A DNA stretch of 64,000 nt from Prolixibacteraceae bacterium (GTDB lineage: Bacteria > Bacteroidota > Bacteroidia > Bacteroidales > Prolixibacteraceae). Positions within the stretch are counted from its first letter, which is position 1. Each line of letters begins with the position of its first letter. Both the position numbers and the translations under genes were made by a program. Below, in pieces: positions 1 through 64,000 of this stretch. The DNA is taken from the NCBI GenBank assembly GCA_019459525.1, contig JAIBEY010000050.1:5588-69587 (forward strand), given 5' to 3'. The notes under the pieces are model-generated. The model worked only from the letters and a program-made list of their open reading frames with translations, had not been told where the DNA came from and searched no databases.

Positions 1-2
1 TT

Positions 3-371
3 CCCGCCATTAAAAATGCCGACGATCTTTCACTCGAAGGTCTTTCCGGACAGATGCAGTCCATCGCCGGACAATGCCGCAAAGGCAATGTGAGTCCGGA
101 GTTATTGGCTCCTGAAGCTGCAACTTTCACCATTTCCAACTTGGGAAATTACGGTGTTGAAATGTTTACGCCGGTCATCAACATCCCGCAAACCGCTATT
201 CTCGGCGTTTGTACCATTGTTCCACGTCCGAAAGATTTGGGAGACGGCGTTTACGGGTTCGTTCCAATGATGGGTTTGTCACTGACCTACGATCATCAAG
301 CTCTCGATGGCGGCGAAGCAACGTTGTTCCTGAGAGAGATCAAAGAACAAATCGAAAACCTGACGATTTAA
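3..371 (+). CDS. 2-oxoacid dehydrogenase E2 (dihydrolipoamide acyltransferase), C-terminal catalytic part; 5'-truncated by the window edge
   Basis: Frame is open from base 3. TFTISNLG, FTPVINIPQTAILGV and LSLTYDHQALDG match the E2 catalytic domain. It precedes lpdA. Confidence 0.93.
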   Translation, partial: PAIKNADDLSLEGLSGQMQSIAGQCRKGNVSPELLAPEAATFTISNLGNYGVEMFTPVINIPQTAILGVCTIVPRPKDLGDGVYGFVPMMGLSLTYDHQALDGGEATLFLREIKEQIENLTI

Positions 372-374
372 ATA

Positions 375-405
375 GTTCCAAGTTTCAGGTTTCAAGTTCC
401 AAGTT
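375..405 (+). repeat. Heptamer tandem array (GTTCCAA/GTTTCAG/GTTTCAA/GTTCCAA), forward copy 1
   Basis: Four 7-bp units read directly after the E2 stop codon. Confidence 0.9.
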
Positions 406-581
406 GCCCTGATTCGCGATTGTTCTTGCCCTGAAGGGGCAACATATCAATAACCCGGGGTAAACGACGAAGGAGTGCAGCCCCGGGAACGAAAGGCAAA
501 GAAAAATCGTCCGCGAGAAAATGCTGAAAGAAGTGATATTCTATTTTCGGACGAAACGGAACAAACGATATTAAAAACGAT

Positions 582-609
582 GTAGAGACGCGATTAATCG
601 CGTCTCTAC
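582..609. repeat. 28-bp perfect palindrome, REP-like (GTAGAGACGCGATTAATCGCGTCTCTAC)
   Basis: Perfect inverted repeat starting with GTAG. A near-identical copy lies at 23127-23154. Confidence 0.85.
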
Positions 610-628
610 CCAAATTCAATAAAATACA

Positions 629-1987
629 ATGAGCAAAATATACGATTTAGCAATTATAGGTGGTGGCCCTGCTGGGTATGTCGCCGCAGAACGTGCGGGA
701 GCCAAAGGTCTGAGCGTGTTGATTTTCGACATGCGTTCGCTGGGCGGTGTTTGCCTGAATGAAGGTTGCATTCCGACCAAAACGCTTCTCAATTCGGCCA
801 AAGTGCTCGAATATGCTGAGGAAGCCGGCAAATACGGAATCAACGTGGAAAATATTTCCGTCGATTTCAAAAAGATCATGCTTCGCAAAGACAAGGTGGT
901 TCGCAAGCTGGTGGCCGGAATCGGTGCCAAAATGAAACATGCCAAAGCCGATGTGGTGATGGCCAAAGCAACCATTAAAGAAAAACGTGGCGAAGTAATT
1001 ACCATCGAAGCCGACGGTCAGGAATATCAGGCCAACCGCTTGTTGGTTTGCTCCGGATCGGAAGCTGCTGTTCCACCCATTCCGGGACTGGATGTATCAC
1101 AGATTCTGACCAACCGCGAAATTCTTCAGTTAAAAGAAAAGCCTGAAAGCCTTGTCATCATTGGCGGCGGTGTAATCGGAACTGAATTTGCCGATTTCTT
1201 CAACGCCATGGGCACCAAGGTAACCGTCATCGAAATGCTTCCGGAGATTTTAACCGGAGTAGATGAAGAAATTGCTGCTTTTGTGCGCAAAGAATTTGTA
1301 AAAAAGGGTGTGGAATTTCACCTGAAAGCGCGTGTGACCAAACTCAATGGCAAAGAAGTGGTATTCGAAAAAGACGGTCAGGAAATGAAAATTACCGGAG
1401 AACAGGTGCTGCTTTCTGTTGGACGAAAAGTCAATGTGGCCGGAATTGGTCTGGAAAATATTGGTGTTGAATTTACGCCAAAAGGAGTAAAAATCGATCA
1501 GAATTGCCGTACCAACGTGCCGAATGTTTATGCTGCGGGCGACATCACCGGATTCTCATTGCTGGCTCACACCGCTAGTCGCGAAGGCGAAGTGGCCGTG
1601 AATCACATGCTGGGTCGGAAAGATGTGATGCGCTACGATGCTATTCCGGGAGTAGTTTATACTCATCCGGAGATTGCCGGAGTCGGTTTAACTGAAACTC
1701 AGGCCAAAGAAAAAGGCATTGAAGTGGAAGTAAAACAACTGCCAATGGCTTATGCCGGACGGTTTGTTGCTGAAAATGAAGGCAAAGACGGTTTCTGCAA
1801 AGTGATTGTCGGCAAAAAATACCGCGAAATTCTCGGAATCCATATGGTTGGCGGAGCCTGTTCCGAAATGATCTGGGGCGCCTGTGCCATCATCGAAGCG
1901 CAACTGCGCATTCAGGATGTGGAAGAAATCGTTTTCCCGCATCCAACCGTGAGTGAGATCATCAAGGAAACGATATTTCTCTTTTAG
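629..1987 (+). CDS. lpdA: Dihydrolipoyl dehydrogenase (E3)
   Basis: GGGPAGY FAD motif, GGVCLNEGCIPTK redox disulfide, GGGVIG NAD motif, HPTVSE C-terminal motif. Confidence 0.97.
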   Translation: MSKIYDLAIIGGGPAGYVAAERAGAKGLSVLIFDMRSLGGVCLNEGCIPTKTLLNSAKVLEYAEEAGKYGINVENISVDFKKIMLRKDKVVRKLVAGIGAKMKHAKADVVMAKATIKEKRGEVITIEADGQEYQANRLLVCSGSEAAVPPIPGLDVSQILTNREILQLKEKPESLVIIGGGVIGTEFADFFNAMGTKVTVIEMLPEILTGVDEEIAAFVRKEFVKKGVEFHLKARVTKLNGKEVVFEKDGQEMKITGEQVLLSVGRKVNVAGIGLENIGVEFTPKGVKIDQNCRTNVPNVYAAGDITGFSLLAHTASREGEVAVNHMLGRKDVMRYDAIPGVVYTHPEIAGVGLTETQAKEKGIEVEVKQLPMAYAGRFVAENEGKDGFCKVIVGKKYREILGIHMVGGACSEMIWGACAIIEAQLRIQDVEEIVFPHPTVSEIIKETIFLF

Positions 1988-2014
1988 TTCCAAGTTTCAA
2001 ATTCCAAGTTCCAA
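1987..2014 (+). repeat. Heptamer tandem array (GTTCCAA/GTTTCAA/ATTCCAA/GTTCCAA), forward copy 2
   Basis: Four 7-bp units starting at the lpdA stop codon. Confidence 0.9.
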
Positions 2015-2061
2015 GTGGAGCTTTGAATGAAGGTTTAGCTTATCCAATAAAATTTACAGAT

Positions 2062-2451
2062 ATGTCGAAAGTTGAACGGTTTGAAGATTTAAAGATTTGG
2101 CAGTTGGCTAGGGAGCTTTGTCTGATTATTCATAAACTAACGATCAAAGATCAATTTTCAAGGGATTTTAAGCTTGTGGGGCAGATCAATGGCTCTTCAG
2201 GTTCGATCATGGACAATATTGCAGAAGGTTTTGAACGTGATGGTAATAAAGAGTTTATCCAATTCCTAACATTCTCAAAAGGTTCGTGCGGAGAGACTCG
2301 CTCACAGCTTTATCGGGCATTGGACTATCAGTATATCACGCAGGAGGAATTTGATGCAGCTTACAAAATGACACTGGAAGAGAGTAAAATGCTAAAAAGT
2401 TTTATCCAATACCTGAAAGATTCTGAACTAAAAGGCAATAGATTTAAATAG
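2062..2451 (+). CDS. Four helix bundle protein (23S rRNA IVS-protein / Avd-like family)
   Basis: RFEDLKIWQLARELC...FSRDFKLVGQINGSSGSIMDNIAEGFER...FIQFLTFSKGSCGETRSQL is the family signature. ATG at 2062 is preferred over TTG at 2023. Confidence 0.93.
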   Translation: MSKVERFEDLKIWQLARELCLIIHKLTIKDQFSRDFKLVGQINGSSGSIMDNIAEGFERDGNKEFIQFLTFSKGSCGETRSQLYRALDYQYITQEEFDAAYKMTLEESKMLKSFIQYLKDSELKGNRFK

Positions 2452-2470
2452 AAGACCTTCGCAGCCAGAC

Positions 2471-2498
2471 TTGGAACCTGAAATTTGGAACTTGAAAC
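2471..2498 (-). repeat. Heptamer array, inverted copy 1 (TTGGAAC/CTGAAAT/TTGGAAC/TTGAAAC)
   Basis: Reverse complement of the arrays at 375 and 1987. Confidence 0.9.
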
Positions 2499-2561
2499 TT
2501 TTAAAAATAACTGAATAATAAATAGTCAATAATCAATATCCAAAACCTCCGCACACGAGAC

Positions 2562-2589
2562 TTGGAACCTGAAATTTGAAACTTGGAAT
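2562..2589 (-). repeat. Heptamer array, inverted copy 2 (TTGGAAC/CTGAAAT/TTGAAAC/TTGGAAT)
   Basis: Reverse complement of the arrays at 375 and 1987. Confidence 0.9.
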
Positions 2590-2648
2590 CTGCTCATAAA
2601 AGAGAAACCCATATTAACAACGAAAAACAAATTTAAAATCTAAATACG

Positions 2649-5117
2649 ATGCCAAAAAGTCAATTTATTGATCCATCAGAAGTCAGGAAAGCTGGTGAAA
2701 TTACATTCAATCCGATTCCTGTAAACCAGTACAACAAAACTGTTGAAGAAGAAAAAGCGAACTTCTCGAACGAAGATTTGCTGCGTATTTACCGCGATAT
2801 GGTGGTGATCCGCGAGTTCGAAACCATGCTGAACCTGATCAAAATCCGTGGCGATTACAACGGAATTGCCTACGATCATCCGGGACCAGCTCACTTGTCA
2901 ATCGGACAGGAAGCTGCTGCCGTTGGTATGGCTTACACGCTGGGCGTGGAGGATTTTATCTTCGGATCGCACCGCTCCCACGGCGAAATTCTGGCCAAAG
3001 GTTTATCTGCCATCGCCAAGCTTAACGACGAACAACTGATGCAGGTGATGGAAAGTCATTTCGACGGAATCACCTTCGCCCCGGTTAAAAACGGACATTC
3101 AGGAACAGTAAAAGAACTGGCCGTAAAATTCCTGATTTACGGAACGCTGGCCGAAATTTTTGCGCGAGAAACCGGCTTCAACAAAGGATTGGGCGGTTCG
3201 ATGCACGCTTTCTTTACGCCATTTGGTGTATATCCGAACAATGCCATCGTGGGTGGTTCGGGCGACATAGCTGTGGGTGCTGCGCTCTACAAAAAAGTAA
3301 ACCGCAAACCGGGAATCGTGGTAGCCAACATTGGCGACGCTTCGATGGCCTGCGGTCCGGTTTGGGAAGGTCTGGCTTTTGCAACCATGGATCAGTTCAA
3401 CGAATTGTGGGAAGGCGATATGAAAGGCGGACTTCCGTTGATCATCAACATCATGAACAACCAATACGGCATGGGCGGACAAACCTGTGGCGAAACAATG
3501 GGCTATAACATTGCTGCGCGTATCGGTGCTGGCGTGAATGCCGATCAGCTTCATGCCGAACGTGTTGACGGGTACAATACGCTCGCCGTTATTGACGCCT
3601 ACAAACGCAAACTCAAAATTCTGGAAGAAAAACGCGGACCGGTTTTATTGGACGTTTTAACTTACCGTTACAGCGGGCACTCGCCTTCGGATGCATCGTC
3701 GTACCGCTCGAAAGAAGAAGTGGAAGCCTGGGAAGCTCAGGATTCGATTGCCTGGTTTGGCCGCGAACTGGTGAAAGCCGGTGTGGCAACCGAAGATCAG
3801 TTGACCGGAATCAAAGGCGACACCATCAGCCTGATGGAATCGAGCATGAAACTGGCTATCGACCTGGAAATCTCTCCACGCATGGACATGGCGAAATATC
3901 CGAATCTGATTGGCGAAATGATGTTCTCGAACGAGTCGGTTGACAAAATGGAAGACCGCACTCCGGACGTGAATCACCCGATGGCCGAAAACCCACGTGT
4001 ACAGCAATTGGCTAAAAAAGAACGTTTTGCTTTTGACGAAAATGGCAAAGCGCACTCCAAAATAAAAACGTACGCATACCGCGACGGTATTTTCGAGGCC
4101 ATCGTCGATCGTTTCTACAAAGATCCTACTCTGATTGCTTACGGAGAAGAAAACCGCGACTGGGGCGGCGCGTTTGCCGTGTATCGCGGTCTGACCGAAG
4201 CGTTACCTTATCACCGTTTGTTCAACTCACCGATTTCGGAAGCTTCGATCGTTGGAACTGCCATTGGTTACGCCATGTGTGGCGGCCGTGTGATTCCTGA
4301 AATCATGTATTGCGACTTCCTCGGACGTTGCGGCGACCAGGTGTTCAACCAGCTTCCCAAATGGCAGGCCATGAGTGGAAACGTGATCAAAATGCCGGTG
4401 GTGTTGCGCGTTTCGGTAGGTTCGAAATACGGCGCACAACACTCACAAGACTGGACCGCTTTAACTGCCCAGATTCCGGGACTGAAAGTTGTTTTCCCTG
4501 CAACTCCATATGATGCCAAAGGTTTGATGAATGCCGCTTTGCAGGGAACCGATCCGGTGATTTTCTTCGAAAGCCAGCGTTTGTACGACATGGGTGAAAT
4601 GTTCCACAAAGGTGGTGTTCCTGAAGGTTATTACGAAATTGCCATTGGCGAGCCGGATATCAAACGCGAGGGAAAAGATGTAACCATCCTGACCATTGGT
4701 GCCACGTTGTACCGTGCGCTGGAAGCTGCTGACATTCTTCAGGAAAAATACGGCATGTCGGCTGAAGTGATCGATGCCCGCAGTTTGAGTCCGTTTAACT
4801 ACGAACCCGTTTTGGCTTCCATCAAAAAGACCGGTCGTATCGTGATTTCGGGCGATGCTTCATCGCGTGGTTCGTTCATGAAAGAAATGGCGCAAACCAT
4901 TTCCGAACTGGCTTTCGACGACCTGGACGCTCCACCGGTAGTGGTTGGCTCGCGCAACTGGATCACTCCGGCTTACGAACTCGAAAACTCCTTCTTCCCA
5001 TGTGCTGAATGGATGATCGACGCCATCCACGAAAAGATTGTTCCGCTGAAAGGCCATGTGGTGAAAAACAATTTCACCAGCGCAGAGCAGATCAGAAGGA
5101 ATAAATTGGGAGTATAA
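2649..5117 (+). CDS. 2-oxoacid/acetoin-type dehydrogenase E1, fused alpha+beta subunits (TPP-dependent)
   Basis: Alpha motifs HLSIGQEA, GSHRSHG, GDAS...NN and TYRYSGHS. Beta motifs GEENRDWGGAF, NSPISEASIVG, EIMYCDF, GAQHSQ and DPVIFFE. Confidence 0.92.
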   Translation: MPKSQFIDPSEVRKAGEITFNPIPVNQYNKTVEEEKANFSNEDLLRIYRDMVVIREFETMLNLIKIRGDYNGIAYDHPGPAHLSIGQEAAAVGMAYTLGVEDFIFGSHRSHGEILAKGLSAIAKLNDEQLMQVMESHFDGITFAPVKNGHSGTVKELAVKFLIYGTLAEIFARETGFNKGLGGSMHAFFTPFGVYPNNAIVGGSGDIAVGAALYKKVNRKPGIVVANIGDASMACGPVWEGLAFATMDQFNELWEGDMKGGLPLIINIMNNQYGMGGQTCGETMGYNIAARIGAGVNADQLHAERVDGYNTLAVIDAYKRKLKILEEKRGPVLLDVLTYRYSGHSPSDASSYRSKEEVEAWEAQDSIAWFGRELVKAGVATEDQLTGIKGDTISLMESSMKLAIDLEISPRMDMAKYPNLIGEMMFSNESVDKMEDRTPDVNHPMAENPRVQQLAKKERFAFDENGKAHSKIKTYAYRDGIFEAIVDRFYKDPTLIAYGEENRDWGGAFAVYRGLTEALPYHRLFNSPISEASIVGTAIGYAMCGGRVIPEIMYCDFLGRCGDQVFNQLPKWQAMSGNVIKMPVVLRVSVGSKYGAQHSQDWTALTAQIPGLKVVFPATPYDAKGLMNAALQGTDPVIFFESQRLYDMGEMFHKGGVPEGYYEIAIGEPDIKREGKDVTILTIGATLYRALEAADILQEKYGMSAEVIDARSLSPFNYEPVLASIKKTGRIVISGDASSRGSFMKEMAQTISELAFDDLDAPPVVVGSRNWITPAYELENSFFPCAEWMIDAIHEKIVPLKGHVVKNNFTSAEQIRRNKLGV

Positions 5118-5132
5118 TTCTTGATAAATGCA

Positions 5133-5165
5133 ACTGACGGGGTGATCTGGAGTCACCCCGTCAGT
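5133..5165. terminator. 13-bp-stem hairpin after the E1 gene
   Basis: ACTGACGGGGTGA / TCACCCCGTCAGT, with no clear U-tract. A second GU-containing hairpin lies at 5191-5229. Confidence 0.55.
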
Positions 5166-5234
5166 ACGATAAAATAAGTGTATAAATGAAACGAGCCCTC
5201 GTTGTCCGGAAAGGATGGCGGGGGCTTGTGGCGT

Positions 5235-5504
5235 TTAGTAAACCTCTTTGTGATTTCCAATGTCAACAAAAACTGCCTTCTTGGGCTTGTCGTCAGTGAA
5301 ATAAAAGATTACTCTTAAATCGTAATCAACTGAAAAGCTCCAAAGGTCTTTCAATTTTCCAGTAAGCTTGTGCGTTTTTAGTTGAGGTGCAAATGGTTCG
5401 CTGATAAATAGTTCGAGTCTGATCCAAAATTCCGACTCCAACTCAGTCATTTTGACCCGCTTTTTGAAAGCCTTTTTGAACGAATCACTAAATGCAACTT
5501 CCAT
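5235..5504 (-). CDS. Type II toxin, RelE/YafQ (mRNA interferase) family
   Basis: 89 aa with FKKAFKK...LKTHKLTGKLKDLWSFSVDYDLRVIFYF...DIGNHKEVY. Its start overlaps the upstream stop (TAATG). Confidence 0.88.
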   Translation of the reverse strand: MEVAFSDSFKKAFKKRVKMTELESEFWIRLELFISEPFAPQLKTHKLTGKLKDLWSFSVDYDLRVIFYFTDDKPKKAVFVDIGNHKEVY

Positions 5505-5719
5505 TACAGCATGTTCTTAAGTTCGGAAATATTGGATGAGAAACTTAGTTTGCCGGATTTGTGTTCTTCCTTTGCTTTTTTTGCATTATTGGCGATTTCT
5601 TTCCTTCTGCTATCTGCAATATTGTGCTCCAAAAGGTTTTTAAGCTCTAATTTATCTTCAAGTGGCATCCCGTAAATCTGATCCACCAGTTCGTTGAATT
5701 GTATGGTTTGTGTTTTCAT
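5504..5719 (-). CDS. Putative cognate antitoxin
   Basis: 71 aa, translationally coupled upstream of the toxin. The C-terminus ...GKLSFSSNISEL resembles antitoxin tails. Confidence 0.72.
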   Translation of the reverse strand: MKTQTIQFNELVDQIYGMPLEDKLELKNLLEHNIADSRRKEIANNAKKAKEEHKSGKLSFSSNISELKNML

Positions 5720-5967
5720 GTGTGAATAATTTGTTTTTATTGGTCACATGGAATAGTCGTGATTTGAAACGATATTCTCATTTTCGATTAGCATTTGCTA
5801 AACCATGGCTACTTCATATTGCTGTTATTTTTTTCTGATTCACGAAGATAGTTATTTTTCTTCTGGGCAGAGAGATATGATCTCGCTTTCAAAGCGACTA
5901 ATTCGTAGAAGCGCCCAAACAATCAAAATTTTCTTCCGCAAATTGTAGAAGAAAATTTTTGATTGAT

Positions 5968-6172
5968 TTGGAGGTTCTGCAATTTGCAGAGGGTTCCCCT
6001 GACTCCGATTGGAGCTTCTGCAATTTGAGGATGGTTCTTCTTACTCCGATTGGAGCTTCTGCATTTTGTGGATGGTTCCCGTGACTAAGGTTGGAGCTTC
6101 TACAATTTGTAGAGGGTTGCGCTGACTCCGATTGGAGGTTCTACAATTTGTAGAAGGATTCAGACAATCAGC
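5968..6172. repeat. 41-bp tandem repeat, 5 copies (a degenerate sixth lies just upstream)
   Basis: TTGGAG starts at 5968, 6009, 6050, 6091 and 6132. Internal palindrome TTCTRCAA-T-TTGYAGA. Confidence 0.92.
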
Positions 6173-6296
6173 GGTGAGTTTCTCAATTTATTCATCTGGT
6201 TGCCCGGCATGCTAAGTAATGAAAACTATCAAATGTCGTATTTCAGTTTTGACACTGTATCCCGGGAAGCGGGATACCTAAAATTTATTCTACCAC

Positions 6297-6585
6297 ACCT
6301 GCCCGACACAGCTACCGTGTGTACACAAATCTATCACCTTTTGCTTTATGACAATTTATAGAAGGTTCATATTTTTAAAACCTTATTTTTTCAGAAAAAC
6401 CTTAGTAGCACGGTAACCACCATCCTGTTTGAACCTTATTTTGTGTTAAAACAGGACATATTAATAAGGTTTATGTTTTGGGTTTGCATGTTTTGTACTG
6501 AGGTTGCCCAATAAAAATAAGGTTTTATCAATAGACATGTTGTCGAAAAAGATGTGGCTACACGGTAGCCGACACAGGCGGGGAT
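6297..6585. repeat. Long imperfect palindrome (MITE-like or structured RNA)
   Basis: Nested inverted pairs: 6311-6320/6560-6569, 6377-6390/6513-6526 and 6398-6407/6496-6505. Confidence 0.7.
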
Positions 6586-6767
6586 TATAACGATTTACAC
6601 CGATTATAACATAAGGTAGCTTTTGAATCTGTGTTTATCTGTGTAATCTGTGGTGCTAACTATTACTTATTGAAGCTGCGAGGTTGTATAACAAGTATTT
6701 TTGACTCAGAAAAAAAACACGACATTATTTCATTCCAATTACTTATTCAGCAAAACAGCTCGAAATA

Positions 6768-8165
6768 TTATCCCATTTTGTACCATGGTTCCGGTAATTC
6801 CGGCAGATTCATCCGGATTCGCCATTCCTTCGGAAAGTAATTGTTGGCGCGGTTTCCGAGGTTTTTCACAAAGCCAAGTGGTACGCCCTGGTATTGAACC
6901 AGCAACCAGCCTTTGGTTGATGAATCAATTCGGATTTCATCCTTTTTCTGGAAAAGAAGCGCATCGCACAAATTGAGTTCAACCGATTCAAAAATGGCGG
7001 GATTGCGATCAACGGAAAGAGCAAAAGTATGTTCGGGCAACAAATCATTCTTTTTGAATTGCGCTACCGGCAGGCCAAAACTAATCACGCGCAATTGTTC
7101 AGAAAGTACATTCAATACCGGAATTTTATCTTCTGGAAAAGCAACCAGGAATTCACTTTTGGCAAAGAATTCCGAATTTTCAGTAGTCAGCCAATTACGG
7201 ACTTCGGCAAACTGTTTCGGCATTTTCTCCAACCTCGATTTGATCTTTTTAGGTATTGAATACGAGTCGCTGCCGTCTTTTTTGCGGATCAAAGTCAGGA
7301 AAAAACCTTCGCCTTTAACCCGATGCGGAAGAAACCGGTAACCAAATAAACCATCTCGCTCAATTTCTTCAACGCCCCAATTTTCGGGAATCGGAATTCG
7401 GATGCTTTCCACTTCATTGTTTTCGGCCAGCCATTTCAGGTTTTCCTCATTTTCGGCTGGATTAAACGTACAGGTACTGTAAATCAGGTAGCCACCGTTT
7501 TTCAGTGATGGCCAAATATCCGCCAGAATGCGGCGCTGGCGCGTTGAACAAAGGTTCGTATTATCGACCGACCATTGCTGAATGGCCGAAGCATCGCGCC
7601 TGAAAAGTCCCTCGCCCGAACATGGCGCATCAACCAAAATGACATCGAATAAGCCTTCCATCGCCGTAAAATCAGCCGGATCGTTGCTGCAAACCACCAC
7701 GTTTTGGTGTCCCCATTTGCGGATATTTTCGTCTAGGACCGACACGCGCGAGCGGATTACCTCATTCGAAACGAGTAAGTCGCTGCTTTCAAGCAAACTC
7801 AATAAATGTGTCGATTTTCCGCCAGGCGCTGCGCACAAATCCAGAACAATCCGGTTGCTGTTGTGTTCCATTTGTCGGAAAGCCTGTTCCACAAACATCG
7901 AACTGGCTTCCTGAACGTAATAGGCGCCAGAATGAAAAATGGGGTCGAGTGTAAACGACGGACGCTCATTCAGGAAAATACCGGTTTCGCACCACGGAAT
8001 TCGTTCTGCAGGATTTGGCAAACGGAACTTACGTGGATTGATTCGCAGGCTAATAGCAGGAACCTGATCGATGGATTGCACAAAACGATCAAAATCGGCT
8101 GGAAACTGAGTTTTGATTCGGTCTAAAAAGGCAACTGGTAATATTTCGGAAGTCTTTTCGATGAT
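6768..8165 (-). CDS. rsmF: RsmF/NOL1/NOP2/Sun family rRNA cytosine-C5 methyltransferase
   Basis: YYVQEASSM, VLDLCAAPGGKSTHL, ILVDAPCSGEG and YSTCTFNPAENE, plus the C-terminal FVKNLGNRANNYFPKEWRI. The start is uncertain (no ATG/GTG/TTG near the conserved N-terminus). Confidence 0.88.
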   Translation of the reverse strand: MIEKTSEILPVAFLDRIKTQFPADFDRFVQSIDQVPAISLRINPRKFRLPNPAERIPWCETGIFLNERPSFTLDPIFHSGAYYVQEASSMFVEQAFRQMEHNSNRIVLDLCAAPGGKSTHLLSLLESSDLLVSNEVIRSRVSVLDENIRKWGHQNVVVCSNDPADFTAMEGLFDVILVDAPCSGEGLFRRDASAIQQWSVDNTNLCSTRQRRILADIWPSLKNGGYLIYSTCTFNPAENEENLKWLAENNEVESIRIPIPENWGVEEIERDGLFGYRFLPHRVKGEGFFLTLIRKKDGSDSYSIPKKIKSRLEKMPKQFAEVRNWLTTENSEFFAKSEFLVAFPEDKIPVLNVLSEQLRVISFGLPVAQFKKNDLLPEHTFALSVDRNPAIFESVELNLCDALLFQKKDEIRIDSSTKGWLLVQYQGVPLGFVKNLGNRANNYFPKEWRIRMNLPELPEPWYKMG

Positions 8166-8230
8166 TTTTTGAGTTTTCTTTTGATATTTGCCGGCAAGAT
8201 AAACGGATTGAGAATAAAAAACAAATCGAT

Positions 8231-8944
8231 ATGGTTGATCAAAATATAGTTTCGGAACTGAACAAACAGGCCGACTCCGCCAATTTAGTTGAAATGCTGA
8301 AAAATGTAGCCGCACAATTTCCGGGGAAAGCGGTTTTCACAACCAGTCTGGGAATTGAAGATCAGGTTGTCACGGATATGATTTTCAGCAATAATCTGGA
8401 CATCAAAGTGGTTACTTTGGATACCGGTCGCTTGTTTGAAGAAACTTACAAGGTGTTTAACCGCACGCTGGATAAATATGGGAAACAGATTCATGTTTAT
8501 TTTCCGAAGCACGAAGCGGTGGAGAAAATGGTGACTGAAAAAGGGCCGTTGAGCTTCTATTTGTCGCTCGAAAACCGCAAAGAATGTTGCAACATCCGGA
8601 AGGTTGAGCCATTGAAACGGGTTTTGGAAGGAATGGAATGCTGGATTACAGGCCTGCGCGCATCACAATCGGACAACCGGCACGATCTCGACTTTTTTGT
8701 TTGGGATGCCGGATTTCAACTGATTAAATGCAATCCGCTTTTGCATTGGTCGCTCGAAGATTGCCAGGAATATGTGAAGAAAAACAATGTTCCCTACAAT
8801 GTTTTGCACGACCGTGGTTTTGTAAGCATCGGTTGCGCTCCCTGCACACGCGCCATTCAGCCCGGAGAAGATTTCCGTGCGGGTCGTTGGTGGTGGGAGA
8901 ATAATTCCAAGAAGGAATGCGGGTTACATACACATCAGGAGTAG
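8231..8944 (+). CDS. cysH: Phosphoadenylyl-sulfate/adenylyl-sulfate reductase (Fe-S type)
   Basis: LDTGRLF, ECCNIRKVEPL, WITGLRASQS, SIGCAPCT and RAGRWWWE...KECGLH. The CC plus CxxC pattern suggests an APS-reductase type. Confidence 0.95.
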   Translation: MVDQNIVSELNKQADSANLVEMLKNVAAQFPGKAVFTTSLGIEDQVVTDMIFSNNLDIKVVTLDTGRLFEETYKVFNRTLDKYGKQIHVYFPKHEAVEKMVTEKGPLSFYLSLENRKECCNIRKVEPLKRVLEGMECWITGLRASQSDNRHDLDFFVWDAGFQLIKCNPLLHWSLEDCQEYVKKNNVPYNVLHDRGFVSIGCAPCTRAIQPGEDFRAGRWWWENNSKKECGLHTHQE

Positions 8945-8948
8945 GGTT

Positions 8949-9030
8949 AGTTATCAAGTTATCATTGTTGTAATTGTTGTCAGGTTTTAAGCAAAGTACA
9001 ACTATGATAACCTGATAACAATGACAACTA
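8949..9030. repeat. Inverted arrays of 8-9-bp units (GTTATCA/GTTGTCA versus TGATAAC/TGACAAC)
   Basis: Read directly between the convergent cysH and yccF-like genes. Confidence 0.75.
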
Positions 9031-9035
9031 AAATT

Positions 9036-9410
9036 TTACTTCTCCCTAATCTCCCGTCCGAACGGTGTCAATGCCAGCGAAACCAGTTTGAAATGCTGTT
9101 TAGCCCATGGAATTCCGATGATGGTAATTCCGAGCAATATTCCGAAAAAGAGGTGGGTTAAGGCAATCCAGATGCCGCCAATCAGTAACCAAATCAGGTT
9201 CATGATGGTTGACAGGCAGCCGGGATTTCCGGGTGTTAAAGCAATGGTTTTGCCGAAAGGCCATAAAGCCAGTATGGCTAGTTTAAAAGCCTGAATACCA
9301 AAAGGGATTCCGATAATGGTGATGCACAGCAAAAAGCCAGCAACCATATATTCGATGTAAACCAAAAAACCTCCAAAAATTAACCAGATTAAATTACCAA
9401 GTGTGCCCAT
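9036..9410 (-). CDS. YccF domain inner-membrane protein
   Basis: Duplicated motif LGNLIWLIFGG / MNLIWLLIGG and CITIIGIPFG / GITIIGIPWA. Confidence 0.92.
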   Translation of the reverse strand: MGTLGNLIWLIFGGFLVYIEYMVAGFLLCITIIGIPFGIQAFKLAILALWPFGKTIALTPGNPGCLSTIMNLIWLLIGGIWIALTHLFFGILLGITIIGIPWAKQHFKLVSLALTPFGREIREK

Positions 9411-9581
9411 GTTGTTTGAATTAAGTGGGATAAAGTTACCATTTACATGATTAAGCTTATACTATTTCTGTCACGTTTAGAGCAACTGTTGCATTTTACC
9501 GGTAAAACGAATGTTTACATTTGTTGCCGTTGACAACATCATCTCGATTTTTTTGTTTTGATGCAATATCCTCTAAATTTT

Positions 9582-9710
9582 ATGAGCCGATTTTTCTCCA
9601 ACGAAGCTTTTGCGGCCATCCGAATCCGCAATTTCCGCCTGTTTCTGGCCTACCGTTTTTTTATGACAACCGCTGTACTCATCAGCGCTGTTTTTTTTAT
9701 TTGCGTATAA
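9582..9710 (+). pseudogene. Orphan duplicated 5' fragment of the MFS gene (42-codon remnant)
   Basis: 9582-9682 is nearly identical to 10675-10775. It reads MSRFFSNEAFAAIRIRNFRLFLAYRFFMTTAVL, then diverges and stops. Confidence 0.85.
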
Positions 9711-9805
9711 ATAATGATTAATTAAACATTCTCACATTTTATTAACAATCATTGGATTTCAGCACTTTATAATTTAACTTTGGTTTGTTAAATATTAATA
9801 ATTAT

Positions 9806-10474
9806 ATGAATCCCGCAAAGCAAAGTGAAGTAATTCAGGAAAAAAAAATTTCATTCTTAAAAAATGAAATTGTTAAAGGTTTATTAATCGCTTTAATATC
9901 TGTTCTTTTATCTCAAGGACTAGCTTATTATTTTTGGACAAAACAATTCCAAAACACTAAAGAACAAAAGATTTTGGAGTTCAAAATTGACTTATTTAAA
10001 GAATTTACAAAAGCCCTACATAATGCAGTATATTGTTCTGAAGGGAGTAGTTTTATTTATATGGAGGTACAAAAAATGACTGATGCTGCTTCTGATAGCA
10101 TATATTATGCTACAGGTATTAGAAAATCTTTTTTGGATATTGAAACAAACAAGAAAATAAGGAATAAAGCTAATAATATATCTCAAATACATTATGACCT
10201 GTTTAAGAAAGGTATGGAGATTCGAGACGTAAATGCCTCAATGAGTTTGACTGTTAGATTATTATATGGCGAGAAGGTGCATGAAAAATTATTTAATTTA
10301 TCTCAAACATTTAAAGCAGAATATTCAATGAATTTTTATACAGCTGAAAGGGTATCAAAGAAACTTAATCCTAAAGATATTGACATTGAAGGTCTTGCTG
10401 GACAATTAACTAATAAAAGAATATATTTATTGGAATTAGTTTTGCAAGAAATGATGAAACAAATTCAGAACTAA
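9806..10474 (+). CDS. Hypothetical protein with a single N-terminal TM helix, AT-rich
   Basis: ORF of ~220 aa. Hydrophobic stretch GLLIALISVLLSQGLAYYFW. No family recognised. Confidence 0.65.
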   Translation: MNPAKQSEVIQEKKISFLKNEIVKGLLIALISVLLSQGLAYYFWTKQFQNTKEQKILEFKIDLFKEFTKALHNAVYCSEGSSFIYMEVQKMTDAASDSIYYATGIRKSFLDIETNKKIRNKANNISQIHYDLFKKGMEIRDVNASMSLTVRLLYGEKVHEKLFNLSQTFKAEYSMNFYTAERVSKKLNPKDIDIEGLAGQLTNKRIYLLELVLQEMMKQIQN

Positions 10475-10674
10475 TCATAAAAGATCGCTACGGATTAATT
10501 CAATACTTTACATTTACCTATATGTTTGGCTAGTAGTAACATTTTTACATCGACATAGAATCTATGCCGATTATATTATTACTAATTCTGTGACGTCATT
10601 TTGAAGGATTATTTTCTTTAGAAAGTTGAATACTTATATTTGCTTTCTACTAAATTATTCCAGCTTATATCCGA

Positions 10675-11937
10675 ATGACAAAATTATTTTCCAACGAAGC
10701 TTTTGCGGCGATCCGAATCCGCAATTTTCGCCTGTTTCTGGCCTACCGTTTTTTTATGACAGCCGCAGTATTGATGCAGGCCGTAATCGTAGGCTGGCAA
10801 TTGTACGACATCACCAAAGATCCGCTTTCACTTGGAATGATCGGACTTACCGAGGTGATCCCGCAGGTCTCGATTGCCTTGTTCGCTGGTCATTTTGTGG
10901 ACATCTGGGACCGGAAACGGATTATTTTCCGGACCAGTTTTATTTTGCTGATTGGTTCAGCGATTTTGCTGGGTTCCAGTATCGATTCTGAGGCAACCCG
11001 GTTTTTACAGGGCACTTTGCCAATCTTCGTTACCGTATTTCTGGTTGGCTTAACACGTGGAATTTTAATGCCTGCCCACACGGCCTTGCTGGGGCAGTTG
11101 GTTCCGCGCGAGCTGCTTGCCGGGGCTGCTACCTGGGGAAGCACGGTTTGGCAGGTTGCTGCGGTTACCGGTCCGGCGCTGGGCGGCTTAATGTATGGTT
11201 TCTTCGGAATTGTTCCTGCTTATATTCTGGTATTTACCTTTTTTCTAACCTGCGTAATCCTCATTTTCTTCATTAAAAGTCCGGGGAAAGTGGTTCAAAG
11301 TCCCGATCGCGACGAGCGTATTTTTGCCAGTATTGGTGAAGGAATCCGCTACGTTTTTAAAAATCAGGTTTTGCTGGGCGCTTTTACACTCGATATGTTT
11401 GCCGTTTTGTTTGGTGGTGCAATAGCTATGCTCCCGGTTTTTGCTTCCGACATCCTGAAAATTGGCCCCGAAGGATTGGGAATATTGCGCGCCTGTCCGG
11501 CAATTGGTGCAATTTTGATGTCGGTTGTATTGACTTTTTATCCCCCGCTGAAACATTCGGGAAGGCAAATGTTGTTCAGTGTGGCCGGATTCGGTGTTTG
11601 CATGATCGTTTTCGCGCTGTCGAAAAATTTCTACCTCTCAGCATTGGTTCTGTTGTTGAGCGGCTCGTTCGATTTCGTAAGTGTCGTGGTTCGCAGCAGC
11701 ATCCTTCAACTGTTTACCTCCAACGAAATGAAAGGCCGGGTATCATCGGTCAACAGTATTTTCGTGGGTTCATCCAACGAACTGGGCGCATTCGAATCAG
11801 GTGCAGCGGCCAGTTTAATGGGCTTGGTTCCATCGGTTGTATTTGGCGGAGTAATGACTTTGATTGTTGTTACTGTCGCATCATTTTCCGCGCCAAAACT
11901 CAGGAATCTGTCACTGAAAGATTGTTCTGCCAATTAA
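10675..11937 (+). CDS. MFS transporter (EntS/macrolide-efflux-like)
   Basis: About 12 TM helices. ALFAGHFVDIWDRKR motif A, LDMFAVLFGG, MKGRVSSVNSIFVGSSNELGAFESG. Confidence 0.92.
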   Translation: MTKLFSNEAFAAIRIRNFRLFLAYRFFMTAAVLMQAVIVGWQLYDITKDPLSLGMIGLTEVIPQVSIALFAGHFVDIWDRKRIIFRTSFILLIGSAILLGSSIDSEATRFLQGTLPIFVTVFLVGLTRGILMPAHTALLGQLVPRELLAGAATWGSTVWQVAAVTGPALGGLMYGFFGIVPAYILVFTFFLTCVILIFFIKSPGKVVQSPDRDERIFASIGEGIRYVFKNQVLLGAFTLDMFAVLFGGAIAMLPVFASDILKIGPEGLGILRACPAIGAILMSVVLTFYPPLKHSGRQMLFSVAGFGVCMIVFALSKNFYLSALVLLLSGSFDFVSVVVRSSILQLFTSNEMKGRVSSVNSIFVGSSNELGAFESGAAASLMGLVPSVVFGGVMTLIVVTVASFSAPKLRNLSLKDCSAN

Positions 11938-11938
11938 A

Positions 11939-11966
11939 GTAAGGTCAGGACATGTCCTGACCTTAC
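11939..11966. repeat. 28-bp perfect palindrome (GTAAGGTCAGGACATGTCCTGACCTTAC)
   Basis: Perfect inverted repeat between the convergent MFS and MATE genes. Confidence 0.85.
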
Positions 11967-11969
11967 GCC

Positions 11970-13406
11970 TTAAACGTTCACAGTCTTCCATTTTCCTTTT
12001 CTGAAATAATACCAGGCAGTCAGTGTTAGTGCAGTCTCAGCAGCAACAATAGCTATAGAGATTCCGTAAATTTTCATATCCAGAACAATAGCCAGCAAAT
12101 AGGCCAGTGGTATTTCGAACAGCCAGAAGCAGAAGAAATTAATCCGGGTTGGGGTAACCGTGTCGCCACTTCCGTTAAAGGCTTGAGTCATCACCATGCC
12201 CATGGCATACGAAACAAATCCGATGCTGATAATCCGCAAACTAACTGCTCCATTGCTTATTACATTGGGATCGTCGATAAACAGACGAATAAATGCTTCA
12301 GGAAAAATAATCAAAACTATTCCGACCAGCCCAAGCAAAACCATATTGGCATAAGCAGTAATCCACACGGTTCGTTCTGCACGTTCAGGCTGTTTTGCAC
12401 CAAGGTTTTGGCCTACCAAAGTCGATGCGGCATTGCTCAAACCCCACGATGGAAGCAATACAAAAACGACAATTCGGATGGCAATGGTGTAACCTGCCAT
12501 AACTTCCGACCCTAATTCAGAAATAATGCGGTAAAGGGCAATCCAGCTTGAAGTAGCAATGATGTATTGCAAGATTCCGCCAGCCGAAAGTTTAAACAAC
12601 TGAATCATCACTTTCAGTTTGATTTGCAGATGCTGAAGTTCGAGCCTAATCCGTTTGTGTCCTTTAAATAAAAGGTAAAACTGGTAACAAACGGCTAGTC
12701 CGCGTCCAATTGTAGTTGCAATGGCTGCCCCCATCAGACCTAATTCAGGAAATGGTCCGATACCAAAAATCAACAATGGATCGAGAATGATATTGATTAA
12801 GTTGGCAAACAGCAATACCCGCATCGAAACTGCGGCATCGCCCGAACTTCGGAATACCGCGTTAATGATGAACAACAGCATGATCACTGCGTTTCCGCCA
12901 AACATCACTGCCGGATATAAATAACCGGCTTCGGCCATTTCTTCGGAAGCGCCCATCAGCAACAGGAATTCTTTGGCATAAATAACTCCAGGAATAGAAA
13001 TCAGGATGGACACGATTAACCCGGAAATGATAGCCTGAAAAGCAACGGTCCCGGCTTTTCCTGTTTTTTTCTCACCGATGCGGCGGGCTACCAACGCAGT
13101 GGTTGCCGTACTCAAGCCCATGCCAATGGCATAAACTATAGTCATTGATGATTCGGTGATTCCAACAGTGGCAACGGCATCGGCTCCCAGTTTGGAAACG
13201 AAAAAGATATCGACAACAGCAAATATAGATTCCATAATCATTTCCAGAACCATCGGGATGGATAGGATGAATAAGGCTTTCCCAATGCTGTCGCTGGTAA
13301 AATCGCGATCGGTTCCTCCAATGGCTTCTTTAATATCAGTCCAGATCGACCGCCATCGCAAAGATTTTAATTGTGCAAAAAATGATATAGTATTTTTATC
13401 AGTCAT
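11970..13406 (-). CDS. MATE family efflux transporter
   Basis: LSIPMVLEM, VDIFFVSKLGADAVA, FRSSGDA, NIILDPLLIFG...LGLMGAAIAT and GQNLGAK. Confidence 0.95.
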   Translation of the reverse strand: MTDKNTISFFAQLKSLRWRSIWTDIKEAIGGTDRDFTSDSIGKALFILSIPMVLEMIMESIFAVVDIFFVSKLGADAVATVGITESSMTIVYAIGMGLSTATTALVARRIGEKKTGKAGTVAFQAIISGLIVSILISIPGVIYAKEFLLLMGASEEMAEAGYLYPAVMFGGNAVIMLLFIINAVFRSSGDAAVSMRVLLFANLINIILDPLLIFGIGPFPELGLMGAAIATTIGRGLAVCYQFYLLFKGHKRIRLELQHLQIKLKVMIQLFKLSAGGILQYIIATSSWIALYRIISELGSEVMAGYTIAIRIVVFVLLPSWGLSNAASTLVGQNLGAKQPERAERTVWITAYANMVLLGLVGIVLIIFPEAFIRLFIDDPNVISNGAVSLRIISIGFVSYAMGMVMTQAFNGSGDTVTPTRINFFCFWLFEIPLAYLLAIVLDMKIYGISIAIVAAETALTLTAWYYFRKGKWKTVNV

Positions 13407-13623
13407 GATAAAAGTAGATTAAAATGAAAAATTAAAATTTGGGTAAATAGATGATGAATCCGCTTCCTGCCTTGCAGAAACTATAAGATTGCGGAATAAC
13501 AGACCGCCGGAATTGAAGTAAGTTTCATAATTCGGTCTTTTTGAATGCGACAAATATAAGCTATTTGATACATATATTTGAACCTGTTGACGATAAAAAT
13601 GTTTCAGGAGTAAAAATAATTCG

Positions 13624-14406
13624 ATGAACCTTGTACGATTAATTGTCATTTCTGGAATTGCACTTCTTTTTACTGCTTGCGGAAGCGAAAACGAAAGTTT
13701 CAACCGTGCAAATTCACAATCATTTGCTGAAAAACAAATTACATTGGAAGGCGCATTGTCCTTGCGGATTGGAGTTGATTCTGTAAATCGGACCCAGGAA
13801 TCAAGTTTCTTGATTAAAAATTTGGAAGAAATGCTTTCCGTTACTGCGACTTTAAAGAAAACAAAGTCGGATAGCAGTTGGACTGCACTCCAGAAAAATT
13901 GGGAAGAATTCCGGAGTAATGAAGCCGTTCTGTTGGCCGACACATCTGGAAATTCGGTGGTTGTTCTTCAGAAATGGGCAGAATTAAACAGTCAATTGTT
14001 AAAGTTGACCAGTGAAGTACGATTTGGCGATGCCCTGGAAAAACTGATTTACGAACCAAAGTTTTATTTGCCCGAAAGGTTAATTAAATCGGTTATTTAC
14101 ACCCACATCGACGATCAGATTTTTATCAATCTCTTCGGTTCGTCGAGCTTAAACCACCAGCACACTACCGGCGGAGCAATCAAATTGATTCAGAAAACGG
14201 AATATCCATCGACTAACGAAATAGCCTTATTTTGTGAATGTTCCGACACCCGTTACCTCGATGTTTTTATCCGGATTCCGGAATGGGCGGTAAACCCGAC
14301 CGTAACTCATGGCAATGTGAAGTATGTGGCCCGACCCGGCGAATATTGCCAGATTTCGCGGAAATGGAGAAATGGGGATGAATTCAGTATAGAACTGAAA
14401 AATTAA
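13624..14406 (+). CDS. Lipoprotein with a C-terminal region resembling GH127 (beta-L-arabinofuranosidase-like) middle/C-terminal domains
   Basis: Lipobox LLFTAC. IFINLF...LIQKTEYP...VFIRIPEWA...ISRKWRNGDEFSIEL resembles the GH127 tail. The catalytic barrel is largely absent. Confidence 0.6.
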   Translation: MNLVRLIVISGIALLFTACGSENESFNRANSQSFAEKQITLEGALSLRIGVDSVNRTQESSFLIKNLEEMLSVTATLKKTKSDSSWTALQKNWEEFRSNEAVLLADTSGNSVVVLQKWAELNSQLLKLTSEVRFGDALEKLIYEPKFYLPERLIKSVIYTHIDDQIFINLFGSSSLNHQHTTGGAIKLIQKTEYPSTNEIALFCECSDTRYLDVFIRIPEWAVNPTVTHGNVKYVARPGEYCQISRKWRNGDEFSIELKN

Positions 14407-14419
14407 GGAATAAATTGTA

Positions 14420-14519
14420 ACATGTCCGTCACGTCAGCTAAAGCAGACGGCAAAGAATAGCAGAATGCTCAATTGGAGTGACACTATTTTTTGCCGTTCA
14501 CTTTAGCTGACGGACATGT
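14420..14519. repeat. 100-bp inverted REP doublet (REPIN/MITE-like)
   Basis: ACATGTCCGTCA..AGCTAAAG..ACGGCAAA versus TTTGCCGT..CTTTAGCT GACGGACATGT. Confidence 0.8.
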
Positions 14520-14526
14520 ATGTTTT

Positions 14527-14910
14527 TTATTCCATCGAATGTAAACAGACATGGTTTCCCTCGGTATCTTCAAATACCGCATAATAACCAATTTCGTCAC
14601 TAATTTTTGTTTTCTGCGTAATAATTTCACCGCCAGCCTGTTCAATGCGGTTTAAAACGGTAAGTAAATCCTTACCTCCATTCAGGTAAACTTTTGCACC
14701 AAGCGAAGTGGGAACATAGCCACTTCCCTGAACAATAGCCCCGCCAACACCCCGCGATTCGGGATCCATAGGTAAAAATCCCATTCTCCAGGAACCCATG
14801 ATTTCTTCGAACATTTCATAATCATAAATGCGTGAATAAAACTCTTTTGCCCGATCAAAATTCAGGACAGGGATTTCAACCCAATTGACCGAATTAATAA
14901 ACTTTTCCAT
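14527..14910 (-). CDS. VOC/glyoxalase family protein
   Basis: VNWVEIPVLNFDRAKEFYS...IEQAGG...IGYYAVFEDTEGNHVCLHS. Confidence 0.92.
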   Translation of the reverse strand: MEKFINSVNWVEIPVLNFDRAKEFYSRIYDYEMFEEIMGSWRMGFLPMDPESRGVGGAIVQGSGYVPTSLGAKVYLNGGKDLLTVLNRIEQAGGEIITQKTKISDEIGYYAVFEDTEGNHVCLHSME

Positions 14911-15073
14911 GATTCAGGATTTTAAAATCTGTGATCTAAACAAGTGAACCGAAAACAAGGTTTACATCTGCCGGTGATCTGTTGTGTCCAATTACGGCAA
15001 TTGGCTGGCGAAAGATTCATGATTTTTTGGTTTAAATTATGAATGGAGAATGATTTTGTCAGGTACATTCATT

Positions 15074-15081
15074 TATCTTTG
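15074..15081 (+). promoter_or_regulatory. Bacteroidota sigma-A -7 element (TATCTTTG) for the surE operon
   Basis: Matches TAnnTTTG, 24 bp upstream of the ATG. Confidence 0.6.
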
Positions 15082-15104
15082 TGTGCATTCAAAAAAAACG
15101 AGTT

Positions 15105-15866
15105 ATGAGCGAGCGTCCTCTTATTTTAATAACCAACGACGATGGTGTTTCGGCCAAAGGATTAAAGGAATTAACTGAAGTGATGCGTCTTTTCGGCGAT
15201 GTAGTAGTGGTTGCACCTGATAGTCACCGGTCGGGGATGTCGAATGCCATAACGGTCGATCACCCGATCAGGGTTACCAAAACAATTGACGAAGAAGGGT
15301 TTCAGGTGTATAAATGCACCGGCACTCCGGTTGATTGCGTGAAACTCGCTTTCAACCAATTGCTCGACCGCTATCCCGATTTTGTCGTTTCGGGAATCAA
15401 TCATGGCTCAAATTCATCCATCAGCGTAGTTTATTCGGGTACGATGGGTGGAGCTTTGGAAGGCTGTATTCACGGCATTCCATCCATTGGCTTTTCGTTA
15501 AACGATTACGATTCGGAAGCCGATTTTTCGCGGGCTAAAATTTACGTTGCCCGTGTATTTCAGCAAGTGGCCGAAAATGGGCTTCCACCGTTTGTTTGCC
15601 TGAATGTAAATATTCCGAAAGGAGAGATCAGAGGTGCAAAAGTATGCCGCCAAACCTCCGGGAAATGGGTGGAAGAATACGACAAACGTACCGATCCGCA
15701 CAAACGCGAATATTACTGGATGACCGGCTATTTTAAAAACTTCGAGGAAGATGTGGTTGATACCGACATCCACGCGCTCGAAAACGGATACGTGTCTATT
15801 GTTCCGGTAAATGCCGATATGACTTGCTACGAGACTTTTGAAAGCATGAAAACATGGAGATTTTAG
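15105..15866 (+). CDS. surE: 5'/3'-nucleotidase SurE
   Basis: ILITNDDG, GTPVDCVK, SGINHGSN and YSGTMGGALEG. Confidence 0.97.
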   Translation: MSERPLILITNDDGVSAKGLKELTEVMRLFGDVVVVAPDSHRSGMSNAITVDHPIRVTKTIDEEGFQVYKCTGTPVDCVKLAFNQLLDRYPDFVVSGINHGSNSSISVVYSGTMGGALEGCIHGIPSIGFSLNDYDSEADFSRAKIYVARVFQQVAENGLPPFVCLNVNIPKGEIRGAKVCRQTSGKWVEEYDKRTDPHKREYYWMTGYFKNFEEDVVDTDIHALENGYVSIVPVNADMTCYETFESMKTWRF

Positions 15867-15867
15867 C

Positions 15868-16170
15868 ATGACCCTACGCAAAAGAAACCGTTACGACCGG
15901 ATGCTGATTGGCTGGCTAATCGGAACTATGGTACCCATCGTTATTTTTCTGATTACTTATCAGGTAAAGTACAGCGAAATGGAATTTTTGGTATTCCTGA
16001 AAAGCATGTGGCAAATGAAAATATTTCTGAAACTACTGAGCCTTTGCGTATTCCCCAACCTTGGATTTTTCTTTTTGTTTTACCGCAACAAATACGATAT
16101 GGCCGCCCGTGGCGTTATTATGGCAACATTTATTTATGCCTTTGTAGTGCTGTTTGCCAAACTAATTTGA
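15868..16170 (+). CDS. Conserved small membrane protein
   Basis: Three hydrophobic segments, located between surE and lpxB. Confidence 0.75.
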   Translation: MTLRKRNRYDRMLIGWLIGTMVPIVIFLITYQVKYSEMEFLVFLKSMWQMKIFLKLLSLCVFPNLGFFFLFYRNKYDMAARGVIMATFIYAFVVLFAKLI

Positions 16171-16178
16171 AAATAATG

Positions 16179-16250
16179 TTGCGAGTTCCGAGGCACGAGT
16201 TGCACAAACAACCTGTAACCCGTAACACGCAACCTACAACCCGTAACTCA
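16179..16250. repeat. Inverted heptamer arrays (TTGCGAG-type versus YAACCYG-type)
   Basis: Three forward and six reverse 7-bp units ending at the lpxB ATG. Confidence 0.8.
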
Positions 16251-17384
16251 ATGAAATATTACGTTTTAGCTGGTGAAGCCTCGGGCGATTTGCACGCCTC
16301 GAACCTGATCAAAGAAATCAGTTTGATTGATAAGCAGGCGCAATTTCGCGGATTTGGTGGCGACCTGATGGAAAAAGCTGGGATGACCGTGCTGAAACAT
16401 TACCGCGACATGGCATTTATGGGCATCGTACCGGTTATTATGAATTTCCGTACTATCCGTAATAACTTCCGGTTTTGCGAAGAAGATATGCTTGCCTTTC
16501 AACCCGATGTGCTGATTTTGGTTGATTATCCCGGATTTAACCTACGGATGGCCAAATTCGCCAAAGCACACGGAATACGCACTTTTTATTATATTTCACC
16601 GAAAATATGGGCATGGAAAGAACAGCGTGTACACAAAGTAAAAGCCTATGTGGACGATCTGTTTGCCATTTTGCCTTTCGAGGCAGAGTTTTACCGGAAG
16701 TATGTTTATCCGGTTAATTACGTGGGCAACCCGCTGCTCGATGCCATACTGGAAAAGAAAACTGTACCAGACTTTCCGAAGTTTTGGGCTGAAAATAAAC
16801 TGCCTGAAAAGCCCATTTTAGCCCTTTTGCCCGGAAGCCGAAAAGCTGAAATCAGTGTTCTGTTGCCTACGATGCTCGAAGCTGCGGCCCAATTTCCGGA
16901 ATATCAATGTATCATTGCCGGTGCTCCCAATATGGGAGTCGAATTCTATTCACCTTTCATGAAAGGAAGCCAGGTTCCGGTTATCTGGGGTAGAACTTAC
17001 GAAATACTGACGCACAGCAGGGTAGCCATTGTATCTTCGGGTACCGCAACGCTCGAAACAGCCATTATGAATGTGCCTCAAGTAGTGGTTTATCAGCTCA
17101 CACCCAACTGGTTATTTAAATACCTCAAAAAGTTTTTTCTGAAAACCAGGTGGGTTTCGCTTGTCAACATTATTTTGGGTCGTGAAGCCGTTGCGGAATT
17201 AATACAATCAGACTTTACCCTGAAAAATGTCGTAAACGAACTAAAAAAAATTCTGCATAATCCGGAAAATGAGAAACGGATGCTGGCCGATTACCACGAT
17301 ATGATGATCAAGCTGGGCGAACCTGGAGCTTCCAAACGGGCGGCAGTGTTGATGGTGGGGAAATTAAATCTGCAAAAAAAATAG
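16251..17384 (+). CDS. lpxB: Lipid-A-disaccharide synthase
   Basis: YYVLAGEASGDLH, LVDYPGFN, YYISPKIWAWK, VGNPLLD, LLPGSR and SGTATLE. Confidence 0.97.
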   Translation: MKYYVLAGEASGDLHASNLIKEISLIDKQAQFRGFGGDLMEKAGMTVLKHYRDMAFMGIVPVIMNFRTIRNNFRFCEEDMLAFQPDVLILVDYPGFNLRMAKFAKAHGIRTFYYISPKIWAWKEQRVHKVKAYVDDLFAILPFEAEFYRKYVYPVNYVGNPLLDAILEKKTVPDFPKFWAENKLPEKPILALLPGSRKAEISVLLPTMLEAAAQFPEYQCIIAGAPNMGVEFYSPFMKGSQVPVIWGRTYEILTHSRVAIVSSGTATLETAIMNVPQVVVYQLTPNWLFKYLKKFFLKTRWVSLVNIILGREAVAELIQSDFTLKNVVNELKKILHNPENEKRMLADYHDMMIKLGEPGASKRAAVLMVGKLNLQKK

Positions 17385-17438
17385 TACGGAGCAGTATAAT
17401 CCACCGGCATTATGATCTCACTAAATTCGTAGCTTAAA

Positions 17439-18440
17439 ATGGAGATACAAGAGAATAAATATCAAAGTCTTATTGAGCAAATTGGTGGGTTATTGCAATC
17501 TGGCAGACAAAAAGCCATTCAATCTGTAAACACCATCCTGGTGCAAACCTATTGGCAAATAGGACGATATATTGTAGAATTCGAACAACATGGGAATGAA
17601 AGGGCTGAATATGGCTCACAGCTTTTCGAAAGACTATCAAAAGATTTAACAACTGCTTATGGCAAAGGGTTTGGTCGATCTAACCTTTTGTATATGAGAA
17701 AATTGTATCTATCCTTTCAAATAAGTGGGACACTGTCCCACAAATTGACATGGAGTCATTACTACGAGATTCTAAAGGCAGATTCAGAACTGGAAATTGG
17801 TTTTTACTCCAAACAATGCGAAAATGAAAATTGGAGTGTAAGGGAGTTGAAGCGCCAAATGAAAAGTTCATTGTTTGAGCGGATAGCTTTAAGTAAAGAC
17901 AAAGATGGTGTATTAAAATTATCTAAAAAGGGACATGTTGTCGAAGCGCCTGAAGATTTACTAAAAGACCCTTTTGTTTTAGAATTTCTGAACATTCCGG
18001 AACAGTATCAATACCAGGAAAACGAACTGGAAGAGCAAATCATTTCAAACCTTCAGCAATTTATAATGGAATTGGGTAAAGGTTTTGCCTTCATTGGCCG
18101 ACAATACCGCATGAGTTTAGGAGGAAAGCATTTTTATTTAGACCTTCTTTTTTACCATAGAATTTTAAAATGCTTTGTGCTGGTCGATTTGAAACGAGGC
18201 GAAATTGATCATCTGGACATTGGGCAAATGAATCTTTATCTCAATTATTTCAAAAAAGAAGAAGCTACCGAAGGCGACAATGAACCAATTGGTATTATTT
18301 TAGGTGCCCACAAGAATCATATTTTAGTAGAATATGCCACCGACAGCATTAGTAACAAAGTGCTTCTAAGCAAATACCAATTGTATTTACCCAATAAAGA
18401 ACAACTTCAGAAACAGCTATCAAAATTAATCGAAGACTAG
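17439..18440 (+). CDS. YhcG/DUF1016 family PD-(D/E)XK nuclease-like protein
   Basis: TYWQIGRYIV, LTWSHY, WSVREL, KDPFVLEFL, ELGKGFAFIGRQ, YLDLLFYHRILKCFVLVDLK and IGQMNLYLNY. Confidence 0.93.
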   Translation: MEIQENKYQSLIEQIGGLLQSGRQKAIQSVNTILVQTYWQIGRYIVEFEQHGNERAEYGSQLFERLSKDLTTAYGKGFGRSNLLYMRKLYLSFQISGTLSHKLTWSHYYEILKADSELEIGFYSKQCENENWSVRELKRQMKSSLFERIALSKDKDGVLKLSKKGHVVEAPEDLLKDPFVLEFLNIPEQYQYQENELEEQIISNLQQFIMELGKGFAFIGRQYRMSLGGKHFYLDLLFYHRILKCFVLVDLKRGEIDHLDIGQMNLYLNYFKKEEATEGDNEPIGIILGAHKNHILVEYATDSISNKVLLSKYQLYLPNKEQLQKQLSKLIED

Positions 18441-20852
18441 ATGTACAGTTTATTAAAAAAAGAAATTACCAGTTTTTTTGGATCGCTCACCGGATATGTG
18501 GTTGTTTTCGTTTTTTTGCTTACAACCAGTTTGTTCCTTTGGGTTTTCCCCGGAAATTACAATATTCCGGAAGGTGGATATGCTTCGCTGGACGGGTTGT
18601 TCTCGCTGGCACCGTGGGTTTACCTTTTTTTGGTTCCGGCCATCACCATGCGTTTGTTTGCTGAAGAAAAACGCCTCGGCACTATGGAGGTTTTGCTCAC
18701 CCGACCACTTTCCGTGCTTCAGATTGTTTTTGCCAAATACCTGGCCGGATTACTTTTGGTAAGCATTTCGTTGTTGCCAACTCTATTTTATTTCTATTCG
18801 GTATATGCATTGGGCAATCCGATAGGATGTATTGATACCGGCGGAACCTGGGGCGCTTTTATTGGTTTGTTTTTTCTGGCTGCTATTTATGTAGCTATTG
18901 GGGTGCTTGCTTCAGCTTTAACCGACAATCCGGTTTTCGCATTTATCCTGGCCTTATTTCTTTCGTTTCTGGCCTATCTTGGCTTCGATCTGATTGGTTC
19001 TATGGAACTTCCGTCCGGCATTCAGCAATTTATTATCGGCTTCGGAATCAATGAACATTACCAGTCGGTTAGCCGTGGGGTCATCGATTCCCGCGATCTT
19101 GTGTATTTTCTATCAGCTATATTTGCTTTTCTATTCCTGACCAGCCGGGTTATTCACTTTCACAAAATCAATTTCAGAAACGAAGTCCGGAAAGTTGTAC
19201 TTATGGTGGTGGCCTTGGTGGTGGCCGCAATAATTTCAGGACAACTCTTTTTCAGGCTCGATCTGACTGCAGAAAAAAGATATTCCATTACTGAAGTCTC
19301 GAAAAAAGTGGTGAAAAATCTGGAGAAACCGGTGAATATTACCCTTTATCTGGATGGGGAATTGAATACAGGGTTTCGGAAATTTCAGAAATCAATCATC
19401 GAAAAAATTGCCGATTACAACGCGTATTCGTCGCAACTGATCAATCTGACGATTTTTGACCCTTACGAAATTACTGATGCGAAACGGCGCGATGAACTTT
19501 TTTCAGAACTGATTGCCAAAGGGCTTCAGCCAGCCAATATTCGTCAGAATACAGACCAGGGCACTACCACCCGGCTAGTTTTTCCGGGAGCCCTGATAGC
19601 GTATGACGACAGACAAACAAGTGTCAACCTGCTGAAGAACAACCAGAATTTACATGCAGAAGTTAATCTGAACAACTCCATTGAAAGTCTGGAATATGAA
19701 TTTACTTCGGCCTTTGCAGACCTGATGAACGATGAAAAACAAGCGGTGGCATTTCTGGATGGACATGGAGAACTGAATAAATACGAAACCCACGATTTTA
19801 GCGGTGCTTTATCCGAAAAATATACCGTAAGCCGGGTTTTCGCCTCGCAGCTAAATTCGAAAGATTCGCTCTACAAAGTACTCATTGTAGCCAATCCCAC
19901 AAAGGCTTTTACCGAAAATGACAAGTTTTATATCGATCAGTATTTAATGAATGGCGGCCGGATGATGTGGCTGATTGATCCGGTTTCGGTGAGTCTCGAC
20001 AGTTTGAGTACCGGCTACACCACACTTGCTTTTCCGCGAAACCTGAACCTGGACGATCAGCTTTTCAGGTACGGAATCCGCCTGAATTACAATCTGGTGC
20101 AAGACGTGGAATGTTTGATGATTCCGGTAAATACGGCGCCGGCCGGATCGCCCTCCAAATTCACCCCGGCACCGTGGTATTATTCGCCACTGCTTGGCCC
20201 ATCGCAAAATCATGTGATCAGCCGGAACGTGAACCGCGTTAAAGCCGAATTTGTAAGTTCGATTGATACCGTTGGGAAAAGCGACAAGTTACAAAAAACA
20301 GTTATTCTGGGCACATCGAACTATTCGCTGACAGCACAAACGCCGCAAGAAATTAGCCTGGCGAGTGTAAATAATCCACCCGACCGCCGACTTTTTAAAC
20401 TGCCTTCGCAAGCCGTGGGAGTGCTGATTGAAGGAACTTTTACGTCGGTTTTTCAAAATCGGATGGTCGATTCGTTTGGGATGAAATCGTCGGAAGTGAA
20501 AGCAGAAAGCCAGCCAACCAAAATGATTGTATTCTCTGACGGAAACCTGATTGCCAATAAATACCGGATACGCAACGGCGTTCCCGAATTTCTGGAAATG
20601 GGCTACGATCAGTATTCCAAACAAACCTTTGGCAATGAGGAGCTTTTGATGAATGCAGTCAATTATCTGAGCAACGACGAAGGTTTGATGGAATTGCGTT
20701 CGCGTACGTTTACCATCCGTCTTCTGGATAAAGTCAGGATGAAAGAAGAAAAACTCAAATGGCAACTCATCAACGTTCTGGTGCCCTTGTTGTTAATTTC
20801 GGTTTTTGGCGCTGTTTATGTGTACCTTCGCCGGCGGAAATACAAATGCTGA
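18441..20852 (+). CDS. gldG: Fused gliding-motility ABC permease GldF + auxiliary component GldG
   Basis: The N-terminus MYSLLKKEITSFF...EEKRLGTMEVLLT is GldF-like. LDLTAEKRYS...GHGEL...NAVNYL...KWQLINVLVP is GldG-like. One continuous ORF. Confidence 0.88.
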   Translation: MYSLLKKEITSFFGSLTGYVVVFVFLLTTSLFLWVFPGNYNIPEGGYASLDGLFSLAPWVYLFLVPAITMRLFAEEKRLGTMEVLLTRPLSVLQIVFAKYLAGLLLVSISLLPTLFYFYSVYALGNPIGCIDTGGTWGAFIGLFFLAAIYVAIGVLASALTDNPVFAFILALFLSFLAYLGFDLIGSMELPSGIQQFIIGFGINEHYQSVSRGVIDSRDLVYFLSAIFAFLFLTSRVIHFHKINFRNEVRKVVLMVVALVVAAIISGQLFFRLDLTAEKRYSITEVSKKVVKNLEKPVNITLYLDGELNTGFRKFQKSIIEKIADYNAYSSQLINLTIFDPYEITDAKRRDELFSELIAKGLQPANIRQNTDQGTTTRLVFPGALIAYDDRQTSVNLLKNNQNLHAEVNLNNSIESLEYEFTSAFADLMNDEKQAVAFLDGHGELNKYETHDFSGALSEKYTVSRVFASQLNSKDSLYKVLIVANPTKAFTENDKFYIDQYLMNGGRMMWLIDPVSVSLDSLSTGYTTLAFPRNLNLDDQLFRYGIRLNYNLVQDVECLMIPVNTAPAGSPSKFTPAPWYYSPLLGPSQNHVISRNVNRVKAEFVSSIDTVGKSDKLQKTVILGTSNYSLTAQTPQEISLASVNNPPDRRLFKLPSQAVGVLIEGTFTSVFQNRMVDSFGMKSSEVKAESQPTKMIVFSDGNLIANKYRIRNGVPEFLEMGYDQYSKQTFGNEELLMNAVNYLSNDEGLMELRSRTFTIRLLDKVRMKEEKLKWQLINVLVPLLLISVFGAVYVYLRRRKYKC

Positions 20853-21096
20853 TTTATCTGCATTCCCAACCATTTATTGACTAAGCATTCAGCCGGTTAT
20901 AAATATACCGGATCGTACTCAAAGGTGGCATTCCACCTGTTTATTTACTGATATAGAACCTGTTCGTTTCTTTTGAATAAAATATTCGTTCTTCAATAGG
21001 TTAAAAATGCCAAAGTTTGTATATTCGTGTGCTTCCCGATGATTTTCGATGGAGGTGATTTTAAGGCAAATAAGTAAAACTCTAAAAAAATATCAA

Positions 21097-22227
21097 ATGA
21101 AATTTGTTGTTTCAAGTACCGAATTGCTCAGCCATCTTTCTGCTATCAGTAAAGTGATCAATTCAAAAAATACGCTTCCGATTCTGGATAACTATTTGTT
21201 TTTGCTGGAAGAAAATTTACTCACGGTTACGGCTTCCGACCTGGAATCAACTTTAATTACAAGCATTGAACTCGATAACACCAACGGCACCGGAACAATT
21301 GCGGTTCCGGCCAAACTGATGAATGAAACGCTGAAGGAATTTCCGGAGCAGCCCTTAACTTTCCAGATAGATCCTGAAACTTTTGCCATTGACATCTTTT
21401 CGCAAAATGGTAAATTCAGTATTGTTGGCCAGAATGGTGAAGATTTTCCGCAGCAGCCCATGTTAAACGAAGCGCTTGCTTCAACGATCAATGTTAATCA
21501 CAGCGTTTTACTTAGCGGGATCAACAAAACGCTTTTCGCCACCGCCGACGATGAACTTCGCCCGGTGATGAACGGTATTTTTATTGAATTGACCACCGAA
21601 GACATGAAGTTCGTTGCTTCTGATGCTCACAAGCTGGTTCGTTACAAACGTTTCGATGCCAAAGCCGAAAAAGATGCTTCGTTTATTCTTCCGAAGAAAC
21701 CTGCAGCATTGCTTAAAAGCTTGCTCCCCAAAGAAGAATTTGATGTTAAATTAGAGTTCGACGATAAAAATGCCTTTTTCACTTTAAGTAATTTCAAACT
21801 GATTTGCCGTTTGGTTGAAGGAAATTACCCAAGCTACAATTCTGTTATTCCGCAAAACAACCCCAATAAACTGATTATCGACCGCGTTGAATTTTACAAT
21901 ACGGTTCGTCGTGTTTCGGTATTCTCGAACCAGGCAAGCAACTTAGTTCGGCTAAAACTAGCTGAAAATCAACTGGTTGTTTCTGCACAGGATATTGACT
22001 TCTCAATTTCGGCTGTTGAGCGTTTAAATTGCCAATACGAAGGCGACGATATGGAAATCGGGTTCAAATCAACCTTCCTTCAGGAAATATTGTCAAACCT
22101 ATCGGCAACCGACGTAAAAGTTGAACTTTCAGACCCGACACGCGCCGGTTTGCTTTTGCCTGCCGACAATGAGAATGAAGAAGAAAATGTATTGATGCTT
22201 TTAATGCCAATGAAGATAAACGCCTGA
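21097..22227 (+). CDS. dnaN: DNA polymerase III beta subunit (sliding clamp)
   Basis: NTLPILDN, TASDLE, DELRPVMNG, ASDAHKL, RLVEGNYP and LLMPM. Confidence 0.97.
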   Translation: MKFVVSSTELLSHLSAISKVINSKNTLPILDNYLFLLEENLLTVTASDLESTLITSIELDNTNGTGTIAVPAKLMNETLKEFPEQPLTFQIDPETFAIDIFSQNGKFSIVGQNGEDFPQQPMLNEALASTINVNHSVLLSGINKTLFATADDELRPVMNGIFIELTTEDMKFVASDAHKLVRYKRFDAKAEKDASFILPKKPAALLKSLLPKEEFDVKLEFDDKNAFFTLSNFKLICRLVEGNYPSYNSVIPQNNPNKLIIDRVEFYNTVRRVSVFSNQASNLVRLKLAENQLVVSAQDIDFSISAVERLNCQYEGDDMEIGFKSTFLQEILSNLSATDVKVELSDPTRAGLLLPADNENEEENVLMLLMPMKINA

Positions 22228-22250
22228 TAAATAACACGAAATAGCATATA

Positions 22251-22283
22251 AAAACCTAACAGATTCGCCCTGTTAGGTTTTTT
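22251..22283 (+). terminator. Intrinsic terminator after dnaN
   Basis: AAAACCTAACAG-loop-CTGTTAGGTTTTTT. Confidence 0.75.
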
Positions 22284-22316
22284 ACTTTTAGTAGAAACAA
22301 TGTCTAAATCATAACC

Positions 22317-23117
22317 ATGAATTTGAATTTAAAGAATCCGTTGATTTTTCTCGACCTGGAAACAACCGGGATGAATATTGTAACCGACCGCATTGTAGAA
22401 ATTGCACTGATAAAAGTATATCCCGACGGAAGAGAAGAAGAAAGGCAGTACCGCATCAATCCGGAAATGCCTATTCCGGAGCATGTAAGCAAAATTCATG
22501 GCATTTACGAAGAGGATATAAAAGATAAACCAACATTTAAGGAAGTAGCCAAAACCATAGCCCAATTTATGGAAGGCTGCGATTTTGCCGGGTTCAACTC
22601 CAACCGGTTTGACATTCCGCTGTTGGCCGAAGAATTTTTGCGTGCCGATGTTGATCTGGATCTAAAGAAACGTAAATTCATCGATGTTCAGGCCATCTTT
22701 CACAAAATGGAAAAGCGCACCCTGGCCGCTGCGTATAAATTCTATTGCCAGAAACCGCTGGAAGATGCGCACAGCGCCATGGCTGACACCAAAGCTACCT
22801 ACGAAGTACTGAAAGCTCAGCTCGACGTGTATAAAGATGAAGAATATGACGATGGCCACGGTAAAACATCGAAACCCATTGTGAATGACGTTCAGGCCCT
22901 GAGCGAATTTTCGGCTTACGACACCAATGTTGATTTTGTTGGCCGAATTGTTTACGACGAAAATGGCGTTGAAATCATTAACTTCGGGAAAAACAAAGGT
23001 ATTCCGGTGGAGAAAGTTTTGCGCGAACAACCCGGTTATTACGGATGGATCCTGAACAGCGAATTCCCGCTATATACCAAAAAAGTGCTGACTGCGATAA
23101 AATTGAGAATGAAATAA
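22317..23117 (+). CDS. DEDDh 3'-5' exonuclease (DnaQ-like)
   Basis: FLDLETTG, GFNSNRFD and AHSAMADTKAT. Confidence 0.93.
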   Translation: MNLNLKNPLIFLDLETTGMNIVTDRIVEIALIKVYPDGREEERQYRINPEMPIPEHVSKIHGIYEEDIKDKPTFKEVAKTIAQFMEGCDFAGFNSNRFDIPLLAEEFLRADVDLDLKKRKFIDVQAIFHKMEKRTLAAAYKFYCQKPLEDAHSAMADTKATYEVLKAQLDVYKDEEYDDGHGKTSKPIVNDVQALSEFSAYDTNVDFVGRIVYDENGVEIINFGKNKGIPVEKVLREQPGYYGWILNSEFPLYTKKVLTAIKLRMK

Positions 23118-23126
23118 ACATTGATT

Positions 23127-23154
23127 GTAGAGACTCGATTAATCGCGTCTCCAC
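23127..23154. repeat. REP-like palindrome, second copy of 582-609 (2 mismatches)
   Basis: GTAGAGACTCGATTAATCGCGTCTCCAC. Confidence 0.85.
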
Positions 23155-23167
23155 CTAAAAGAAAAAC

Positions 23168-23782
23168 ATGAAAATAATTTGTGTTGGCCGTAATTACGTA
23201 GCCCATGCCAAAGAACTGAATAACGAAGTTCCTACAGAACCGGTTCTGTTTATGAAACCTGATTCGGCACTGCTCCGCAACAACGATCCGTTTTACATTC
23301 CCGATTGGTCAAACGAAATCCATTACGAATGTGAGATTATTGTCAGGATTAATCGACTTGGAAAAAATATTGAAAAGAAATTTGCACATCGTTACTACAA
23401 CGAAATTGGTTTGGGAATCGATTTTACTGCCCGCGATGTACAGAATAAACTGAAAGACAAAGGATTACCCTGGGAAATATCGAAAGCTTTCGACCATTCA
23501 GCAGTTATTTGCACGGAATTTACTTCCATTGATGCCCTACCCGACCGCAATTCCATTCACTTCAGGCTCGATAAAAACGGGACCACTGTTCAGGAAGGCG
23601 ATTCTTCGCTGATGATTTTTCCGATCGATGACACCATCACCCATGTTTCGAAATACTTCACCTTAAAAATTGGCGACCTTATTTATACCGGTACGCCGGC
23701 AGGCGTTGGACCGGTGCAGGTTGGCGATCGTTTGGAGGGTTATCTCGAAGGTCAAAAAAAATTCGATTTTCGGGTAAAATAA
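23168..23782 (+). CDS. Fumarylacetoacetate hydrolase family protein
   Basis: IICVGRNYVAHAKEL, FMKP, HYECE, DFTARD and TGTPAGVG. Confidence 0.95.
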   Translation: MKIICVGRNYVAHAKELNNEVPTEPVLFMKPDSALLRNNDPFYIPDWSNEIHYECEIIVRINRLGKNIEKKFAHRYYNEIGLGIDFTARDVQNKLKDKGLPWEISKAFDHSAVICTEFTSIDALPDRNSIHFRLDKNGTTVQEGDSSLMIFPIDDTITHVSKYFTLKIGDLIYTGTPAGVGPVQVGDRLEGYLEGQKKFDFRVK

Positions 23783-23930
23783 ACTCGGTTACGCGCTGTT
23801 TCCGGCAGGTTAATGACAAGATTCTTTACGTTTCAGTGAATTAAATTTCAGTATAAAGCAAATAAAAAGTTACTTTTGTCACCGAATAGCTTAGCTATCA
23901 AGTTATTTTAACCTGTAACCAACACCAACT

Positions 23931-25154
23931 ATGAGAAACAAGAAAGGACTCTTGATTGCAGTTCTGTTATTGTCGGCTGTCATTATTTTCCTCCTCTTTT
24001 TTCGGAAATCCGGAATACCTTCATTCTTTACTTCTGATATACAGAAAGATAATATTTCTGTAGTGGATCGCGGACAAGTGTATATTCCGATCGACGCTAT
24101 TGGCATTGTTGAGCCTGAAAATGAGGTGATTATACTGAGTCCATTGAATACCATTGTCAGGAAAATAAATAAAGAACCGGGAAGCCGTGTTAAGCAGGGC
24201 GAAGTTATTATTGAACTCGACGACAAGCCAACCCGCGACGAAATAGAGCAAATATCCGATCAGTTGGAAGTAAAGTCGAACTCGCTGGAAAGGTCGAAAC
24301 TGGAAGGACAAATGGCCCGAATTGACCTGGATTACAATCTGGAAGTTAAGAAACTAAGAATAGCTTCGATTAAAGCGCAATTGGCCGACGAAGAACAACT
24401 CCTGAGTGTTGGCGGTATTTCGTCAGCTAAAATCGACGAAACCAAACAAAATCTGGTATTGGCAGAAAAAGACCTGGCCATGGTTCAGAAAAAAAATGCT
24501 ATTCGGTTAAAACAAATGAAAACCGAGGAAACCGGGCTAAATCTACAAATCGGAATTCAGCAAAAACAACTGGCCGATAAAATGGAGATGCTTGGTAAAT
24601 TGAATATTAAAGCCCCGTCAGACGGTATCATTCTCTCCATTTCAGGGAAAGAAGGCGAAAAGGTTGGAAACGATAAAATGCTGATAACCCTGTCGGATCT
24701 CACCACTTTCAAAATCAAAGGATTGATAGAAGAAAAGTTCTCGGAATTCGTAAAAACTGGAAACCCGGTTTTTATTTTCGCCGAGAATGAGAAATTGATT
24801 GGCACCATCGGGAATGTAACCCCAACGGTTGCCGATAATAAAATACACTTTAACATTCATCTCGAAAACAGCTCAAATTCGAAATTAATCCCGAATCAAA
24901 CCGTTAAGCTGCAGGTTTTAAAATCAATAAAAAACGAAGTAATCCGGATTTCGGCCAACAACGATTTCAAAGCCAATTCAGAACAAACCGTATATGTGCT
25001 CGACTCGGGCAACGTGATACCCCGCACAGTGATGTTTGGTGTTAAAGGATCAGAATATCAGGAAGTCATCTCCGGATTAAACGAAGGCGAAAAAGTAATT
25101 TTATCGGATTCACCATTTTCGGGAAAACCGAAAAAAGCAGAAAAGCAAAACTAG
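23931..25154 (+). CDS. Efflux periplasmic adaptor (HlyD/MFP family)
   Basis: N-terminal TM, PGSRVKQGEVI lipoyl half, coiled coil, IKAPSDGII and ISGLNEGEKVI. Confidence 0.88.
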   Translation: MRNKKGLLIAVLLLSAVIIFLLFFRKSGIPSFFTSDIQKDNISVVDRGQVYIPIDAIGIVEPENEVIILSPLNTIVRKINKEPGSRVKQGEVIIELDDKPTRDEIEQISDQLEVKSNSLERSKLEGQMARIDLDYNLEVKKLRIASIKAQLADEEQLLSVGGISSAKIDETKQNLVLAEKDLAMVQKKNAIRLKQMKTEETGLNLQIGIQQKQLADKMEMLGKLNIKAPSDGIILSISGKEGEKVGNDKMLITLSDLTTFKIKGLIEEKFSEFVKTGNPVFIFAENEKLIGTIGNVTPTVADNKIHFNIHLENSSNSKLIPNQTVKLQVLKSIKNEVIRISANNDFKANSEQTVYVLDSGNVIPRTVMFGVKGSEYQEVISGLNEGEKVILSDSPFSGKPKKAEKQN

Positions 25155-26654
25155 ATGAAACGGAAAATTAAAACTGTAATCCCGACCGGACTCATCGTTT
25201 GTTTTATCCTGATTTCAGGTTTAAAATCCAGCGCTCAGGATACATTAAAATATAGTCTCGATCTTCAGGATGTGGTTTCGCTGGCCATTGAGCAATCGCC
25301 GGCGGTAAAATATACCCAAAACCGGAATGTTAATTATTATTGGCGCTGGAAAAATTTCAAAACGCGGTACCGGCCCAAACTTGTGCTTTCAGGGAACCTG
25401 CCCGATTATACCAAATCAACTGTAGGAGTTACCCAGCCCGACGGAAGCCTCGCATTTAAGCAGGTTACCAATTTATCCACTTCGGCCCAATTAGCCTTAA
25501 ATCAGTCTATTCCGCTAACCGGAACGTATGTATATGCGTCAACCTCGGCGTACCGGTTTCAGGATTACAATAAAAATACGGTCAGTTTCTCCGGAAACCC
25601 ATTCTCCGTTGGATTTACTCAACCCATTTTTGCCATTAACTGGATGAAATGGTCGCAAAAAACCGAGCCGCTGGTCTATGACGAAGCCCAAAAAGATTTC
25701 ATTGAATCCATCGAAGAAATCTCGCTGAACACGGTGTATAAATTTTTCAGGTATTTAATGGTGCAAACCAATTACAAGCTGGCCGAAAGCAACCTGAAAA
25801 ACAGCAGCAACAACCTGAAAATTGCTCAAATGAAAAAAGAACTTGGTAAAATTTCGGAAAACAATTTTGCCCGGAACGAACTGGCGGTACTGAATGCACA
25901 AAAAGCGCTCAATCAGGCGAGTATGGATTTAAAGAATGCCGATTTTGAGTTAAAATCGTACATCGGGCTTGCCCAACACCAGAAAATAGAATTACAAATG
26001 CCACTTAATATTACCCTGTACGAAATAGATCAGGAACGGGCATTGGAAGAAGCAAGAAAAAATAGAAAAGAAGGATCGGAATATAAAAGGCGTTTGATTG
26101 AAGCAGACCGCGATTTGCTGAATGCTAAGCGTAGCACCGGTTTAAGCGCCACTCTCCAGGGTAGCTACGGACTGTCGAACAGTGCCGAATCGATGGCTGG
26201 AATATACCAGCAACCCGAACGCCAACAAACAGTAAGACTAGCTTTAAGTATCCCAATTTTAGATTGGGGGCAGTCGGCCTCTTCAGTAAAACTAGCTGAG
26301 TCTCAGCGCGACCTGGTACTATACGATGTTGATAAAGATCGTGAAGATTTTGAGCGAAGTGTAATTGTACAGGTCGAACAGTTTGGCCTGATGAAAGATC
26401 AGTTGATGACTGCCCGTGAAGCCGATAAAGTTTCGGAAAGCGGTTACCAGATTGCATTGAAGCAGTTTCAAAATGGCGAGATTACCATTACCGACCTCAA
26501 TATTGCCCTTTCGGAACGCGAAAATGCCACCCGCGATTATATCCGATCGCTACAGACGTATTGGGAGGCCTATTACCGATTACGCATTTTAACCCTTTAC
26601 GATTTCGAGAATAACGCGAAAATCAGCTATGTAAATCCGATGGGCGAAAACTAG
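25155..26654 (+). CDS. TolC family outer-membrane efflux protein
   Basis: Signal peptide, LSIPILDWG, and FQNGEITITDLN OEP repeats. Confidence 0.9.
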   Translation: MKRKIKTVIPTGLIVCFILISGLKSSAQDTLKYSLDLQDVVSLAIEQSPAVKYTQNRNVNYYWRWKNFKTRYRPKLVLSGNLPDYTKSTVGVTQPDGSLAFKQVTNLSTSAQLALNQSIPLTGTYVYASTSAYRFQDYNKNTVSFSGNPFSVGFTQPIFAINWMKWSQKTEPLVYDEAQKDFIESIEEISLNTVYKFFRYLMVQTNYKLAESNLKNSSNNLKIAQMKKELGKISENNFARNELAVLNAQKALNQASMDLKNADFELKSYIGLAQHQKIELQMPLNITLYEIDQERALEEARKNRKEGSEYKRRLIEADRDLLNAKRSTGLSATLQGSYGLSNSAESMAGIYQQPERQQTVRLALSIPILDWGQSASSVKLAESQRDLVLYDVDKDREDFERSVIVQVEQFGLMKDQLMTAREADKVSESGYQIALKQFQNGEITITDLNIALSERENATRDYIRSLQTYWEAYYRLRILTLYDFENNAKISYVNPMGEN

Positions 26655-26673
26655 ATTTTTTTGATCTCTTAAT

Positions 26674-26713
26674 TAAGACCTGTTTTGAAGACTCAAAGCA
26701 GGTCTTATTTTTT
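26674..26713 (+). terminator. Intrinsic terminator after tolC-like gene
   Basis: TAAGACCTG...CAGGTCTTA followed by a T-tract. Confidence 0.7.
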
Positions 26714-26991
26714 TGCCCACCTCCTATTCAAACAAAACAACAGCTATTTATCAACCAATTAGAACCAAATTTCAATTAAATTCAGCGTACATTTTACCTG
26801 GCTCAGACTTTATTCATCACTAAAAATCTGTTCGATAAAGTCGAGTACACCTCATTCCAAACAGATCAATTGTTAAAAAGTGTAATTTTTTATAAATTTT
26901 AATTAAGAAAACATTAAAACTTCATAAAATATTTTAATAACTTTACGCAAGATTTTTATATCATTGATTTAGTTTAATAATAAATTGAATA

Positions 26992-28233
26992 ATGAGTCAA
27001 ATTGAACATGTAGATACCAGAGATATATCTGCTTCTGAGTTGAATAAAATCAAACAGAAGAAAAGAATTCTGAGCCTGCTGCACATGCACGGAAATATCT
27101 CTGCCCCCGAACTTAGCAAATGGCTTAGAATAAGTTTACCCACCTGCATTGCCTTAATGAATGACCTGATTGCTTCCGGATATGTAAAAAATATTGGGAT
27201 TGGCGAGTCAAGCGGCGGAAGAAAACCGAATCTCTACGGCCTGCCCGAAGATGGATTTTATGTGATTTCATGCGACTTTTCGCGCTACTATGCCAGCATG
27301 ACCATTTGCGACTGCTACAATAAATTTGTTACTCCAATTATTAAAATTGACACCCATATTGATGATCCGGAACTTGTTGAAAAATTGTTTCGGGCAGCTC
27401 AAAAACTACAGGAAGAAAATGGTATTCCGAATGAAAAAATTTACGGAGTAGGTGTGGACATGCCTGGGTTAATTGATTCCAAAGCTGGAATCAACTTCAC
27501 CATTAAAGATAAAAAATACCAGAACATTAGCCGGGACCTGAAAAAAAGGTTCAATAAACTGATTTATATCGACAACGATGCCCGGATGCACGCTTATGGC
27601 GAGTTTCATTTTGGAGCTGCCAAAGAATATAGAGACGCTATAATTATTCACTGGAGCTGGGGGCTTGGCCTTGGAATTTTTGTAAACGGACAACTTTACA
27701 GTGGTAACAATGGGTTTGCCGGAGAGTTCTCTCATATCCCGATGATTGAAAACGGGGATCTTTGCATTTGCGGTAAACGCGGATGTCTCGAAACCATAGC
27801 CTCCTCGAACACGATTATGAAGCGGGTTGCACAGGGATTCGAAGAAAATGAAATTTCCTCTTTAATTAACAAGTTTAAAGATCGCCCCGATCAGGTTACG
27901 CCTGAAGATGTGATTAGTTCAGCCCGCCAGGGCGATGAATTTTGTATCTCGATATTAAACGAAGTCGGGAAAGCTATGGGGAGAGGTCTTTCGTATATCA
28001 TTCAGTTATTAAATCCTCAGGTTATTGTACTTAGCGGCCCAATTTCAAAAGCGCGCCAATATGTGCTTTCGCCTGTTCAACAATCGCTAAACCGGTTGTG
28101 TCTGGAAAAAATTTCAGGGAACACAATTATTATTGTTTCCGACTTGGGCGATCAGTCGGCCTTACTTGGAACTTCCGAAATGGTTTTTCAGAAAGTGTTT
28201 ACAGAAATGAATTTTGAAGGACTAGCTCTATAA
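26992..28233 (+). CDS. ROK family transcriptional repressor
   Basis: N-terminal HTH with GESSGGRKP, IDNDA, GFAGEFSH and CICGKRGCLET. Confidence 0.95.
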   Translation: MSQIEHVDTRDISASELNKIKQKKRILSLLHMHGNISAPELSKWLRISLPTCIALMNDLIASGYVKNIGIGESSGGRKPNLYGLPEDGFYVISCDFSRYYASMTICDCYNKFVTPIIKIDTHIDDPELVEKLFRAAQKLQEENGIPNEKIYGVGVDMPGLIDSKAGINFTIKDKKYQNISRDLKKRFNKLIYIDNDARMHAYGEFHFGAAKEYRDAIIIHWSWGLGLGIFVNGQLYSGNNGFAGEFSHIPMIENGDLCICGKRGCLETIASSNTIMKRVAQGFEENEISSLINKFKDRPDQVTPEDVISSARQGDEFCISILNEVGKAMGRGLSYIIQLLNPQVIVLSGPISKARQYVLSPVQQSLNRLCLEKISGNTIIIVSDLGDQSALLGTSEMVFQKVFTEMNFEGLAL

Positions 28234-28282
28234 ATAAATTGAAGTGTGATTATTACTTATTATTTAATTTAAATTAAAACTT

Positions 28283-31200
28283 ATGCGAAAGGTTTTATTA
28301 TTGACTGTAATGTGCTTTGCTCTCTTAGGGAGTGCAATAGCACAGCAATCGGTATCCGGGACCGTTGTTTCCGAATCTGACGGACTTGGATTGCCAGGGG
28401 TAACAGTATCAGAAAAAGGAACCGGTAACGGTGCTCTTACTGATTCTGATGGTAAGTATTCCATTAAAGTGTCCTCAGGAAAAGCGACACTTGTGTTTTC
28501 GTTTATTGGAATGAAAACCGTTGAAGAACCAGTTAACAACCGGACTTCTGTTAACGTAAAAATGGCCTCTGAGGACATTGGCTTAGATGAAGTGGTGGTT
28601 ACCGCTTTGGGTATGAGCCGTGAGAAAAAAGCTCTTGGTTATGCAATGACAGAATTGAAAGGAAATGACATTGCAAAAATCAATGTCGTTAACCCAATCA
28701 ATGGACTTCAAGGAAAAGTCGCCGGGGTCCAGATCAATATGGGATCAGGCGGACCTCAGTCTGCAAACCGAATTTTGATTCGTGGTAACTCTTCTCTGGG
28801 AACAAACAACCAGCCTATTTTCGTTATCGACGGAGTAATTATTGACAACACAGTTACTGATAATGCAGAATGGGGCTCTACTCTTGACTTTGGTAATGAC
28901 ATTAAAAACTTAAACTCTGATGACTTTGAAACAGTTTCTGTTTTAAAAGGTGCCGCAGCAACTGCTCTTTATGGCTCTCGTGCTGCAAATGGTGTAATTC
29001 TTATCTCAACAAAAAAAGGAAAAAAAAGTGAAGGATTGGGAGTTAGCCTTTCACGGTCACAATCGTGGGACGATGTTTATGACTTTCCTGATTTCCAAAA
29101 CGAATATGGATCGGGTTTGTATCCTGCATGGCCTCTTAATACAGCCGGTCAGGAAGTTAGAAGCACTACTGAAACCTTAAACTTCGGACCTAAATTTGAC
29201 GGGCTGCCTTATACCAGAAGTGGGAAAGAGTACATCCATTCAGCAAAAGAAGATAATGTAATGCAGATGTATCAAACCGGAAAATATGAGAATACCAACG
29301 TTGCACTTCAAGGTGGTGACGATAAAGGAACCTTCCGTTTTTCATATTCCAATTTGAAATCTAATGGTGTAACTTTAAACAACGAATTTTCCAGAAATAG
29401 TTTTAGTTTAAACACAACCCGGCAAATCAGCTCCAGGGTTAAAGCTGACGGAGGATTTTCATGGGTATTTTCTGAATCACAAAACCCCGCCTACCAGGGA
29501 GGTAACAAATCTCCAATTTATGATTTTATGTATTCTGTTCCACGTGATTATGACACCGGATATTGGAAGCAGAATTACAAGAGTGCAAAAGGCGATGGAT
29601 ATAATGGCGCCGATCCTTATGGTTATTCAGCTACAATATTTGAATATCTGGAAAATAATTACACCCAGAATGAAAATAACTTAAGGGCTAATTTAAATGT
29701 GGATATTGCCCTTCAGGATTGGTTAGTCTTAAAACTAAAGGGAGATATGTACAAGTTATATACCACCCGCGAAAGCAAAATTCTGGCAACTGGCCAGAGC
29801 AACTATGATGGATCTAGCTATGCAGTTAACGAAAACAAAAAAGATCAGTACAAAATAACTGCAATGTTGAATGCCTTTCACAAATTTGGGGATTTGAATG
29901 TTAATGGAACTGTTGCTATTGAACAATGGGATACCAAATCTGCTTATCACCGCACAAATTCAAGAAATGGATTACGTATTCCCGGACAGTTCGATATGTC
30001 TAATTCGGTTTCCGATCCTCAAACAACTGTAAAAAAGGATACGGACAGAAAACGAATCAATTCGGCCTATGCTTTTGTTAACTTTGATTATAAAGGTGAA
30101 TTGTATCTTGATGTTACTGGCCGAAACGATTGGTCATCATCGTTAATCTACGCCAATGGAGATGGGGCTGTTTCTTATTTCTATCCATCAGTTGGTTCTT
30201 CTTGGATTATGACAGAAACATTGAGAGATGCCCTTCCTAATGTTATTTCGTTTGCAAAATTAAGAGCATCATATGCAATTGTAGGTAACGACTGTGCTCC
30301 TTATTTAACAAGTATCGGTTACTATACCTTAGGCGGAACATTTAAAAATCCAACAAACGGAACCGATTATCCTTATTACAATTACGACTCAGACGCACTG
30401 CGTAACCAAAATCTAAAACCAGAAAAACAACATTCGGTTGAGCTCGGTACAGAAGTGAAATTTTTCGACAATCGTTTGGGCTTTGACTTGGCTTGGTATA
30501 AAACAAATACAAAAAACCAAATCCTGGCTTTATCTCAAGCTTCTGAAAGTGGTGTCAGAAGTCGGTGGATTAATGCAGGAAATATCCAGAACCAAGGGAT
30601 TGAGTTCTCACTAAGTGCTACCCCTATTCAAACCAAGGACTTTTCTTGGGATATCAGCTGGAATATTACCCGGAATGTCAATGAAATTATTGAATTGGCT
30701 CCGGATGTTAATAAATATGCTATCGAGGGTGGTGGAATGGATATGACAGCTTATGCGACTGTAGGCGGTGCTTACGGAGATATCTACACCCCATACGCCT
30801 ATACTCGTGATGCTAATGGGAATAAAATATTGAATGCTGATGGTTCTTGGAAACGTTCCGGAACAACTGAAAAAGTTGGAACCCTGCAACCCGATTTTTT
30901 GAGTGGTGTATTCTCAAGCTTAAAGTATAAAAGCTTTGGTCTTGGCTTTGTTATTGACTCCCGCTTTGGTGGCGATATCGCTTCAGGAACATATAACTAT
31001 GGTTCATATTCTGGAGCTTTGGCTCATACCCTTTATGGTCGTGATACTCAATATGGCGGATTACCAAGAACTCTTTCTGACGGACGCGTACTAAACGACG
31101 GTATGATTCCTGATGGAGTTTTTGCTGAAGGTACAACCATTGGCGGCGTAAATGTTTCAGGCCAAACGTATCAGGAAGCATACGAAAAAGGTATTGTAAA

Positions 31201-31522
31201 ACCTATTTCAGCCCAACAATACTATACCAACAAGCATAGCTGGGGTACTGGTATCAGAGAAGAAACTGTATTGGAATGCTCTTGGATAGCTTTACGCGAA
31301 ATCACTTTCTCTTGGAGTCTTCCACGTAACTGGATGCAGAAAGTTTACATGCAAAATGTTAATGTAGGCCTCGTTGCCCGAAACTTAGGTTACTTATACA
31401 ACAGTTTACCTGACAATATTCACCCTGAAGGGCTGTCATCAAACAGAAGCTCAGCTTTCGTTGAGATCGGAGGATCAGCTTATACAAGAACTTTTGGTTT
31501 TAATATTAACGTTACATTCTAA
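28283..31522 (+). CDS. SusC/RagA family TonB-dependent outer-membrane transporter
   Basis: CarboxypepD-like N-terminus, LDEVVVTALG, VLKGAAATALYGSRAANGVILI, NLKPEK, and C-terminal FGFNINVTF. Confidence 0.97.
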   Translation: MRKVLLLTVMCFALLGSAIAQQSVSGTVVSESDGLGLPGVTVSEKGTGNGALTDSDGKYSIKVSSGKATLVFSFIGMKTVEEPVNNRTSVNVKMASEDIGLDEVVVTALGMSREKKALGYAMTELKGNDIAKINVVNPINGLQGKVAGVQINMGSGGPQSANRILIRGNSSLGTNNQPIFVIDGVIIDNTVTDNAEWGSTLDFGNDIKNLNSDDFETVSVLKGAAATALYGSRAANGVILISTKKGKKSEGLGVSLSRSQSWDDVYDFPDFQNEYGSGLYPAWPLNTAGQEVRSTTETLNFGPKFDGLPYTRSGKEYIHSAKEDNVMQMYQTGKYENTNVALQGGDDKGTFRFSYSNLKSNGVTLNNEFSRNSFSLNTTRQISSRVKADGGFSWVFSESQNPAYQGGNKSPIYDFMYSVPRDYDTGYWKQNYKSAKGDGYNGADPYGYSATIFEYLENNYTQNENNLRANLNVDIALQDWLVLKLKGDMYKLYTTRESKILATGQSNYDGSSYAVNENKKDQYKITAMLNAFHKFGDLNVNGTVAIEQWDTKSAYHRTNSRNGLRIPGQFDMSNSVSDPQTTVKKDTDRKRINSAYAFVNFDYKGELYLDVTGRNDWSSSLIYANGDGAVSYFYPSVGSSWIMTETLRDALPNVISFAKLRASYAIVGNDCAPYLTSIGYYTLGGTFKNPTNGTDYPYYNYDSDALRNQNLKPEKQHSVELGTEVKFFDNRLGFDLAWYKTNTKNQILALSQASESGVRSRWINAGNIQNQGIEFSLSATPIQTKDFSWDISWNITRNVNEIIELAPDVNKYAIEGGGMDMTAYATVGGAYGDIYTPYAYTRDANGNKILNADGSWKRSGTTEKVGTLQPDFLSGVFSSLKYKSFGLGFVIDSRFGGDIASGTYNYGSYSGALAHTLYGRDTQYGGLPRTLSDGRVLNDGMIPDGVFAEGTTIGGVNVSGQTYQEAYEKGIVKPISAQQYYTNKHSWGTGIREETVLECSWIALREITFSWSLPRNWMQKVYMQNVNVGLVARNLGYLYNSLPDNIHPEGLSSNRSSAFVEIGGSAYTRTFGFNINVTF

Positions 31523-31534
31523 GACAGCAACCAT

Positions 31535-33217
31535 ATGAAGACGCTTAAAATATCAATATTTTTACTCGTTGCGAGTTTGTTTTCATTAACACACTCCAGT
31601 TGTACTGATGAGTTTGTTGAAGTTAACAGCAACAGTAGCACTGTTTACAAGGTAGATCCTGTAAGCTTAATCTATAATGTTCAAACGAACACCCGAAGCA
31701 GTTCATGGGAATGGTACTATGACTATTATACCGCTCAGATGAGATGGATGCAGTATGGCTGTAGGGTTATTGGAAATACACCAACTGTTTATACGATCTG
31801 GAACCCGAATATTGGAGCCCAGCGCTATAGTAACTGTTGGATTAACACAGGTTCATATGCCCGCCATATCGAATATTACGTTCAAAGTAATATGCCAGAG
31901 GAGGCAGCGTCTTATTCTAACCTCATTGAAGCGGCAAAAGTTACTTTGATTTATCAAGGTATCATAACATCTGATTTTCATGGATCTCTAGCATATACCG
32001 AAGGATGGAATGCCCGTTCCGGAGGAGACATTACCGATCCTAAATTTGAAAGTCAGCAAGAACTTTATACGATCTGGGATGCTGAATTAAAAAATGCAAT
32101 CAGTAAATTCAAGACAAACACCAACCAAAAATCTATGGTAGGTTACGATATGGCATACAATGGCGATATCAATGGCTGGATTAAAGCTGCAAATGCATTA
32201 AGGTTGCGTATTGCTCTTCGGTTAATGAAACGCGATATTACAAAGGCAAAACAGATTGCAACAGAAGTTTTGGCTACAACTTCAGATCTTCCTGCGAAAA
32301 ACGAAGATGGATTTATTTTTTGGCTCGAAGGAAAATATTCTGAAAATGGGGACTACTATTCTATTAACGATTTAATCAGGGCATCAAAAGGTATGATGAA
32401 CTATTTAAATAAATACAATGACCCCCGTAAAAGAATGTTCTTCCGAATCAATAACCTTACTCCTGAAAATGTAGCTGAATACAATACCGGTCTTGCAGCT
32501 GACAAACAAATTCCAACTACATGGGGACGATGGGAAGGTGGAACTGCCAATACAGACGGCGGAGCTGCTGACAGGAAGTATGAACGGAACGTATTGGATC
32601 CAAGTGGAAGAGCAATTAGTATGCAAGCAGTAAACTTACCACAAACACGTATTTTTGCTGGCTCGTATGATAAAGGTTCTGGTGGTACTTGGTTTCCTAA
32701 TGTTACTTATCCAGACTTCTGTTTTATGGCTGCTGAATTTGTTTTAAATGGAGTTAGCAGTAATAAATCTGCCGAAGAGTGGTACACCAGTGGTGTTCGT
32801 GGATCTCTTGATTTATGGAATAAAGTTGGTGATTTCTGCAAAGTTCATGACTATGTACCGATGTCAGAGACCGAAATCACCACATTTATGAATCAGGAAG
32901 ACATTAAGTGGAACCCGGCCAAAGGATTGGAACAAATTTATTGTCAATCTTATATCGAACATTTCAAAAACTCGAACGAAGGTTGGGCTTTATGGAAAAG
33001 AACCGGCTATCCAACAACATCTTCGATTGTTGCCCTTGAAGATGTGTATGTGGGTGGTGTAAAACAAAATATGCCAAGACGTTCAAGGTTTACTATTCCG
33101 TTGGAAGGTACACCTAACTACCAAAATATGAAAGCTCGTATTGAGGATATGGCAAAAGATGCTGACTTTGGAGATATGTCAAGTGAATATGGCAGAATCT
33201 GGTGGGATAAAAAATAA
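31535..33217 (+). CDS. SusD/RagB family surface lipoprotein
   Basis: Lipobox SSC, WIKAANALRLRIALR, EGWALWKRTGYP and RIWWD. Confidence 0.93.
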   Translation: MKTLKISIFLLVASLFSLTHSSCTDEFVEVNSNSSTVYKVDPVSLIYNVQTNTRSSSWEWYYDYYTAQMRWMQYGCRVIGNTPTVYTIWNPNIGAQRYSNCWINTGSYARHIEYYVQSNMPEEAASYSNLIEAAKVTLIYQGIITSDFHGSLAYTEGWNARSGGDITDPKFESQQELYTIWDAELKNAISKFKTNTNQKSMVGYDMAYNGDINGWIKAANALRLRIALRLMKRDITKAKQIATEVLATTSDLPAKNEDGFIFWLEGKYSENGDYYSINDLIRASKGMMNYLNKYNDPRKRMFFRINNLTPENVAEYNTGLAADKQIPTTWGRWEGGTANTDGGAADRKYERNVLDPSGRAISMQAVNLPQTRIFAGSYDKGSGGTWFPNVTYPDFCFMAAEFVLNGVSSNKSAEEWYTSGVRGSLDLWNKVGDFCKVHDYVPMSETEITTFMNQEDIKWNPAKGLEQIYCQSYIEHFKNSNEGWALWKRTGYPTTSSIVALEDVYVGGVKQNMPRRSRFTIPLEGTPNYQNMKARIEDMAKDADFGDMSSEYGRIWWDKK

Positions 33218-33235
33218 TATTATTTTTTAGTTATA

Positions 33236-33270
33236 GAAAAGAGGTTACCCATTCAGGGTAGCCTCTTTTC
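33236..33270 (+). terminator. Intrinsic terminator after susD-like gene
   Basis: GAAAAGAGGTTACCC-loop-GGGTAGCCTCTTTTC. Confidence 0.8.
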
Positions 33271-33429
33271 GGATTTATACCTAAGACAATGTAAGCAGAA
33301 TAAAAAATATGGCTATTTCACTATAAACCATAAAACGCATTTCATTTCTACACTCCCACTCATCTTTCAGAAATAACACTGAAAGTAATTTCATCAATAC
33401 AACACAGCATTTTATTTAACCGATCGAAT

Positions 33430-35160
33430 ATGAAAATTACACAAATAAAAATCACTATTCTTCTGCTAACGTTTGAATTACTAACTTTAATATCGTTTGC
33501 TACACCTAAAAAAAACGCTGAACAACTTGAAGTAATATACCAAACTGTAGTGAACGGAAAAACCCGTCCCGATGGTCCGAAAAGCAAAGTTTTGTGTTCG
33601 GCTACAGCTTCCCGTTCGTGGGTTGAAAGCGATGACAAAAAGTTACTGCCTACAGTGGCCAAAGAAACCAGTTATGTCGATTACAGCGCACAAAAAACGT
33701 TTCAGCTTGCCCGCTTTTCCGACGGGAAAGTTATTCATACACCAACGACATTTTCAGAATATCCGGTGTTTACCGAGACCGGAGAAACTGCTGTAATTCT
33801 GGGCTATAACTGCAAACACCTCAAAACTTCACTCCGCTCCAATTCCATCGACATTTGGTACACGACCGAACTTGGGGTAAAAGGAACACCGGCAATGGGC
33901 TACGGAATTCCGGATGGATTGGTGCTGAAAATCGTAAGAAACGGCAATTACGAAATTGTAGCTACCGACATCAAACCCCTGAAGAAAAAAGATAGCGAAT
34001 CAATCTTGCCTGACCACATGGGCGAAAGTCTGGAGCTATCCTTATACAAACACCGAATCACCGAAAACCTGATTACAACCATACCTGTTTTCAACAACGA
34101 ACAAATCAGTTTCGGCAATGAAATCATCAACCCTACCGACCTGGAATCGGAAAAAACATTTAAATATTCGGCAGGAACGGTAATCCTTAAGAAAGTAAAA
34201 CTCCCGGTAGTACCCGACGACACCCAGCTTTTCGTTGAACTCCATCAGCATTCTGCCGGCGACGCTTACGACCGAACCGGCTCGGTGTTTATGATCCCTC
34301 TGGACAAAGAGCAGTCGTTTCTGGATGGCTTGCGCAACGGGACGAAAACGATGCCAACGATTCAGGCCCGAAATGGCAAATCGTACCAGGGCATGGTGGC
34401 TAACGATAAATTTTCTCCGTTGGTTGAAATCATGCGTTTTTTCACCTCATTCGGGATCGGCCAGTTCAACGACAAAGTGACTGTTTACGGCCAACAGTGG
34501 GAAGACTCCACGCTTTACAAACAAGATGTAACCGAACTTTTACCAGTTCTCCAGGGCGAACGCTGGATTGGCGTTTTTATTGGCAACTACGACAAAGGCG
34601 GTCACCGGGTGAGCCTGAAACTGAAATATTACCCCGGCAGCATGGAAGTTTCGGAAAAACCAGCAAAAAGATACTGGACGATGCCTTTGTTCAATACATT
34701 GAATGTGATGGAAATGTCGGGTCAGGAATACGGAACCATGTTCGAAAACGATTCACTGAAGGTGGACTTTGAAGTGCCTTCAGGAGTAAAAAATGTACAA
34801 ATGCGGTACATAACTACCGGCCACGGTGGTTGGGGCGGTGGCGACGAATTCAACCAAAAACAGAATACTGTTATCCTCGACAACCAGGTGTTATTTCAAT
34901 TTACACCCTGGCGAAGCGACTGTGCAACTTTCCGGCAATACAATCCGGCATCGGGTAACTTTTGGAATGGGGTAACATCGAGCGATTACAGCCGTTCGGG
35001 ATGGTGCCCCGGAACAGCCACCAATCCGGTCTATTTCCCCGTTTCAAATCTAAATCCCGGGAAACATCAGATTAAAGTGGCCATCCCGTTGGGCAAGAAC
35101 GAAGGTGGCAGTTTTAGCTCCTGGAATGTTTCGGGCGTGTTGATTGGTGAATACAAATAA
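33430..35160 (+). CDS. Peptide-N-glycosidase F family protein with an N-terminal GLPGLI-like domain (PNGase F-II architecture)
   Basis: GDAYDRTGS, EIMRFFTSFG, TTGHGGWGGGDEF and SRSGWCPG. The N-terminal ILGYNCK...IWYT...GIPDGLVL segment is GLPGLI-like. Confidence 0.9.
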   Translation: MKITQIKITILLLTFELLTLISFATPKKNAEQLEVIYQTVVNGKTRPDGPKSKVLCSATASRSWVESDDKKLLPTVAKETSYVDYSAQKTFQLARFSDGKVIHTPTTFSEYPVFTETGETAVILGYNCKHLKTSLRSNSIDIWYTTELGVKGTPAMGYGIPDGLVLKIVRNGNYEIVATDIKPLKKKDSESILPDHMGESLELSLYKHRITENLITTIPVFNNEQISFGNEIINPTDLESEKTFKYSAGTVILKKVKLPVVPDDTQLFVELHQHSAGDAYDRTGSVFMIPLDKEQSFLDGLRNGTKTMPTIQARNGKSYQGMVANDKFSPLVEIMRFFTSFGIGQFNDKVTVYGQQWEDSTLYKQDVTELLPVLQGERWIGVFIGNYDKGGHRVSLKLKYYPGSMEVSEKPAKRYWTMPLFNTLNVMEMSGQEYGTMFENDSLKVDFEVPSGVKNVQMRYITTGHGGWGGGDEFNQKQNTVILDNQVLFQFTPWRSDCATFRQYNPASGNFWNGVTSSDYSRSGWCPGTATNPVYFPVSNLNPGKHQIKVAIPLGKNEGGSFSSWNVSGVLIGEYK

Positions 35161-35254
35161 CAAATGCCCCATGCTCTTTGCCCTATGCCAAAAATAAAAA
35201 CAGGAGTACTCAGGAAATGGTCGAAAAAGTTGTACTTTTGTAGCCCTTAATACC

Positions 35255-35650
35255 GGGGCTGACTGGTTTTGACAGCGGGTAGAAGAGGTATGTAAGCATG
35301 TCGGGCCTTGATCGCACAGCCCGTTAATCTCGGCGGTCGAACCACAATTGGCGAAAATAACTACGCTCTTGCTGCGTAATCGAACTAAGTAGATTACACT
35401 TTATTCCGGCACCAGGTGCTGGAACGAGACATCGCCCGGGTGCTACTTCCCTGAAGCGGCCCGATCAGGCGGTGCAAATAAATCGGGGATAGTGGAAGTC
35501 TTGCTTCGGGATTTCTGCAAAATTAAGAAGCTAAGGTAAAAGTCGGTGGCCCTGATCCAGCTTTTATTCGAAAACCAAGTCTGGGGATAAACATGTAGAA
35601 AGCGTATTGCTTCCTCGTTTGGACGCGGGTTCGACTCCCGCCAGCTCCAC
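35255..35650 (+). ncRNA. ssrA: tmRNA; tag peptide (A)GENNYALAA* at 35350-35379
   Basis: 5' GGGGCTGACTGGTTTTGACAG, 3' GCGGGTTCGACTCCCGCCAGCTCCA, and a typical Bacteroidota tag. Confidence 0.97.
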
Positions 35651-35653
35651 GCA

Positions 35654-35689
35654 AAAAGCTCCTGTAAATGCAAATTTACAGGAGCTTTT
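35654..35689. terminator. Bidirectional terminator between ssrA and clpB
   Basis: AAAAGCTCCTGTAAAT / ATTTACAGGAGCTTTT. Confidence 0.8.
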
Positions 35690-35711
35690 CAATTCATACT
35701 ATCCCTCAAAC

Positions 35712-38300
35712 CTATTCGTATCTGAAAACAATTTCGTCATTTTCAACATCGACTTTTACTTTAGTGCGATTCTCCATTCGTCCGGAAAGGATTTCCTTCG
35801 ATAAATCGTTAATCAGATATTTCTGAAGCATTCGTTTAACTGGGCGCGCACCGTGTGTTGGGTCGTAGCCCACTGCCGCCAGCCAGTCAATCGCGTCTTC
35901 CGATATTTCAATGGTAAACTGATTATTCGGAATCCGCTGTAAAATCAGGTTAAACTGCAGGTTCACAATATTCCGCACATCTTTACGTGTCAATGGTGTA
36001 AACATGATCACTTCGTCAATCCGGTTCAGAAATTCAGGCGAAATGGTTTTCCGGAGCAGATCGAACAAATCGGTACGGGTTTGTTCCTCGATCTGCGCAT
36101 GGTTTCGTTCGTTCATTTGCTCGAAACGATCCTGAATCAAATGCGATCCGATGTTGGATGTCATAATGATGATCGTATTCTTAAAATTGGCAACCCGTCC
36201 TTTGTTGTCAGTCAACCGACCATCGTCAAGCACCTGAAGCAACACGTTAAAAACATCAGGATGGGCCTTTTCAATTTCGTCGAAAAGGATTACCGAATAA
36301 GGTTTCCGGCGAACGGCTTCGGTCAGTTGCCCACCTTCGTCGTATCCCACATATCCGGGAGGCGAACCAATGAGACGGGTCACCGAGAACTTCTCCTGGT
36401 ATTCCGACATATCAATGCGGGTCAGCATATTTTCGTCGTCGAACAGAAATTCGGCCAGAGCTTTGGCCAGTTCGGTTTTCCCAACACCAGTAGTTCCCAG
36501 AAAGATGAATGAACCAATGGGTCGTTTTTCGTCCTGAAGCCCTGCCCTACTCCGCCGTACGGCATCGGCCACTGCACGTATTGCTTCCTGCTGCCCCACT
36601 ACCCGTTGATGCAACTCATCTTCGAGGTGCAATAATTTTTCGCGTTCGCTCTGTAGCATCCGCGATACAGGAATGCCCGTCCACCGCGAAACAATTTGCG
36701 AGATATCCTCAGCATCAACCTCTTCCTTAATCAGGTGCTGCGCCTTATTGTTACTTAATTCCGTTTTTAATTTTTCGATTTCCACTTCAGCCTCACCAAT
36801 TTTACCATACCTGATTTCGGCCACACGGCCAAAATCTCCGGAGCGTTCGGCCTGTTCTGCTTCCAGCTTTAATGATTCAATTTCCTGTTTCTTTTGCTGA
36901 ATACCATCGATCAGCGATTTTTCGAGTTGCCACTGTGCCCTGAACTTCGATTGTTCCTGTTTCAGGTTAGCAATTTCTTCGTTCAGAACCGAAAGCTTCT
37001 TTTCGTCTTTTTCGCGCTTAATAGCTTCCCTCTCTATTTCCAACTGCATAATTTTGCGGTCAATTTCATCCAGTTCCTGTGGTACCGAATCCATCTCCAG
37101 GCGCAAACGTGCAGCAGCTTCGTCCATCAAATCGATGGCTTTATCCGGAAGAAAACGTTCGGTAATGTAGCGTTGCGACAGCTCTACCGACGCAATAATA
37201 GCCTCATCTTTAATCCTGACTTTGTGGTGGTTTTCGTAGCGTTCCTTCAAACCGCGAAGAATTGAAATTGCGCTCAATGTATCTGGCTCATCAACCGTTA
37301 CAATCTGGAAACGGCGTTCCAATGCTTTATCTTTCTCGAAATATTTCTGGTATTCATTTAGCGTGGTTGCGCCAATAGCCCGGAGTTCTCCGCGCGCCAA
37401 TGCCGGCTTCAGAATATTGGCCGCATCCATAGCACCATCGCTTTTTCCGGCACCCACCAACGTGTGAATCTCGTCGATAAACAGCACGATTTCACCATTC
37501 GCTCCAATCACTTCGTTGACAACGGCTTTCAGTCGTTCCTCAAATTCACCTTTGTATTTTGCCCCGGCAATTAATGCCCCCATGTCGAGCGAAAAGAGTT
37601 GTTTCGATTTCAGATTTTCGGGCACATCGCCCCGAACAATTCGCTGGGCCAAACCTTCGGCAATCGCCGTTTTTCCTGTTCCGGGTTCTCCGATCAGGAT
37701 CGGGTTATTTTTAGTTCTCCGCGATAAAATCTGCAGAATACGTCGTATTTCGTCATCACGGCCAATCACCGGATCGAGTTTCCCATCGCGGGCACGCTGA
37801 TTCAGGTTTACGGCAAAACGGTTAAGCGAATCAAATTTATCTTCGGCGCTCTGGCTGTCAACCTTGGCACCCTTCCGGAGTTCCTTCACCGCAATTTCAA
37901 GCTCTTTCTGTGTCACTCCTGAATCTTTCAGCATCCGGCTAATGGTATCGCCTGTTTCAAGCAAACCCATCAAAATGTGTTCGACCGACACAAATTGGTC
38001 GTTCATGTCCTGCATGATGGCAATTGATTTTTGCAATGCTTTATTGGCATCCGACGATAAATAAGCTTCACCTCCGGTAACTTTGGGATACGACTCTACA
38101 ATCCGGTCAAGCGCCTGCTGAATGACAACCGGGTTTGTTCCGAGTTTTTTCAGTAAAAATCCAACCACATTCTCGGCTTCATGAAACAGTCCCTTTAAAA
38201 TATGCCCTGTTTCAATTGCTTGCTGTTGTTTTCCCTGAGCCACAACAAACGCATGTTGTATGGCTTCCTGTGATTTAATAGTAAAATTATTGAAGTTCAT
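35712..38300 (-). CDS. clpB: ATP-dependent chaperone ClpB
   Basis: Two AAA modules ([16 protein letters not shown]), a middle coiled-coil domain, and [17 protein letters not shown]. Confidence 0.98.
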
Positions 38301-38601
38301 ATTTGAGTAATTTGTTTTTTAATTGTCTCATGGAACTCACCCGAAAATCGGGATGCGTTTCACATTTTCTGTTTTTATTGTTTCTGATTAAATACATGGA
38401 CGGATTCCTTCAAATGTTTAGCCAATGTTTTTAACCCTTGCATAACCGACAAATTGGCTGCTTACGGTTCCTTATACGGAAGTTTTTTCAGAAGGAATGA
38501 AAATTAAATGGAAATTTTGACATAATAAATGGGATTACGAAACTCGCCTACCCAACAAGTATAGTTACGCCAATCCTCAGGTTTATCTGGCATACGGGAA
38601 A

Positions 38602-38691
38602 TAAAAAAGGGATGAATTACTCCACCCCTTTTCTCACAAAACCAAATCTATTTCTATGAAAAAAAACTAACCTCTTATTTTTCTATTGTAC
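38602..38691 (-). ncRNA. Candidate sRNA, paralog 1
   Basis: Promoter TACCTTTG (minus strand, 38696-38703), core UUUUUUCAUAGAAAUAGAUUUGGUU, and terminator hairpin with U-tract (38603-38632). Confidence 0.7.
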
Positions 38692-38772
38692 GATTCAAAG
38701 GTACGGCGAATTAAAGTTAACACATCTGAATCAACGTTAAAGAACCTTAAATCTGGCTGGATAAATAATGAA

Positions 38773-38866
38773 CAAAAAAAGGATGGCCCCAACCATCCTT
38801 TTCTACCTAACCAAACCTATTTCTATGAAAAAAACCTAAAATGTGTATTACTTACTAAAAATCTAT
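38773..38866 (-). ncRNA. Candidate sRNA, paralog 2
   Basis: Promoter TATCTTTG (minus strand, 38871-38878), core UUUUUUCAUAGAAAUAGGUUUGGUU, and terminator AAAAGGATGG/CCATCCTTTT with U-tract. Confidence 0.7.
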
Positions 38867-39233
38867 GCAACAAAGATACGGCAGCGAACCGTTAACAGGT
38901 ATGAAGGATAGTTAAGGAATGTTAAGATTTTCAGAAACACGACTTCGTTACAATTTTCTGTACATGAATGAAATAGTCGGAATATACCACGCCAGTTAAA
39001 CCACAATCCCGTACGTTAAATTAAAGTTAAGAAAGTGCTTTTAGCTTCATAAACGAATATATATATTTGTAGCCATTACAGACAAAAACAAAATCGATAC
39101 TTGTTCGTTTGACTATGGGGTTAAATCAAAAGCATAAAAAACAATAAGAAACAACCTCCAGTCACCGAAACTTAGTTCACAAAATACTAACAAACAACAG
39201 ATTATACATCAATAATCCATAAATTAACACTCT

Positions 39234-41957
39234 ATGACAAAGTACGTTTACACGTTTGGAAATGGTGCAGCTGAAGGAAAGGCTGACATGAAGAATTTAC
39301 TTGGAGGTAAAGGTGCAAACCTTGCTGAGATGAACCTCATCGGAGTTCCGGTTCCTCCGGGATTTACCATCACCACTGAAGTGTGTACCATTTACAATAA
39401 ACTGGGTCGTGAAAAAGTTATCGAACTTCTTAAAACTGACGTTGAAGCTGCTATTGCCCAGGTGGAAAGACAAACCGGTGGAAAATTCGGCGATGCTTCC
39501 AATCCGCTTTTGGTTTCAGTACGTTCGGGTGCACGCGCTTCTATGCCCGGAATGATGGATACCATCCTGAACCTCGGTTTGAATAATACCGTAGTGGAAG
39601 GAATGGCTAAAAAAACCGGAAATCCACGTTTCGTTTGGGATAGCTACCGTCGTTTTGTACAAATGTACGGCGATGTGGTTCTTGATATGAAACCCACTTC
39701 AAAAACGGATATTGACCCCTTCGAAGAAATTCTGGAAGAAGTTAAACACGAAAAAGGAGTAATTAACGACAACGAACTTTCAGTAGAAGCTTTACAAGAA
39801 TTGGTTGTAAAATTTAAAGCAGCAGTTAAAGCCAAAACGGGTCACGATTTCCCCGAAAGTTCATGGGATCAACTTTGGGGTGCTGTTTGTGCCGTATTCA
39901 ACAGCTGGATGAACGACCGTGCCATTTATTACCGCCAGTTAAACCAGATTCCTGAAGAATGGGGAACTGCTGTTAACGTACAGGCTATGGTATTTGGGAA
40001 CATGGGCCTTACTTCAGGAACTGGAGTTTGCTTTAGCCGCGACGCCGGAACCGGTGAAAACATGTTCAACGGCGAATATTTGATCAATGCCCAGGGCGAA
40101 GACGTGGTGGCCGGTATCCGTACCCCACAGCAAATTACCCTCGAAGGTTCAAAACGCTGGGCCGAACTGGCTGGTGTTTCTGAAGCTGACCGTGCAGCCA
40201 AATATCCTTCTCTCGAAGAATCAATGCCAGAAATGTACAGGGAGTTATTCGATATTCAGAATAAACTCGAAAAGTACTTTACCGACATGCAAGACATGGA
40301 GTTCACCATTCAGGAAGGTAAAATGTGGATGTTGCAAACCCGCAACGGAAAACGTACCGGCGCAGCCATGGTTCAAATTGCCATCGACATGCTGAAAGAA
40401 GGCCTGATTGATGAAAAGACTGCACTACTCCGCGTTGAACCCAACAAATTAGACGAGTTATTACACCCTGTATTCGATAAAAAAGCGATTAAAGCTGCCC
40501 GTGTATTAGCGAAAGGACTACCGGCCTCCCCGGGAGCTGCAACCGGACAAATCGTATTCTTTGCAGACGAGGCAGAAGAATGGGTAGCACAAGGCAAAAG
40601 CGTGGTTTTAGTTCGTATAGAAACTTCTCCGGAAGACCTTCGTGGGATGAACGTAGCCAAAGGTATTTTAACTGCACGTGGGGGTATGACTTCGCACGCT
40701 GCGGTTGTTGCCCGCGGAATGGGTAAATGTTGTGTATCGGGAGCTGGAGCCCTCCAAATTGACTACAAAGCCCGCACCATGATTGTTGACGGGAAAATGT
40801 TCAAAGAAGGTGATTTCATATCGCTGAACGGAACCACCGGGGAAGTTTACGAAGGTAAAATTGCTACGATCGATCCGGAATTGAGCGGCTATTTTGGAGA
40901 ACTGATGACAATTGCCGACAAATACAAACGCATGAGTGTACGTACCAATGCCGATACTCCCAAAGATGCCCAGATCGCACGTAATTTCGGGGCACAAGGT
41001 ATTGGATTAACCCGTACCGAGCACATGTTCTTTGAAGGCGAACGCATTAAAGCCATGCGCGAAATGATTTTAGCCGACGATGTTACCGGACGCGAAAAAG
41101 CGCTCGAAAAACTGTTGCCAATGCAGCGTAGCGATTTCGAAGGTATTTTTGAAGCGATGGCTGGCTACGGCGTAACCATTCGTTTGCTCGATCCGCCGTT
41201 GCACGAATTTGTTCCTCACGAAGAAGCTAATCAGCTCGAAATGGCTAAAGAAATGGGCATTTCGGTTGAGCAGGTAAAACATAAAGTAGAATCACTGCAC
41301 GAATTTAACCCGATGTTGGGTCACCGTGGGTGCCGTTTGGGTATCACCTATCCTGAAATTACAGCCATGCAAGCCCGTGCCATCATTGAAGCTGCTCTTA
41401 ACCTGAAAGCCAGGGGTGTTGATGCCCGTCCGGAAATTATGGTTCCGCTGGTAGGCACAGTTGCTGAATTGAAAAACCAGACCGACATCATTCGTAGTGT
41501 AGCCGAAAAAGTGTTTGCTGAAAAAGGCGACCGCATCGACTACCAGGTAGGTACCATGATAGAAATTCCACGTGCTGCATTAACAGCCGACCACATTGCT
41601 GCCGAAGCTGATTTCTTCTCATTCGGGACCAACGATTTAACCCAGATGACTTTGGGTTACTCGCGCGACGATGCCGGCAAATTTCTACCCGATTACCTCA
41701 ACCGTGGCATCCTGAAACAAGATCCTTTCCAGATATTGGATCAGAACGGCGTTGGTCTGCTGGTTGAAATCGGTGTTACCCGTGGCCGCATGACCAAACC
41801 CAATCTGAAAGTGGGTATTTGCGGCGAACACGGCGGCGAACCAAGCTCTGTTGAATTCTGCGACAAAGTGGGTATGAGCTACGTAAGCTGTTCGCCTTAC
41901 CGCGTGCCGATTGCACGTTTGGCTGCCGCTCAGGCAAATATTAAACACAGTAAATAA
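39234..41957 (+). CDS. ppdK: Pyruvate, phosphate dikinase
   Basis: [40 protein letters not shown] (phospho-His), [21 protein letters not shown] and GICGEHGG. Confidence 0.98.
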
Positions 41958-42010
41958 GACGGAAGACAGAAGTCTGAAGTCAAGAATTAAAAGATAAGCA
42001 ATTTGAATTG

Positions 42011-42043
42011 AAAGGGAATAATCTGAAAGGATTGTTCCCTTTT
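42011..42043. terminator. Hairpin AAAGGGAATAATCTGAAAGGATTGTTCCCTTTT, copy 1
   Basis: Near-identical copy at 45357-45390. Confidence 0.8.
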
Positions 42044-42391
42044 GTTTTTTTTGGGTAAAAACTCAGCAAACACATCCATTGGATGCAACAATATAGTCAA
42101 ATCGACTAATCAAATAAAAAATTCAGAAATTAAATCAAAACATAAAACATACAAAACTCTACAAATCAAAACTTTAAAGCACACAAAACTCGTTGCAAAA
42201 TATTTTATCGAAAATAATGCAATGAAATCAGATTGTTATTTAGAATAATTATAAATAATGATTTAATTTTGAAATACACCCTAATTTGATGCTTCGATTC
42301 TATCGTTTGCAGTTAAAGTATAATAACACTTTAGCATAAAAACCAAAACACTGCCAAATACTTAAGTATAACTTATAAACAACTTCAAACC

Positions 42392-45112
42392 ATGAAAACA
42401 AAAAGTAAATTGAACAACCTAAAACGAACTTTTCTTCTCTTACTTGTAATTACCGGGATGAATTCAAACGCTTCGACCATTTATGTTAATCATAATGCTA
42501 TGGGCATGAATAATGGTACAAGCTGGGTCAATGCTTATAATAGCTTATCTACAGCGCTATCTGCAGCAACAAGTGGCGATAATATCTGGGTTGCACAAGG
42601 TGTTTACAAACCTACGTCTTTAGTTGATGTAAATCTTGACGGATTTTTAGACCCGAGAGAAGCTACTTTTCATATCGTAGATGGTGTTAGTCTATTTGGG
42701 GGGTTTATTGGCACCGAAATCTCAATAGATGAGAGAAATTGGAACATTAATAGTACAATACTAAGCGGTGATTTAGATAATAACGATATAAATATAGATG
42801 GAAATAACACAATAGAAAATACATCACAAATAGTTGGAAATAATGCATTTCACATTATTTATACTGAAAATGTAGGTTTTGGAACGACACTGAATGGATT
42901 TATTATAACTGGAGGAAATGCTTCTGTTACATTGCCAGCTACAGATGCAAATGGCGACGGAGGTGGTTGGTTTAATAAATTAAGTGGGGTAGTAAATGCA
43001 AGCTCTCCAAGCATATACAACAATACTTTCAGCGGCAACTTTGCTGCCTCTGAAGGTGGAGCGTTATACAATTCTGCGGCACCATCCGGAGGAGTAGTTT
43101 TATCAACAATTGATAATTGCCGATTTGTTTTTAATAAGTCAAATCTTAATGGAGGAGCAATTGCTCTAGGTTCATATAGCCCAGGAAACTACCAACCAAA
43201 TATCAATAAATGTTATTTCGAGTTTAATCAGGCTTACAGGAGAGGTGGAGCTTTATACTTTATAGGCGACCATGCAGTTATTGATTCCTGTACCATAAAA
43301 AATAATTCAGTTACAGCAATTTCTCCAGACATGAGTACTTTACCCGGTTCTGGAGGAGGTGCACTTTTGGTTGGTACCAATGCAGTATTTAGTGCATGTT
43401 TATTCGAAGCGAATAGTTCAACGGGAAACCCTACCGGTGCATTCGAGGGTGGCGGAGGCGGAGGAGTTTATCTTTCGATGAATGAACCACAGACCTTATC
43501 ATTTGGCTCATCCGAGCCTCAATTTATTAACTGCGTTTTCAGATTGAATACCGCCTCCGGAAATACAGCAGCATGGGGAGGAGCCGTTAACCATTTAAAC
43601 GATGGTGGAATACTAAATCCCAACTACGTTAATTGTGTGTTCGTTGACAATTCCTCTCAAAATACAGGTGGTGCAATTGCTGCTTTCACTCGTGTAATTG
43701 GATCACCAGAGGGGTATGCTCCATCCTTATCTCTAAAGCTTACCAATTGTACTTTTAATTCCAACTCTACATTACAAAGAGGGGGTGCAATTTTTTACGA
43801 TGGATATTTACACCTTGGGGCCCAGGTATTACAATCAAGAATTGAAAATTCTATACTCTGGAATAATAGTGCCGGGGTCGATGGACCTCAAGTTTATTCT
43901 GATGCCACGAATCTGGTATTATATTCCAACATTATGGGTTCAGGAGGTAGCGGACCTGGCTGGCTGGCTTCAATTGGTATCGATGGCGGGAATAATCTGG
44001 ATACCGACCCTGAATATACCGATGAAGCCAACCATTTAGGAATTGATAATACTATTCCTTCATCTGATGACGGATTGCGCTTATCATCAACTTCTCCTCT
44101 TATAAATCAAGGGAACAATTCAGCACCTGCATTATCCGGCATTTCAAAAGATATTATCGGCAATCCACGAATTATTAGTTCCACGGTAGATATGGGGGCC
44201 TATGAAAGATCAGGGATAATACTTCCCGATTTCCCCATATATTGGCTGTACAATTGGCGACCTTATTTTCCCGGATGTTTAACCTGCCCATGGACTTTTA
44301 ACTTTTCGGATAAAATACTTGGACATTTCATATGGTCAGAACCTGCTCAATTAAGGTTCGATGATTCGGGTGCAACGATTACTGGTAAAATAAAGAGTAC
44401 TCTTAATAGAGAAATTACGTTCAATGTCTTTTTAAAATTAACGAGGCAATCAAACTGGAAAGAATGGAACGCCTTGGGAAGAACCTATAGTGCAATTTCA
44501 CCTCAGGTAAGAAAACTAGCAGCTCAAACTCATACTGACTGGACATATTGGGAATTATCTGAAAAAAGTTATTTGGAAGCAAGCGGCAACTTTAGTGGTA
44601 TATTATACTTAAAACACTATCCGATCAGCAAGAAGACTGGATTTCAACTTGGTATTGCAGCCAACGCTCTTGATATTGATTTAGGGCTAAACGGGAACTT
44701 TGTATATCAGGGGCAACTATCTTATGGGAAAAAGAAATTTGACATTAAAGGTATAGGTTCCTTACATGCAGATGCAAAACTTTGCAAATCAAATTGCGAA
44801 CAGAATAACTACTCAGAATCAAATATTCTCAAAAATATACAAATTGACATTTTAGATGACGAGCCAGATATTACCATATATCCAATCCCTGCGACTGAAT
44901 TTATATATATAAATGGAACTGAATTTATTTCGGCCATTAAATCAATTGAACTTTATGATACTAAAGGAACCATGATTAAATCTTTCCCTTTGAGCCTTAA
45001 AGAAATGAGGGATTATTCTATAAATATCAGCGATATAAAAAAAGGGATATATCTGCTCAAAGTCATCACACAAAAAGATGAAATGGTTATGAAAAAACTA
45101 ATCATTCAGTAA
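42392..45112 (+). CDS. T9SS type-A cargo: secreted beta-helix (pectin-lyase-like/Pmp-repeat) protein with a choice-of-anchor-Q-like region
   Basis: Signal peptide, repeated GGA(L/I/V)...FxxN motifs, SPLINQG...DIIGNPR...VDMGAYE, and CTD ITIYPIPA...KKGIYLLKV...KKLIIQ. Confidence 0.85.
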   Translation: MKTKSKLNNLKRTFLLLLVITGMNSNASTIYVNHNAMGMNNGTSWVNAYNSLSTALSAATSGDNIWVAQGVYKPTSLVDVNLDGFLDPREATFHIVDGVSLFGGFIGTEISIDERNWNINSTILSGDLDNNDINIDGNNTIENTSQIVGNNAFHIIYTENVGFGTTLNGFIITGGNASVTLPATDANGDGGGWFNKLSGVVNASSPSIYNNTFSGNFAASEGGALYNSAAPSGGVVLSTIDNCRFVFNKSNLNGGAIALGSYSPGNYQPNINKCYFEFNQAYRRGGALYFIGDHAVIDSCTIKNNSVTAISPDMSTLPGSGGGALLVGTNAVFSACLFEANSSTGNPTGAFEGGGGGGVYLSMNEPQTLSFGSSEPQFINCVFRLNTASGNTAAWGGAVNHLNDGGILNPNYVNCVFVDNSSQNTGGAIAAFTRVIGSPEGYAPSLSLKLTNCTFNSNSTLQRGGAIFYDGYLHLGAQVLQSRIENSILWNNSAGVDGPQVYSDATNLVLYSNIMGSGGSGPGWLASIGIDGGNNLDTDPEYTDEANHLGIDNTIPSSDDGLRLSSTSPLINQGNNSAPALSGISKDIIGNPRIISSTVDMGAYERSGIILPDFPIYWLYNWRPYFPGCLTCPWTFNFSDKILGHFIWSEPAQLRFDDSGATITGKIKSTLNREITFNVFLKLTRQSNWKEWNALGRTYSAISPQVRKLAAQTHTDWTYWELSEKSYLEASGNFSGILYLKHYPISKKTGFQLGIAANALDIDLGLNGNFVYQGQLSYGKKKFDIKGIGSLHADAKLCKSNCEQNNYSESNILKNIQIDILDDEPDITIYPIPATEFIYINGTEFISAIKSIELYDTKGTMIKSFPLSLKEMRDYSINISDIKKGIYLLKVITQKDEMVMKKLIIQ

Positions 45113-45356
45113 GCTTGCCTTTTTGTCATCCTATTTTCCTATCTGCAATTAACTGTTAAATATTTCGTTATAAAAGTAAAACTGGCAATAACACAAAATC
45201 AAATAATACTTATTTTATATTGAATTTTTATTGCCTGAAATAACTAGTATGAGAAACTTACCAGGGTATTTAACTGATAGGTACCACAAAACTATTTAGA
45301 GAATAAATAACAATAATTCGAAGACCAAACAAGTACTCCCTGAGCACTAATCAGTC

Positions 45357-45390
45357 AAAAGGGAATAATCCGAAAGGATTGTTCCCTTTT
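45357..45390. terminator. Hairpin copy 2 (direct repeat of 42011-42043)
   Basis: AAAAGGGAATAATCCGAAAGGATTGTTCCCTTTT. Confidence 0.8.
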
Positions 45391-45433
45391 GTTCGTTGGT
45401 TAAATCCCTATAAGAGTAAAAGCTACCGCTTGT

Positions 45434-46705
45434 CTATTCACATTGAAAATCAATTGCCTGTTGAATGGATTTGTTGCAAACCGGGCAAAACACATCAATG
45501 GTGTGCAGGTTGTTCATCAGGCAATTGATCCACGGACGGTAAACGCCTTTGGTTACATAGCCGCCACCTTCGAAAACACCCAATTTTTCATTATTCTCCG
45601 CCTTTACGGGTGTTGGTATTTCGGTTCCTTCCGGAAGCATGTTTTTCCATTTCCGGTCGAAATCCACCAAGGTAGTCAGGTTAGGTTCCCAAGGTTCCAC
45701 CTGGGGTGGATAAAAGTCGGAATACTCGACCCCACCAACATATTCATCGCCCAATCCGGCAAACAGGTGCCCAAATTCGTGAATATAAATTTTACCGGTT
45801 TCGTCGATATGATGGGCCGCGCTGATTCCGTAGAAATTATAAATGGCGCCACCGCCATATTTTTCGGTATTAGCCAGAATATAAACAAAATCGTAAGGAG
45901 CATTTCCGGCCAAATTTCGGATGCCCTGAAAATCGTTCACCATCAGGTAACGTTCGGAGTCGAAAGTATAAAACGAAGCATTCAGGCAGGTTTCGTTCCA
46001 GATGTGATCGCCCGGGATGTCTGGTCCGGCCTCTTGCGAAGGAGCCCAAACTCCACGGATATTAAATTTATCCTTGTTTTCGGAATAAGGCGCATATCGA
46101 AAAAGTTCTTCGGCAAACTTTTGGCAATCCGCAATAAACAAGTCTTTCTGATCGGCAGTATATCCTTCAGGAAGTAAAACCAGATCAACTTTTTTAGCCG
46201 GATTGCCCGATTTCACCACATCAAACACCGGCAGTTTAGCTCGTTCCTTTTTAATGAAATGACTTTTCGGATCAACTGCATATTCAAATTTCTTTTCGAA
46301 GTTACCTTTCTTATTTCGGCTTGTTATGGAGACTACTACTTTTTCGCGGGGAAATGGCATCACCACCGACTCCGGATAACAACTGTCGGTAATTTTAGCT
46401 TCTGCCGTGGTTTGCCATTCGTCAAAAAGGGTACAGAAACCGCGTGAAAAAATCAACTCTCCGGTATCGAAGGCACGCACTTCAACAAAATGATTCCCAA
46501 ATCCGTTGGTGTCTATCAACTGGGTTTCCGAACCGGCCCAAAATGGCTCCTCTATCAGCTCGTCGAAAAAGAACTGCTCGGTTCCGGCATTTCCACAATG
46601 GTAATAATCGAGGCGCAAAGTTTTGTTGTCGAAATATTTACGAAATTGGGCATCCGATTTTCCGGAAATACAAAGTACAGCGATAAACATCAGGAGATAT
46701 TTCAT
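45434..46705 (-). CDS. Peptidase M64 (IgA peptidase-like) family protein
   Basis: VDLVLLPEGYT, YGGGAIYN, HEFGHLFAGLGDEY, GVFEGGGY...GVYRP...CLM...FCPVC. Confidence 0.93.
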   Translation of the reverse strand: MKYLLMFIAVLCISGKSDAQFRKYFDNKTLRLDYYHCGNAGTEQFFFDELIEEPFWAGSETQLIDTNGFGNHFVEVRAFDTGELIFSRGFCTLFDEWQTTAEAKITDSCYPESVVMPFPREKVVVSITSRNKKGNFEKKFEYAVDPKSHFIKKERAKLPVFDVVKSGNPAKKVDLVLLPEGYTADQKDLFIADCQKFAEELFRYAPYSENKDKFNIRGVWAPSQEAGPDIPGDHIWNETCLNASFYTFDSERYLMVNDFQGIRNLAGNAPYDFVYILANTEKYGGGAIYNFYGISAAHHIDETGKIYIHEFGHLFAGLGDEYVGGVEYSDFYPPQVEPWEPNLTTLVDFDRKWKNMLPEGTEIPTPVKAENNEKLGVFEGGGYVTKGVYRPWINCLMNNLHTIDVFCPVCNKSIQQAIDFQCE

Positions 46706-46906
46706 ATCAGCACGTTTATAAGGTTATTGACTGTTGACCTGTGATTTTAAATGCACAGAATCGTATTCATTTTTGAATCGCGTCCCATGAAACCAAATAT
46801 AACACAATAAATTTCTCAACAAAATGCGGTTCAACAGGGTTAAATAATGTTTGTAAAAATCAATTCAACAAACCAACATTTGGTTTCATTTTATACTTTT
46901 GCACGC

Positions 46907-47302
46907 ATGTATTACCTCATCGGAATTATCGTTTTTGCAGCAATTGTGTATGCTGCAATCCGGTTTTTAAAAAATAAACCGGTAACAACCACAGAACCCC
47001 AGCCTCAGGAAGTACCACATCAGATTGCCTCTGATTGCTGTGGGGCTCACGAAATATGCGAATTCGATGCTTCGGCCTTCGACGAAGAGCAAATCATTTA
47101 TTTCGACGACGAAGAACTGGATGTACTGCGCAATGTCCGTGAAGACCAGCTTTCAGGAAAGCAGATTGACGATTTACGAGAAGTTTTATATACCTTGCGA
47201 ACCAATGAAATTAACAAATGGCTCACCAGCCTTTCCCGTCGGCACATTCATTTACCCACCATCCTACAGCAGGAAGCCAGGCAGTTAATGGCCGAGAAAT
47301 AA
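46907..47302 (+). CDS. Conserved Bacteroidota small membrane-anchored protein with a CCGxHExC motif
   Basis: N-terminal TM, DCCGAHEICE, YFDDEELD and LREVLYTL. ATG follows a TACTTTTG promoter-like element. Confidence 0.75.
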   Translation: MYYLIGIIVFAAIVYAAIRFLKNKPVTTTEPQPQEVPHQIASDCCGAHEICEFDASAFDEEQIIYFDDEELDVLRNVREDQLSGKQIDDLREVLYTLRTNEINKWLTSLSRRHIHLPTILQQEARQLMAEK

Positions 47303-47435
47303 ATCCACAACATCGGGTCATTTCTATCGTATCAAAAATCCCATATTCTGCCCTTATTTTCGCATTGATTCTTACTTCGATTTTTTGCTAAATTTGAAAC
47401 CCACACCCAATGGGTAATCTGTAAACTATCGAGCC

Positions 47436-50400
47436 GTGATTCAGCACCTGAAACAAATTTTATTTTGTGGATTTTTACTCCTGATCCTGCAAACCCAGGC
47501 CTCGGAACCTTACCGCCCCCAATTGGCCAATCCCGTTTTGGAACCCTGGCGCTGGATCGAATTCCCGGAATTTGACACCATCCGGATTTCGTGCGTGACA
47601 AAAGAAAAAGAAGGTGGAATGTGGATGGGAATTGGCAATAAAGCCGTTTTTTTTAACGGATACAAATCCATCAGGTTTATTCCTGACAGCAGCGCCATCC
47701 ACTCGATGGTTATTGAGAAAGATAACAATCTGCTTGCAACCACATCAAACGGAATTTTCAGGTATAAAGAAGGCGAATTCCGCAAAATACTCGATTTCAC
47801 TTTTAGTGGACAGCGAAACTTTATTACCGATTCGAAAGGGCATGTTTGGATTGGCTCCGACTTTGGATTGCTGCGAATTACTCCGCAAACAATTTTCTGT
47901 CTCAACCCGCAAGGCTATTTCGAAATCGACAGCAACGGTTTGGTGATTAAAACCCTGAAACTGGAAGCGGCAAACGACTATCACCCCAACTCCGTTACTG
48001 AAACAAAATTTCCTGTTTATAACCTTACCATCAATACGCAACAACGCGTTTGGATGACGATCGGCGAGCCAACTAAAAACCTTGCGAACATCAACCTGAA
48101 TGAGCTTTCAGGCGCTTCGGTAAAATGGAAATACCAGAAGATACCAGGCATTGAAACCTGGAGTGTTTCGGGACTTTGCGAAGCCAACAATTCGCTATAC
48201 ATAACCACCAGCGACGTAAATATCATGCTAGCCCGTTACCAGATTGATGCCGATAAGTGGGAAAAGATTAACATGAAAGCGATTGGCGGCGATAATGTTC
48301 AGTCTTCGATCCTGAAAACCCCTGACGGAACACTTTGGATTGGCGGACACAGCAAACTATACGCATTGAAAGATTCGGGCTGGAAAGTTTACCAGTACCC
48401 TGAAGTAGCGCTACCACTTTCCTACATCGAACTAACTCAGGACCAGGAGGAAAATTTGTTTATTTTCGGGAACGACGGCAGTTTGTTAAAATTCGATCTG
48501 TCGCCGCGGAACTTTTGTACCTGGCAGGGGCTCAACTTCCAGTGCAATTCGGCCGACGGGAAATACTGGTTTACCACCAATACCGGCAAAGTTGTTGAAT
48601 GTGACCCGGACATGCAAAAATTTACCCGCCATTCGGTCACCGACGGATTGATGGATATGGCCATGGCGATGCACTTTTCAGAAAAAAGTGGGTTGTGGGC
48701 AGCCGGGAGCCATCGCGGCAAAGCTGCTATTGCCCGTTTCAGAAACGGGAAATGGGAAAACACGTTATTTCCCGAATTATATCTCGGAATAGCTTACAAC
48801 GGAATCTGCGAATTAGGCGATTCGGCCCTGGCTTTTCCGGTAAATGGGCTGCTCGAATTGGGCAATACCAATTATAACGGAGGTTTTGTATGTTACAATT
48901 ATAAACGATCGGAATGGGAAGCCGTTACCCGTGAGAAAGTTCCGCAACGTATTCCTTCAATGGGGCAAACCTCCGATGGCAGGCTTTGGTTCTCCGGAGG
49001 CGAATTTAATGTTTACGATGGAAACACCAGCCAGAAAGTTGATTTGCAGGTAAAAGCAACCAGTTGGACTGACGATGTGCGGATTTCGCCAACCGACCGG
49101 ATTTGGGCAGCACAAGGCGGAACGGGCTTGTTTTACAATGATGGCAAAAAATGGATCCGATATACTACGTTTAATGGTTTAGCCAGCAATATGGTAACCA
49201 ATGTTTACATCGAAAACGACAGCGCGGTTTATATTGCCTCCGATAAAGGCATCTCGTTTTACGATGGCAAACAATTTATCAGGCAAATTATTCATCCGGA
49301 ACTGAATATACAGCGGGAACGCGGCCATTTAAAATTATCAGACAATGGCGCACTGTGGATTAACCAAGGCACACGCGAATGGTATTTGTACGATTTCAAA
49401 TCGATTACCGAAGATCCAACGATATTTAAAACCACGATGTACCTCCGTGGAAATAAAGCGCCGGTAACAACTATTTCATTTTCAAATCAGGAAATTTCTT
49501 CGTCGGGAAACGTAATTATTACCTACAATGGAATTGACTATTTCAATAGTACGTCTCCCGAAAAAATCCAATTCTCCTATCGGCTAAACAACGAAGCATG
49601 GTCGCCCTTTTCCGAAGAAAAATCGAGCGTTTTTCTGGATTTGGATCCCGGCGATTATACGATGGAAGTCAGGGCCCGCGATCTCGACCGGAACATTGAA
49701 GCGGTTCCAGCACAAATTTCGTTCAGCATACTGCCACCAGTTTATTTACGTTTCTGGTTTATCCTAACCATATTTACCTTTATCGGCATTATCGTTTGGT
49801 TGTTGCTCAGGCTCTATGCGCGCGACAAGCAAATCCACGAGCTCGACCAATTAAAACTGCGGCTTTTTACCGATATCTCACACGAGCTAAAAACCCCTCT
49901 GACCCTGATTTCTCTTCCCCTTCAGAAATTACTGAACAAGGCTGACCGGCAAAACGAAACCAAAGATAGCCTGGAACTGATTTACACCAACGTGCAACGA
50001 CTAACTAACCTCGTGAATCAAGTGGTCGATTTCAGGCGTTTGGAAGCCGGAAAAATTCAGTTGGAAATAAGTCCGGGCGACCTGACGCTGCATTTGCGCA
50101 ACATCGCCAATTATTACCTGCCACTGGCGCACGAAAAAAATATTCAATTTGTGTTTACCTGCAACTGCCGCGATTTATGGGTTAAATACGATGCCGACAA
50201 ACTCGAAAAAATCGTGGTTAACCTGTTATCAAATGCCTTTAAATATACTCCTGAAAATGAAAAGGTGGAACTGATTGTACACATTGAAGAACCGGCAGAA
50301 AAACTTCAGCTTTGGGTAAACGACTCAGGACCAGGAATTCCGAAAGAAATGCAGCAGAACGTTTTCGACCGTTTTTACCGGCTACGCAACGAAAAACTAA

Positions 50401-51356
50401 ACCGGATACCCGGCAGCGGAATAGGCTTATCGCTGGTAAAAGAGCTGATTAACCTGCACCAGGGAAGTATTGAGGTAATTAGCGACGGAATGCATGGAAC
50501 TAGTTTTTATGTGACCTTACCACTGATTCCGGCCGAAAAAACCGAAGTCAGCAACGACAGGCAGGAAGAGCAACCGGATTTAAGCCGTTACCTCTCGGAA
50601 GGAAAAGCGACTGTTTTGCTGATTGAAGACGAAGAACCCATGCTGCGGTTTATCTCGAACGAACTTCAACCGTATTTCGAGGTTAAAAGTTTTGGCTCGG
50701 TTGAGCGTGCTTACGACTGGCTGGAAACCGAAATGCCCGATCTGATTATTTCAGACGTAATGCTTCCGGGAATGACCGGCATGGAATTTTGTAAAAAACT
50801 AAAGTCGGAAGAACTGACCAGTCATTTACCTGTAATTCTGCTTACAGCACGCGATTCGGAAGAAGATATTGTCGAAGGTTTGGGAGCCGGAGCGGATGAT
50901 TACATCACCAAACCGTTCCGTTTAAACGAATTGATTGCCCGCAGCTACAACCTGATTGAAAACCGCCGCCGCCTGAAAGATCGTTTTGCCGAACAGGACG
51001 AACCCGAAATTAAACAAACCGCTCAAAACCCTGCCGACCAGAAATTACTGGATAAAGCTTTCCGGATTGTATTTGAAAACCTGGACAATTCGGAGTTCGA
51101 CGTTCCGCAATTCTGCCAGCACATGAACATGAGTAAAACCTTGCTGTATTCGAAACTGAAATCGCTCACCGGGCAATCAGCCACCGAATTTGTGCGCAAC
51201 ATCAGGCTGAAAGAAGCCAAAAAGCTTTTGCTGAACAACGATCATCAACAAACCATTGCCGAAATAAGTTACCGCGTTGGCTTTAACGACCCACTCTATT
51301 TCTCGCGCTGTTTCCGGAAATACTTTGGGGTTCCGCCTTCGGAAGTAGGGAAATAA
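47436..51356 (+). CDS. Hybrid two-component system (beta-propeller sensor, Y_Y_Y, HisKA/HATPase, receiver, AraC HTH)
   Basis: ISHELKTPLTLI, NLLSNAFKYT, GSGIGLSLV, SDVMLPGMTG and VGFNDPLYFSRCFRK. Confidence 0.96.
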   Translation: MIQHLKQILFCGFLLLILQTQASEPYRPQLANPVLEPWRWIEFPEFDTIRISCVTKEKEGGMWMGIGNKAVFFNGYKSIRFIPDSSAIHSMVIEKDNNLLATTSNGIFRYKEGEFRKILDFTFSGQRNFITDSKGHVWIGSDFGLLRITPQTIFCLNPQGYFEIDSNGLVIKTLKLEAANDYHPNSVTETKFPVYNLTINTQQRVWMTIGEPTKNLANINLNELSGASVKWKYQKIPGIETWSVSGLCEANNSLYITTSDVNIMLARYQIDADKWEKINMKAIGGDNVQSSILKTPDGTLWIGGHSKLYALKDSGWKVYQYPEVALPLSYIELTQDQEENLFIFGNDGSLLKFDLSPRNFCTWQGLNFQCNSADGKYWFTTNTGKVVECDPDMQKFTRHSVTDGLMDMAMAMHFSEKSGLWAAGSHRGKAAIARFRNGKWENTLFPELYLGIAYNGICELGDSALAFPVNGLLELGNTNYNGGFVCYNYKRSEWEAVTREKVPQRIPSMGQTSDGRLWFSGGEFNVYDGNTSQKVDLQVKATSWTDDVRISPTDRIWAAQGGTGLFYNDGKKWIRYTTFNGLASNMVTNVYIENDSAVYIASDKGISFYDGKQFIRQIIHPELNIQRERGHLKLSDNGALWINQGTREWYLYDFKSITEDPTIFKTTMYLRGNKAPVTTISFSNQEISSSGNVIITYNGIDYFNSTSPEKIQFSYRLNNEAWSPFSEEKSSVFLDLDPGDYTMEVRARDLDRNIEAVPAQISFSILPPVYLRFWFILTIFTFIGIIVWLLLRLYARDKQIHELDQLKLRLFTDISHELKTPLTLISLPLQKLLNKADRQNETKDSLELIYTNVQRLTNLVNQVVDFRRLEAGKIQLEISPGDLTLHLRNIANYYLPLAHEKNIQFVFTCNCRDLWVKYDADKLEKIVVNLLSNAFKYTPENEKVELIVHIEEPAEKLQLWVNDSGPGIPKEMQQNVFDRFYRLRNEKLNRIPGSGIGLSLVKELINLHQGSIEVISDGMHGTSFYVTLPLIPAEKTEVSNDRQEEQPDLSRYLSEGKATVLLIEDEEPMLRFISNELQPYFEVKSFGSVERAYDWLETEMPDLIISDVMLPGMTGMEFCKKLKSEELTSHLPVILLTARDSEEDIVEGLGAGADDYITKPFRLNELIARSYNLIENRRRLKDRFAEQDEPEIKQTAQNPADQKLLDKAFRIVFENLDNSEFDVPQFCQHMNMSKTLLYSKLKSLTGQSATEFVRNIRLKEAKKLLLNNDHQQTIAEISYRVGFNDPLYFSRCFRKYFGVPPSEVGK

Positions 51357-51462
51357 TTTTTGTGCTATTTGCTTGTATATGTAATTTTTTGAAGATTTGA
51401 CTTATCAAAATTTTGCCATAGATAGTATATCTTAATCTATATTTACTGTAAAACAGGATTAC

Positions 51463-53619
51463 ATGAAAAGATCAATAGTAACTGCAATAAATACGATAAC
51501 TGGTGAAATTGTAAACTCCGATTTGATATTTAATACACAAAAGGAAGGACAAGAAATTCGAAAGATAGATAAGCAAACTTCTGGTGATGATTTTTGCTGT
51601 TATGAATGTGGGCAATTTCTTGAAACTACCTCAAGAAATAAAAATGTCTTTTTTAAGCACAAAAAATGGCATTCTCCTTGCATATTCACTGATGATGGTG
51701 ACAATAAGATATCAAAACAAGAACTCGAAGAGTTCTTTCTGATGAATAGAATCAAAGAGGAAAGTCAAGATAGTTACGCTGTTAAAAGAAGTACAGAAGG
51801 AGAAAGACATTATAACCTCAAAAAACAGATCGTCAGTAAGTTAAAGAAAACAGATTATATTACTGAAGTTCAGGATGAAAAAGTTATAAAAAAGGATTCT
51901 CAATTCAAAAAGGCCGATATATACTTCGAATATAAAGGGAGAAAAATTGTAATAGAAATTCAAATCTCTAAGCTTTCAGCCAGATATATATTTAGCAGAT
52001 ATGATTTTTATAAATCGCAGGGGATTTATCTTATATGGATTGTTGATGTGATTTTAAAAGAACAGGATCAATTCTCAATCGACATTAAGTATTTAAACGC
52101 TTATGAGAACTATTTCAATATTGTAGGGGAAGTAACTAATTTTCAACTATTCTGTAAATACAAAAACGTTTATATTACCGCTTTCAATGAACTTAGGACT
52201 CATTGGGAAACTAAATCAATTGATTTGTCTGAATTACAATTTAGCGAAGATATATTTCAAGTTTTTTATTATGATTTAACCAAGGAAAGGCAAAAAAAAG
52301 AAGGAATCAGGCTAGAACGAATAAAAAAAGAAAAGCTAGAAGAAGAACGCCAGCAGAGAATTGAAGAAGAAAGAAAAAACGAATTATTCATTCAATGGAA
52401 AAGTAATTGGCTTATGAAATTCGATAAAACTCAAAGGAATTCGGATGCTTTCCTTGAAAATTCAGTAGGAGATATTTTGTATTTTACTAAGGATGATTTG
52501 AACTATTTTGACATCAAAAAAATTGAGAATCAACTCCCTAATCTTATTTGGATAGTAAATGTAAATAAGATTAAGAATTCTATTGAATTTACTGAGACGT
52601 TTACCAGTAAGCTTAAAGAATTTAACAAAAAAAGAGAAGACGATTTAGCAAAGACTAAAACAGACTTGGAAAATTCCTTTTCGGAAAACGAAATATCTCT
52701 AAAAAAAGAGTTAAGGAAAGAGGAACAAAATCTGAAAGAGCTAAAAGAACTTGAAAATATTTGGAAATTAAAACCTGAAAAAACAAAAAATCTGCCAAAT
52801 GATTACTTGCTCTATTTTTGGGATCCTACTCTAAAAAAAGTAGATAACACTACTGATCTTTACAAAAAAATAGAGTCCCTTTTCAAAGATCAAATTTTGA
52901 GTTGTAAGCAAGAACGTTTAGACTTCCTAAATCAGAAAGATAAGTCAGAAAAAGAAATAAAAACATGGAAAGATAAGGAAGGATTGATTATTAGAGGTAA
53001 AATTCTTAGGCTGAAACCATCTTTTGAAATAACTTTTGAAGAGCTATCAAAAAATGGAGATCGAATCTTATTCAAAGATATTGATTCTCAAAACATTGAT
53101 ATACTTAAAGAACCAGACATTGAAAAAGTTCTAGCTTCCCCAAAATCATACTTCGTCTATGATGATTATTCTAAAAGAATTGAGGAATGGATGGCCGATA
53201 TTAAGAAAATTGAAAGCAAAATTGAAGAAAGCAAAACGAGACTAAAAGCGATACAAGAGAATATAGAAGTCGAAGCATTAAAATGGTTTAACCTGAGATT
53301 ATCTGAAACTCAAATAAAAATAGAAACAACGGAAAAGGCAATAAAACTTATTAATAATAAGATAGATAGTATAACGAAAGAAAAAGAAACAATTGTTTCA
53401 AGTTTGATCCAGGAACAAGACGTACAGCGAAAATCAATGATCGAAAACCATAAATGGGATTATCGCATTGAGTGGAATTATTATGATCTTTCTTGGCATC
53501 ACGTTGCGAAGCCAATATTCTTCGAAATTGATGAAGGTTTATATTATAAAGGCGATCCAAACAGTTTAGATGTTAGATTTTATACTAGAGAAATGTTCTT
53601 AGAAGAATTCAATAACTAA
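51463..53619 (+). CDS. CoiA-like (DUF6035-like) zinc-ribbon + PD-(D/E)XK nuclease protein with long coiled coils
   Basis: CYEC...FKH...C, EGERH, ADIYF...IVIEIQISKL...RYDFY...IYLIWI, and K/E-rich heptads. AT-rich. Confidence 0.65.
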   Translation: MKRSIVTAINTITGEIVNSDLIFNTQKEGQEIRKIDKQTSGDDFCCYECGQFLETTSRNKNVFFKHKKWHSPCIFTDDGDNKISKQELEEFFLMNRIKEESQDSYAVKRSTEGERHYNLKKQIVSKLKKTDYITEVQDEKVIKKDSQFKKADIYFEYKGRKIVIEIQISKLSARYIFSRYDFYKSQGIYLIWIVDVILKEQDQFSIDIKYLNAYENYFNIVGEVTNFQLFCKYKNVYITAFNELRTHWETKSIDLSELQFSEDIFQVFYYDLTKERQKKEGIRLERIKKEKLEEERQQRIEEERKNELFIQWKSNWLMKFDKTQRNSDAFLENSVGDILYFTKDDLNYFDIKKIENQLPNLIWIVNVNKIKNSIEFTETFTSKLKEFNKKREDDLAKTKTDLENSFSENEISLKKELRKEEQNLKELKELENIWKLKPEKTKNLPNDYLLYFWDPTLKKVDNTTDLYKKIESLFKDQILSCKQERLDFLNQKDKSEKEIKTWKDKEGLIIRGKILRLKPSFEITFEELSKNGDRILFKDIDSQNIDILKEPDIEKVLASPKSYFVYDDYSKRIEEWMADIKKIESKIEESKTRLKAIQENIEVEALKWFNLRLSETQIKIETTEKAIKLINNKIDSITKEKETIVSSLIQEQDVQRKSMIENHKWDYRIEWNYYDLSWHHVAKPIFFEIDEGLYYKGDPNSLDVRFYTREMFLEEFNN

Positions 53620-53648
53620 AGTTTTGAAATACAGCTTATATTTGTACC

Positions 53649-54803
53649 ATGCGAACCGAATCAGAAATATTACACGAAATCAGTCTTGGCGAAGATTCAA
53701 GCCGACAGTTTAAGGTCAAACTGAACAATCAGGCTCATATCGCTCTTGAGATGTGCGCCATGAGCAATAGCTTGGGCGGAATCATCTACATTGGCGTGAA
53801 TGATGATTGCACCATTGAAGGAATTTCGCAGGAAGAAGTCCGCAAATACAATTCATGGATTTCGGATGCTGCCAGCCAACTCATCCGTCCGGCCATTTAT
53901 CCACAAACCAGAACGGTTGAAGTGGAAGGAAAACTTTTGATGCTGATTGAGGTTTCGGAAGGAACATCCAAACCATATCAAGATCATAAAGGTGCATTCT
54001 GGGTTAAAACCGGAAGTGACAAACGGGTAGCTTCGTCGCAGGAATTAATGAGGTTATTCCAGCAAAATGCGCAATTGACATTGGACGAAATGAGTACTTC
54101 TGCCGATTTATCTTATCTGGAAATTTCGAAGTTTAAGGCTTTTTTCGAAAAATTAAAAGGAATTACATTTGAGGAATCCGGATTAGAATTAGTACAGGTT
54201 TTGCAAAACATGAACCTTTCTAAAAATGAAAGTTTAACATTGGCCGGACTTCTGTTGTTTTCAAAAGATGTCGAAACCTTTAAACCCTTTTGCCTGGTCA
54301 GGGCTATCAATTTTCCCTCGAACGAAATTAGTGACGACTTATACATTGACAAACGCGATTGCACCGGAACTCTGGATGCTCAGTTTAAACAAGGAATGCT
54401 TTTTCTAAAAAACAATCTGGCATTCATACAAAAAGAACCCTCATTTAATAGTATTGGAGCGTTAGAAATCGATGAAAAAGTATTGGAGGAAGCTTTTGTA
54501 AATGCCTTATTACATCGCGACTACAGTAAAAATGCGGTTATCAGGTTATTTATTTTTAAGGATCGTGTTGAAATAATCAGCCCCGGGAGTTTACCGAATC
54601 ATCTGACTATTGAAAATATTAAGAACGGAAATTCGGTCATGCGGAATCCATTACTTGCTTCGTATGGCACGAAAATATTGCCTTATTCTGGCATTGGCTC
54701 CGGAATTCCCCGGATCATAAAGAATCACCCCGAAACAGAATTAGTAAACGACAAAGAAGGAGAGCAGTTTACGATTATTTTGAAACGTCTGGTTCGACTT
54801 TAG
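53649..54803 (+). CDS. Schlafen/AlbA_2 domain + HATPase_c_4-type ATP-binding protein
   Basis: GEDSSRQFK, CAMSNSLGGIIYIGVNDD, EAFVNALLHRDY, DRVEIISPGSLP, RNPLLA and GSGIPRI. Confidence 0.9.
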   Translation: MRTESEILHEISLGEDSSRQFKVKLNNQAHIALEMCAMSNSLGGIIYIGVNDDCTIEGISQEEVRKYNSWISDAASQLIRPAIYPQTRTVEVEGKLLMLIEVSEGTSKPYQDHKGAFWVKTGSDKRVASSQELMRLFQQNAQLTLDEMSTSADLSYLEISKFKAFFEKLKGITFEESGLELVQVLQNMNLSKNESLTLAGLLLFSKDVETFKPFCLVRAINFPSNEISDDLYIDKRDCTGTLDAQFKQGMLFLKNNLAFIQKEPSFNSIGALEIDEKVLEEAFVNALLHRDYSKNAVIRLFIFKDRVEIISPGSLPNHLTIENIKNGNSVMRNPLLASYGTKILPYSGIGSGIPRIIKNHPETELVNDKEGEQFTIILKRLVRL

Positions 54804-54826
54804 ACTTTTTAAATCAGGTATGGGTC

Positions 54827-57349
54827 ATGATGAAACGCCTTCTCTTTCTTTGTTTAACGGTAATTTTCTATAGTTGCATCCAAACTCAACTTCCAATTGC
54901 TAGGGGCGTTTCACAAGAATTGGCTCAATACCGGAAATCAGTGCTTTCTGAAATCAATTACGATTTAAGTTTCCGCATTCCGAAGAAAAAAACTGAAAAA
55001 ATTAATGGAACTGCCGTCATCCGATTTAATCTGAATAATACAAAACAGGATTTGCAGCTCGATTTTAAAGGCGACACCGCAGTACCATACAAAGTATCTG
55101 TCAACGGAACTGTTTCTGAGATAGTGATAACAAAAGGACATCTGGTTATTAATAAATCGGCTTTAAAAACCGGAGCCAACAAAATCAATCTGGAATTTGT
55201 TTGCCCCGACTGGTCGATGAACCGAAATCCGGAGTTTATCTATACCTTGTTTGTTCCCGACCGTGCGTCAACCGCTTTCCCGTGTTTCGATCAGCCCAAC
55301 CTGAAAGCTCAGTTTAAACTTCAACTTCAGATTCCGGTTGATTGGAAAGCTGTTGCCAATGGATCGTTGGAGAAAGAAAAAACCTTAGATTCGGTTAAAA
55401 TACTGGATTTCAAACAAACACATCCGCTTCCTACTTATTTATTTGCATTTTCTGCCGGAAAGTTCGATACGATTAGTCGCACCCAAAACGGTAAAACCTG
55501 CGTATTGTATCACCGCGAAAAAGAGGAAGAATTGCGGAATAATGCTGATTCTGTATTCTCGTTACTTTTTCGATCATTGGAATGGATTGAAAACTATACA
55601 GGAATCCCCTACCCGTTCGAGAAATACGATCTGGTAGCTGTTCCTTCGTTTCAGTACAACGGCATGGAACATCCGGGAGCCACGCTGTACCGTGCATCAA
55701 GCCTGTTTTTGGATAACCAGCCAACTCAGCAACAATTGCTGAAACGTGCTAACCTGATTGCCCACGAAACAGCGCACATATGGTTTGGCGATCTGGTAAC
55801 GATGCCCTGGTTCGATGAAGTCTGGCTGAAAGAAGTATTTGCTAATTTCATTGCCGACAAAGTCGTGTCACCCATGTTTCCTGAATTCAATTTCGATCTG
55901 CAATTTCTGTTGGCGCATTACGATGTTTCATATTCGGTCGATCGGACTTCGGGTGCCAATGCCATCGGGCAAAAGCTGGCCAACATGAAAGATGCCGGAA
56001 GTTTATATGGCTCCATCATTTACCACAAAGCGCCCATCGTGATGCGTCTGCTGGAACAAAAAACCGGGGAAGCCGTGCTGCAAAAAGGATTACAACAATA
56101 CCTTTCAGAAAATGCCTACGGAAATGCGGGATGGAAAGAACTGATCGACCTTTTAAATGTAAGCCAGACCGATGAGTTGCCTCACTGGTCGGACAGTTGG
56201 GTGAACGAAGCCGGTCGCCCACACCTGAGCGCCACCATTAACGCGAAAAACCTGATTATTGAACAAGTTGATCCTTTTCATAAAAGCCGGATTTGGCCAT
56301 TGGAACTGGAGCTGGCATTCTCTGAAAACGGGAAAATCAGTCAGCAAAAAATTGAATTAACGTCAGCTACCGAAGAACTTCAAAATGTATTTCCAACAGG
56401 TAACCCGGATTGGATTTATCTGAATTCTAAAGGGAATGTGTATGGTTTTGTAGAGATTGATTCCCTTTCTGCGGGGTATTTTCTGAACCATTTTTCGACA
56501 TTAACCGATGATCTTTTGCGGGCATCGGTGTTGACAGACCTGAATGAAAACATGATGGAAGGTAACTTGAATTTAGGCCATTTCCTCAACCTGATCATCG
56601 GCCAAATGCCGAGGGAAAACAATGCAGTTATTTACGAACGCATGCTCAGTTACCTGGAATCCGCCTATCAATACAGAGCAAGTGTCGAATTGCAAAAAGA
56701 TCTTCAGGACAAACTGGAAATCATGCTCTGGGCTGAATATGCCATCCGAAAAAACCAACAGACGGCAATCATCAACAGCCTGATGAGGTTAGCAAAAACT
56801 GAAATTTCACTTATTAAACTGCAAGAATACCTGAATAAACCGGCCACTCATCCGGAAATTAAACTTAGTGCCGACCAACAAAACGATCTGGCTTTGCAGT
56901 TGGCATTAAAAGTACCTGAAAAAGCTCTTGAAATTTTGAATACTCAGGAGGATCGTATTTCCAATCCGGATAAAAAAGCACAGTTTCAGTTTGTGCGAAA
57001 AAGTGTCCATCCGGATCAAGCTGAGCGTGATCGGTTCTTTCAGTCGCTGCTTCAGGAAGAAAATCGGGAACACGAGCCCTGGGTTGATCAGGCGATTGCT
57101 TTACTGAACCATACGTTACGGCAGGAAGAAGCCTTGAAGTTCATTCGTCCGGGTCTCGACGAATTGCAGGAAATTCAACAAACCGGAGACATATTCTTCC
57201 CGAAATCGTGGCTCGACAACTTACTCAAAGGCCACAACAGCAAAGAAGCTGCTTCAATCGTCCGGCAATTCCTGACGGACTATCCCGATTATCCGGAGAA
57301 TCTGAAGCTGAAGATTTTGCAGTCGGCTGACCATTTGATGCGGAAATAG
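54827..57349 (+). CDS. pepN: M1 family aminopeptidase (aminopeptidase N-like), probable lipoprotein
   Basis: GMEHPG, HETAHIWFGDLVT...VWLKE (HExxH-x18-E) and YHKAP. Confidence 0.93.
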   Translation: MMKRLLFLCLTVIFYSCIQTQLPIARGVSQELAQYRKSVLSEINYDLSFRIPKKKTEKINGTAVIRFNLNNTKQDLQLDFKGDTAVPYKVSVNGTVSEIVITKGHLVINKSALKTGANKINLEFVCPDWSMNRNPEFIYTLFVPDRASTAFPCFDQPNLKAQFKLQLQIPVDWKAVANGSLEKEKTLDSVKILDFKQTHPLPTYLFAFSAGKFDTISRTQNGKTCVLYHREKEEELRNNADSVFSLLFRSLEWIENYTGIPYPFEKYDLVAVPSFQYNGMEHPGATLYRASSLFLDNQPTQQQLLKRANLIAHETAHIWFGDLVTMPWFDEVWLKEVFANFIADKVVSPMFPEFNFDLQFLLAHYDVSYSVDRTSGANAIGQKLANMKDAGSLYGSIIYHKAPIVMRLLEQKTGEAVLQKGLQQYLSENAYGNAGWKELIDLLNVSQTDELPHWSDSWVNEAGRPHLSATINAKNLIIEQVDPFHKSRIWPLELELAFSENGKISQQKIELTSATEELQNVFPTGNPDWIYLNSKGNVYGFVEIDSLSAGYFLNHFSTLTDDLLRASVLTDLNENMMEGNLNLGHFLNLIIGQMPRENNAVIYERMLSYLESAYQYRASVELQKDLQDKLEIMLWAEYAIRKNQQTAIINSLMRLAKTEISLIKLQEYLNKPATHPEIKLSADQQNDLALQLALKVPEKALEILNTQEDRISNPDKKAQFQFVRKSVHPDQAERDRFFQSLLQEENREHEPWVDQAIALLNHTLRQEEALKFIRPGLDELQEIQQTGDIFFPKSWLDNLLKGHNSKEAASIVRQFLTDYPDYPENLKLKILQSADHLMRK

Positions 57350-57371
57350 TTCACATCGAAAAAGTTAAAAA

Positions 57372-57439
57372 TTCAAACACGAAGACTCGAAGATACAATA
57401 TGTTACCAAGAAATGTATCTTCCAGACTTCGTGTTTGAT
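57372..57439. repeat. Inverted repeat between convergent pepN and GH36 genes
   Basis: TCAAACACGAAG..GAAGATACA versus TGTATCTTC..CTTCGTGTTTGA. Confidence 0.7.
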
Positions 57440-57482
57440 AAGTAATTACAGGCTTGCGGATGACTCCACTTTGCAGTTACAA

Positions 57483-59651
57483 TTATTTCACCTCCGAAAT
57501 CTCAATCACAGCGCTGGTTAAATCGCCATTATTAGGTAATTGCACACCTATTTTCATCAGGTAATCGCCCGAAAAGGTTTTGCCATCGGCAACAAAACGA
57601 CCGCGACTGTTTGGCATTTTATTGATTTCCTCCAACTTGTAGTTTTTATTTGCATCTAAACCCAATAAACGAACGGCGCTGTATTGGTTAAAAGCACGCG
57701 GATGAAGCGAATAAGCGAACAATATCGCTTTATTTTTGGGTTCGTTGGTGTACATCAACACGGCGCGATCATCTTCGTAAGGCGAAACCAGGCGGTACAA
57801 ATCTCCTTTCCAAACCAAATCTTTCAGGCGATTGTAATTTTGAACAGCCTGTTTGCTGAATGTCAACTCATCGGCAGTCATTTCATTTACCCGGATGTCG
57901 TAACCCATTTTCCCCATCATGGCCACATCGGTTCTGAACTTGAGCGACTGTTTGCCCATCGTAGTGATGTGGTTACACGAAGTAATACTTGGAAAAAAGT
58001 AAGAATATCCCCACTGGATGAACACCCGCTCGTATCCGTCGGTGTTGTCGCTGGGCCAGAATTCGGTGAAATATTTCAGCGCGCCATAATCGGTCCGGCC
58101 TCCGCCACCCGAGCAAAGCATAATGGGTAGTGTTGGATATTTAGCCCGAAGCCGATCCATCACTTTATAAAAACTACGCACATATTCAATCTGCACATGC
58201 GACTGTTTGTCTTTCAGGTAGGGCGAATAGGTGTTGGTCATCATGCGGTTACAATCCCATTTGATGAAGCCAATCTTCGGATTTTTGGTTATCATGTCGT
58301 CCACCAGTTTAAATACAAACTCCTGCACTTCAGGATTGGTCAAATCGAGCACCAACTGATTCCGGTAATAATGTTCTTCGCGGTTAGGCAGTTTCAGCAC
58401 CCAATCCGGATGTTTCTCGTACAATTCGCTTTTCGGATTTACCATTTCGGGCTCCAGCCAGATTCCGAATTTTACACCTTTGGCTTCTGCTTGTTCAACC
58501 AGATAGCCCAATCCGTGAGGCAATTTAGTGGTCGTTTCCTGCCAGTCGCCCAAACCTGCGCGGTCGTTGGCACGCGGATATTTATTTCCGAACCAACCAT
58601 CGTCGAGCAAAAACAGGTCAACACCCAATTCTTTCGCTCCGCCAAAAAGTTCCGTCAATTTGGCTTCATCAAAATCGAAATAGGTTGCTTCCCAATTGTT
58701 TAACAACGAAAGTCGGTTCCCGTTTCCATCCATCACACCATAGTTACGGGCCCACCGGTGAAAATTGCGGCTCGCCTGCCCTTTTCCCTGATTGCTGAAG
58801 GTGAACAAAAATTCAGGAGTGGTAAATGTTTCATTCGGATTCAGGTGGTATTCGGAAGCAAACGGATTGATACCCGAAATCATACGCAGCGAACCTTCAT
58901 TATCAATTTCGAATGCCATCTGGAAACTACCGGTCCAACCCAGAGTTCCGGCAATTACATCACCCGAGTTTTCGTTGGCCGACTGATTCTTCGCCAGAAA
59001 AAATACCGGAGTCTGGTACATGTTGGCGCGGGTTCCGAGTTTACTGTCGATGATTTTAATTCCACTGGTCAGTTGGCTTTCTTCCATGCGCATTTCCTGA
59101 GCCCAATCGCCATGAAACTGAGTCAGCCAGTATTTATCGGCATCCACATGTAACATAGCCGAAGCATAATTGCTCAACACCACCGGTTTCTTTTCCTGAT
59201 GTTTGATTTCCGCCCAGGTTTTAATGATATTTTCTTTCTGGAAAGCCACAAAATTCAGGCGCACTTCAACGGGATATTTCGGATCTTTCAGGAGAATGGA
59301 AGTGGTTACGAGATTTCCGTCGCGGGTTACTTTTTCGTCGGAAACAAGCAATTCGAGCGACGGATTTCCATCGTTGTGCAACATTTTAATGGCTGGCTCG
59401 AACAAATTATCGCCACCAGAAGGAATGTAAGCTTCGTGTTTACTGGGCAGCAATTGATAATCGGCAGCATTTTTTAATTTTTCGCCCAAATAAACCTGGT
59501 ACAACTTCTGGTTTTTCCCGATCGAATAAACCAGCGCGGTGTTATCGGTTTCAATAATCAGTTGTTTTTGGGTTTGTGGAGCAGGCTGAAACTGCGCTTG
59601 CAGGTTTACAGCAACTAAAATCAGGATGAGAAGGAGGAAATTCTTTTTCAT
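57483..59651 (-). CDS. Alpha-galactosidase, glycoside hydrolase family 36
   Basis: LNNWEATYFDF, LFLLDDGWFG, FGIWLEPEMV, IKWDCNR, CSGGGGR and WPSDNTD. Confidence 0.96.
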   Translation of the reverse strand: MKKNFLLLILILVAVNLQAQFQPAPQTQKQLIIETDNTALVYSIGKNQKLYQVYLGEKLKNAADYQLLPSKHEAYIPSGGDNLFEPAIKMLHNDGNPSLELLVSDEKVTRDGNLVTTSILLKDPKYPVEVRLNFVAFQKENIIKTWAEIKHQEKKPVVLSNYASAMLHVDADKYWLTQFHGDWAQEMRMEESQLTSGIKIIDSKLGTRANMYQTPVFFLAKNQSANENSGDVIAGTLGWTGSFQMAFEIDNEGSLRMISGINPFASEYHLNPNETFTTPEFLFTFSNQGKGQASRNFHRWARNYGVMDGNGNRLSLLNNWEATYFDFDEAKLTELFGGAKELGVDLFLLDDGWFGNKYPRANDRAGLGDWQETTTKLPHGLGYLVEQAEAKGVKFGIWLEPEMVNPKSELYEKHPDWVLKLPNREEHYYRNQLVLDLTNPEVQEFVFKLVDDMITKNPKIGFIKWDCNRMMTNTYSPYLKDKQSHVQIEYVRSFYKVMDRLRAKYPTLPIMLCSGGGGRTDYGALKYFTEFWPSDNTDGYERVFIQWGYSYFFPSITSCNHITTMGKQSLKFRTDVAMMGKMGYDIRVNEMTADELTFSKQAVQNYNRLKDLVWKGDLYRLVSPYEDDRAVLMYTNEPKNKAILFAYSLHPRAFNQYSAVRLLGLDANKNYKLEEINKMPNSRGRFVADGKTFSGDYLMKIGVQLPNNGDLTSAVIEISEVK

Positions 59652-59794
59652 GGTTGTTACAGTTAGATTATACATAAATTGGCAAGGCTAAGATATTGAA
59701 ACCACATGGTTAAACAACTTGAAATTGACTAAAAATTATCACGGTTTCTTCGCCAAATACCTTAAATTCGTTAATCATTTAACAAACAGAAAAT

Positions 59795-60532
59795 ATGAAA
59801 CTTAAAGCTTTCCATAAATTATCCTACGGCCTATACCTGATTGCTTCCGAGCACCAAGGCAAAAAAGCCGGATACATCGCCAACACTACGTTTCAGGTCA
59901 CTTCGGAGCCACCTCAACTGGCTATTTCGTGCCACAAAAACAACTATTCAACCCAAATCATACTCGATTCGGGCGCATTTTCGGTTTCAGTCCTGAAAAA
60001 AGAAGTGAACATGAAAATCATTGGCGACTTTGGGTTTATGTCGTCAACCGACATCAACAAGTTCTCCGGAATCAATTACATTAAAGGCCAATCCGGAGCG
60101 CCCATTGTGATGGACAGTTCGGTGGCCTGGTTCGATTGCAAAGTGGTGAAATCGATTGATTTGGGTACGCATTACCTGATTATTGGCGAAGTGATAGACT
60201 CGGATGAAGTTTCGGATGAAGAACCGCTGACTTACCAGTATTACCGCGAAAAATACAAGATGTACTCACCCAAAAACTCACCAACTTACATCGAAAAATC
60301 GAAGCTGGATGACGAAGTTCAGTCGATTATTGTTGAGGAACGGGATGGTGAAACCGATGTCACTTATTTTGACGGCAAAAAATACATTTGTGCCATTTGC
60401 GGGTTTGTTTACGATCCGGAAGAAGGCGACCCCACCATGGGTATTGCACCCGGAACGCCATTTGAAGAACTGCCGGAAAGCTATCGCTGCCCCATTTGTA
60501 ACGCCGGAAAGGAATATTTTAAGGAAGAGTAA
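59795..60532 (+). CDS. Flavin reductase-like domain fused to C-terminal rubredoxin (high-molecular-weight rubredoxin type)
   Basis: [18 protein letters not shown] and EPLTYQYY, then [10 protein letters not shown]...[16 protein letters not shown]. Confidence 0.92.
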
Positions 60533-60663
60533 AGACACTGTCGCAGTCTTCTGTCTCAGTTTCCGGTTTGGAAATCAACCCTTCAATTCACCCATCCTTC
60601 AATCCGCCTTAGAAAAGAAGTGTTACCTAAAAAAGATTATTTTTGCCCTAAATATCAATCATC

Positions 60664-61551
60664 ATGAAAAGAAAAAACTACAATATCGCATTGACTCAAA
60701 TTTCGCTGGACGGAACTCCTGAAGTGAACCTTAAAAAGTGCCTGGAATGGATTCACAAAGCCGTCCAACAGGGAGCCAATGTGGTTTGTTTACCCGAATT
60801 ATACAGTTCGTTCTACTTTTGCCAGAGCGAAAACCACGATTATTTCGATTTGGCAGAGCCGCTGCACAACGATTCGTACAAAGCCTTCAGCACACTGGCT
60901 AAAGAGTTGGGCGTGGTGCTGATTGTTCCGTTCTTCGAACGCAGGGCATCGGGTTTGTACCACAACTCGGCTTACATTATTGATACCGACGGATCGGAAG
61001 CCGGACTGTACCGCAAAATGCACATCCCGGACGATCCTAGCTACTACGAAAAGTTCTATTTCACACCCGGAGATATTGGCTTCAAGGCTTTCGATACCAA
61101 AGTAGGCAAAATCGGAACCTTAATTTGCTGGGATCAGTGGTATCCGGAAGGAGCACGGATTACAGCTTTGCAAGGCGCTGATGTACTCTTCTACCCCACC
61201 GCGATTGGCTGGCATCCGTCTGAAAAAGCACAATATGGCGAAAAACAACACGATGCCTGGCGCACCGTTCAGCGCGGACATGCGGTGGCCAATGGTATTT
61301 TTGTGGCAGCCTGCAACCGCGTAGGTTTCGAAAAACCGGTTGAAACATCGGCAGGAATCGAATTCTGGGGAGCTTCGTTTATTGCAGGCCCGCAAGGCGA
61401 AATACTGGCAGAAGCCTCGCACGACAAGGAAGAAATCATCATGGCCGAAATCGATCACACCCTGATGGAAGACGTCCGCCGAAACTGGCCTTTCCTCCGC
61501 GACCGCCGCATTGATGCGTATGGCGATATAACGAAGAGGTTTATTGATTAA
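60664..61551 (+). CDS. aguB: Carbon-nitrogen hydrolase, N-carbamoylputrescine amidase type
   Basis: CLPEL, YRKMHIPDDPSYYEKFYFTPGD, ICWDQWYPE and RRNWPFLRDRR. Confidence 0.88.
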   Translation: MKRKNYNIALTQISLDGTPEVNLKKCLEWIHKAVQQGANVVCLPELYSSFYFCQSENHDYFDLAEPLHNDSYKAFSTLAKELGVVLIVPFFERRASGLYHNSAYIIDTDGSEAGLYRKMHIPDDPSYYEKFYFTPGDIGFKAFDTKVGKIGTLICWDQWYPEGARITALQGADVLFYPTAIGWHPSEKAQYGEKQHDAWRTVQRGHAVANGIFVAACNRVGFEKPVETSAGIEFWGASFIAGPQGEILAEASHDKEEIIMAEIDHTLMEDVRRNWPFLRDRRIDAYGDITKRFID

Positions 61552-61554
61552 AAA

Positions 61555-62598
61555 ATGGATGAAGGATTGAACATACCTGATTTTGGGAACTGGATTGGTG
61601 AGCTGAAATCCAGAATCTATGAAGCACGACGGAGAATTGCTTTTGCCATAAATTCTCAACTGCTTGAATTGTATTGGGAGATTGGAAAATCGATTGCTGA
61701 GAAACAGGAGAAAGCTAATTGGGGAAGTAATTTTATTGAGCAGGTTGCGATCGAATTAAAACATGAATTTCCTGATATCAAAGGATTTTCGCGACGAAAT
61801 TTATATGCAATAAGTCAATGGTATAAATTCTATTCTGAAAAATATCAATTTGTGCCACAGACCGTGGCACAAATCCCTTGGGGGCATAACAGGCTCATCA
61901 TTTCCAAAATAAAAAATATAGAAGAAGCAGAATTCTATTGTAACGAAATACTGAAAACTGGATGGGACAGAGACACTCTGGAAATTCAAATCTCCAATAA
62001 TCTATTCGAAAAAGTTGGCAAAGCAACAAATAACTTCTCCGAAACTTTACCAATATCTCAATCAACACTCGTATCACAAACATTAAAAGATCCCTACAAT
62101 TTTGATTTTCTGGGATTACACGATGATGCACTCGAAAAAGCTATTGAAGATGAATTAGTTAAAAATATTACAAAATTTCTACTGGAACTTGGAAAGGGAT
62201 TTGCTTTTTTGGGAAGGCAGTATAAAATCGAAATTAGCGAAACCGATTACTTTATAGATCTTTTATTCTACCATTTGGAATTACGTTGCTATATTGTAAT
62301 TGAGTTGAAAGCCGGAAAATTTAAACCTGAACATGCAGGAAAGTTAAATTTCTACTTATCAGCAGTTGACAGCCAACTCAAAAGATCTGACGATAATAAA
62401 AGCATTGGAATACTTCTCTGTAGGAAAAAAGACAGGATAGAAGCAGAGTACACCCTTCGTGACATTAACAAACCAATGGGAATCAGCGAGTACAGGCTGA
62501 CAGATTCAATACCAGAACATATAAAAACTAAATTACCATCTATCGAAGAGCTAGAAAATAAATTGACTGAAAAAATGGATAAAGTAAAGGATAAGTAA
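61555..62598 (+). CDS. YhcG/DUF1016 family PD-(D/E)XK nuclease-like protein (second copy)
   Basis: LYWEIG, GFSRRNL, IPWGHN, LKDPYNFDFL, ELGKGFAFLGRQ, FIDLLFYHLELRCYIVIELK and GKLNFYL. Confidence 0.94.
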   Translation: MDEGLNIPDFGNWIGELKSRIYEARRRIAFAINSQLLELYWEIGKSIAEKQEKANWGSNFIEQVAIELKHEFPDIKGFSRRNLYAISQWYKFYSEKYQFVPQTVAQIPWGHNRLIISKIKNIEEAEFYCNEILKTGWDRDTLEIQISNNLFEKVGKATNNFSETLPISQSTLVSQTLKDPYNFDFLGLHDDALEKAIEDELVKNITKFLLELGKGFAFLGRQYKIEISETDYFIDLLFYHLELRCYIVIELKAGKFKPEHAGKLNFYLSAVDSQLKRSDDNKSIGILLCRKKDRIEAEYTLRDINKPMGISEYRLTDSIPEHIKTKLPSIEELENKLTEKMDKVKDK

Positions 62599-62731
62599 AA
62601 CCAGGAATTTGTAATCCACAAACACAATGAAACATTATCCTTCGACAATTCCCGACTAAGCGGGAAAAAGATATAACTACTTGTCTTCACTTCCGTCAGA
62701 AAACCACAAAAGTCAATATTTTTTTGAAATA

Positions 62732-63565
62732 ATGAAAAAACCAATTGCTATTTTATTCCTAATCACCCTCTTTTCGTGCAGCACCCCTCCAAAACCCGAA
62801 GGAGTTATCCTGAAAGTTCAGTACCAACCCGAAAAGACATACCATATTTCGACCATCAGAGGAACCGAAACGGTAATTACCTATTCGGGGCAAGAAATTG
62901 CCATGCGGAAGCTGAAAAGCATGCGCGTTAAAAACCCAACGATTTCGAAAGTAAGAACCAAAACCGATGCGGAATTGGTAACCGGGAAAAGTTCGGCAGA
63001 CTCCAGTTTTCAGGCCAACCTGACTTATAAAAAGATAATGAGTCTAGACGGGAACAATGAAATTCCCGAAGGCACTGTGGTACAAGGTGAAATCAAAGGC
63101 GAAGAGTTGCCAGCTTTTAATAAGGTTGTTTCCAATACACTCAGTATCGATCAACGAATCCAGCTTTTGCAAACGGTGCAAAACACATTTGAACAATTTA
63201 AATTTCCGGAACAAAGGCTTAAAATTGGTGATCAGTTTTCGGTTGATCGTCCGACACTGATGGCGATGGAAAGTTCAACCATTGATATTGTAGTTACTAC
63301 GACTTATACGCTGCTGAGTATAAAAAACGATATCGCTCAATTCGAACTCAGCCAGAGTTACCTGATGACCCCTAAAACGATGGATAATTCGTTCACTGGC
63401 ACCGGTAGCGGGAAAGGTCAGTTAAGTTATGATATCGCGAACTTCCTGATCACTGATTATTCCATCAAAACAGAGCTGGAAATGAATAAAAAACTCGATT
63501 ACTACGAGTTCGACCTGAAAACCGTGAATGAATTCAGCCAGACCACACAAATGGGAAAACAGTAG
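62732..63565 (+). CDS. Hypothetical lipoprotein (beta-rich)
   Basis: MKK...LFSC lipobox. No family assigned with confidence. Confidence 0.75.
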   Translation: MKKPIAILFLITLFSCSTPPKPEGVILKVQYQPEKTYHISTIRGTETVITYSGQEIAMRKLKSMRVKNPTISKVRTKTDAELVTGKSSADSSFQANLTYKKIMSLDGNNEIPEGTVVQGEIKGEELPAFNKVVSNTLSIDQRIQLLQTVQNTFEQFKFPEQRLKIGDQFSVDRPTLMAMESSTIDIVVTTTYTLLSIKNDIAQFELSQSYLMTPKTMDNSFTGTGSGKGQLSYDIANFLITDYSIKTELEMNKKLDYYEFDLKTVNEFSQTTQMGKQ

Positions 63566-63678
63566 AAAAATCATCTCATCTAAGCAGCTAATTTTAAGCG
63601 GCAAATAACTTCGATTTTAAGGTTAATCAACGCAACGAAAACTATTGAAGGCGGTTAGTGTTTATTATAAAAAAAGAC

Positions 63679-64000
63679 ATGAATATCACGGTAAAAATAA
63701 ACACAGTAAAATCGATAGAAGAGCTTGAAGGTTCGTGGAGTAATGATGACTTTACAGAGCTTTTAAAAAGATTCGATTATGAAGATTCGGAGAAACTAAA
63801 GCCCGGCGAGTTAAAAGAATATCTTTTTATGGCCATCTCCGACTTTGAGCCAAACGAGGCCGCTGTAATTCTTCTTGGTTATAAACTTCCGGAAACATTT
63901 TCGGAGGGTCAAATAGACAATCTCTCGCACGAGATGCTACGGGAAAAGATTTCAGAGAATTATTCTGATATCTATATCCACAAATTCTTATTTGAGGTCA
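63679..64000 (+). CDS. Hypothetical protein, 3'-truncated by the window edge
   Basis: Open frame MNITVKINTVKSIEELEGSWSNDDF...ELKEYLFMAISDFEPNEAA...GQIDNLSHEM to the end of the window. Confidence 0.7.
   Translation, partial: MNITVKINTVKSIEELEGSWSNDDFTELLKRFDYEDSEKLKPGELKEYLFMAISDFEPNEAAVILLGYKLPETFSEGQIDNLSHEMLREKISENYSDIYIHKFLFEV

Follow-up and report, generated by a model that had tools for sequence, protein, structure and literature searches.

Inverted heptamer arrays flank a four-helix-bundle gene in a turnover-prone operon cassette that resembles 23S rRNA intervening sequences

Positions ~1972-2589 of the sequence studied here form a compact cassette, in which a 5' array of tandem heptamers, a gene of the four-helix-bundle (4HB) family PF05635 and reverse-complement 3' arrays are lodged co-directionally in a 2-oxoacid dehydrogenase operon. 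Among close relatives this cassette has been gained, lost, exchanged and pseudogenised. On balance we favor the reading that it is an intervening sequence (IVS)-type cassette carried in an mRNA, which would be tolerated because its arms loop the insert out or are cut by RNase III. The analysis covers a window of 64,000 nt from a Prolixibacteraceae bacterium (GCA_019459525.1, contig JAIBEY010000050.1, positions 5,588-69,587), and all coordinates refer to this window.

The operon has the order E2-lpdA-4HB-E1 (Table 1), and the lpdA TAG stop (1985-1987) shares its last base with the start of F2. A first-pass annotation of this DNA had described two forward and two reverse arrays of one 7-mer family, the inner pair enclosing the 4HB ORF and the outer pair lpdA as well, with a different 7-mer family between the reverse arrays. 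Direct reading and a pattern count agree with the four arrays, the coordinates and Pfam gene content with the nesting, and TRF with the second family. The pattern (RTTYCAR)x4, allowing at most one mismatch, has exactly four matches in the 64 kb (F1, F2, R1 and R2), against a chance expectation of 0.00 in 100 dinucleotide shuffles. Each array is 28 nt long, and R1 and R2 are reverse complements of the F1/F2 heptamer family. TRF independently detects the arrays and reports the second family at 2514-2538 (AATAATC, 3.6 copies). This second family resembles AAATCAA/AATAATC arrays that distant relatives carry directly 5' of the E1 start codon; L166, L168, L170, L173, L179, L180 and L198 have arrays of this kind, and an orthologous stretch is present in L148. 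R1 is preceded by the motif TTCGCAGCCAGAC, which recurs before the R arrays of orthologous loci. Elsewhere in the window (16181-16247) there is a heptamer hairpin without a 4HB gene. Other ORFs within 8 kb of the locus include a YafQ-like toxin with its partner ORF and a 515-aa ORF read as a candidate methyltransferase.

Table 1. Features of the E2-lpdA-4HB-E1 locus (window coordinates)
Feature	Position	Strand	Description
E2 (dihydrolipoamide acyltransferase) 3' end	1..371	+	TAA stop 369-371; Pfam 2-oxoacid_dh E 1.9e-26; upstream operon gene
F1	375..402	+	four heptamers GTTCCAA GTTTCAG GTTTCAA GTTCCAA; begins 3 nt past E2 stop; predicted partner R2; lineage-specific
E2-lpdA spacer	403..628	+	structured core ~412-590 conserved with L001 (alignment); fold -70.8 kcal/mol
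Palindrome in E2-lpdA spacer	582-609		perfect 12-bp stem
lpdA (dihydrolipoyl dehydrogenase, E3)	629..1987	+	Pfam Pyr_redox_2, Pyr_redox_dim
F2	1987..2014	+	four heptamers GTTCCAA GTTTCAA ATTCCAA GTTCCAA; cassette 5' arm
4HB gene, 129 aa	2062..2451	+	PF05635 '23S rRNA-intervening sequence protein' (S23p), TIGR02436; cassette cargo
R1	2471..2498	-	TTGGAAC CTGAAAT TTGGAAC TTGAAAC; inner 3' arm
Second heptamer family	2514..2541	+	AATAATA AATAGTC AATAATC AATATCC; no inverted partner
R2	2562..2589	-	TTGGAAC CTGAAAT TTGAAAC TTGGAAT; outer 3' arm
E1 leader	2590..2648	+	short local hairpin CTC-ATAAAA-GAG
Fused E1 alpha-beta 2-oxoacid dehydrogenase component	2649..5117	+	Pfam E1_dh, Transket_pyr, Transketolase_C; downstream operon gene

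The cassette cargo belongs to a family, PF05635, that was originally found in 23S rRNA intervening sequences. The window protein matches profile positions 1-105 of 106 (E 4e-32, 111 bits against a cut-off of 33.8) and also TIGR02436 (E 1.9e-30, 105.3 bits, cut-off 24). The family dN/dS is 0.03-0.12; where intact, the protein is under strong purifying selection. No tblastn match was found among 50,697 phage records, none of 36 viral contigs with (GTTYCAA)x3 holds a 4HB gene, and a phage origin was set aside. With phmmer the protein matches PDB entries 2GSC (E 1e-6) and 2RLD (E 2e-4), both deposited with five chains, and 2GSC has been described as a homopentameric toroid (PMC4990558). A pentameric 4HB protein might, by analogy with Avd, which binds retroelement RNA and reverse transcriptase, bind its own heptamer arrays as RNA or DNA with about one subunit per heptamer, in the service of autoregulation, RNase III protection or propagation. 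The five chains of its PDB relatives, arrays that are typically 3-5 units long, purifying selection on a protein without a known host role, and the reported homology to Avd (PMC10053308) would all fit such binding. We nevertheless consider it improbable, as heptamers vary widely among cassettes with proteins that all share ~60-65% identity, the unit number runs from 2 to 30, and the window protein, at pI 6.6, is not basic.

The locus exists in four states among relatives (E2-E1, E2-4HB-E1, E2-lpdA-E1 and E2-lpdA-4HB-E1), and occupancy of the lpdA/E2-E1 junction by the ORF is not fixed, a point the first-pass annotation had singled out for checking: relatives with 93-98% identical E1 may lack the ORF, carry it, or have a pseudogenised or exchanged copy. 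The gene is absent from L125, L128 and L129 (E1 94-95% aa identity), is a pseudogene in L126 and carries a premature stop in L148. L144 and L147, whose E1 genes are 94% identical in nucleotide sequence, represent an empty-hairpin/occupied pair in which L144 keeps a mini hairpin. Array length is likewise unstable, ranging from 2 units to the 30 of L147.

Comparison with L001 points to exchange at the window locus itself. The lpdA proteins are 95.6% identical, and homology to L001 stops at 1971. Flanking genes show a dS of 0.62-0.71, while the 4HB genes are synonymously saturated with a dN of 0.26; the window copy, judged from this divergence, is non-orthologous to that of L001 despite flanks that are 96% identical. 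Relative to L148 the 4HB dS is 3.4 against an E1 dS of 0.42. Vertical descent with fast evolution was rejected on the saturated synonymous sites beside flanks at dS 0.4-0.7 and on the slow evolution between L001 and L002 (4HB dS 0.75, dN 0.03). The exchange changed the arrays too, from a GTTTAAA type to the GTTCCAA type, R2 included: in the alignment R2 is the positional ortholog of the only R array that relatives have, with its sequence re-tuned to the F arrays of the window. F1 has no such counterpart. In L001 a GC-rich palindrome occupies its position, and no GTTCCAA-type array was found in the E2-lpdA spacers of L001 and L125-L129. F1 thus appears to be a lineage-specific extra array and not a conserved design, and the enclosure of lpdA, like any looping out of lpdA by the outer pair, is probably incidental, since none of the relatives examined carries F1.

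Turnover of this kind also invites a DNA-level explanation, in which the arrays would be terminal inverted repeats for a trans-acting recombinase or transposase, or REP/RAYT-like single-stranded DNA hairpins, with 4HB as cargo or accessory, the short hairpins as MITE-like derivatives and RNA pairing as a by-product. The presence/absence polymorphism of the cassette favors it, as does its replacement along with the arrays it carries; so do the multicopy nature of the array sequence in the source community, where many contigs branch at arrays, the F-loop-R joints with 9-17-nt loops in community contigs, the lack of RNA-strand asymmetry in the arms, and the fixed array-ATG junction, by virtue of which array and 4HB gene travel together. 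Against it, no direct repeat indicative of a target-site duplication was found at the outer array ends (window, L001, L002, L130-L147), no transposase was found among the ORFs near the window locus, and no transposase or recombinase gene adjoins the cassettes examined. A single trans-acting enzyme would have to recognize different heptamers within one genome, and the near-universal co-orientation with host transcription is unexpected for a DNA transposon. We regard this explanation as unlikely. The suggestion in the first-pass annotation of a mobile cassette is supported as far as turnover among relatives is concerned but not in mechanism, with neither target-site duplication nor transposase found. 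Homologous exchange via the flanks, together with recombination or slippage at the arrays, would suffice for the observed turnover.

The association of 4HB genes with flanking arrays extends well beyond this locus. In a Bacteroidota sample of 83 4HB genes, period-7 arrays were sought with a threshold of 15-17 of 21 matches and a measured background (18 of 21 misses even the arrays of the window). They occur within 150 nt of 4HB genes at 2.6-3.9/kb versus 0.04-0.12/kb elsewhere, a 33-58-fold enrichment, and lag-7 identity reaches 0.47/0.43 in the 4HB flanks versus 0.27 in coding sequence. The inverted complementarity of the two flanks exceeds that of 99% of shuffles for 61 of the 83 genes, and ungapped scores have a median of 14 for own partners versus 8 for permuted partners. 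Shuffles and ungapped scores served as the controls in place of permuted-partner RNAduplex on 100-nt flanks, which is uninformative because many loci share AU-rich heptamers. About a quarter of the Bacteroidota loci have no significant inverted match, and 19 of the 83 have direct arrays (e.g. L001, L004, L007, L022). Heptamers are cassette-specific, with matching sequence in the two arms of a cassette; neighboring cassettes of one genome, a few kb apart, carry unrelated, self-matched heptamers. Taken with 11 of 12 plasmid-borne examples outside Bacteroidota and with Xanthomonas, these counts uphold the association of family members with flanking inverted arrays that the first-pass annotation had asked to be checked.

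The converse relationship was examined in 516 kb of sequence for which E1 was the sole criterion of ascertainment. There, each of the 8 inverted array pairs spaced 150-3000 nt apart encloses a 4HB gene, and the 6 other inverted pairs are short hairpins. Heptamer arrays and short heptamer hairpins are also frequent without any 4HB gene, in the spacers of relatives and in phage contigs. Such repeats could be generic products of slippage in operon spacers, where they would act as leaders, stabilizers or attenuators and belong to the host, with the 4HB gene landing or surviving in their loops. This account would accommodate the 4HB-free arrays and hairpins, often abutting start codons, including the one in the window, the very unstable array length (30 units in L147, strain variation in Coxiella), the published over-representation of heptamers (PMC4692102, PMC4679880) and the mini hairpin retained at the empty site of L144. 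We consider it quite unlikely: the arrays keep a fixed phase relative to the 4HB ATG at the Bacteroidota loci, they switched type, R2 included, along with the exchanged cassette, a 4HB gene is the sole content of each inverted pair with a long loop that was found, and 23S rRNA, which has no operon spacer, contains the same layout.

The orientation of the genes bears on a further possibility, that the inverted arrays invert the enclosed segment as a phase-variation switch. Bacteroidota are rich in invertons, and inverted repeats of ~28 bp do flank the gene. The 4HB gene is nevertheless co-directional with its upstream neighbor at 79 of 81 loci and with its downstream neighbor at 78 of 83 (~95% of loci), no strand-switch joints were seen at the arrays in the runs that contain the locus, and no invertase gene lies nearby. 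On these grounds the switch was rejected as barely credible. The runs in question are metatranscriptome runs, represented by assembled contigs that break at repeats; contig joints at arrays were considered as excision products and proved to be other loci or alleles (F-loop-R hairpins, and an allele joining 1971 to 2634 via 39 unrelated bases).

The arms of the window cassette could pair in more than one way. Inverted matches are found for F2/R2 (29 nt, 93%), F1/R2 (29 nt, 90%), F1/R1 (24 nt, 92%) and F2/R1 (42 nt, 79%), enough to form around the insert an inverted-repeat stem of at least 20 bp, as expected of an IVS. Predicted arm RNA duplexes have energies of -36 to -43 kcal/mol versus -10 to -12 (sd ~3) in shuffles. 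The minimum free energy fold of 340-2660 consists of exactly the nested pairs F1:R2 and F2:R1, and F2 is predicted to pair with R2 instead if 1960-2650 is folded alone. The latter fold also extends the stem by pairing TTTCTCTTTT (1976-1985) with AAAAGAGAAA (2598-2607); this extension is probably spurious and was rejected because relatives carry a covarying local hairpin after R (GCTC..GAGC, TTGCTT..AAGCAA, read by eye), the counterpart of the hairpin in the E1 leader. Arm mismatches on the sense strand show no preference for G:U over A:C (43 vs 48), and no strand difference in duplex stability was found (sense versus antisense, 39 vs 43 loci). Selection at the RNA level is therefore not claimable from sequence, and arm complementarity could be kept by DNA-level processes such as template switching or gene conversion. 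Positions 1-6500 gave no Rfam match at E up to 1, to rRNA or to any other family.

The first-pass annotation had suggested an 'mRNA IVS'. The association, the turnover and the architecture shared with a genuine Azospirillum 23S rRNA IVS argue for this suggestion, while the equal G:U and A:C counts and the equal stability of sense and antisense duplexes do not add to it. Since the Azospirillum IVS has the same architecture, the analogy amounts to a homology of design. In the reading that we favor, the element would be the mRNA-borne counterpart of an ORF-bearing 23S rRNA IVS. Within the polycistronic transcript the arms would pair as a stem of ~21-28 bp (F2:R1, and here also F1:R2), looping the insert out and bringing the upstream stop codon beside the downstream start region. 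By analogy with the IVS stem, the arm stem is a likely RNase III substrate, and either looping out or cleavage is proposed to render the insertion harmless to the operon. The placement of the arrays is consistent with this proposal: at E2-4HB-E1 loci and in Xanthomonas the F array has its start at or inside the upstream stop codon, and 0-14 nt separate the end of the R array from the next ATG. The juxtaposition is looser in the window, where 59 nt lie between R2 and the E1 ATG. The 5' array may double as a translation-initiation leader of the 4HB gene; it has a fixed phase to the ATG and is A/U-rich in Bacteroidota, and elsewhere it is purine-rich and visibly Shine-Dalgarno-like (GGAG/GAGG motifs).

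The layout is the rule for the 4HB family in all lineages examined: Bacteroidota, Cyanobacteria, Xanthomonas and the Azospirillum 23S IVS. Of the 12 plasmid-borne examples outside Bacteroidota, those with inverted heptamer arrays comprise 10 of 11 cyanobacterial loci and the Azospirillum IVS, in which CAGAGGA/CGGATGA arrays and their complements flank the 4HB gene. Cyanobacterial loci with the layout come from Nostoc, Anabaena, Geminocystis, Picosynechococcus, Stanieria, Calothrix and Aulosira. In Xanthomonas the 4HB gene (relatives of 2GSC) lies between accB and accC, with arrays of the GGGAATC type to one side; those to the other side are of the CATTCCC type and abut the accC ATG. Recurrence in four lineages, together with Coxiella from the literature, suggests one widespread cassette prone to gain and loss. 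A broader proposal, tentative and somewhat unlikely in our estimate, is that PF05635 genes and self-complementary heptamer arrays constitute a single ancient class of selfish 'hairpin-loop' cassettes that spans phyla and colonizes transcribed hairpins, in rRNA helices as well as operon spacers. Their protein would propagate or protect the cassette, possibly via an RNA intermediate and in an Avd-like manner with a polymerase, and STRR, Xanthomonas GGGAATC, Coxiella IVS heptamers and Bacteroidota GTTYMAR arrays would largely be arms or relics.

Three matters have so far been separate puzzles: the nature of 23S rRNA IVSs and their S23p ORFs, the excess of intergenic heptamers in Cyanobacteria, Xanthomonas and Bacteroidota, and the role of the abundant 4HB genes. 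The locus and the comparisons made here suggest that they are facets of one type of element with a simple, testable architecture. We found no link in the open-access literature between 4HB genes outside rRNA and flanking heptamer arrays. Tractable test beds are the Xanthomonas accB-4HB-accC locus (protein relative XCC0516, structure 2GSC) and the Nostoc and Flavobacteriia loci. 4HB genes inserted between cas genes (cas6 and cas4, cmr2 and cmr3) could yield spurious 'CRISPR-associated' calls.

Several known systems share parts of this design. The Xanthomonas GGGAATC repeats (Rehm et al., 2015, PMC4692102) are likewise intergenic tandem heptamers in inverted pairs, with 70-75 convergent pairs reported; they were read as G-quadruplex-forming, with an unknown role and no 4HB connection, and the heptamer is unrelated to that of the window. 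The STRR heptamers and TAACTGA repeats of Cyanobacteria (MacGregor, 2015, PMC4679880), a type that also occurs in some Bacteroidetes, are intergenic tandem heptamers often just before start codons, but they are described as direct repeats for which a post-transcriptional regulator was proposed, with no inverted pairing or 4HB cargo reported. REP/BIME elements and MITEs share with the cassette short multicopy intergenic palindromes in operons that form mRNA hairpins, and the coexistence of short non-autonomous with longer forms; window-type arms differ from them in being tandem heptamers that vary from copy to copy and carry a single gene family as cargo. REP/BIME systems have one conserved palindrome and a RAYT, whereas here the heptamers are unrelated between cassettes a few kb apart in one genome and no RAYT-like ORF was found near the locus. 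Avd, the DGR accessory protein, is a homologous pentameric four-helix bundle (PMC10053308), but the context of the window gene is an operon spacer and not a retroelement. A DGR reading was rejected: the ORFs within 8 kb (six flanking ORFs scanned with Pfam) include no reverse transcriptase or template/variable repeat, and the locus yielded no long direct repeat showing A-specific differences.

The closest likeness is to the ORF-bearing 23S rRNA IVSs of Coxiella burnetii and Leptospira (PMC4990558). Both kinds of element hold an S23p/PF05635 ORF in the loop of a ~28-bp stem, have tandem heptamers directly 5' of the ORF start, and have an ORF prone to decay. Coxiella supplies the experimental precedent: its IVS has terminal repeats that form a 28-bp stem cut by RNase III, and tandem GACAGAT heptamers, whose number differs between strains, precede the S23p ATG (PMC4990558). 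The differences are those of setting and of the protein. The window element resides in a protein-coding operon spacer, between lpdA and E1, and not in 23S rRNA helix 25 or 45, RNase III cleavage being a feature of the IVS; and whereas the Coxiella IVS protein is probably not made, the window-type 4HB protein is maintained by purifying selection.

The four heptamer arrays of the first-pass annotation were read back from the sequence exactly as described there (Table): two forward (F1, F2) and two reverse (R1, R2), around a gene for a four-helix-bundle protein (4HB) that is a clear member of PF05635/TIGR02436, the S23p family. A degenerate four-unit heptamer pattern matches the 64-kb window at these four sites only, with no match in 100 shuffles, and TRF independently calls all four arrays together with a second 7-mer family at 2514-2538. 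Inverted matches among the arms extend over 24-42 nt at 79-93% identity, with RNA duplex energies of -36 to -43 kcal/mol for all four arm combinations (approximately -11 for shuffled partners). The nesting proposed at first pass, F1 with R2 and F2 with R1, is borne out by the predicted minimum-free-energy fold of the whole 340-2660 transcript.

Heptamer arrays, genes and neighbouring elements in the window
Feature	Position	Strand	Description
E2 acyltransferase gene, stop codon	369-371		
Array F1	375-402	+	GTTCCAA GTTTCAG GTTTCAA GTTCCAA
Palindrome in E2-lpdA spacer	582-609		GTAGAGACGCGATTAATCGCGTCTCTAC; perfect, 12-bp stem; not conserved
lpdA (E3)	629-1987		TAG stop shares its last base with the first base of F2
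Array F2	1987-2014	+	GTTCCAA GTTTCAA ATTCCAA GTTCCAA
4HB gene	2062-2451		129 aa; PF05635/TIGR02436
Array R1	2471-2498	-	reverse complement of the F1/F2 heptamer family
Array R2	2562-2589	-	TTGGAAC CTGAAAT TTGAAAC TTGGAAT; reverse complement of the F1/F2 heptamer family
Fused E1 alpha-beta gene	2649-5117		
YafQ/RelE-like toxin ORF and partner ORF	5235-5719	-	toxin 89 aa, PF15738 at E 3e-8; partner 71 aa, no Pfam match; one-base overlap
41-nt tandem array	5968-6154		TTGGAGCTTCTGCAATTTGTAGAGGGTTCCCCTGACTCCGA, 4.6 copies head to tail; each unit contains the small palindrome TCTACAATTTGTAGA
Heptamer hairpin	16181-16247		GCGAGTT CCGAGGC ACGAGTT / AACCTGT AACCCGT AACACGC, then more AACCnnn units
Solitary period-7 array	35164-35189		ATGCCCC ATGCTCT TTGCCCT ATGCCAA; no inverted partner found
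Solitary period-7 array	41952-41985		GAAGACA GAAGTCT GAAGTCA; no inverted partner found

Among 80 genomic loci holding the closest 4HB protein relatives (labelled Bacteroidia, Flavobacteriia, Cytophagia, Chitinophagia and one Rhodohalobacter), inspection by eye revealed short tandem heptamers on both sides of nearly every 4HB gene, the downstream array being the reverse complement of the upstream one. Period-7 arrays occur at 2.6-3.9/kb within 150 nt of 4HB genes and at 0.04-0.12/kb elsewhere in those loci, a 33-58-fold enrichment over three thresholds, and lag-7/lag-14 identity is 0.47/0.42 upstream, 0.43/0.40 downstream and 0.27/0.30 inside the gene. For 61 of 83 genes, the highest-scoring inverted match between the two flanks of the gene (median score 14; permuted partners 8) beats 99% of shuffles, compared with 19/83 for the direct match and 68/83 for either. 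The heptamer varies by locus (GTTTAAA, GTTCAGA, GATTTGA, GGGTTGC, GTTCCGT and GTTACGG, among others) and the arms agree within a locus; cassettes (F array, 4HB gene and R array) a few kb apart in one genome carry different, self-matched heptamers (L049, L051, L059, L080). The upstream array keeps a constant phase relative to the start codon (...AAGTT directly before ATG; T at -1/-2, -8/-9 and -15/-16), and array and gene therefore form one unit. The cassette is located inside operons, the 4HB gene sharing the strand of its upstream neighbour in 79 of 81 cases and of its downstream neighbour in 78 of 83, at median gaps of 74 and 56 nt. Within 516 kb collected via E1 alone, with 4HB ignored, 14 inverted heptamer-array pairs were found, six of them short hairpins; the other eight have arms 150-3000 nt apart, and each of these encloses a 4HB gene.

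At the dehydrogenase operon the cassette turns over. In the 80 loci retrieved with the E1 N-terminus, the region before E1 takes one of four forms, namely E2-E1 (spacers of 4-76 nt), E2-4HB-E1, E2-lpdA-E1 and E2-lpdA-4HB-E1; the 4HB profile matches in 15 of them, with L194 doubtful at only 13-19% identity to the others. The ORF, whose fixation across the clade the first-pass annotation had left to be checked, is not fixed here: among the closest relatives (E1 93-98% amino acid identity) it is absent, broken or different. L125 lacks both arrays and gene, whilst L128 and L129 retain F, F' and R arrays with the gene absent. In L126 the arrays are of the window's GTTCCAA type and the 4HB gene is broken, L148 has a window-type cassette with a premature stop in 4HB, and L127, L001 and L002 have another allele, whose arrays are of the GTTTAAA type. 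Loci L147 and L144 (E1 94% nucleotide identity) are occupied and empty, respectively, at the same site. In L147, GTTCAGA/GTTCAAA units are followed by the 4HB gene and then an R array; the expanded upstream arm (L147 1425-1640) comprises about 30 tandem units and the downstream arm four, so array length is highly unstable and asymmetric. L144 has a mini hairpin consisting of GTTTCAG GTTACAG GTT, a loop, then ACCGAAAC CTGAAAC. Empty hairpins and cassettes may be related by insertion into the loop or by deletion of the ORF. Intact 4HB genes are under strong purifying selection (dN/dS 0.03-0.12).

The window's 4HB gene is more diverged than its surroundings. Between the window and L001 the flanks differ by dS 0.62-0.71 and dN 0.02-0.03, and the 4HB genes, only 66% identical, have dN 0.26 and third positions that are saturated; between the window and L148 dS is 3.4 for 4HB and 0.42 for E1. 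The window cassette and its neighbours' copies are therefore not vertically inherited orthologues. L001 and L002 are more diverged in E1 (dS 1.06), yet their 4HB genes differ by dS 0.75 and dN 0.03. Sequence comparison indicates that the window cassette has been exchanged, with a left break at 1971, in the last four lpdA codons, and a right break near R2. In five relatives the R2 position is taken by their only R array, which is well conserved (TTTAAAC TTTAAAT TTTAAAC TTTAAAC); R2 itself departs from this TTTAAAC type and is complementary to the new F units of the window. E1 identity to L148, the closest relative, is 96-98% over the first ~200 nt (2670-2870) and falls to 86-91% beyond them, which suggests a recombination break near the cassette.

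The outer enclosure of lpdA by F1 and R2, described in the first-pass annotation, is particular to the window: among the loci compared, F1 occurs only there. A GC-rich palindrome stands at its position in L001, the E2-lpdA spacer of L126-L129 and L135 holds unrelated heptamer hairpins, and in loci without lpdA a single F array begins within the E2 stop codon. The nested outer geometry folds well, yet on this evidence it is not a conserved design, and F1 is taken to be a supernumerary solo array. AAATCAA/AATAATC arrays directly 5' of the E1 ATG in distant relatives resemble the second 7-mer family (2514-2541), which may be a displaced piece of an old E1 leader. In the E2-lpdA spacer (403-628), a core of ~180 nt with several hairpins (e.g. 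TCGTCCG...CGGACGA) is conserved with L001; the spacer matches nothing in Rfam and might serve lpdA as a leader or as a small RNA. Intergenic palindromes of a second, GC-rich family (CCCCTTCGGGGAGG, or CCCCTAAAGGGG...CCCCTTTAGGGGTTGGGGG) occur at L001 985-1030 and 1235-1275 and in spacers upstream of E1 in L125, L189, L196, L200, L203 and L204, apparently as alternative occupants of the same spacer sites. Directly downstream of E1 the toxin ORF and its overlapping partner are likely a type II toxin-antitoxin pair. From this pair to a 515-aa minus-strand ORF runs a non-coding stretch of ~1 kb that holds the 41-nt array (wider region 5900-6160) and is strongly structured over 5890-6170 (-106 kcal/mol).

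Heptamer hairpins without a gene are common in the window, its relatives and phage contigs. The window example stops 3 nt short of the ATG at 16251, whose product begins MKYYVLAGEASGDLH and is putatively LpxB. Phage-like viral contigs (L081-L116) carry (GTTTCAA)n or (TTGAAAC)n arrays, often directly against a start codon; some form short hairpins whose loop motif CGCAGCCAAC resembles the motif before R1 (L086), and no 4HB gene was found in these contigs.

For a cassette with the architecture, generality, operon-internal co-orientation, turnover and protein-level selection observed here, the most economical reading is an element of the type of the 23S rRNA intervening sequence (IVS), carried in mRNA. 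The F and R arms would pair in the message and loop the 4HB insert out. Many loci have an F array that begins at the stop codon of the preceding gene and an R array whose end lies 0-14 nt short of the following start codon; the stem base would then bring terminating ribosomes beside the downstream start codon. The 5' arm possibly doubles as the 4HB leader; in lineages whose ribosomes rely on Shine-Dalgarno pairing it is purine-rich, with GGAG/GAGG in its units, and in Bacteroidota, where such pairing is largely dispensed with, it is A/U-rich. Arm mismatches comprise G:U and A:C in equal number, with no sign of RNA-level over DNA-level selection, and both strands fold equally well; DNA-level templated correction between the inverted repeats could keep the arms matched. 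At the cassettes examined there was no sign of a transposase, a target-site duplication or an inversion. The predicted stem of ~21-28 bp also matches in size the one cut by RNase III in the IVS (PMC4990558).

Most of the genes that tblastn found on plasmids were cyanobacterial, and ten of the 11 cyanobacterial regions read have the inverted-heptamer/4HB layout with other heptamers (Calothrix PCC 7716, L120, is ambiguous); together with the Bacteroidota counts this upholds the family-wide association with inverted 7-mer arrays entertained at first pass. The arms are CAGGAGT.../...ACTCCTG in Nostoc punctiforme, GGGAACA/TGTTCCC in N. edaphicum, GACAGGT/ACCTGTC in Anabaena sp. 90, AAAGGGA/TCCCTTT in Geminocystis and GGGTGTA/TACACCC in Calothrix brevissima, with similar flanking arrays in Stanieria, Aulosira, Picosynechococcus and Nostoc sp. 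ATCC 53789. Neighbours are again co-directional, including cas6 and cas4 (L121, Anabaena sp. 90 pANA02) and cas10/cmr2 and cmr3 (L123, Picosynechococcus PCC 7003 plasmid), between which the cassette is inserted. A large clustering study names '23S rRNA IVP' among CRISPR-linked proteins (PMC10910872); operon insertion of 4HB cassettes, without CRISPR function, may be the source of that listing.

The sole proteobacterial plasmid match, in Azospirillum lipoferum, is a genuine 23S rRNA IVS, in which 23S rRNA is followed directly by CAGAGGA CGGATGA CAGAGGA CGGAGGA, the ORF, TCCGTCC TCTGTCT TCTGTCA TCCGTCT and 23S rRNA again. In Xanthomonas, relatives of the solved protein 2GSC are encoded between accB and accC, with GGGAATC GGGAGTG GAGAATC GGGAATC upstream and CATTCCC CATTCCC GACTCCC TATTCCC downstream, directly against the accC ATG. 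These arrays belong to the repeat family that Rehm et al. described as G-quadruplex-forming, in 70-75 'convergent pairs', with no tie to a 4HB gene (PMC4692102). In Coxiella, Warrier et al. mapped RNase III-cut ends within the 28-bp terminal-repeat stem of the IVS, and the S23p start is preceded by two or three tandem GACAGAT heptamers, the number depending on strain (PMC4990558). In the open-access and bioRxiv full texts searched we found no paper joining non-rRNA 4HB genes to flanking heptamer arrays, nor one that draws the heptamers of Xanthomonas, Cyanobacteria and Coxiella together. The window element is read as an IVS-like variant, with a sizeable chance that it is a pointer to a general, undescribed class of cassettes. 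It shares with the canonical IVS both the gene family and the unusual construction of the arms: inverted repeats at its ends can form a stem, the loop holds an S23p-family ORF, and heptamers precede the ATG of that ORF. It lies in mRNA, however, and the IVS, by definition, in 23S rRNA.

Follow-up and report, generated by a model that had tools for sequence, protein, structure and literature searches.

Two tandem units between clpB and ppdK

The window analysed here is a stretch of 64,000 nucleotides (64 kb) from an environmental, non-gut member of the Prolixibacteraceae (order Marinilabiliales). Between clpB and ppdK it carries two units, A and B, placed in tandem on the minus strand. Both have the same layout: an unstructured 5' part with the invariant block UUUUUUCAUAGA, then UAGNUUUGGUU, then a short spacer that leads to an intrinsic terminator hairpin. 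The near-identical core, the TAnnTTTG boxes and the terminator stems differing between the units, as described in the original prediction, were all found in place. The features of the locus are as follows.

35712-38300, minus strand: clpB, an 862-aa ORF with ClpB domains
38598-38639, minus strand: 3' part of unit B, with spacer UUGUGAG, terminator hairpin 38633-38604 and U-tail
38640-38667, minus strand: core/seed of unit B, GUUUUUUUUCAUAGAAAUAGAUUUGGUU; RF04319 match 38667-38598; 69.5 bits with the R1 covariance model
38640-38663, minus strand: exact core in unit B, TTTTTCATAGAAATAGATTTGGTT
38668-38690, minus strand: variable leader of unit B, predicted only; crossed by contigs from unit A
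38771-38808, minus strand: 3' part of unit A, with spacer AGGU, terminator hairpin 38804-38775 and U-tail
38809-38835, minus strand: core/seed of unit A, GUUUUUUUCAUAGAAAUAGGUUUGGUU; 38835/38836 are 5' ends of contigs, and 38835 is also the first position of the RF04319 match
38809-38832, minus strand: exact core in unit A, TTTTTCATAGAAATAGGTTTGGTT
38836-38865, minus strand: variable leader of unit A, between the predicted start (~38865) and the core; mostly missing from RNA-derived contigs
39234-41957, plus strand: ppdK, a 907-aa ORF with pyruvate phosphate dikinase domains

The exact core common to both units is TTTTTCATAGAAATAG(R)TTTGGTT. With up to three mismatches allowed, it has only two matches in the 64 kb, while 100 shuffles gave none. 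In the centroid folds, the seed of unit A is free of pairing, while part of the unit B seed is paired. On the whole, promoter, terminator, minus-strand RNA, non-coding character and invariant seed are all present, which places the units in the general class of intrinsically terminated trans-acting sRNA genes. The pair is best explained as two tandem paralogues of ancient origin, with a separate promoter and terminator for each.

Conservation of the core and the terminator

The units had been proposed to represent a paralogous sRNA family with a core antisense to an AUG-AAA-AAA start region, a proposal that a core without conservation elsewhere would have contradicted. Our scan of 185,579 species genomes with the exact core identifies 36 true loci in 36 species-level genomes, and the covariance model detects 73 units in these, in arrays of 1-5 tandem units per locus; together with the minus-strand contigs reported below, this bears the family out. 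The carriers are named Prolixibacteraceae genera, among them Draconibacterium orientale DSM 25947 (units at L002:4458-4764), and co-linear metagenome-assembled genomes (MAGs), some of which are labelled more broadly or otherwise. Among the loci with flanks available, clpB and ppdK are nearly always the neighbours. In every genome the conserved 21-mer core matches a single locus, also in four chromosome-scale records (4.6-6.5 Mb), so the description of the family as multi-copy holds for the tandem array, not for copies dispersed over the genome. One copy, in L015, lies after an apparent coding-region 3' end with no near upstream promoter box, in a locus without clpB or ppdK. Against GenBank phages, unit A has no BLAST match.

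The most invariant part of the units is the anti-start-codon block UUUUUCAUAG(A), which is kept in all of them, including those found by the model and not by the exact pattern. The two conserved blocks are set apart by indels of 0-5 nt, and one unit (L009:4797-4888) has GGTTAG three times in succession.

Read on the plus strand, the core becomes ATGAAAAAAACCTAA (MKKT*) and ATGAAAAAAAACTAA (MKKN*), and both window units thus form 4-codon ORFs, with starts at 38824 and 38655. The conservation could on this account come from translation of a plus-strand micro-ORF, or from a plus-strand mimic of a start site. Across the family, however, the opposite-strand ORF is 4 aa long in only 25 of 55 units, and in the others it spans 5 to >37 aa of unrelated sequence; the adapter orientation indicates a minus-strand RNA, and promoter and terminator are both minus-strand features. 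This reading is largely refuted and we give it almost no weight. In the same respect, the phage 'FopS-like' matches were considered as gene starts of the opposite strand, which was ruled out by the lack of long or conserved opposite-strand ORFs.

The terminator stems are GGAUGG/CCAUCC in unit A and GGGGUGG/UCAUCCC in unit B. RNAalifold on the MAFFT alignment A1 returned a meaningless structure, with the terminator arms out of register between genera, and covariation was counted on a model-based alignment in its place. By these pair counts the terminator helix is 92.6% paired, with compensatory changes at 11 of 13 pairs; none of 500 shuffles attains these values, and those of slid controls are far lower. 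A hairpin fold is obtained for all distinct tails (38/38).

Promoter architecture

Upstream of each unit lies a -7 box of the Bacteroidota type, preceded by TTAAC boxes with positions counted from the T of the -7 box.

38696-38703, minus strand: -7 box of unit B, TAccTTTG, gccgTAccTTTG
38716-38720, minus strand: proximal TTAAC box of unit B, at -17
38736-38740, minus strand: TTAAC box of unit B, at -37
38871-38878, minus strand: -7 box of unit A, TAtcTTTG, gccgTAtcTTTG, of the Bacteroidota TAnnTTTG type
38891-38895, minus strand: proximal TTAAC box of unit A, at -17, in the place of a -33 element
38911-38915, minus strand: middle TTAAC box of unit A, at -37
38921-38925, minus strand: distal TTAAC box of unit A, at -47; plus-strand GTTAA at 38921
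38995-39030, minus strand: orphan TTAAC group, with plus-strand GTTAA at 38995, 39015 and 39026, then a degenerate box, without sRNA core

This arrangement is general in the family. A TAnnTTT(G) box precedes 54 of 54 distinct units, mostly 13-37 nt from the U-run of the seed, and among the 54 distinct upstream regions TTAAC stands at -17 in 48, at -37 in 45 and at -47 in 24. The pattern TTAAC-N11-13-TAnnTTTG occurs twice in the window, upstream of the two units, and in the window and the homologous loci the composite pattern is found upstream of units only. Transcription of the units would probably depend on a putative dedicated DNA-binding regulator, with the TTAAC boxes, which are helically phased (-17, -37 and -47), as its recognition sites. 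The orphan group belongs to a repeat (D3) that is 85% identical to the promoter region of unit B; it may be what is left of a third unit, or else it may serve as a shared control site that faces ppdK.

Two other promoter readings were rejected. The AAC-to-CGT spacing usual for ECF sigma factors is 16-17 nt, and the ECF-sigma reading of TTAAC…CGTA was ruled out, as the spacing here is ~10 nt. A second, proximal -7-like box, TAgaTTTT (38865-38858), is not kept in relatives and was not taken as a true promoter.

Transcription and the 5' end

The RNA data consist of assembled metatranscriptome contigs, not reads, from libraries in which short RNAs are probably lost. Contigs covering the units have ends joined to the Illumina adapter at 38835 (X28, X32), 38840 (X31) and 38845 (X29, X60), while the X30 contig ends at 38836 without adapter; above 38845, contig coverage is zero in the six runs. 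At the units the adapter orientation is that of clpB (minus) and opposite to that of ppdK (plus). The units are transcribed from the minus strand, as had been predicted.

The predicted length does not hold equally well. An RNA of ~90 nt had been expected, whereas the variable 5' part of 22-30 nt is mostly missing from the RNA-derived contigs, and their 5' boundary falls at 38835-38845, at the seed and not ~30 nt upstream of it. Judging by these contig ends, the abundant RNA is therefore probably ~65-75 nt long and starts with the seed or close to it. A start at or just upstream of the seed could result if a conserved UUAG|G junction is where the variable leader is cut off; alternatively, the same 5' end might reflect a start site outside the promoter-consensus prediction.

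The RNA-derived contigs also pass terminators A and B and reach 38707, 38620 and 38472, and X31 goes on towards clpB. These extensions, and the position of the units upstream of clpB in the same direction in the loci checked, would fit cis-acting leader or attenuator modules of clpB with conditional read-through, the core being a sensor or a protein-binding site. Yet the units are each equipped with a promoter and with a strong U-tailed terminator, the number of units varies from 1 to 5, and clpB has 5' ends of its own (38344/38378), with a contig depth 20 to several hundred times that over the units. In addition, the L015 copy sits in a locus lacking both genes, and only read-through fragments are long enough for standard library preparation. 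A leader function is consequently improbable in our judgement.

Other runs were set aside. The 'METAGENOMIC RNA-Seq' runs X9 and X12-X14, in which contig depth is flat across genes and spacers alike, are uninformative on transcription. The Draconibacterium-like metatranscriptomes X44-X47 have ends near the predicted start and are too thin, with depths of 2-8. In the metatranscriptomes from soil (X55-X58), the contigs extend over two units together with leader and promoter-like sequence, and read-through is inseparable there from DNA carry-over.

Relation to FopS

At gathering score, Rfam detects only tmRNA in the window. In a permissive Rfam 15 scan, RF04319 (BTncRNA_FopS) ranks first among 4227 families for each unit, with full-length matches (model positions 1-71) of 36.3 bits for unit A (38835-38771) and 28.6 bits for unit B (38667-38598). 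The 64-kb window contains no further RF04319 match, and other Rfam families give no match to the units. Both scores lie below the gathering score of 56 bits, and so do any matches in five other Prolixibacteraceae loci (L002, L006, L019, L027, L036), none of which matches RF04319 at gathering score. Genuine FopS copies score 68.8-82.3 bits. In the reverse search, the Prolixibacteraceae model gives 22-35 bits on true FopS, which is marginal against chance matches of ~19-20 bits, a level taken from loci preselected by a 16-nt pattern. As the scores stay below the gathering score, the units are, by sequence, FopS-like and not members of the curated family. The original prediction had left open a link to a described Bacteroides family; a relationship is found, identity is not.

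FopS has been described as a 'family of paralogous sRNAs' in Bacteroides thetaiotaomicron and other Bacteroidaceae (Rüttiger et al. 2025, PMC11697453). These are RNAs of 65-70 nt with a 5' seed pairing beside the start codon of susC mRNAs; they block translation in vitro, compensatory mutations rescue the effect, and in 2025 FopS was presented as a hub in the control of polysaccharide utilisation by gut Bacteroides (PMC11697453). Repression by FopS covers susC-type and PUL mRNAs, and FopS is induced by bile salts. The units share with FopS an unstructured 5' seed with CAU beside a U-run, a short spacer and an intrinsic terminator, as well as TAnnTTTG-type promoters and paralogous copies. They also share a length of ~65-70 nt from the observed 5' boundary, and the FopS pattern of a terminator ~40 nt after the 5' end within 65-70 nt in total is found in the units (38835-38771, 65 nt; 38667-38598, 70 nt), both counted to predicted 3' ends. 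The seeds align as GUuUUUUUCAUaGaAaUAGgUUU--GGUUA and are related through UUUUUCAU-G-A-UAG-UUU..GGUUA. The FopS R1' consensus GUGUUUUUCAUgGUAUUAGAUUU stands at the very 5' end, and the unit seed GUUUUUUUCAUAGAAAUAGGUUU is related, not identical; contig ends at 38835/38836 put it at the 5' end, while those at 38840/38845 and the promoter position allow a short leader. CAUAG variants occur among the genuine FopS copies recovered, as they do in Prolixibacteraceae units.

The differences are equally clear. In Prolixibacteraceae, 1-5 copies stand in tandem at one syntenic clpB-ppdK locus, compared with 12-15 dispersed FopS copies. The -7 box is 13-37 nt upstream of the seed here, with a variable leader between, whereas its end lies 4 nt ahead of GUG in the Bacteroides copies recovered; TTAAC boxes occupy the place of the usual -33 TTTG of FopS promoters; and the hosts are environmental Marinilabiliales/Prolixibacteraceae, while those of FopS are gut bacteria of another order.

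Such differences raise the question of whether the same RNA action could have arisen without homology to FopS, in a separate sRNA family that converged on an anti-start-codon seed. The A-rich start regions of Bacteroidota, with many exported proteins starting MKK, would supply the pressure. Promoter (TTAAC boxes, leader), copy arrangement and genomic context are all unlike FopS, both units score under the RF04319 gathering score, and the reverse model search is marginal, which therefore leaves convergence some likelihood. Conservation of FopS was moreover reported within Bacteroidaceae only, by high-stringency BLAST (PMC11697453). Against this, UAGNUUU and GGUUA, which lie outside the anti-AUG-AAA part, are shared as well, with their order unchanged and their spacing nearly so; the terminator lies at equal distance, ~65-70 nt being spanned from the observed 5' boundary; and RF04319 comes top for both units with no other match in the window. 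Convergence is thus unlikely, though less so than the other alternatives. By sequence, the units are probably distant relatives of FopS, and this recently described type of regulator would then extend beyond the gut family in which it was discovered.

Proposed function

We consider it probable that the units are tandem sRNA genes on the minus strand, with the architecture of FopS and a related seed, which would act by masking start regions as FopS does. Bacteroidia make little use of Shine-Dalgarno pairing. The most likely function, by analogy with FopS, is that of a trans-acting sRNA masking UCUAUGAAAAAA-type start regions: in a subset of mRNAs, pairing of the seed over the translation initiation region (…UCU-AUG-AAA-AAA…) would keep ribosomes from loading.

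In the window itself, duplex scans of gene starts (41, plus a selected susC-like/susD-like/PNGase F cluster, GH36, ppdK and clpB) find no enrichment over background, with mean energies of -13.6 kcal/mol at the 41 gene starts and -13.2 kcal/mol at random positions. The local partial matches proposed before as targets (62732, GH36, ppdK) are accordingly no better than background, and the susC-like gene at 28283 has no seed match. As a neighbour target ppdK was rejected, the pairing at UCUAUGAcAAAG being weak (7+4 nt, -8.4 kcal/mol) and lost in Draconibacterium.

An RRM-type RNA-binding protein may modulate the pairing of the seed. The RRM-1 protein RbpB of B. thetaiotaomicron binds FopS within its 5' part and antagonises the translation block (PMC11697453). 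This allows a further reading, in which the RNAs serve mainly as decoys for such a protein (RRM type, like RbpB) and the second block, UAGGUUUGGUUAGGU, as distinct from UUUUUCAUAGA, is the functional one. The 0-5 nt indels separate the two blocks as if they were under separate constraint, and the three consecutive GGTTAG of L009:4797-4888 agree with it as well. Nevertheless, the anti-start-codon block is the most invariant, the protein of the known FopS system antagonises base-pairing and is not its end point, and a six-frame translation of the 64-kb window contains no RNP1-type motif or RRM protein. A decoy role is thus very improbable, and masking of start regions stays the preferred function.

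Comparison with other sRNAs and significance

Tandem or multicopy sibling sRNAs exist in other phyla, such as OmrA/OmrB, Qrr1-5 and the Prr/RyhB pairs, with dosage or differential regulation as the usual rationale. They have in common with the units a shared seed, a divergent remainder and a promoter and terminator for each copy; they differ in being Hfq-dependent, and show no sequence kinship to the units. Hfq is lacking in Bacteroides and its relatives, and for Bacteroides the classical RNA chaperones are reported absent (PMC11697453). Nearer in type is GibS of B. thetaiotaomicron, which shares the R1 seed with FopS and represses at translation initiation regions (PMC11697453). Compared by description, the units have the R1-type anti-start-region seed in common with GibS, for which a further seed, R2, and PM2 as a non-canonical promoter are described as well (PMC11697453); no R2-like element is evident in the units.

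For the history of the system, we tentatively suggest that the FopS-type anti-start-codon sRNA could be ancient in Bacteroidia, predating the Bacteroidales/Marinilabiliales split. The Prolixibacteraceae array would then perhaps be the ancestral form, with a fixed locus by clpB, a dedicated regulator on phased TTAAC boxes and maturation by leader removal, and the dispersed, phage-spread Bacteroides family of 12-15 copies would be later. Masking the start codons of MKK-type mRNAs for exported and outer-membrane proteins might accordingly be a class-wide brake under stress or nutrient change, not a gut-specific one; this scenario is conceivable rather than expected.

The Prolixibacteraceae offer a simpler system, having one locus with 1-5 copies, and some carriers are in culture, for example Draconibacterium orientale and D. 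sediminis. Knock-outs of the array could be feasible in these, while multi-copy knock-outs failed in B. thetaiotaomicron, and the strictly conserved TTAAC-box promoter provides a direct handle on the upstream signal. A related sRNA in free-living Prolixibacteraceae of sediment, groundwater and wastewater would suggest that Bacteroidia in general use U-rich CAU seeds as a regulatory device to mask start codons.

The sRNA pair between clpB and ppdK

Two tandem units, A and B, lie on the minus strand between clpB and ppdK, each with a promoter box, a core and a hairpin.

Features of the clpB-ppdK region (genes by Pfam, other features from the sequence)
35712-38300, minus: ClpB gene
38633-38604, minus: unit B hairpin, then U-tail
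from 38667, minus: unit B core (A)GUUUUUUUUCAUAGAAAUAGAUUUGGUUUUGUGAG
38703-38696, minus: unit B promoter box gccg-TAccTTTG
38804-38775, minus: unit A hairpin, then U-tail
from 38835, minus: unit A core GUUUUUUUCAUAGAAAUAGGUUUGGUUAGGU
38878-38871, minus: unit A promoter box gccg-TAtcTTTG
39062-39069, plus: divergent ppdK promoter box TAtaTTTG
39234-41957, plus: pyruvate phosphate dikinase gene (ppdK)

Box and core are separated by an A/U-rich stretch of about 35 nt in unit A and by about 28 nt in unit B. Within the 64 kb there are exactly two copies of the 24-nt core, also with three mismatches allowed, and none across 100 shuffles. A repeat finder reports a 31-nt repeat between the units (94% identity) as well as both hairpins, which fold stably, with the unit A core unpaired in the centroid fold. 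By core search, repeat finder and folding, the two units are thus borne out as the original prediction described them.

At gathering scores, Rfam yields only a tmRNA in the window (35255-35652) and no FopS. With permissive scoring, a scan of 38300-39250 matches both units to RF04319, 'Bacteroidetes FopS (family of paralogous sRNAs)', along all 71 model positions, with 36.3 bits for unit A (38835-38771) and 28.6 bits for unit B (38667-38598) against a gathering score of 56; permissively scanned, the whole window gives no other RF04319 match, and the two score best after the tmRNA. The sRNA family that had been proposed without a name has a probable relative in FopS. B. thetaiotaomicron, the species in which Rüttiger et al. 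2025 (PMC11697453) described FopS, has 14 copies of 65-70 nt, each with a single-stranded 5' seed (R1'), a terminator and a canonical sigma-ABfr promoter. The seed pairs beside the start codons of susC mRNAs, for example BT_3983, as shown by in-line probing and EMSA with compensatory mutants, and FopS blocks translation in vitro, the block being relieved by the RRM protein RbpB (PMC11697453). Judging from FopS, the kind of function originally proposed appears to have been guessed rightly.

Distribution and anatomy of the family

When 185,579 species, each represented by one genome, are scanned for exact matches to TTTTCATAGAAATAGNTTTGG, 40 loci result, of which 36 are real units and four are chance matches in other phyla. 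The carriers are the named Prolixibacteraceae genera Draconibacterium, Mangrovibacterium, Sunxiuqinia, Maribellus and Puteibacter (order Marinilabiliales, class Bacteroidia in NCBI) and co-linear MAGs, a few of which are labelled more broadly or differently. Typical units are also seen in MAG contigs labelled 'Chitinophaga pinensis' (L040, CAMDGL010000239.1; PpdK 94% identical to that of the window) and 'Odoribacter sp.' (L037, CAYRBM010000237.1), bins that are probably mislabelled or contaminated. The window sequence itself is present in DNA runs of groundwater, wastewater, bioreactor and freshwater metagenomes.

By tblastn with the ClpB and PpdK of the window, the units lie between the two genes in nearly every locus with enough flank, at protein identities from about 95% down to about 75%, and in the loci checked they are oriented like clpB and away from ppdK. 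The core scan shows only one locus per genome, also in the four records of chromosome scale (4.6-6.5 Mb). In Draconibacterium aestuarii, the unit L015:588-678 (minus) stands behind the apparent 3' end of a coding sequence; this locus has neither clpB nor ppdK, and a promoter box is missing close ahead of the unit. By analogy it may be a 3'-UTR-derived copy like FopS-14 of B. thetaiotaomicron. The ppdK 5' UTR (39194-39233, and the ppdK loci of the core scan) has a conserved motif, atatcaataatcTATAAATT, about 15-35 nt ahead of the start codon in close relatives.

A covariance model (R1) built from 38 units recovers 73 units from 35 sources at E < 1e-5, in arrays of one to five (five in L006 and L019, exactly two in the window). 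Two types recur: the A type, GGUUAGGU with a GGAUGG/CCAUCC stem, and the B type, closest to clpB, GGUUUUGUGAG with a GGGGUGA/UCAUCCC stem. The pair in the window thus goes back to an old tandem duplication and not to a recent one. All 73 units, of which many came from the model and not from the exact pattern, retain the block UUUUUCAUAG(A), followed by 0-5 additional nt, UA(G/A)NUUU and then GGUU. The alignment was fitted to the covariance model and is thereby biased towards the structure; in it, 92.6% of the terminator helix is paired, with both-side changes at 11 of 13 pairs. None of 500 shuffles reaches these measures, and slid controls are only 51-80% paired. Folded independently, all 38 distinct tails form a hairpin with quite different stems (e.g. 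CAGAGAU/GUCUCUG, ACAAGGA/UCUUGU, GGAAGAC/GUCUUCC). Among single units, L009:4797-4888 (plus) has GGTTAG three times in a row behind the seed, and the Puteibacter unit L027:40-110 (plus) has a partly duplicated seed (TTTTTTCATAG twice).

Promoter and TTAAC boxes

The box TAnnTTT(G) is present in all 54 distinct upstream regions; counted from its first T, TTAAC is found at -17 in 48, at -37 in 45 and at -47 in 24 of the 54, spacings of 20 and 10 nt that therefore put the boxes on one helix face. In the window, TTAAC-N11-13-TAnnTTTG occurs twice, both times at the units; the two-box pattern has 67 matches in Prolixibacteraceae loci, at positions that fit a place immediately ahead of a unit, against a single match in unrelated viral loci totalling about 1 Mb. 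On the plus strand of the 933-nt intergenic region there are nine GTTAA, versus 1.4 per kb window-wide. From this pattern, the TTAAC boxes are a predicted binding site of a dedicated transcription factor overlapping the -33 position, whereas the recovered promoters of Bacteroides FopS have the usual TTTG at -33 and no TTAAC. Across units, mostly 13-37 nt separate the -7 box from the U-run, while in the Bacteroides copies the box ends 4 nt ahead of the first RNA base. A third TTAAC group at 38995-39030 (plus-strand GTTAA at 38995, 39015 and 39026) shares 85% identity with the promoter region of unit B across 20 nt. A degenerate -7 box comes next and an sRNA core is lacking; the group could be what remains of a unit, or a control site in common with the divergent ppdK promoter.

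Transcription of the units

Transcription was followed in assembled contigs of public runs, not in reads. Contigs of six metatranscriptome runs from two studies cover the units; in five they stop abruptly, fused directly to the adapter AGATCGGAAGAGCACACGTC, and in one without adapter.

Contig stops at the units, by run
38835: X28 (depth 133, 0 mismatches) and X32, adapter-joined
38836: X30, contig end, no adapter
38840: X31, adapter-joined
38845: X29 and X60, adapter-joined

None of the six runs has contig coverage from 38848 to 38900. In the same libraries, the adapter is on the high-coordinate side at the 5' ends of minus-strand clpB (38344, 38378) and on the low-coordinate side at that of plus-strand ppdK (39087), showing that it marks RNA 5' ends in a stranded library; its orientation at the units therefore places their RNA on the minus strand. 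This is opposite to a plus-strand micro-ORF, whose translation had been named as an alternative explanation of the conservation; the 4-codon ORF is moreover found in just 25 of 55 units; in the rest, the frame has from 5 up to more than 37 codons and its sequence is unrelated.

The stop at 38835 is the first base of the FopS match, and the conserved box predicts a start near 38865, 20-30 nt upstream of the contig stops. Library loss alone does not explain this gap, because the ppdK control (box 39062-39069, end 39087) loses just about 11 nt; either the variable leader is removed at a conserved junction between UUAG and G, or the start site is elsewhere than the consensus predicts. The contigs read through terminator A, some also through terminator B, reaching 38707, 38620 and 38472. 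Together with the constant orientation, such read-through would suit a cis leader of clpB, but every unit is equipped with a promoter and a terminator, the number of units differs between loci, and separate 5' ends of clpB are seen at far greater depth. Full-length sRNAs of about 65 nt would drop out of libraries of this type, which may leave read-through molecules as the only ones captured.

Targets

The start regions of the 41 window genes pair with the seed no better than random positions, and no target can be named within the window; the local start matches of the original prediction stay at this random level. One of them, cUCUAUGAcAAAG at the ppdK start, forms a weak duplex (-8.4 kcal/mol) and reads UUUUAUG in Draconibacterium. 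About 3.5 kb from the pair there is a PUL-like cluster (26992-35160, plus), probably an N-glycan utilisation locus.

Genes of the PUL-like cluster
26992, plus: ROK-family regulator
28283, plus: SusC-like TonB-dependent receptor with CarboxypepD_reg domain, 1079 aa
31535, plus: SusD-like protein
33430, plus: PNGase F

The parallel to the N-glycan PUL72 repressed by FopS is tempting; the susC-like start region at 28283 has no complementarity to the seed. The tmRNA gene (plus strand; RF00023, 150.5 bits) is located just 3' of PNGase F and adjoins the clpB 3' end. Elsewhere in the window, a 1306-aa hybrid two-component protein (47436-51356, plus; Reg_prop/Y_Y_Y sensor, HisKA, HATPase, receiver and AraC HTH, the usual PUL regulator type) is near a GH36 alpha-galactosidase (57483-59675, minus).

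Relation to FopS

Many IMG/VR viral contigs (L041-L152) have FopS or FopS-like elements, some of them (L047, L063, L116, L117, L072) being genuine RF04319 members at 69-82 bits. A large phage variant group has gugUUUUUCAUGGUAUUAGAUUU and a CCCCGCC…GCGGGG hairpin without U-tail, with no long opposite-strand ORF, and in at least L069 a FopS-like element is directly 3' of a tRNA gene. The viral elements fit the published idea of phages spreading FopS.

A megablast search demonstrated FopS conservation for Bacteroidaceae only, with 12-15 copies per genome (PMC11697453), and among the matches listed in a literature search no paper names both the Prolixibacteraceae group and sRNAs. The units are not curated FopS members, because they score under the Rfam threshold and lack the dispersed multicopy feature. 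For membership, convergence on an anti-start-codon seed is the serious rival to homology: besides the scores under threshold, the reciprocal search of the Prolixibacteraceae model against FopS is marginal, but the likeness spans three sequence blocks in the same order and at much the same spacing, and the overall design is the same. Unlike FopS, the units stand at one syntenic locus beside clpB, come as tandem A and B types, and have a TTAAC-box promoter and a variable leader mostly absent from the RNA-derived contigs. They fit best as a FopS relative specific to Prolixibacteraceae, with several traits of its own, and the invariant block, read from its sequence, predicts targets with UCU-AUG-AAA-AAA.
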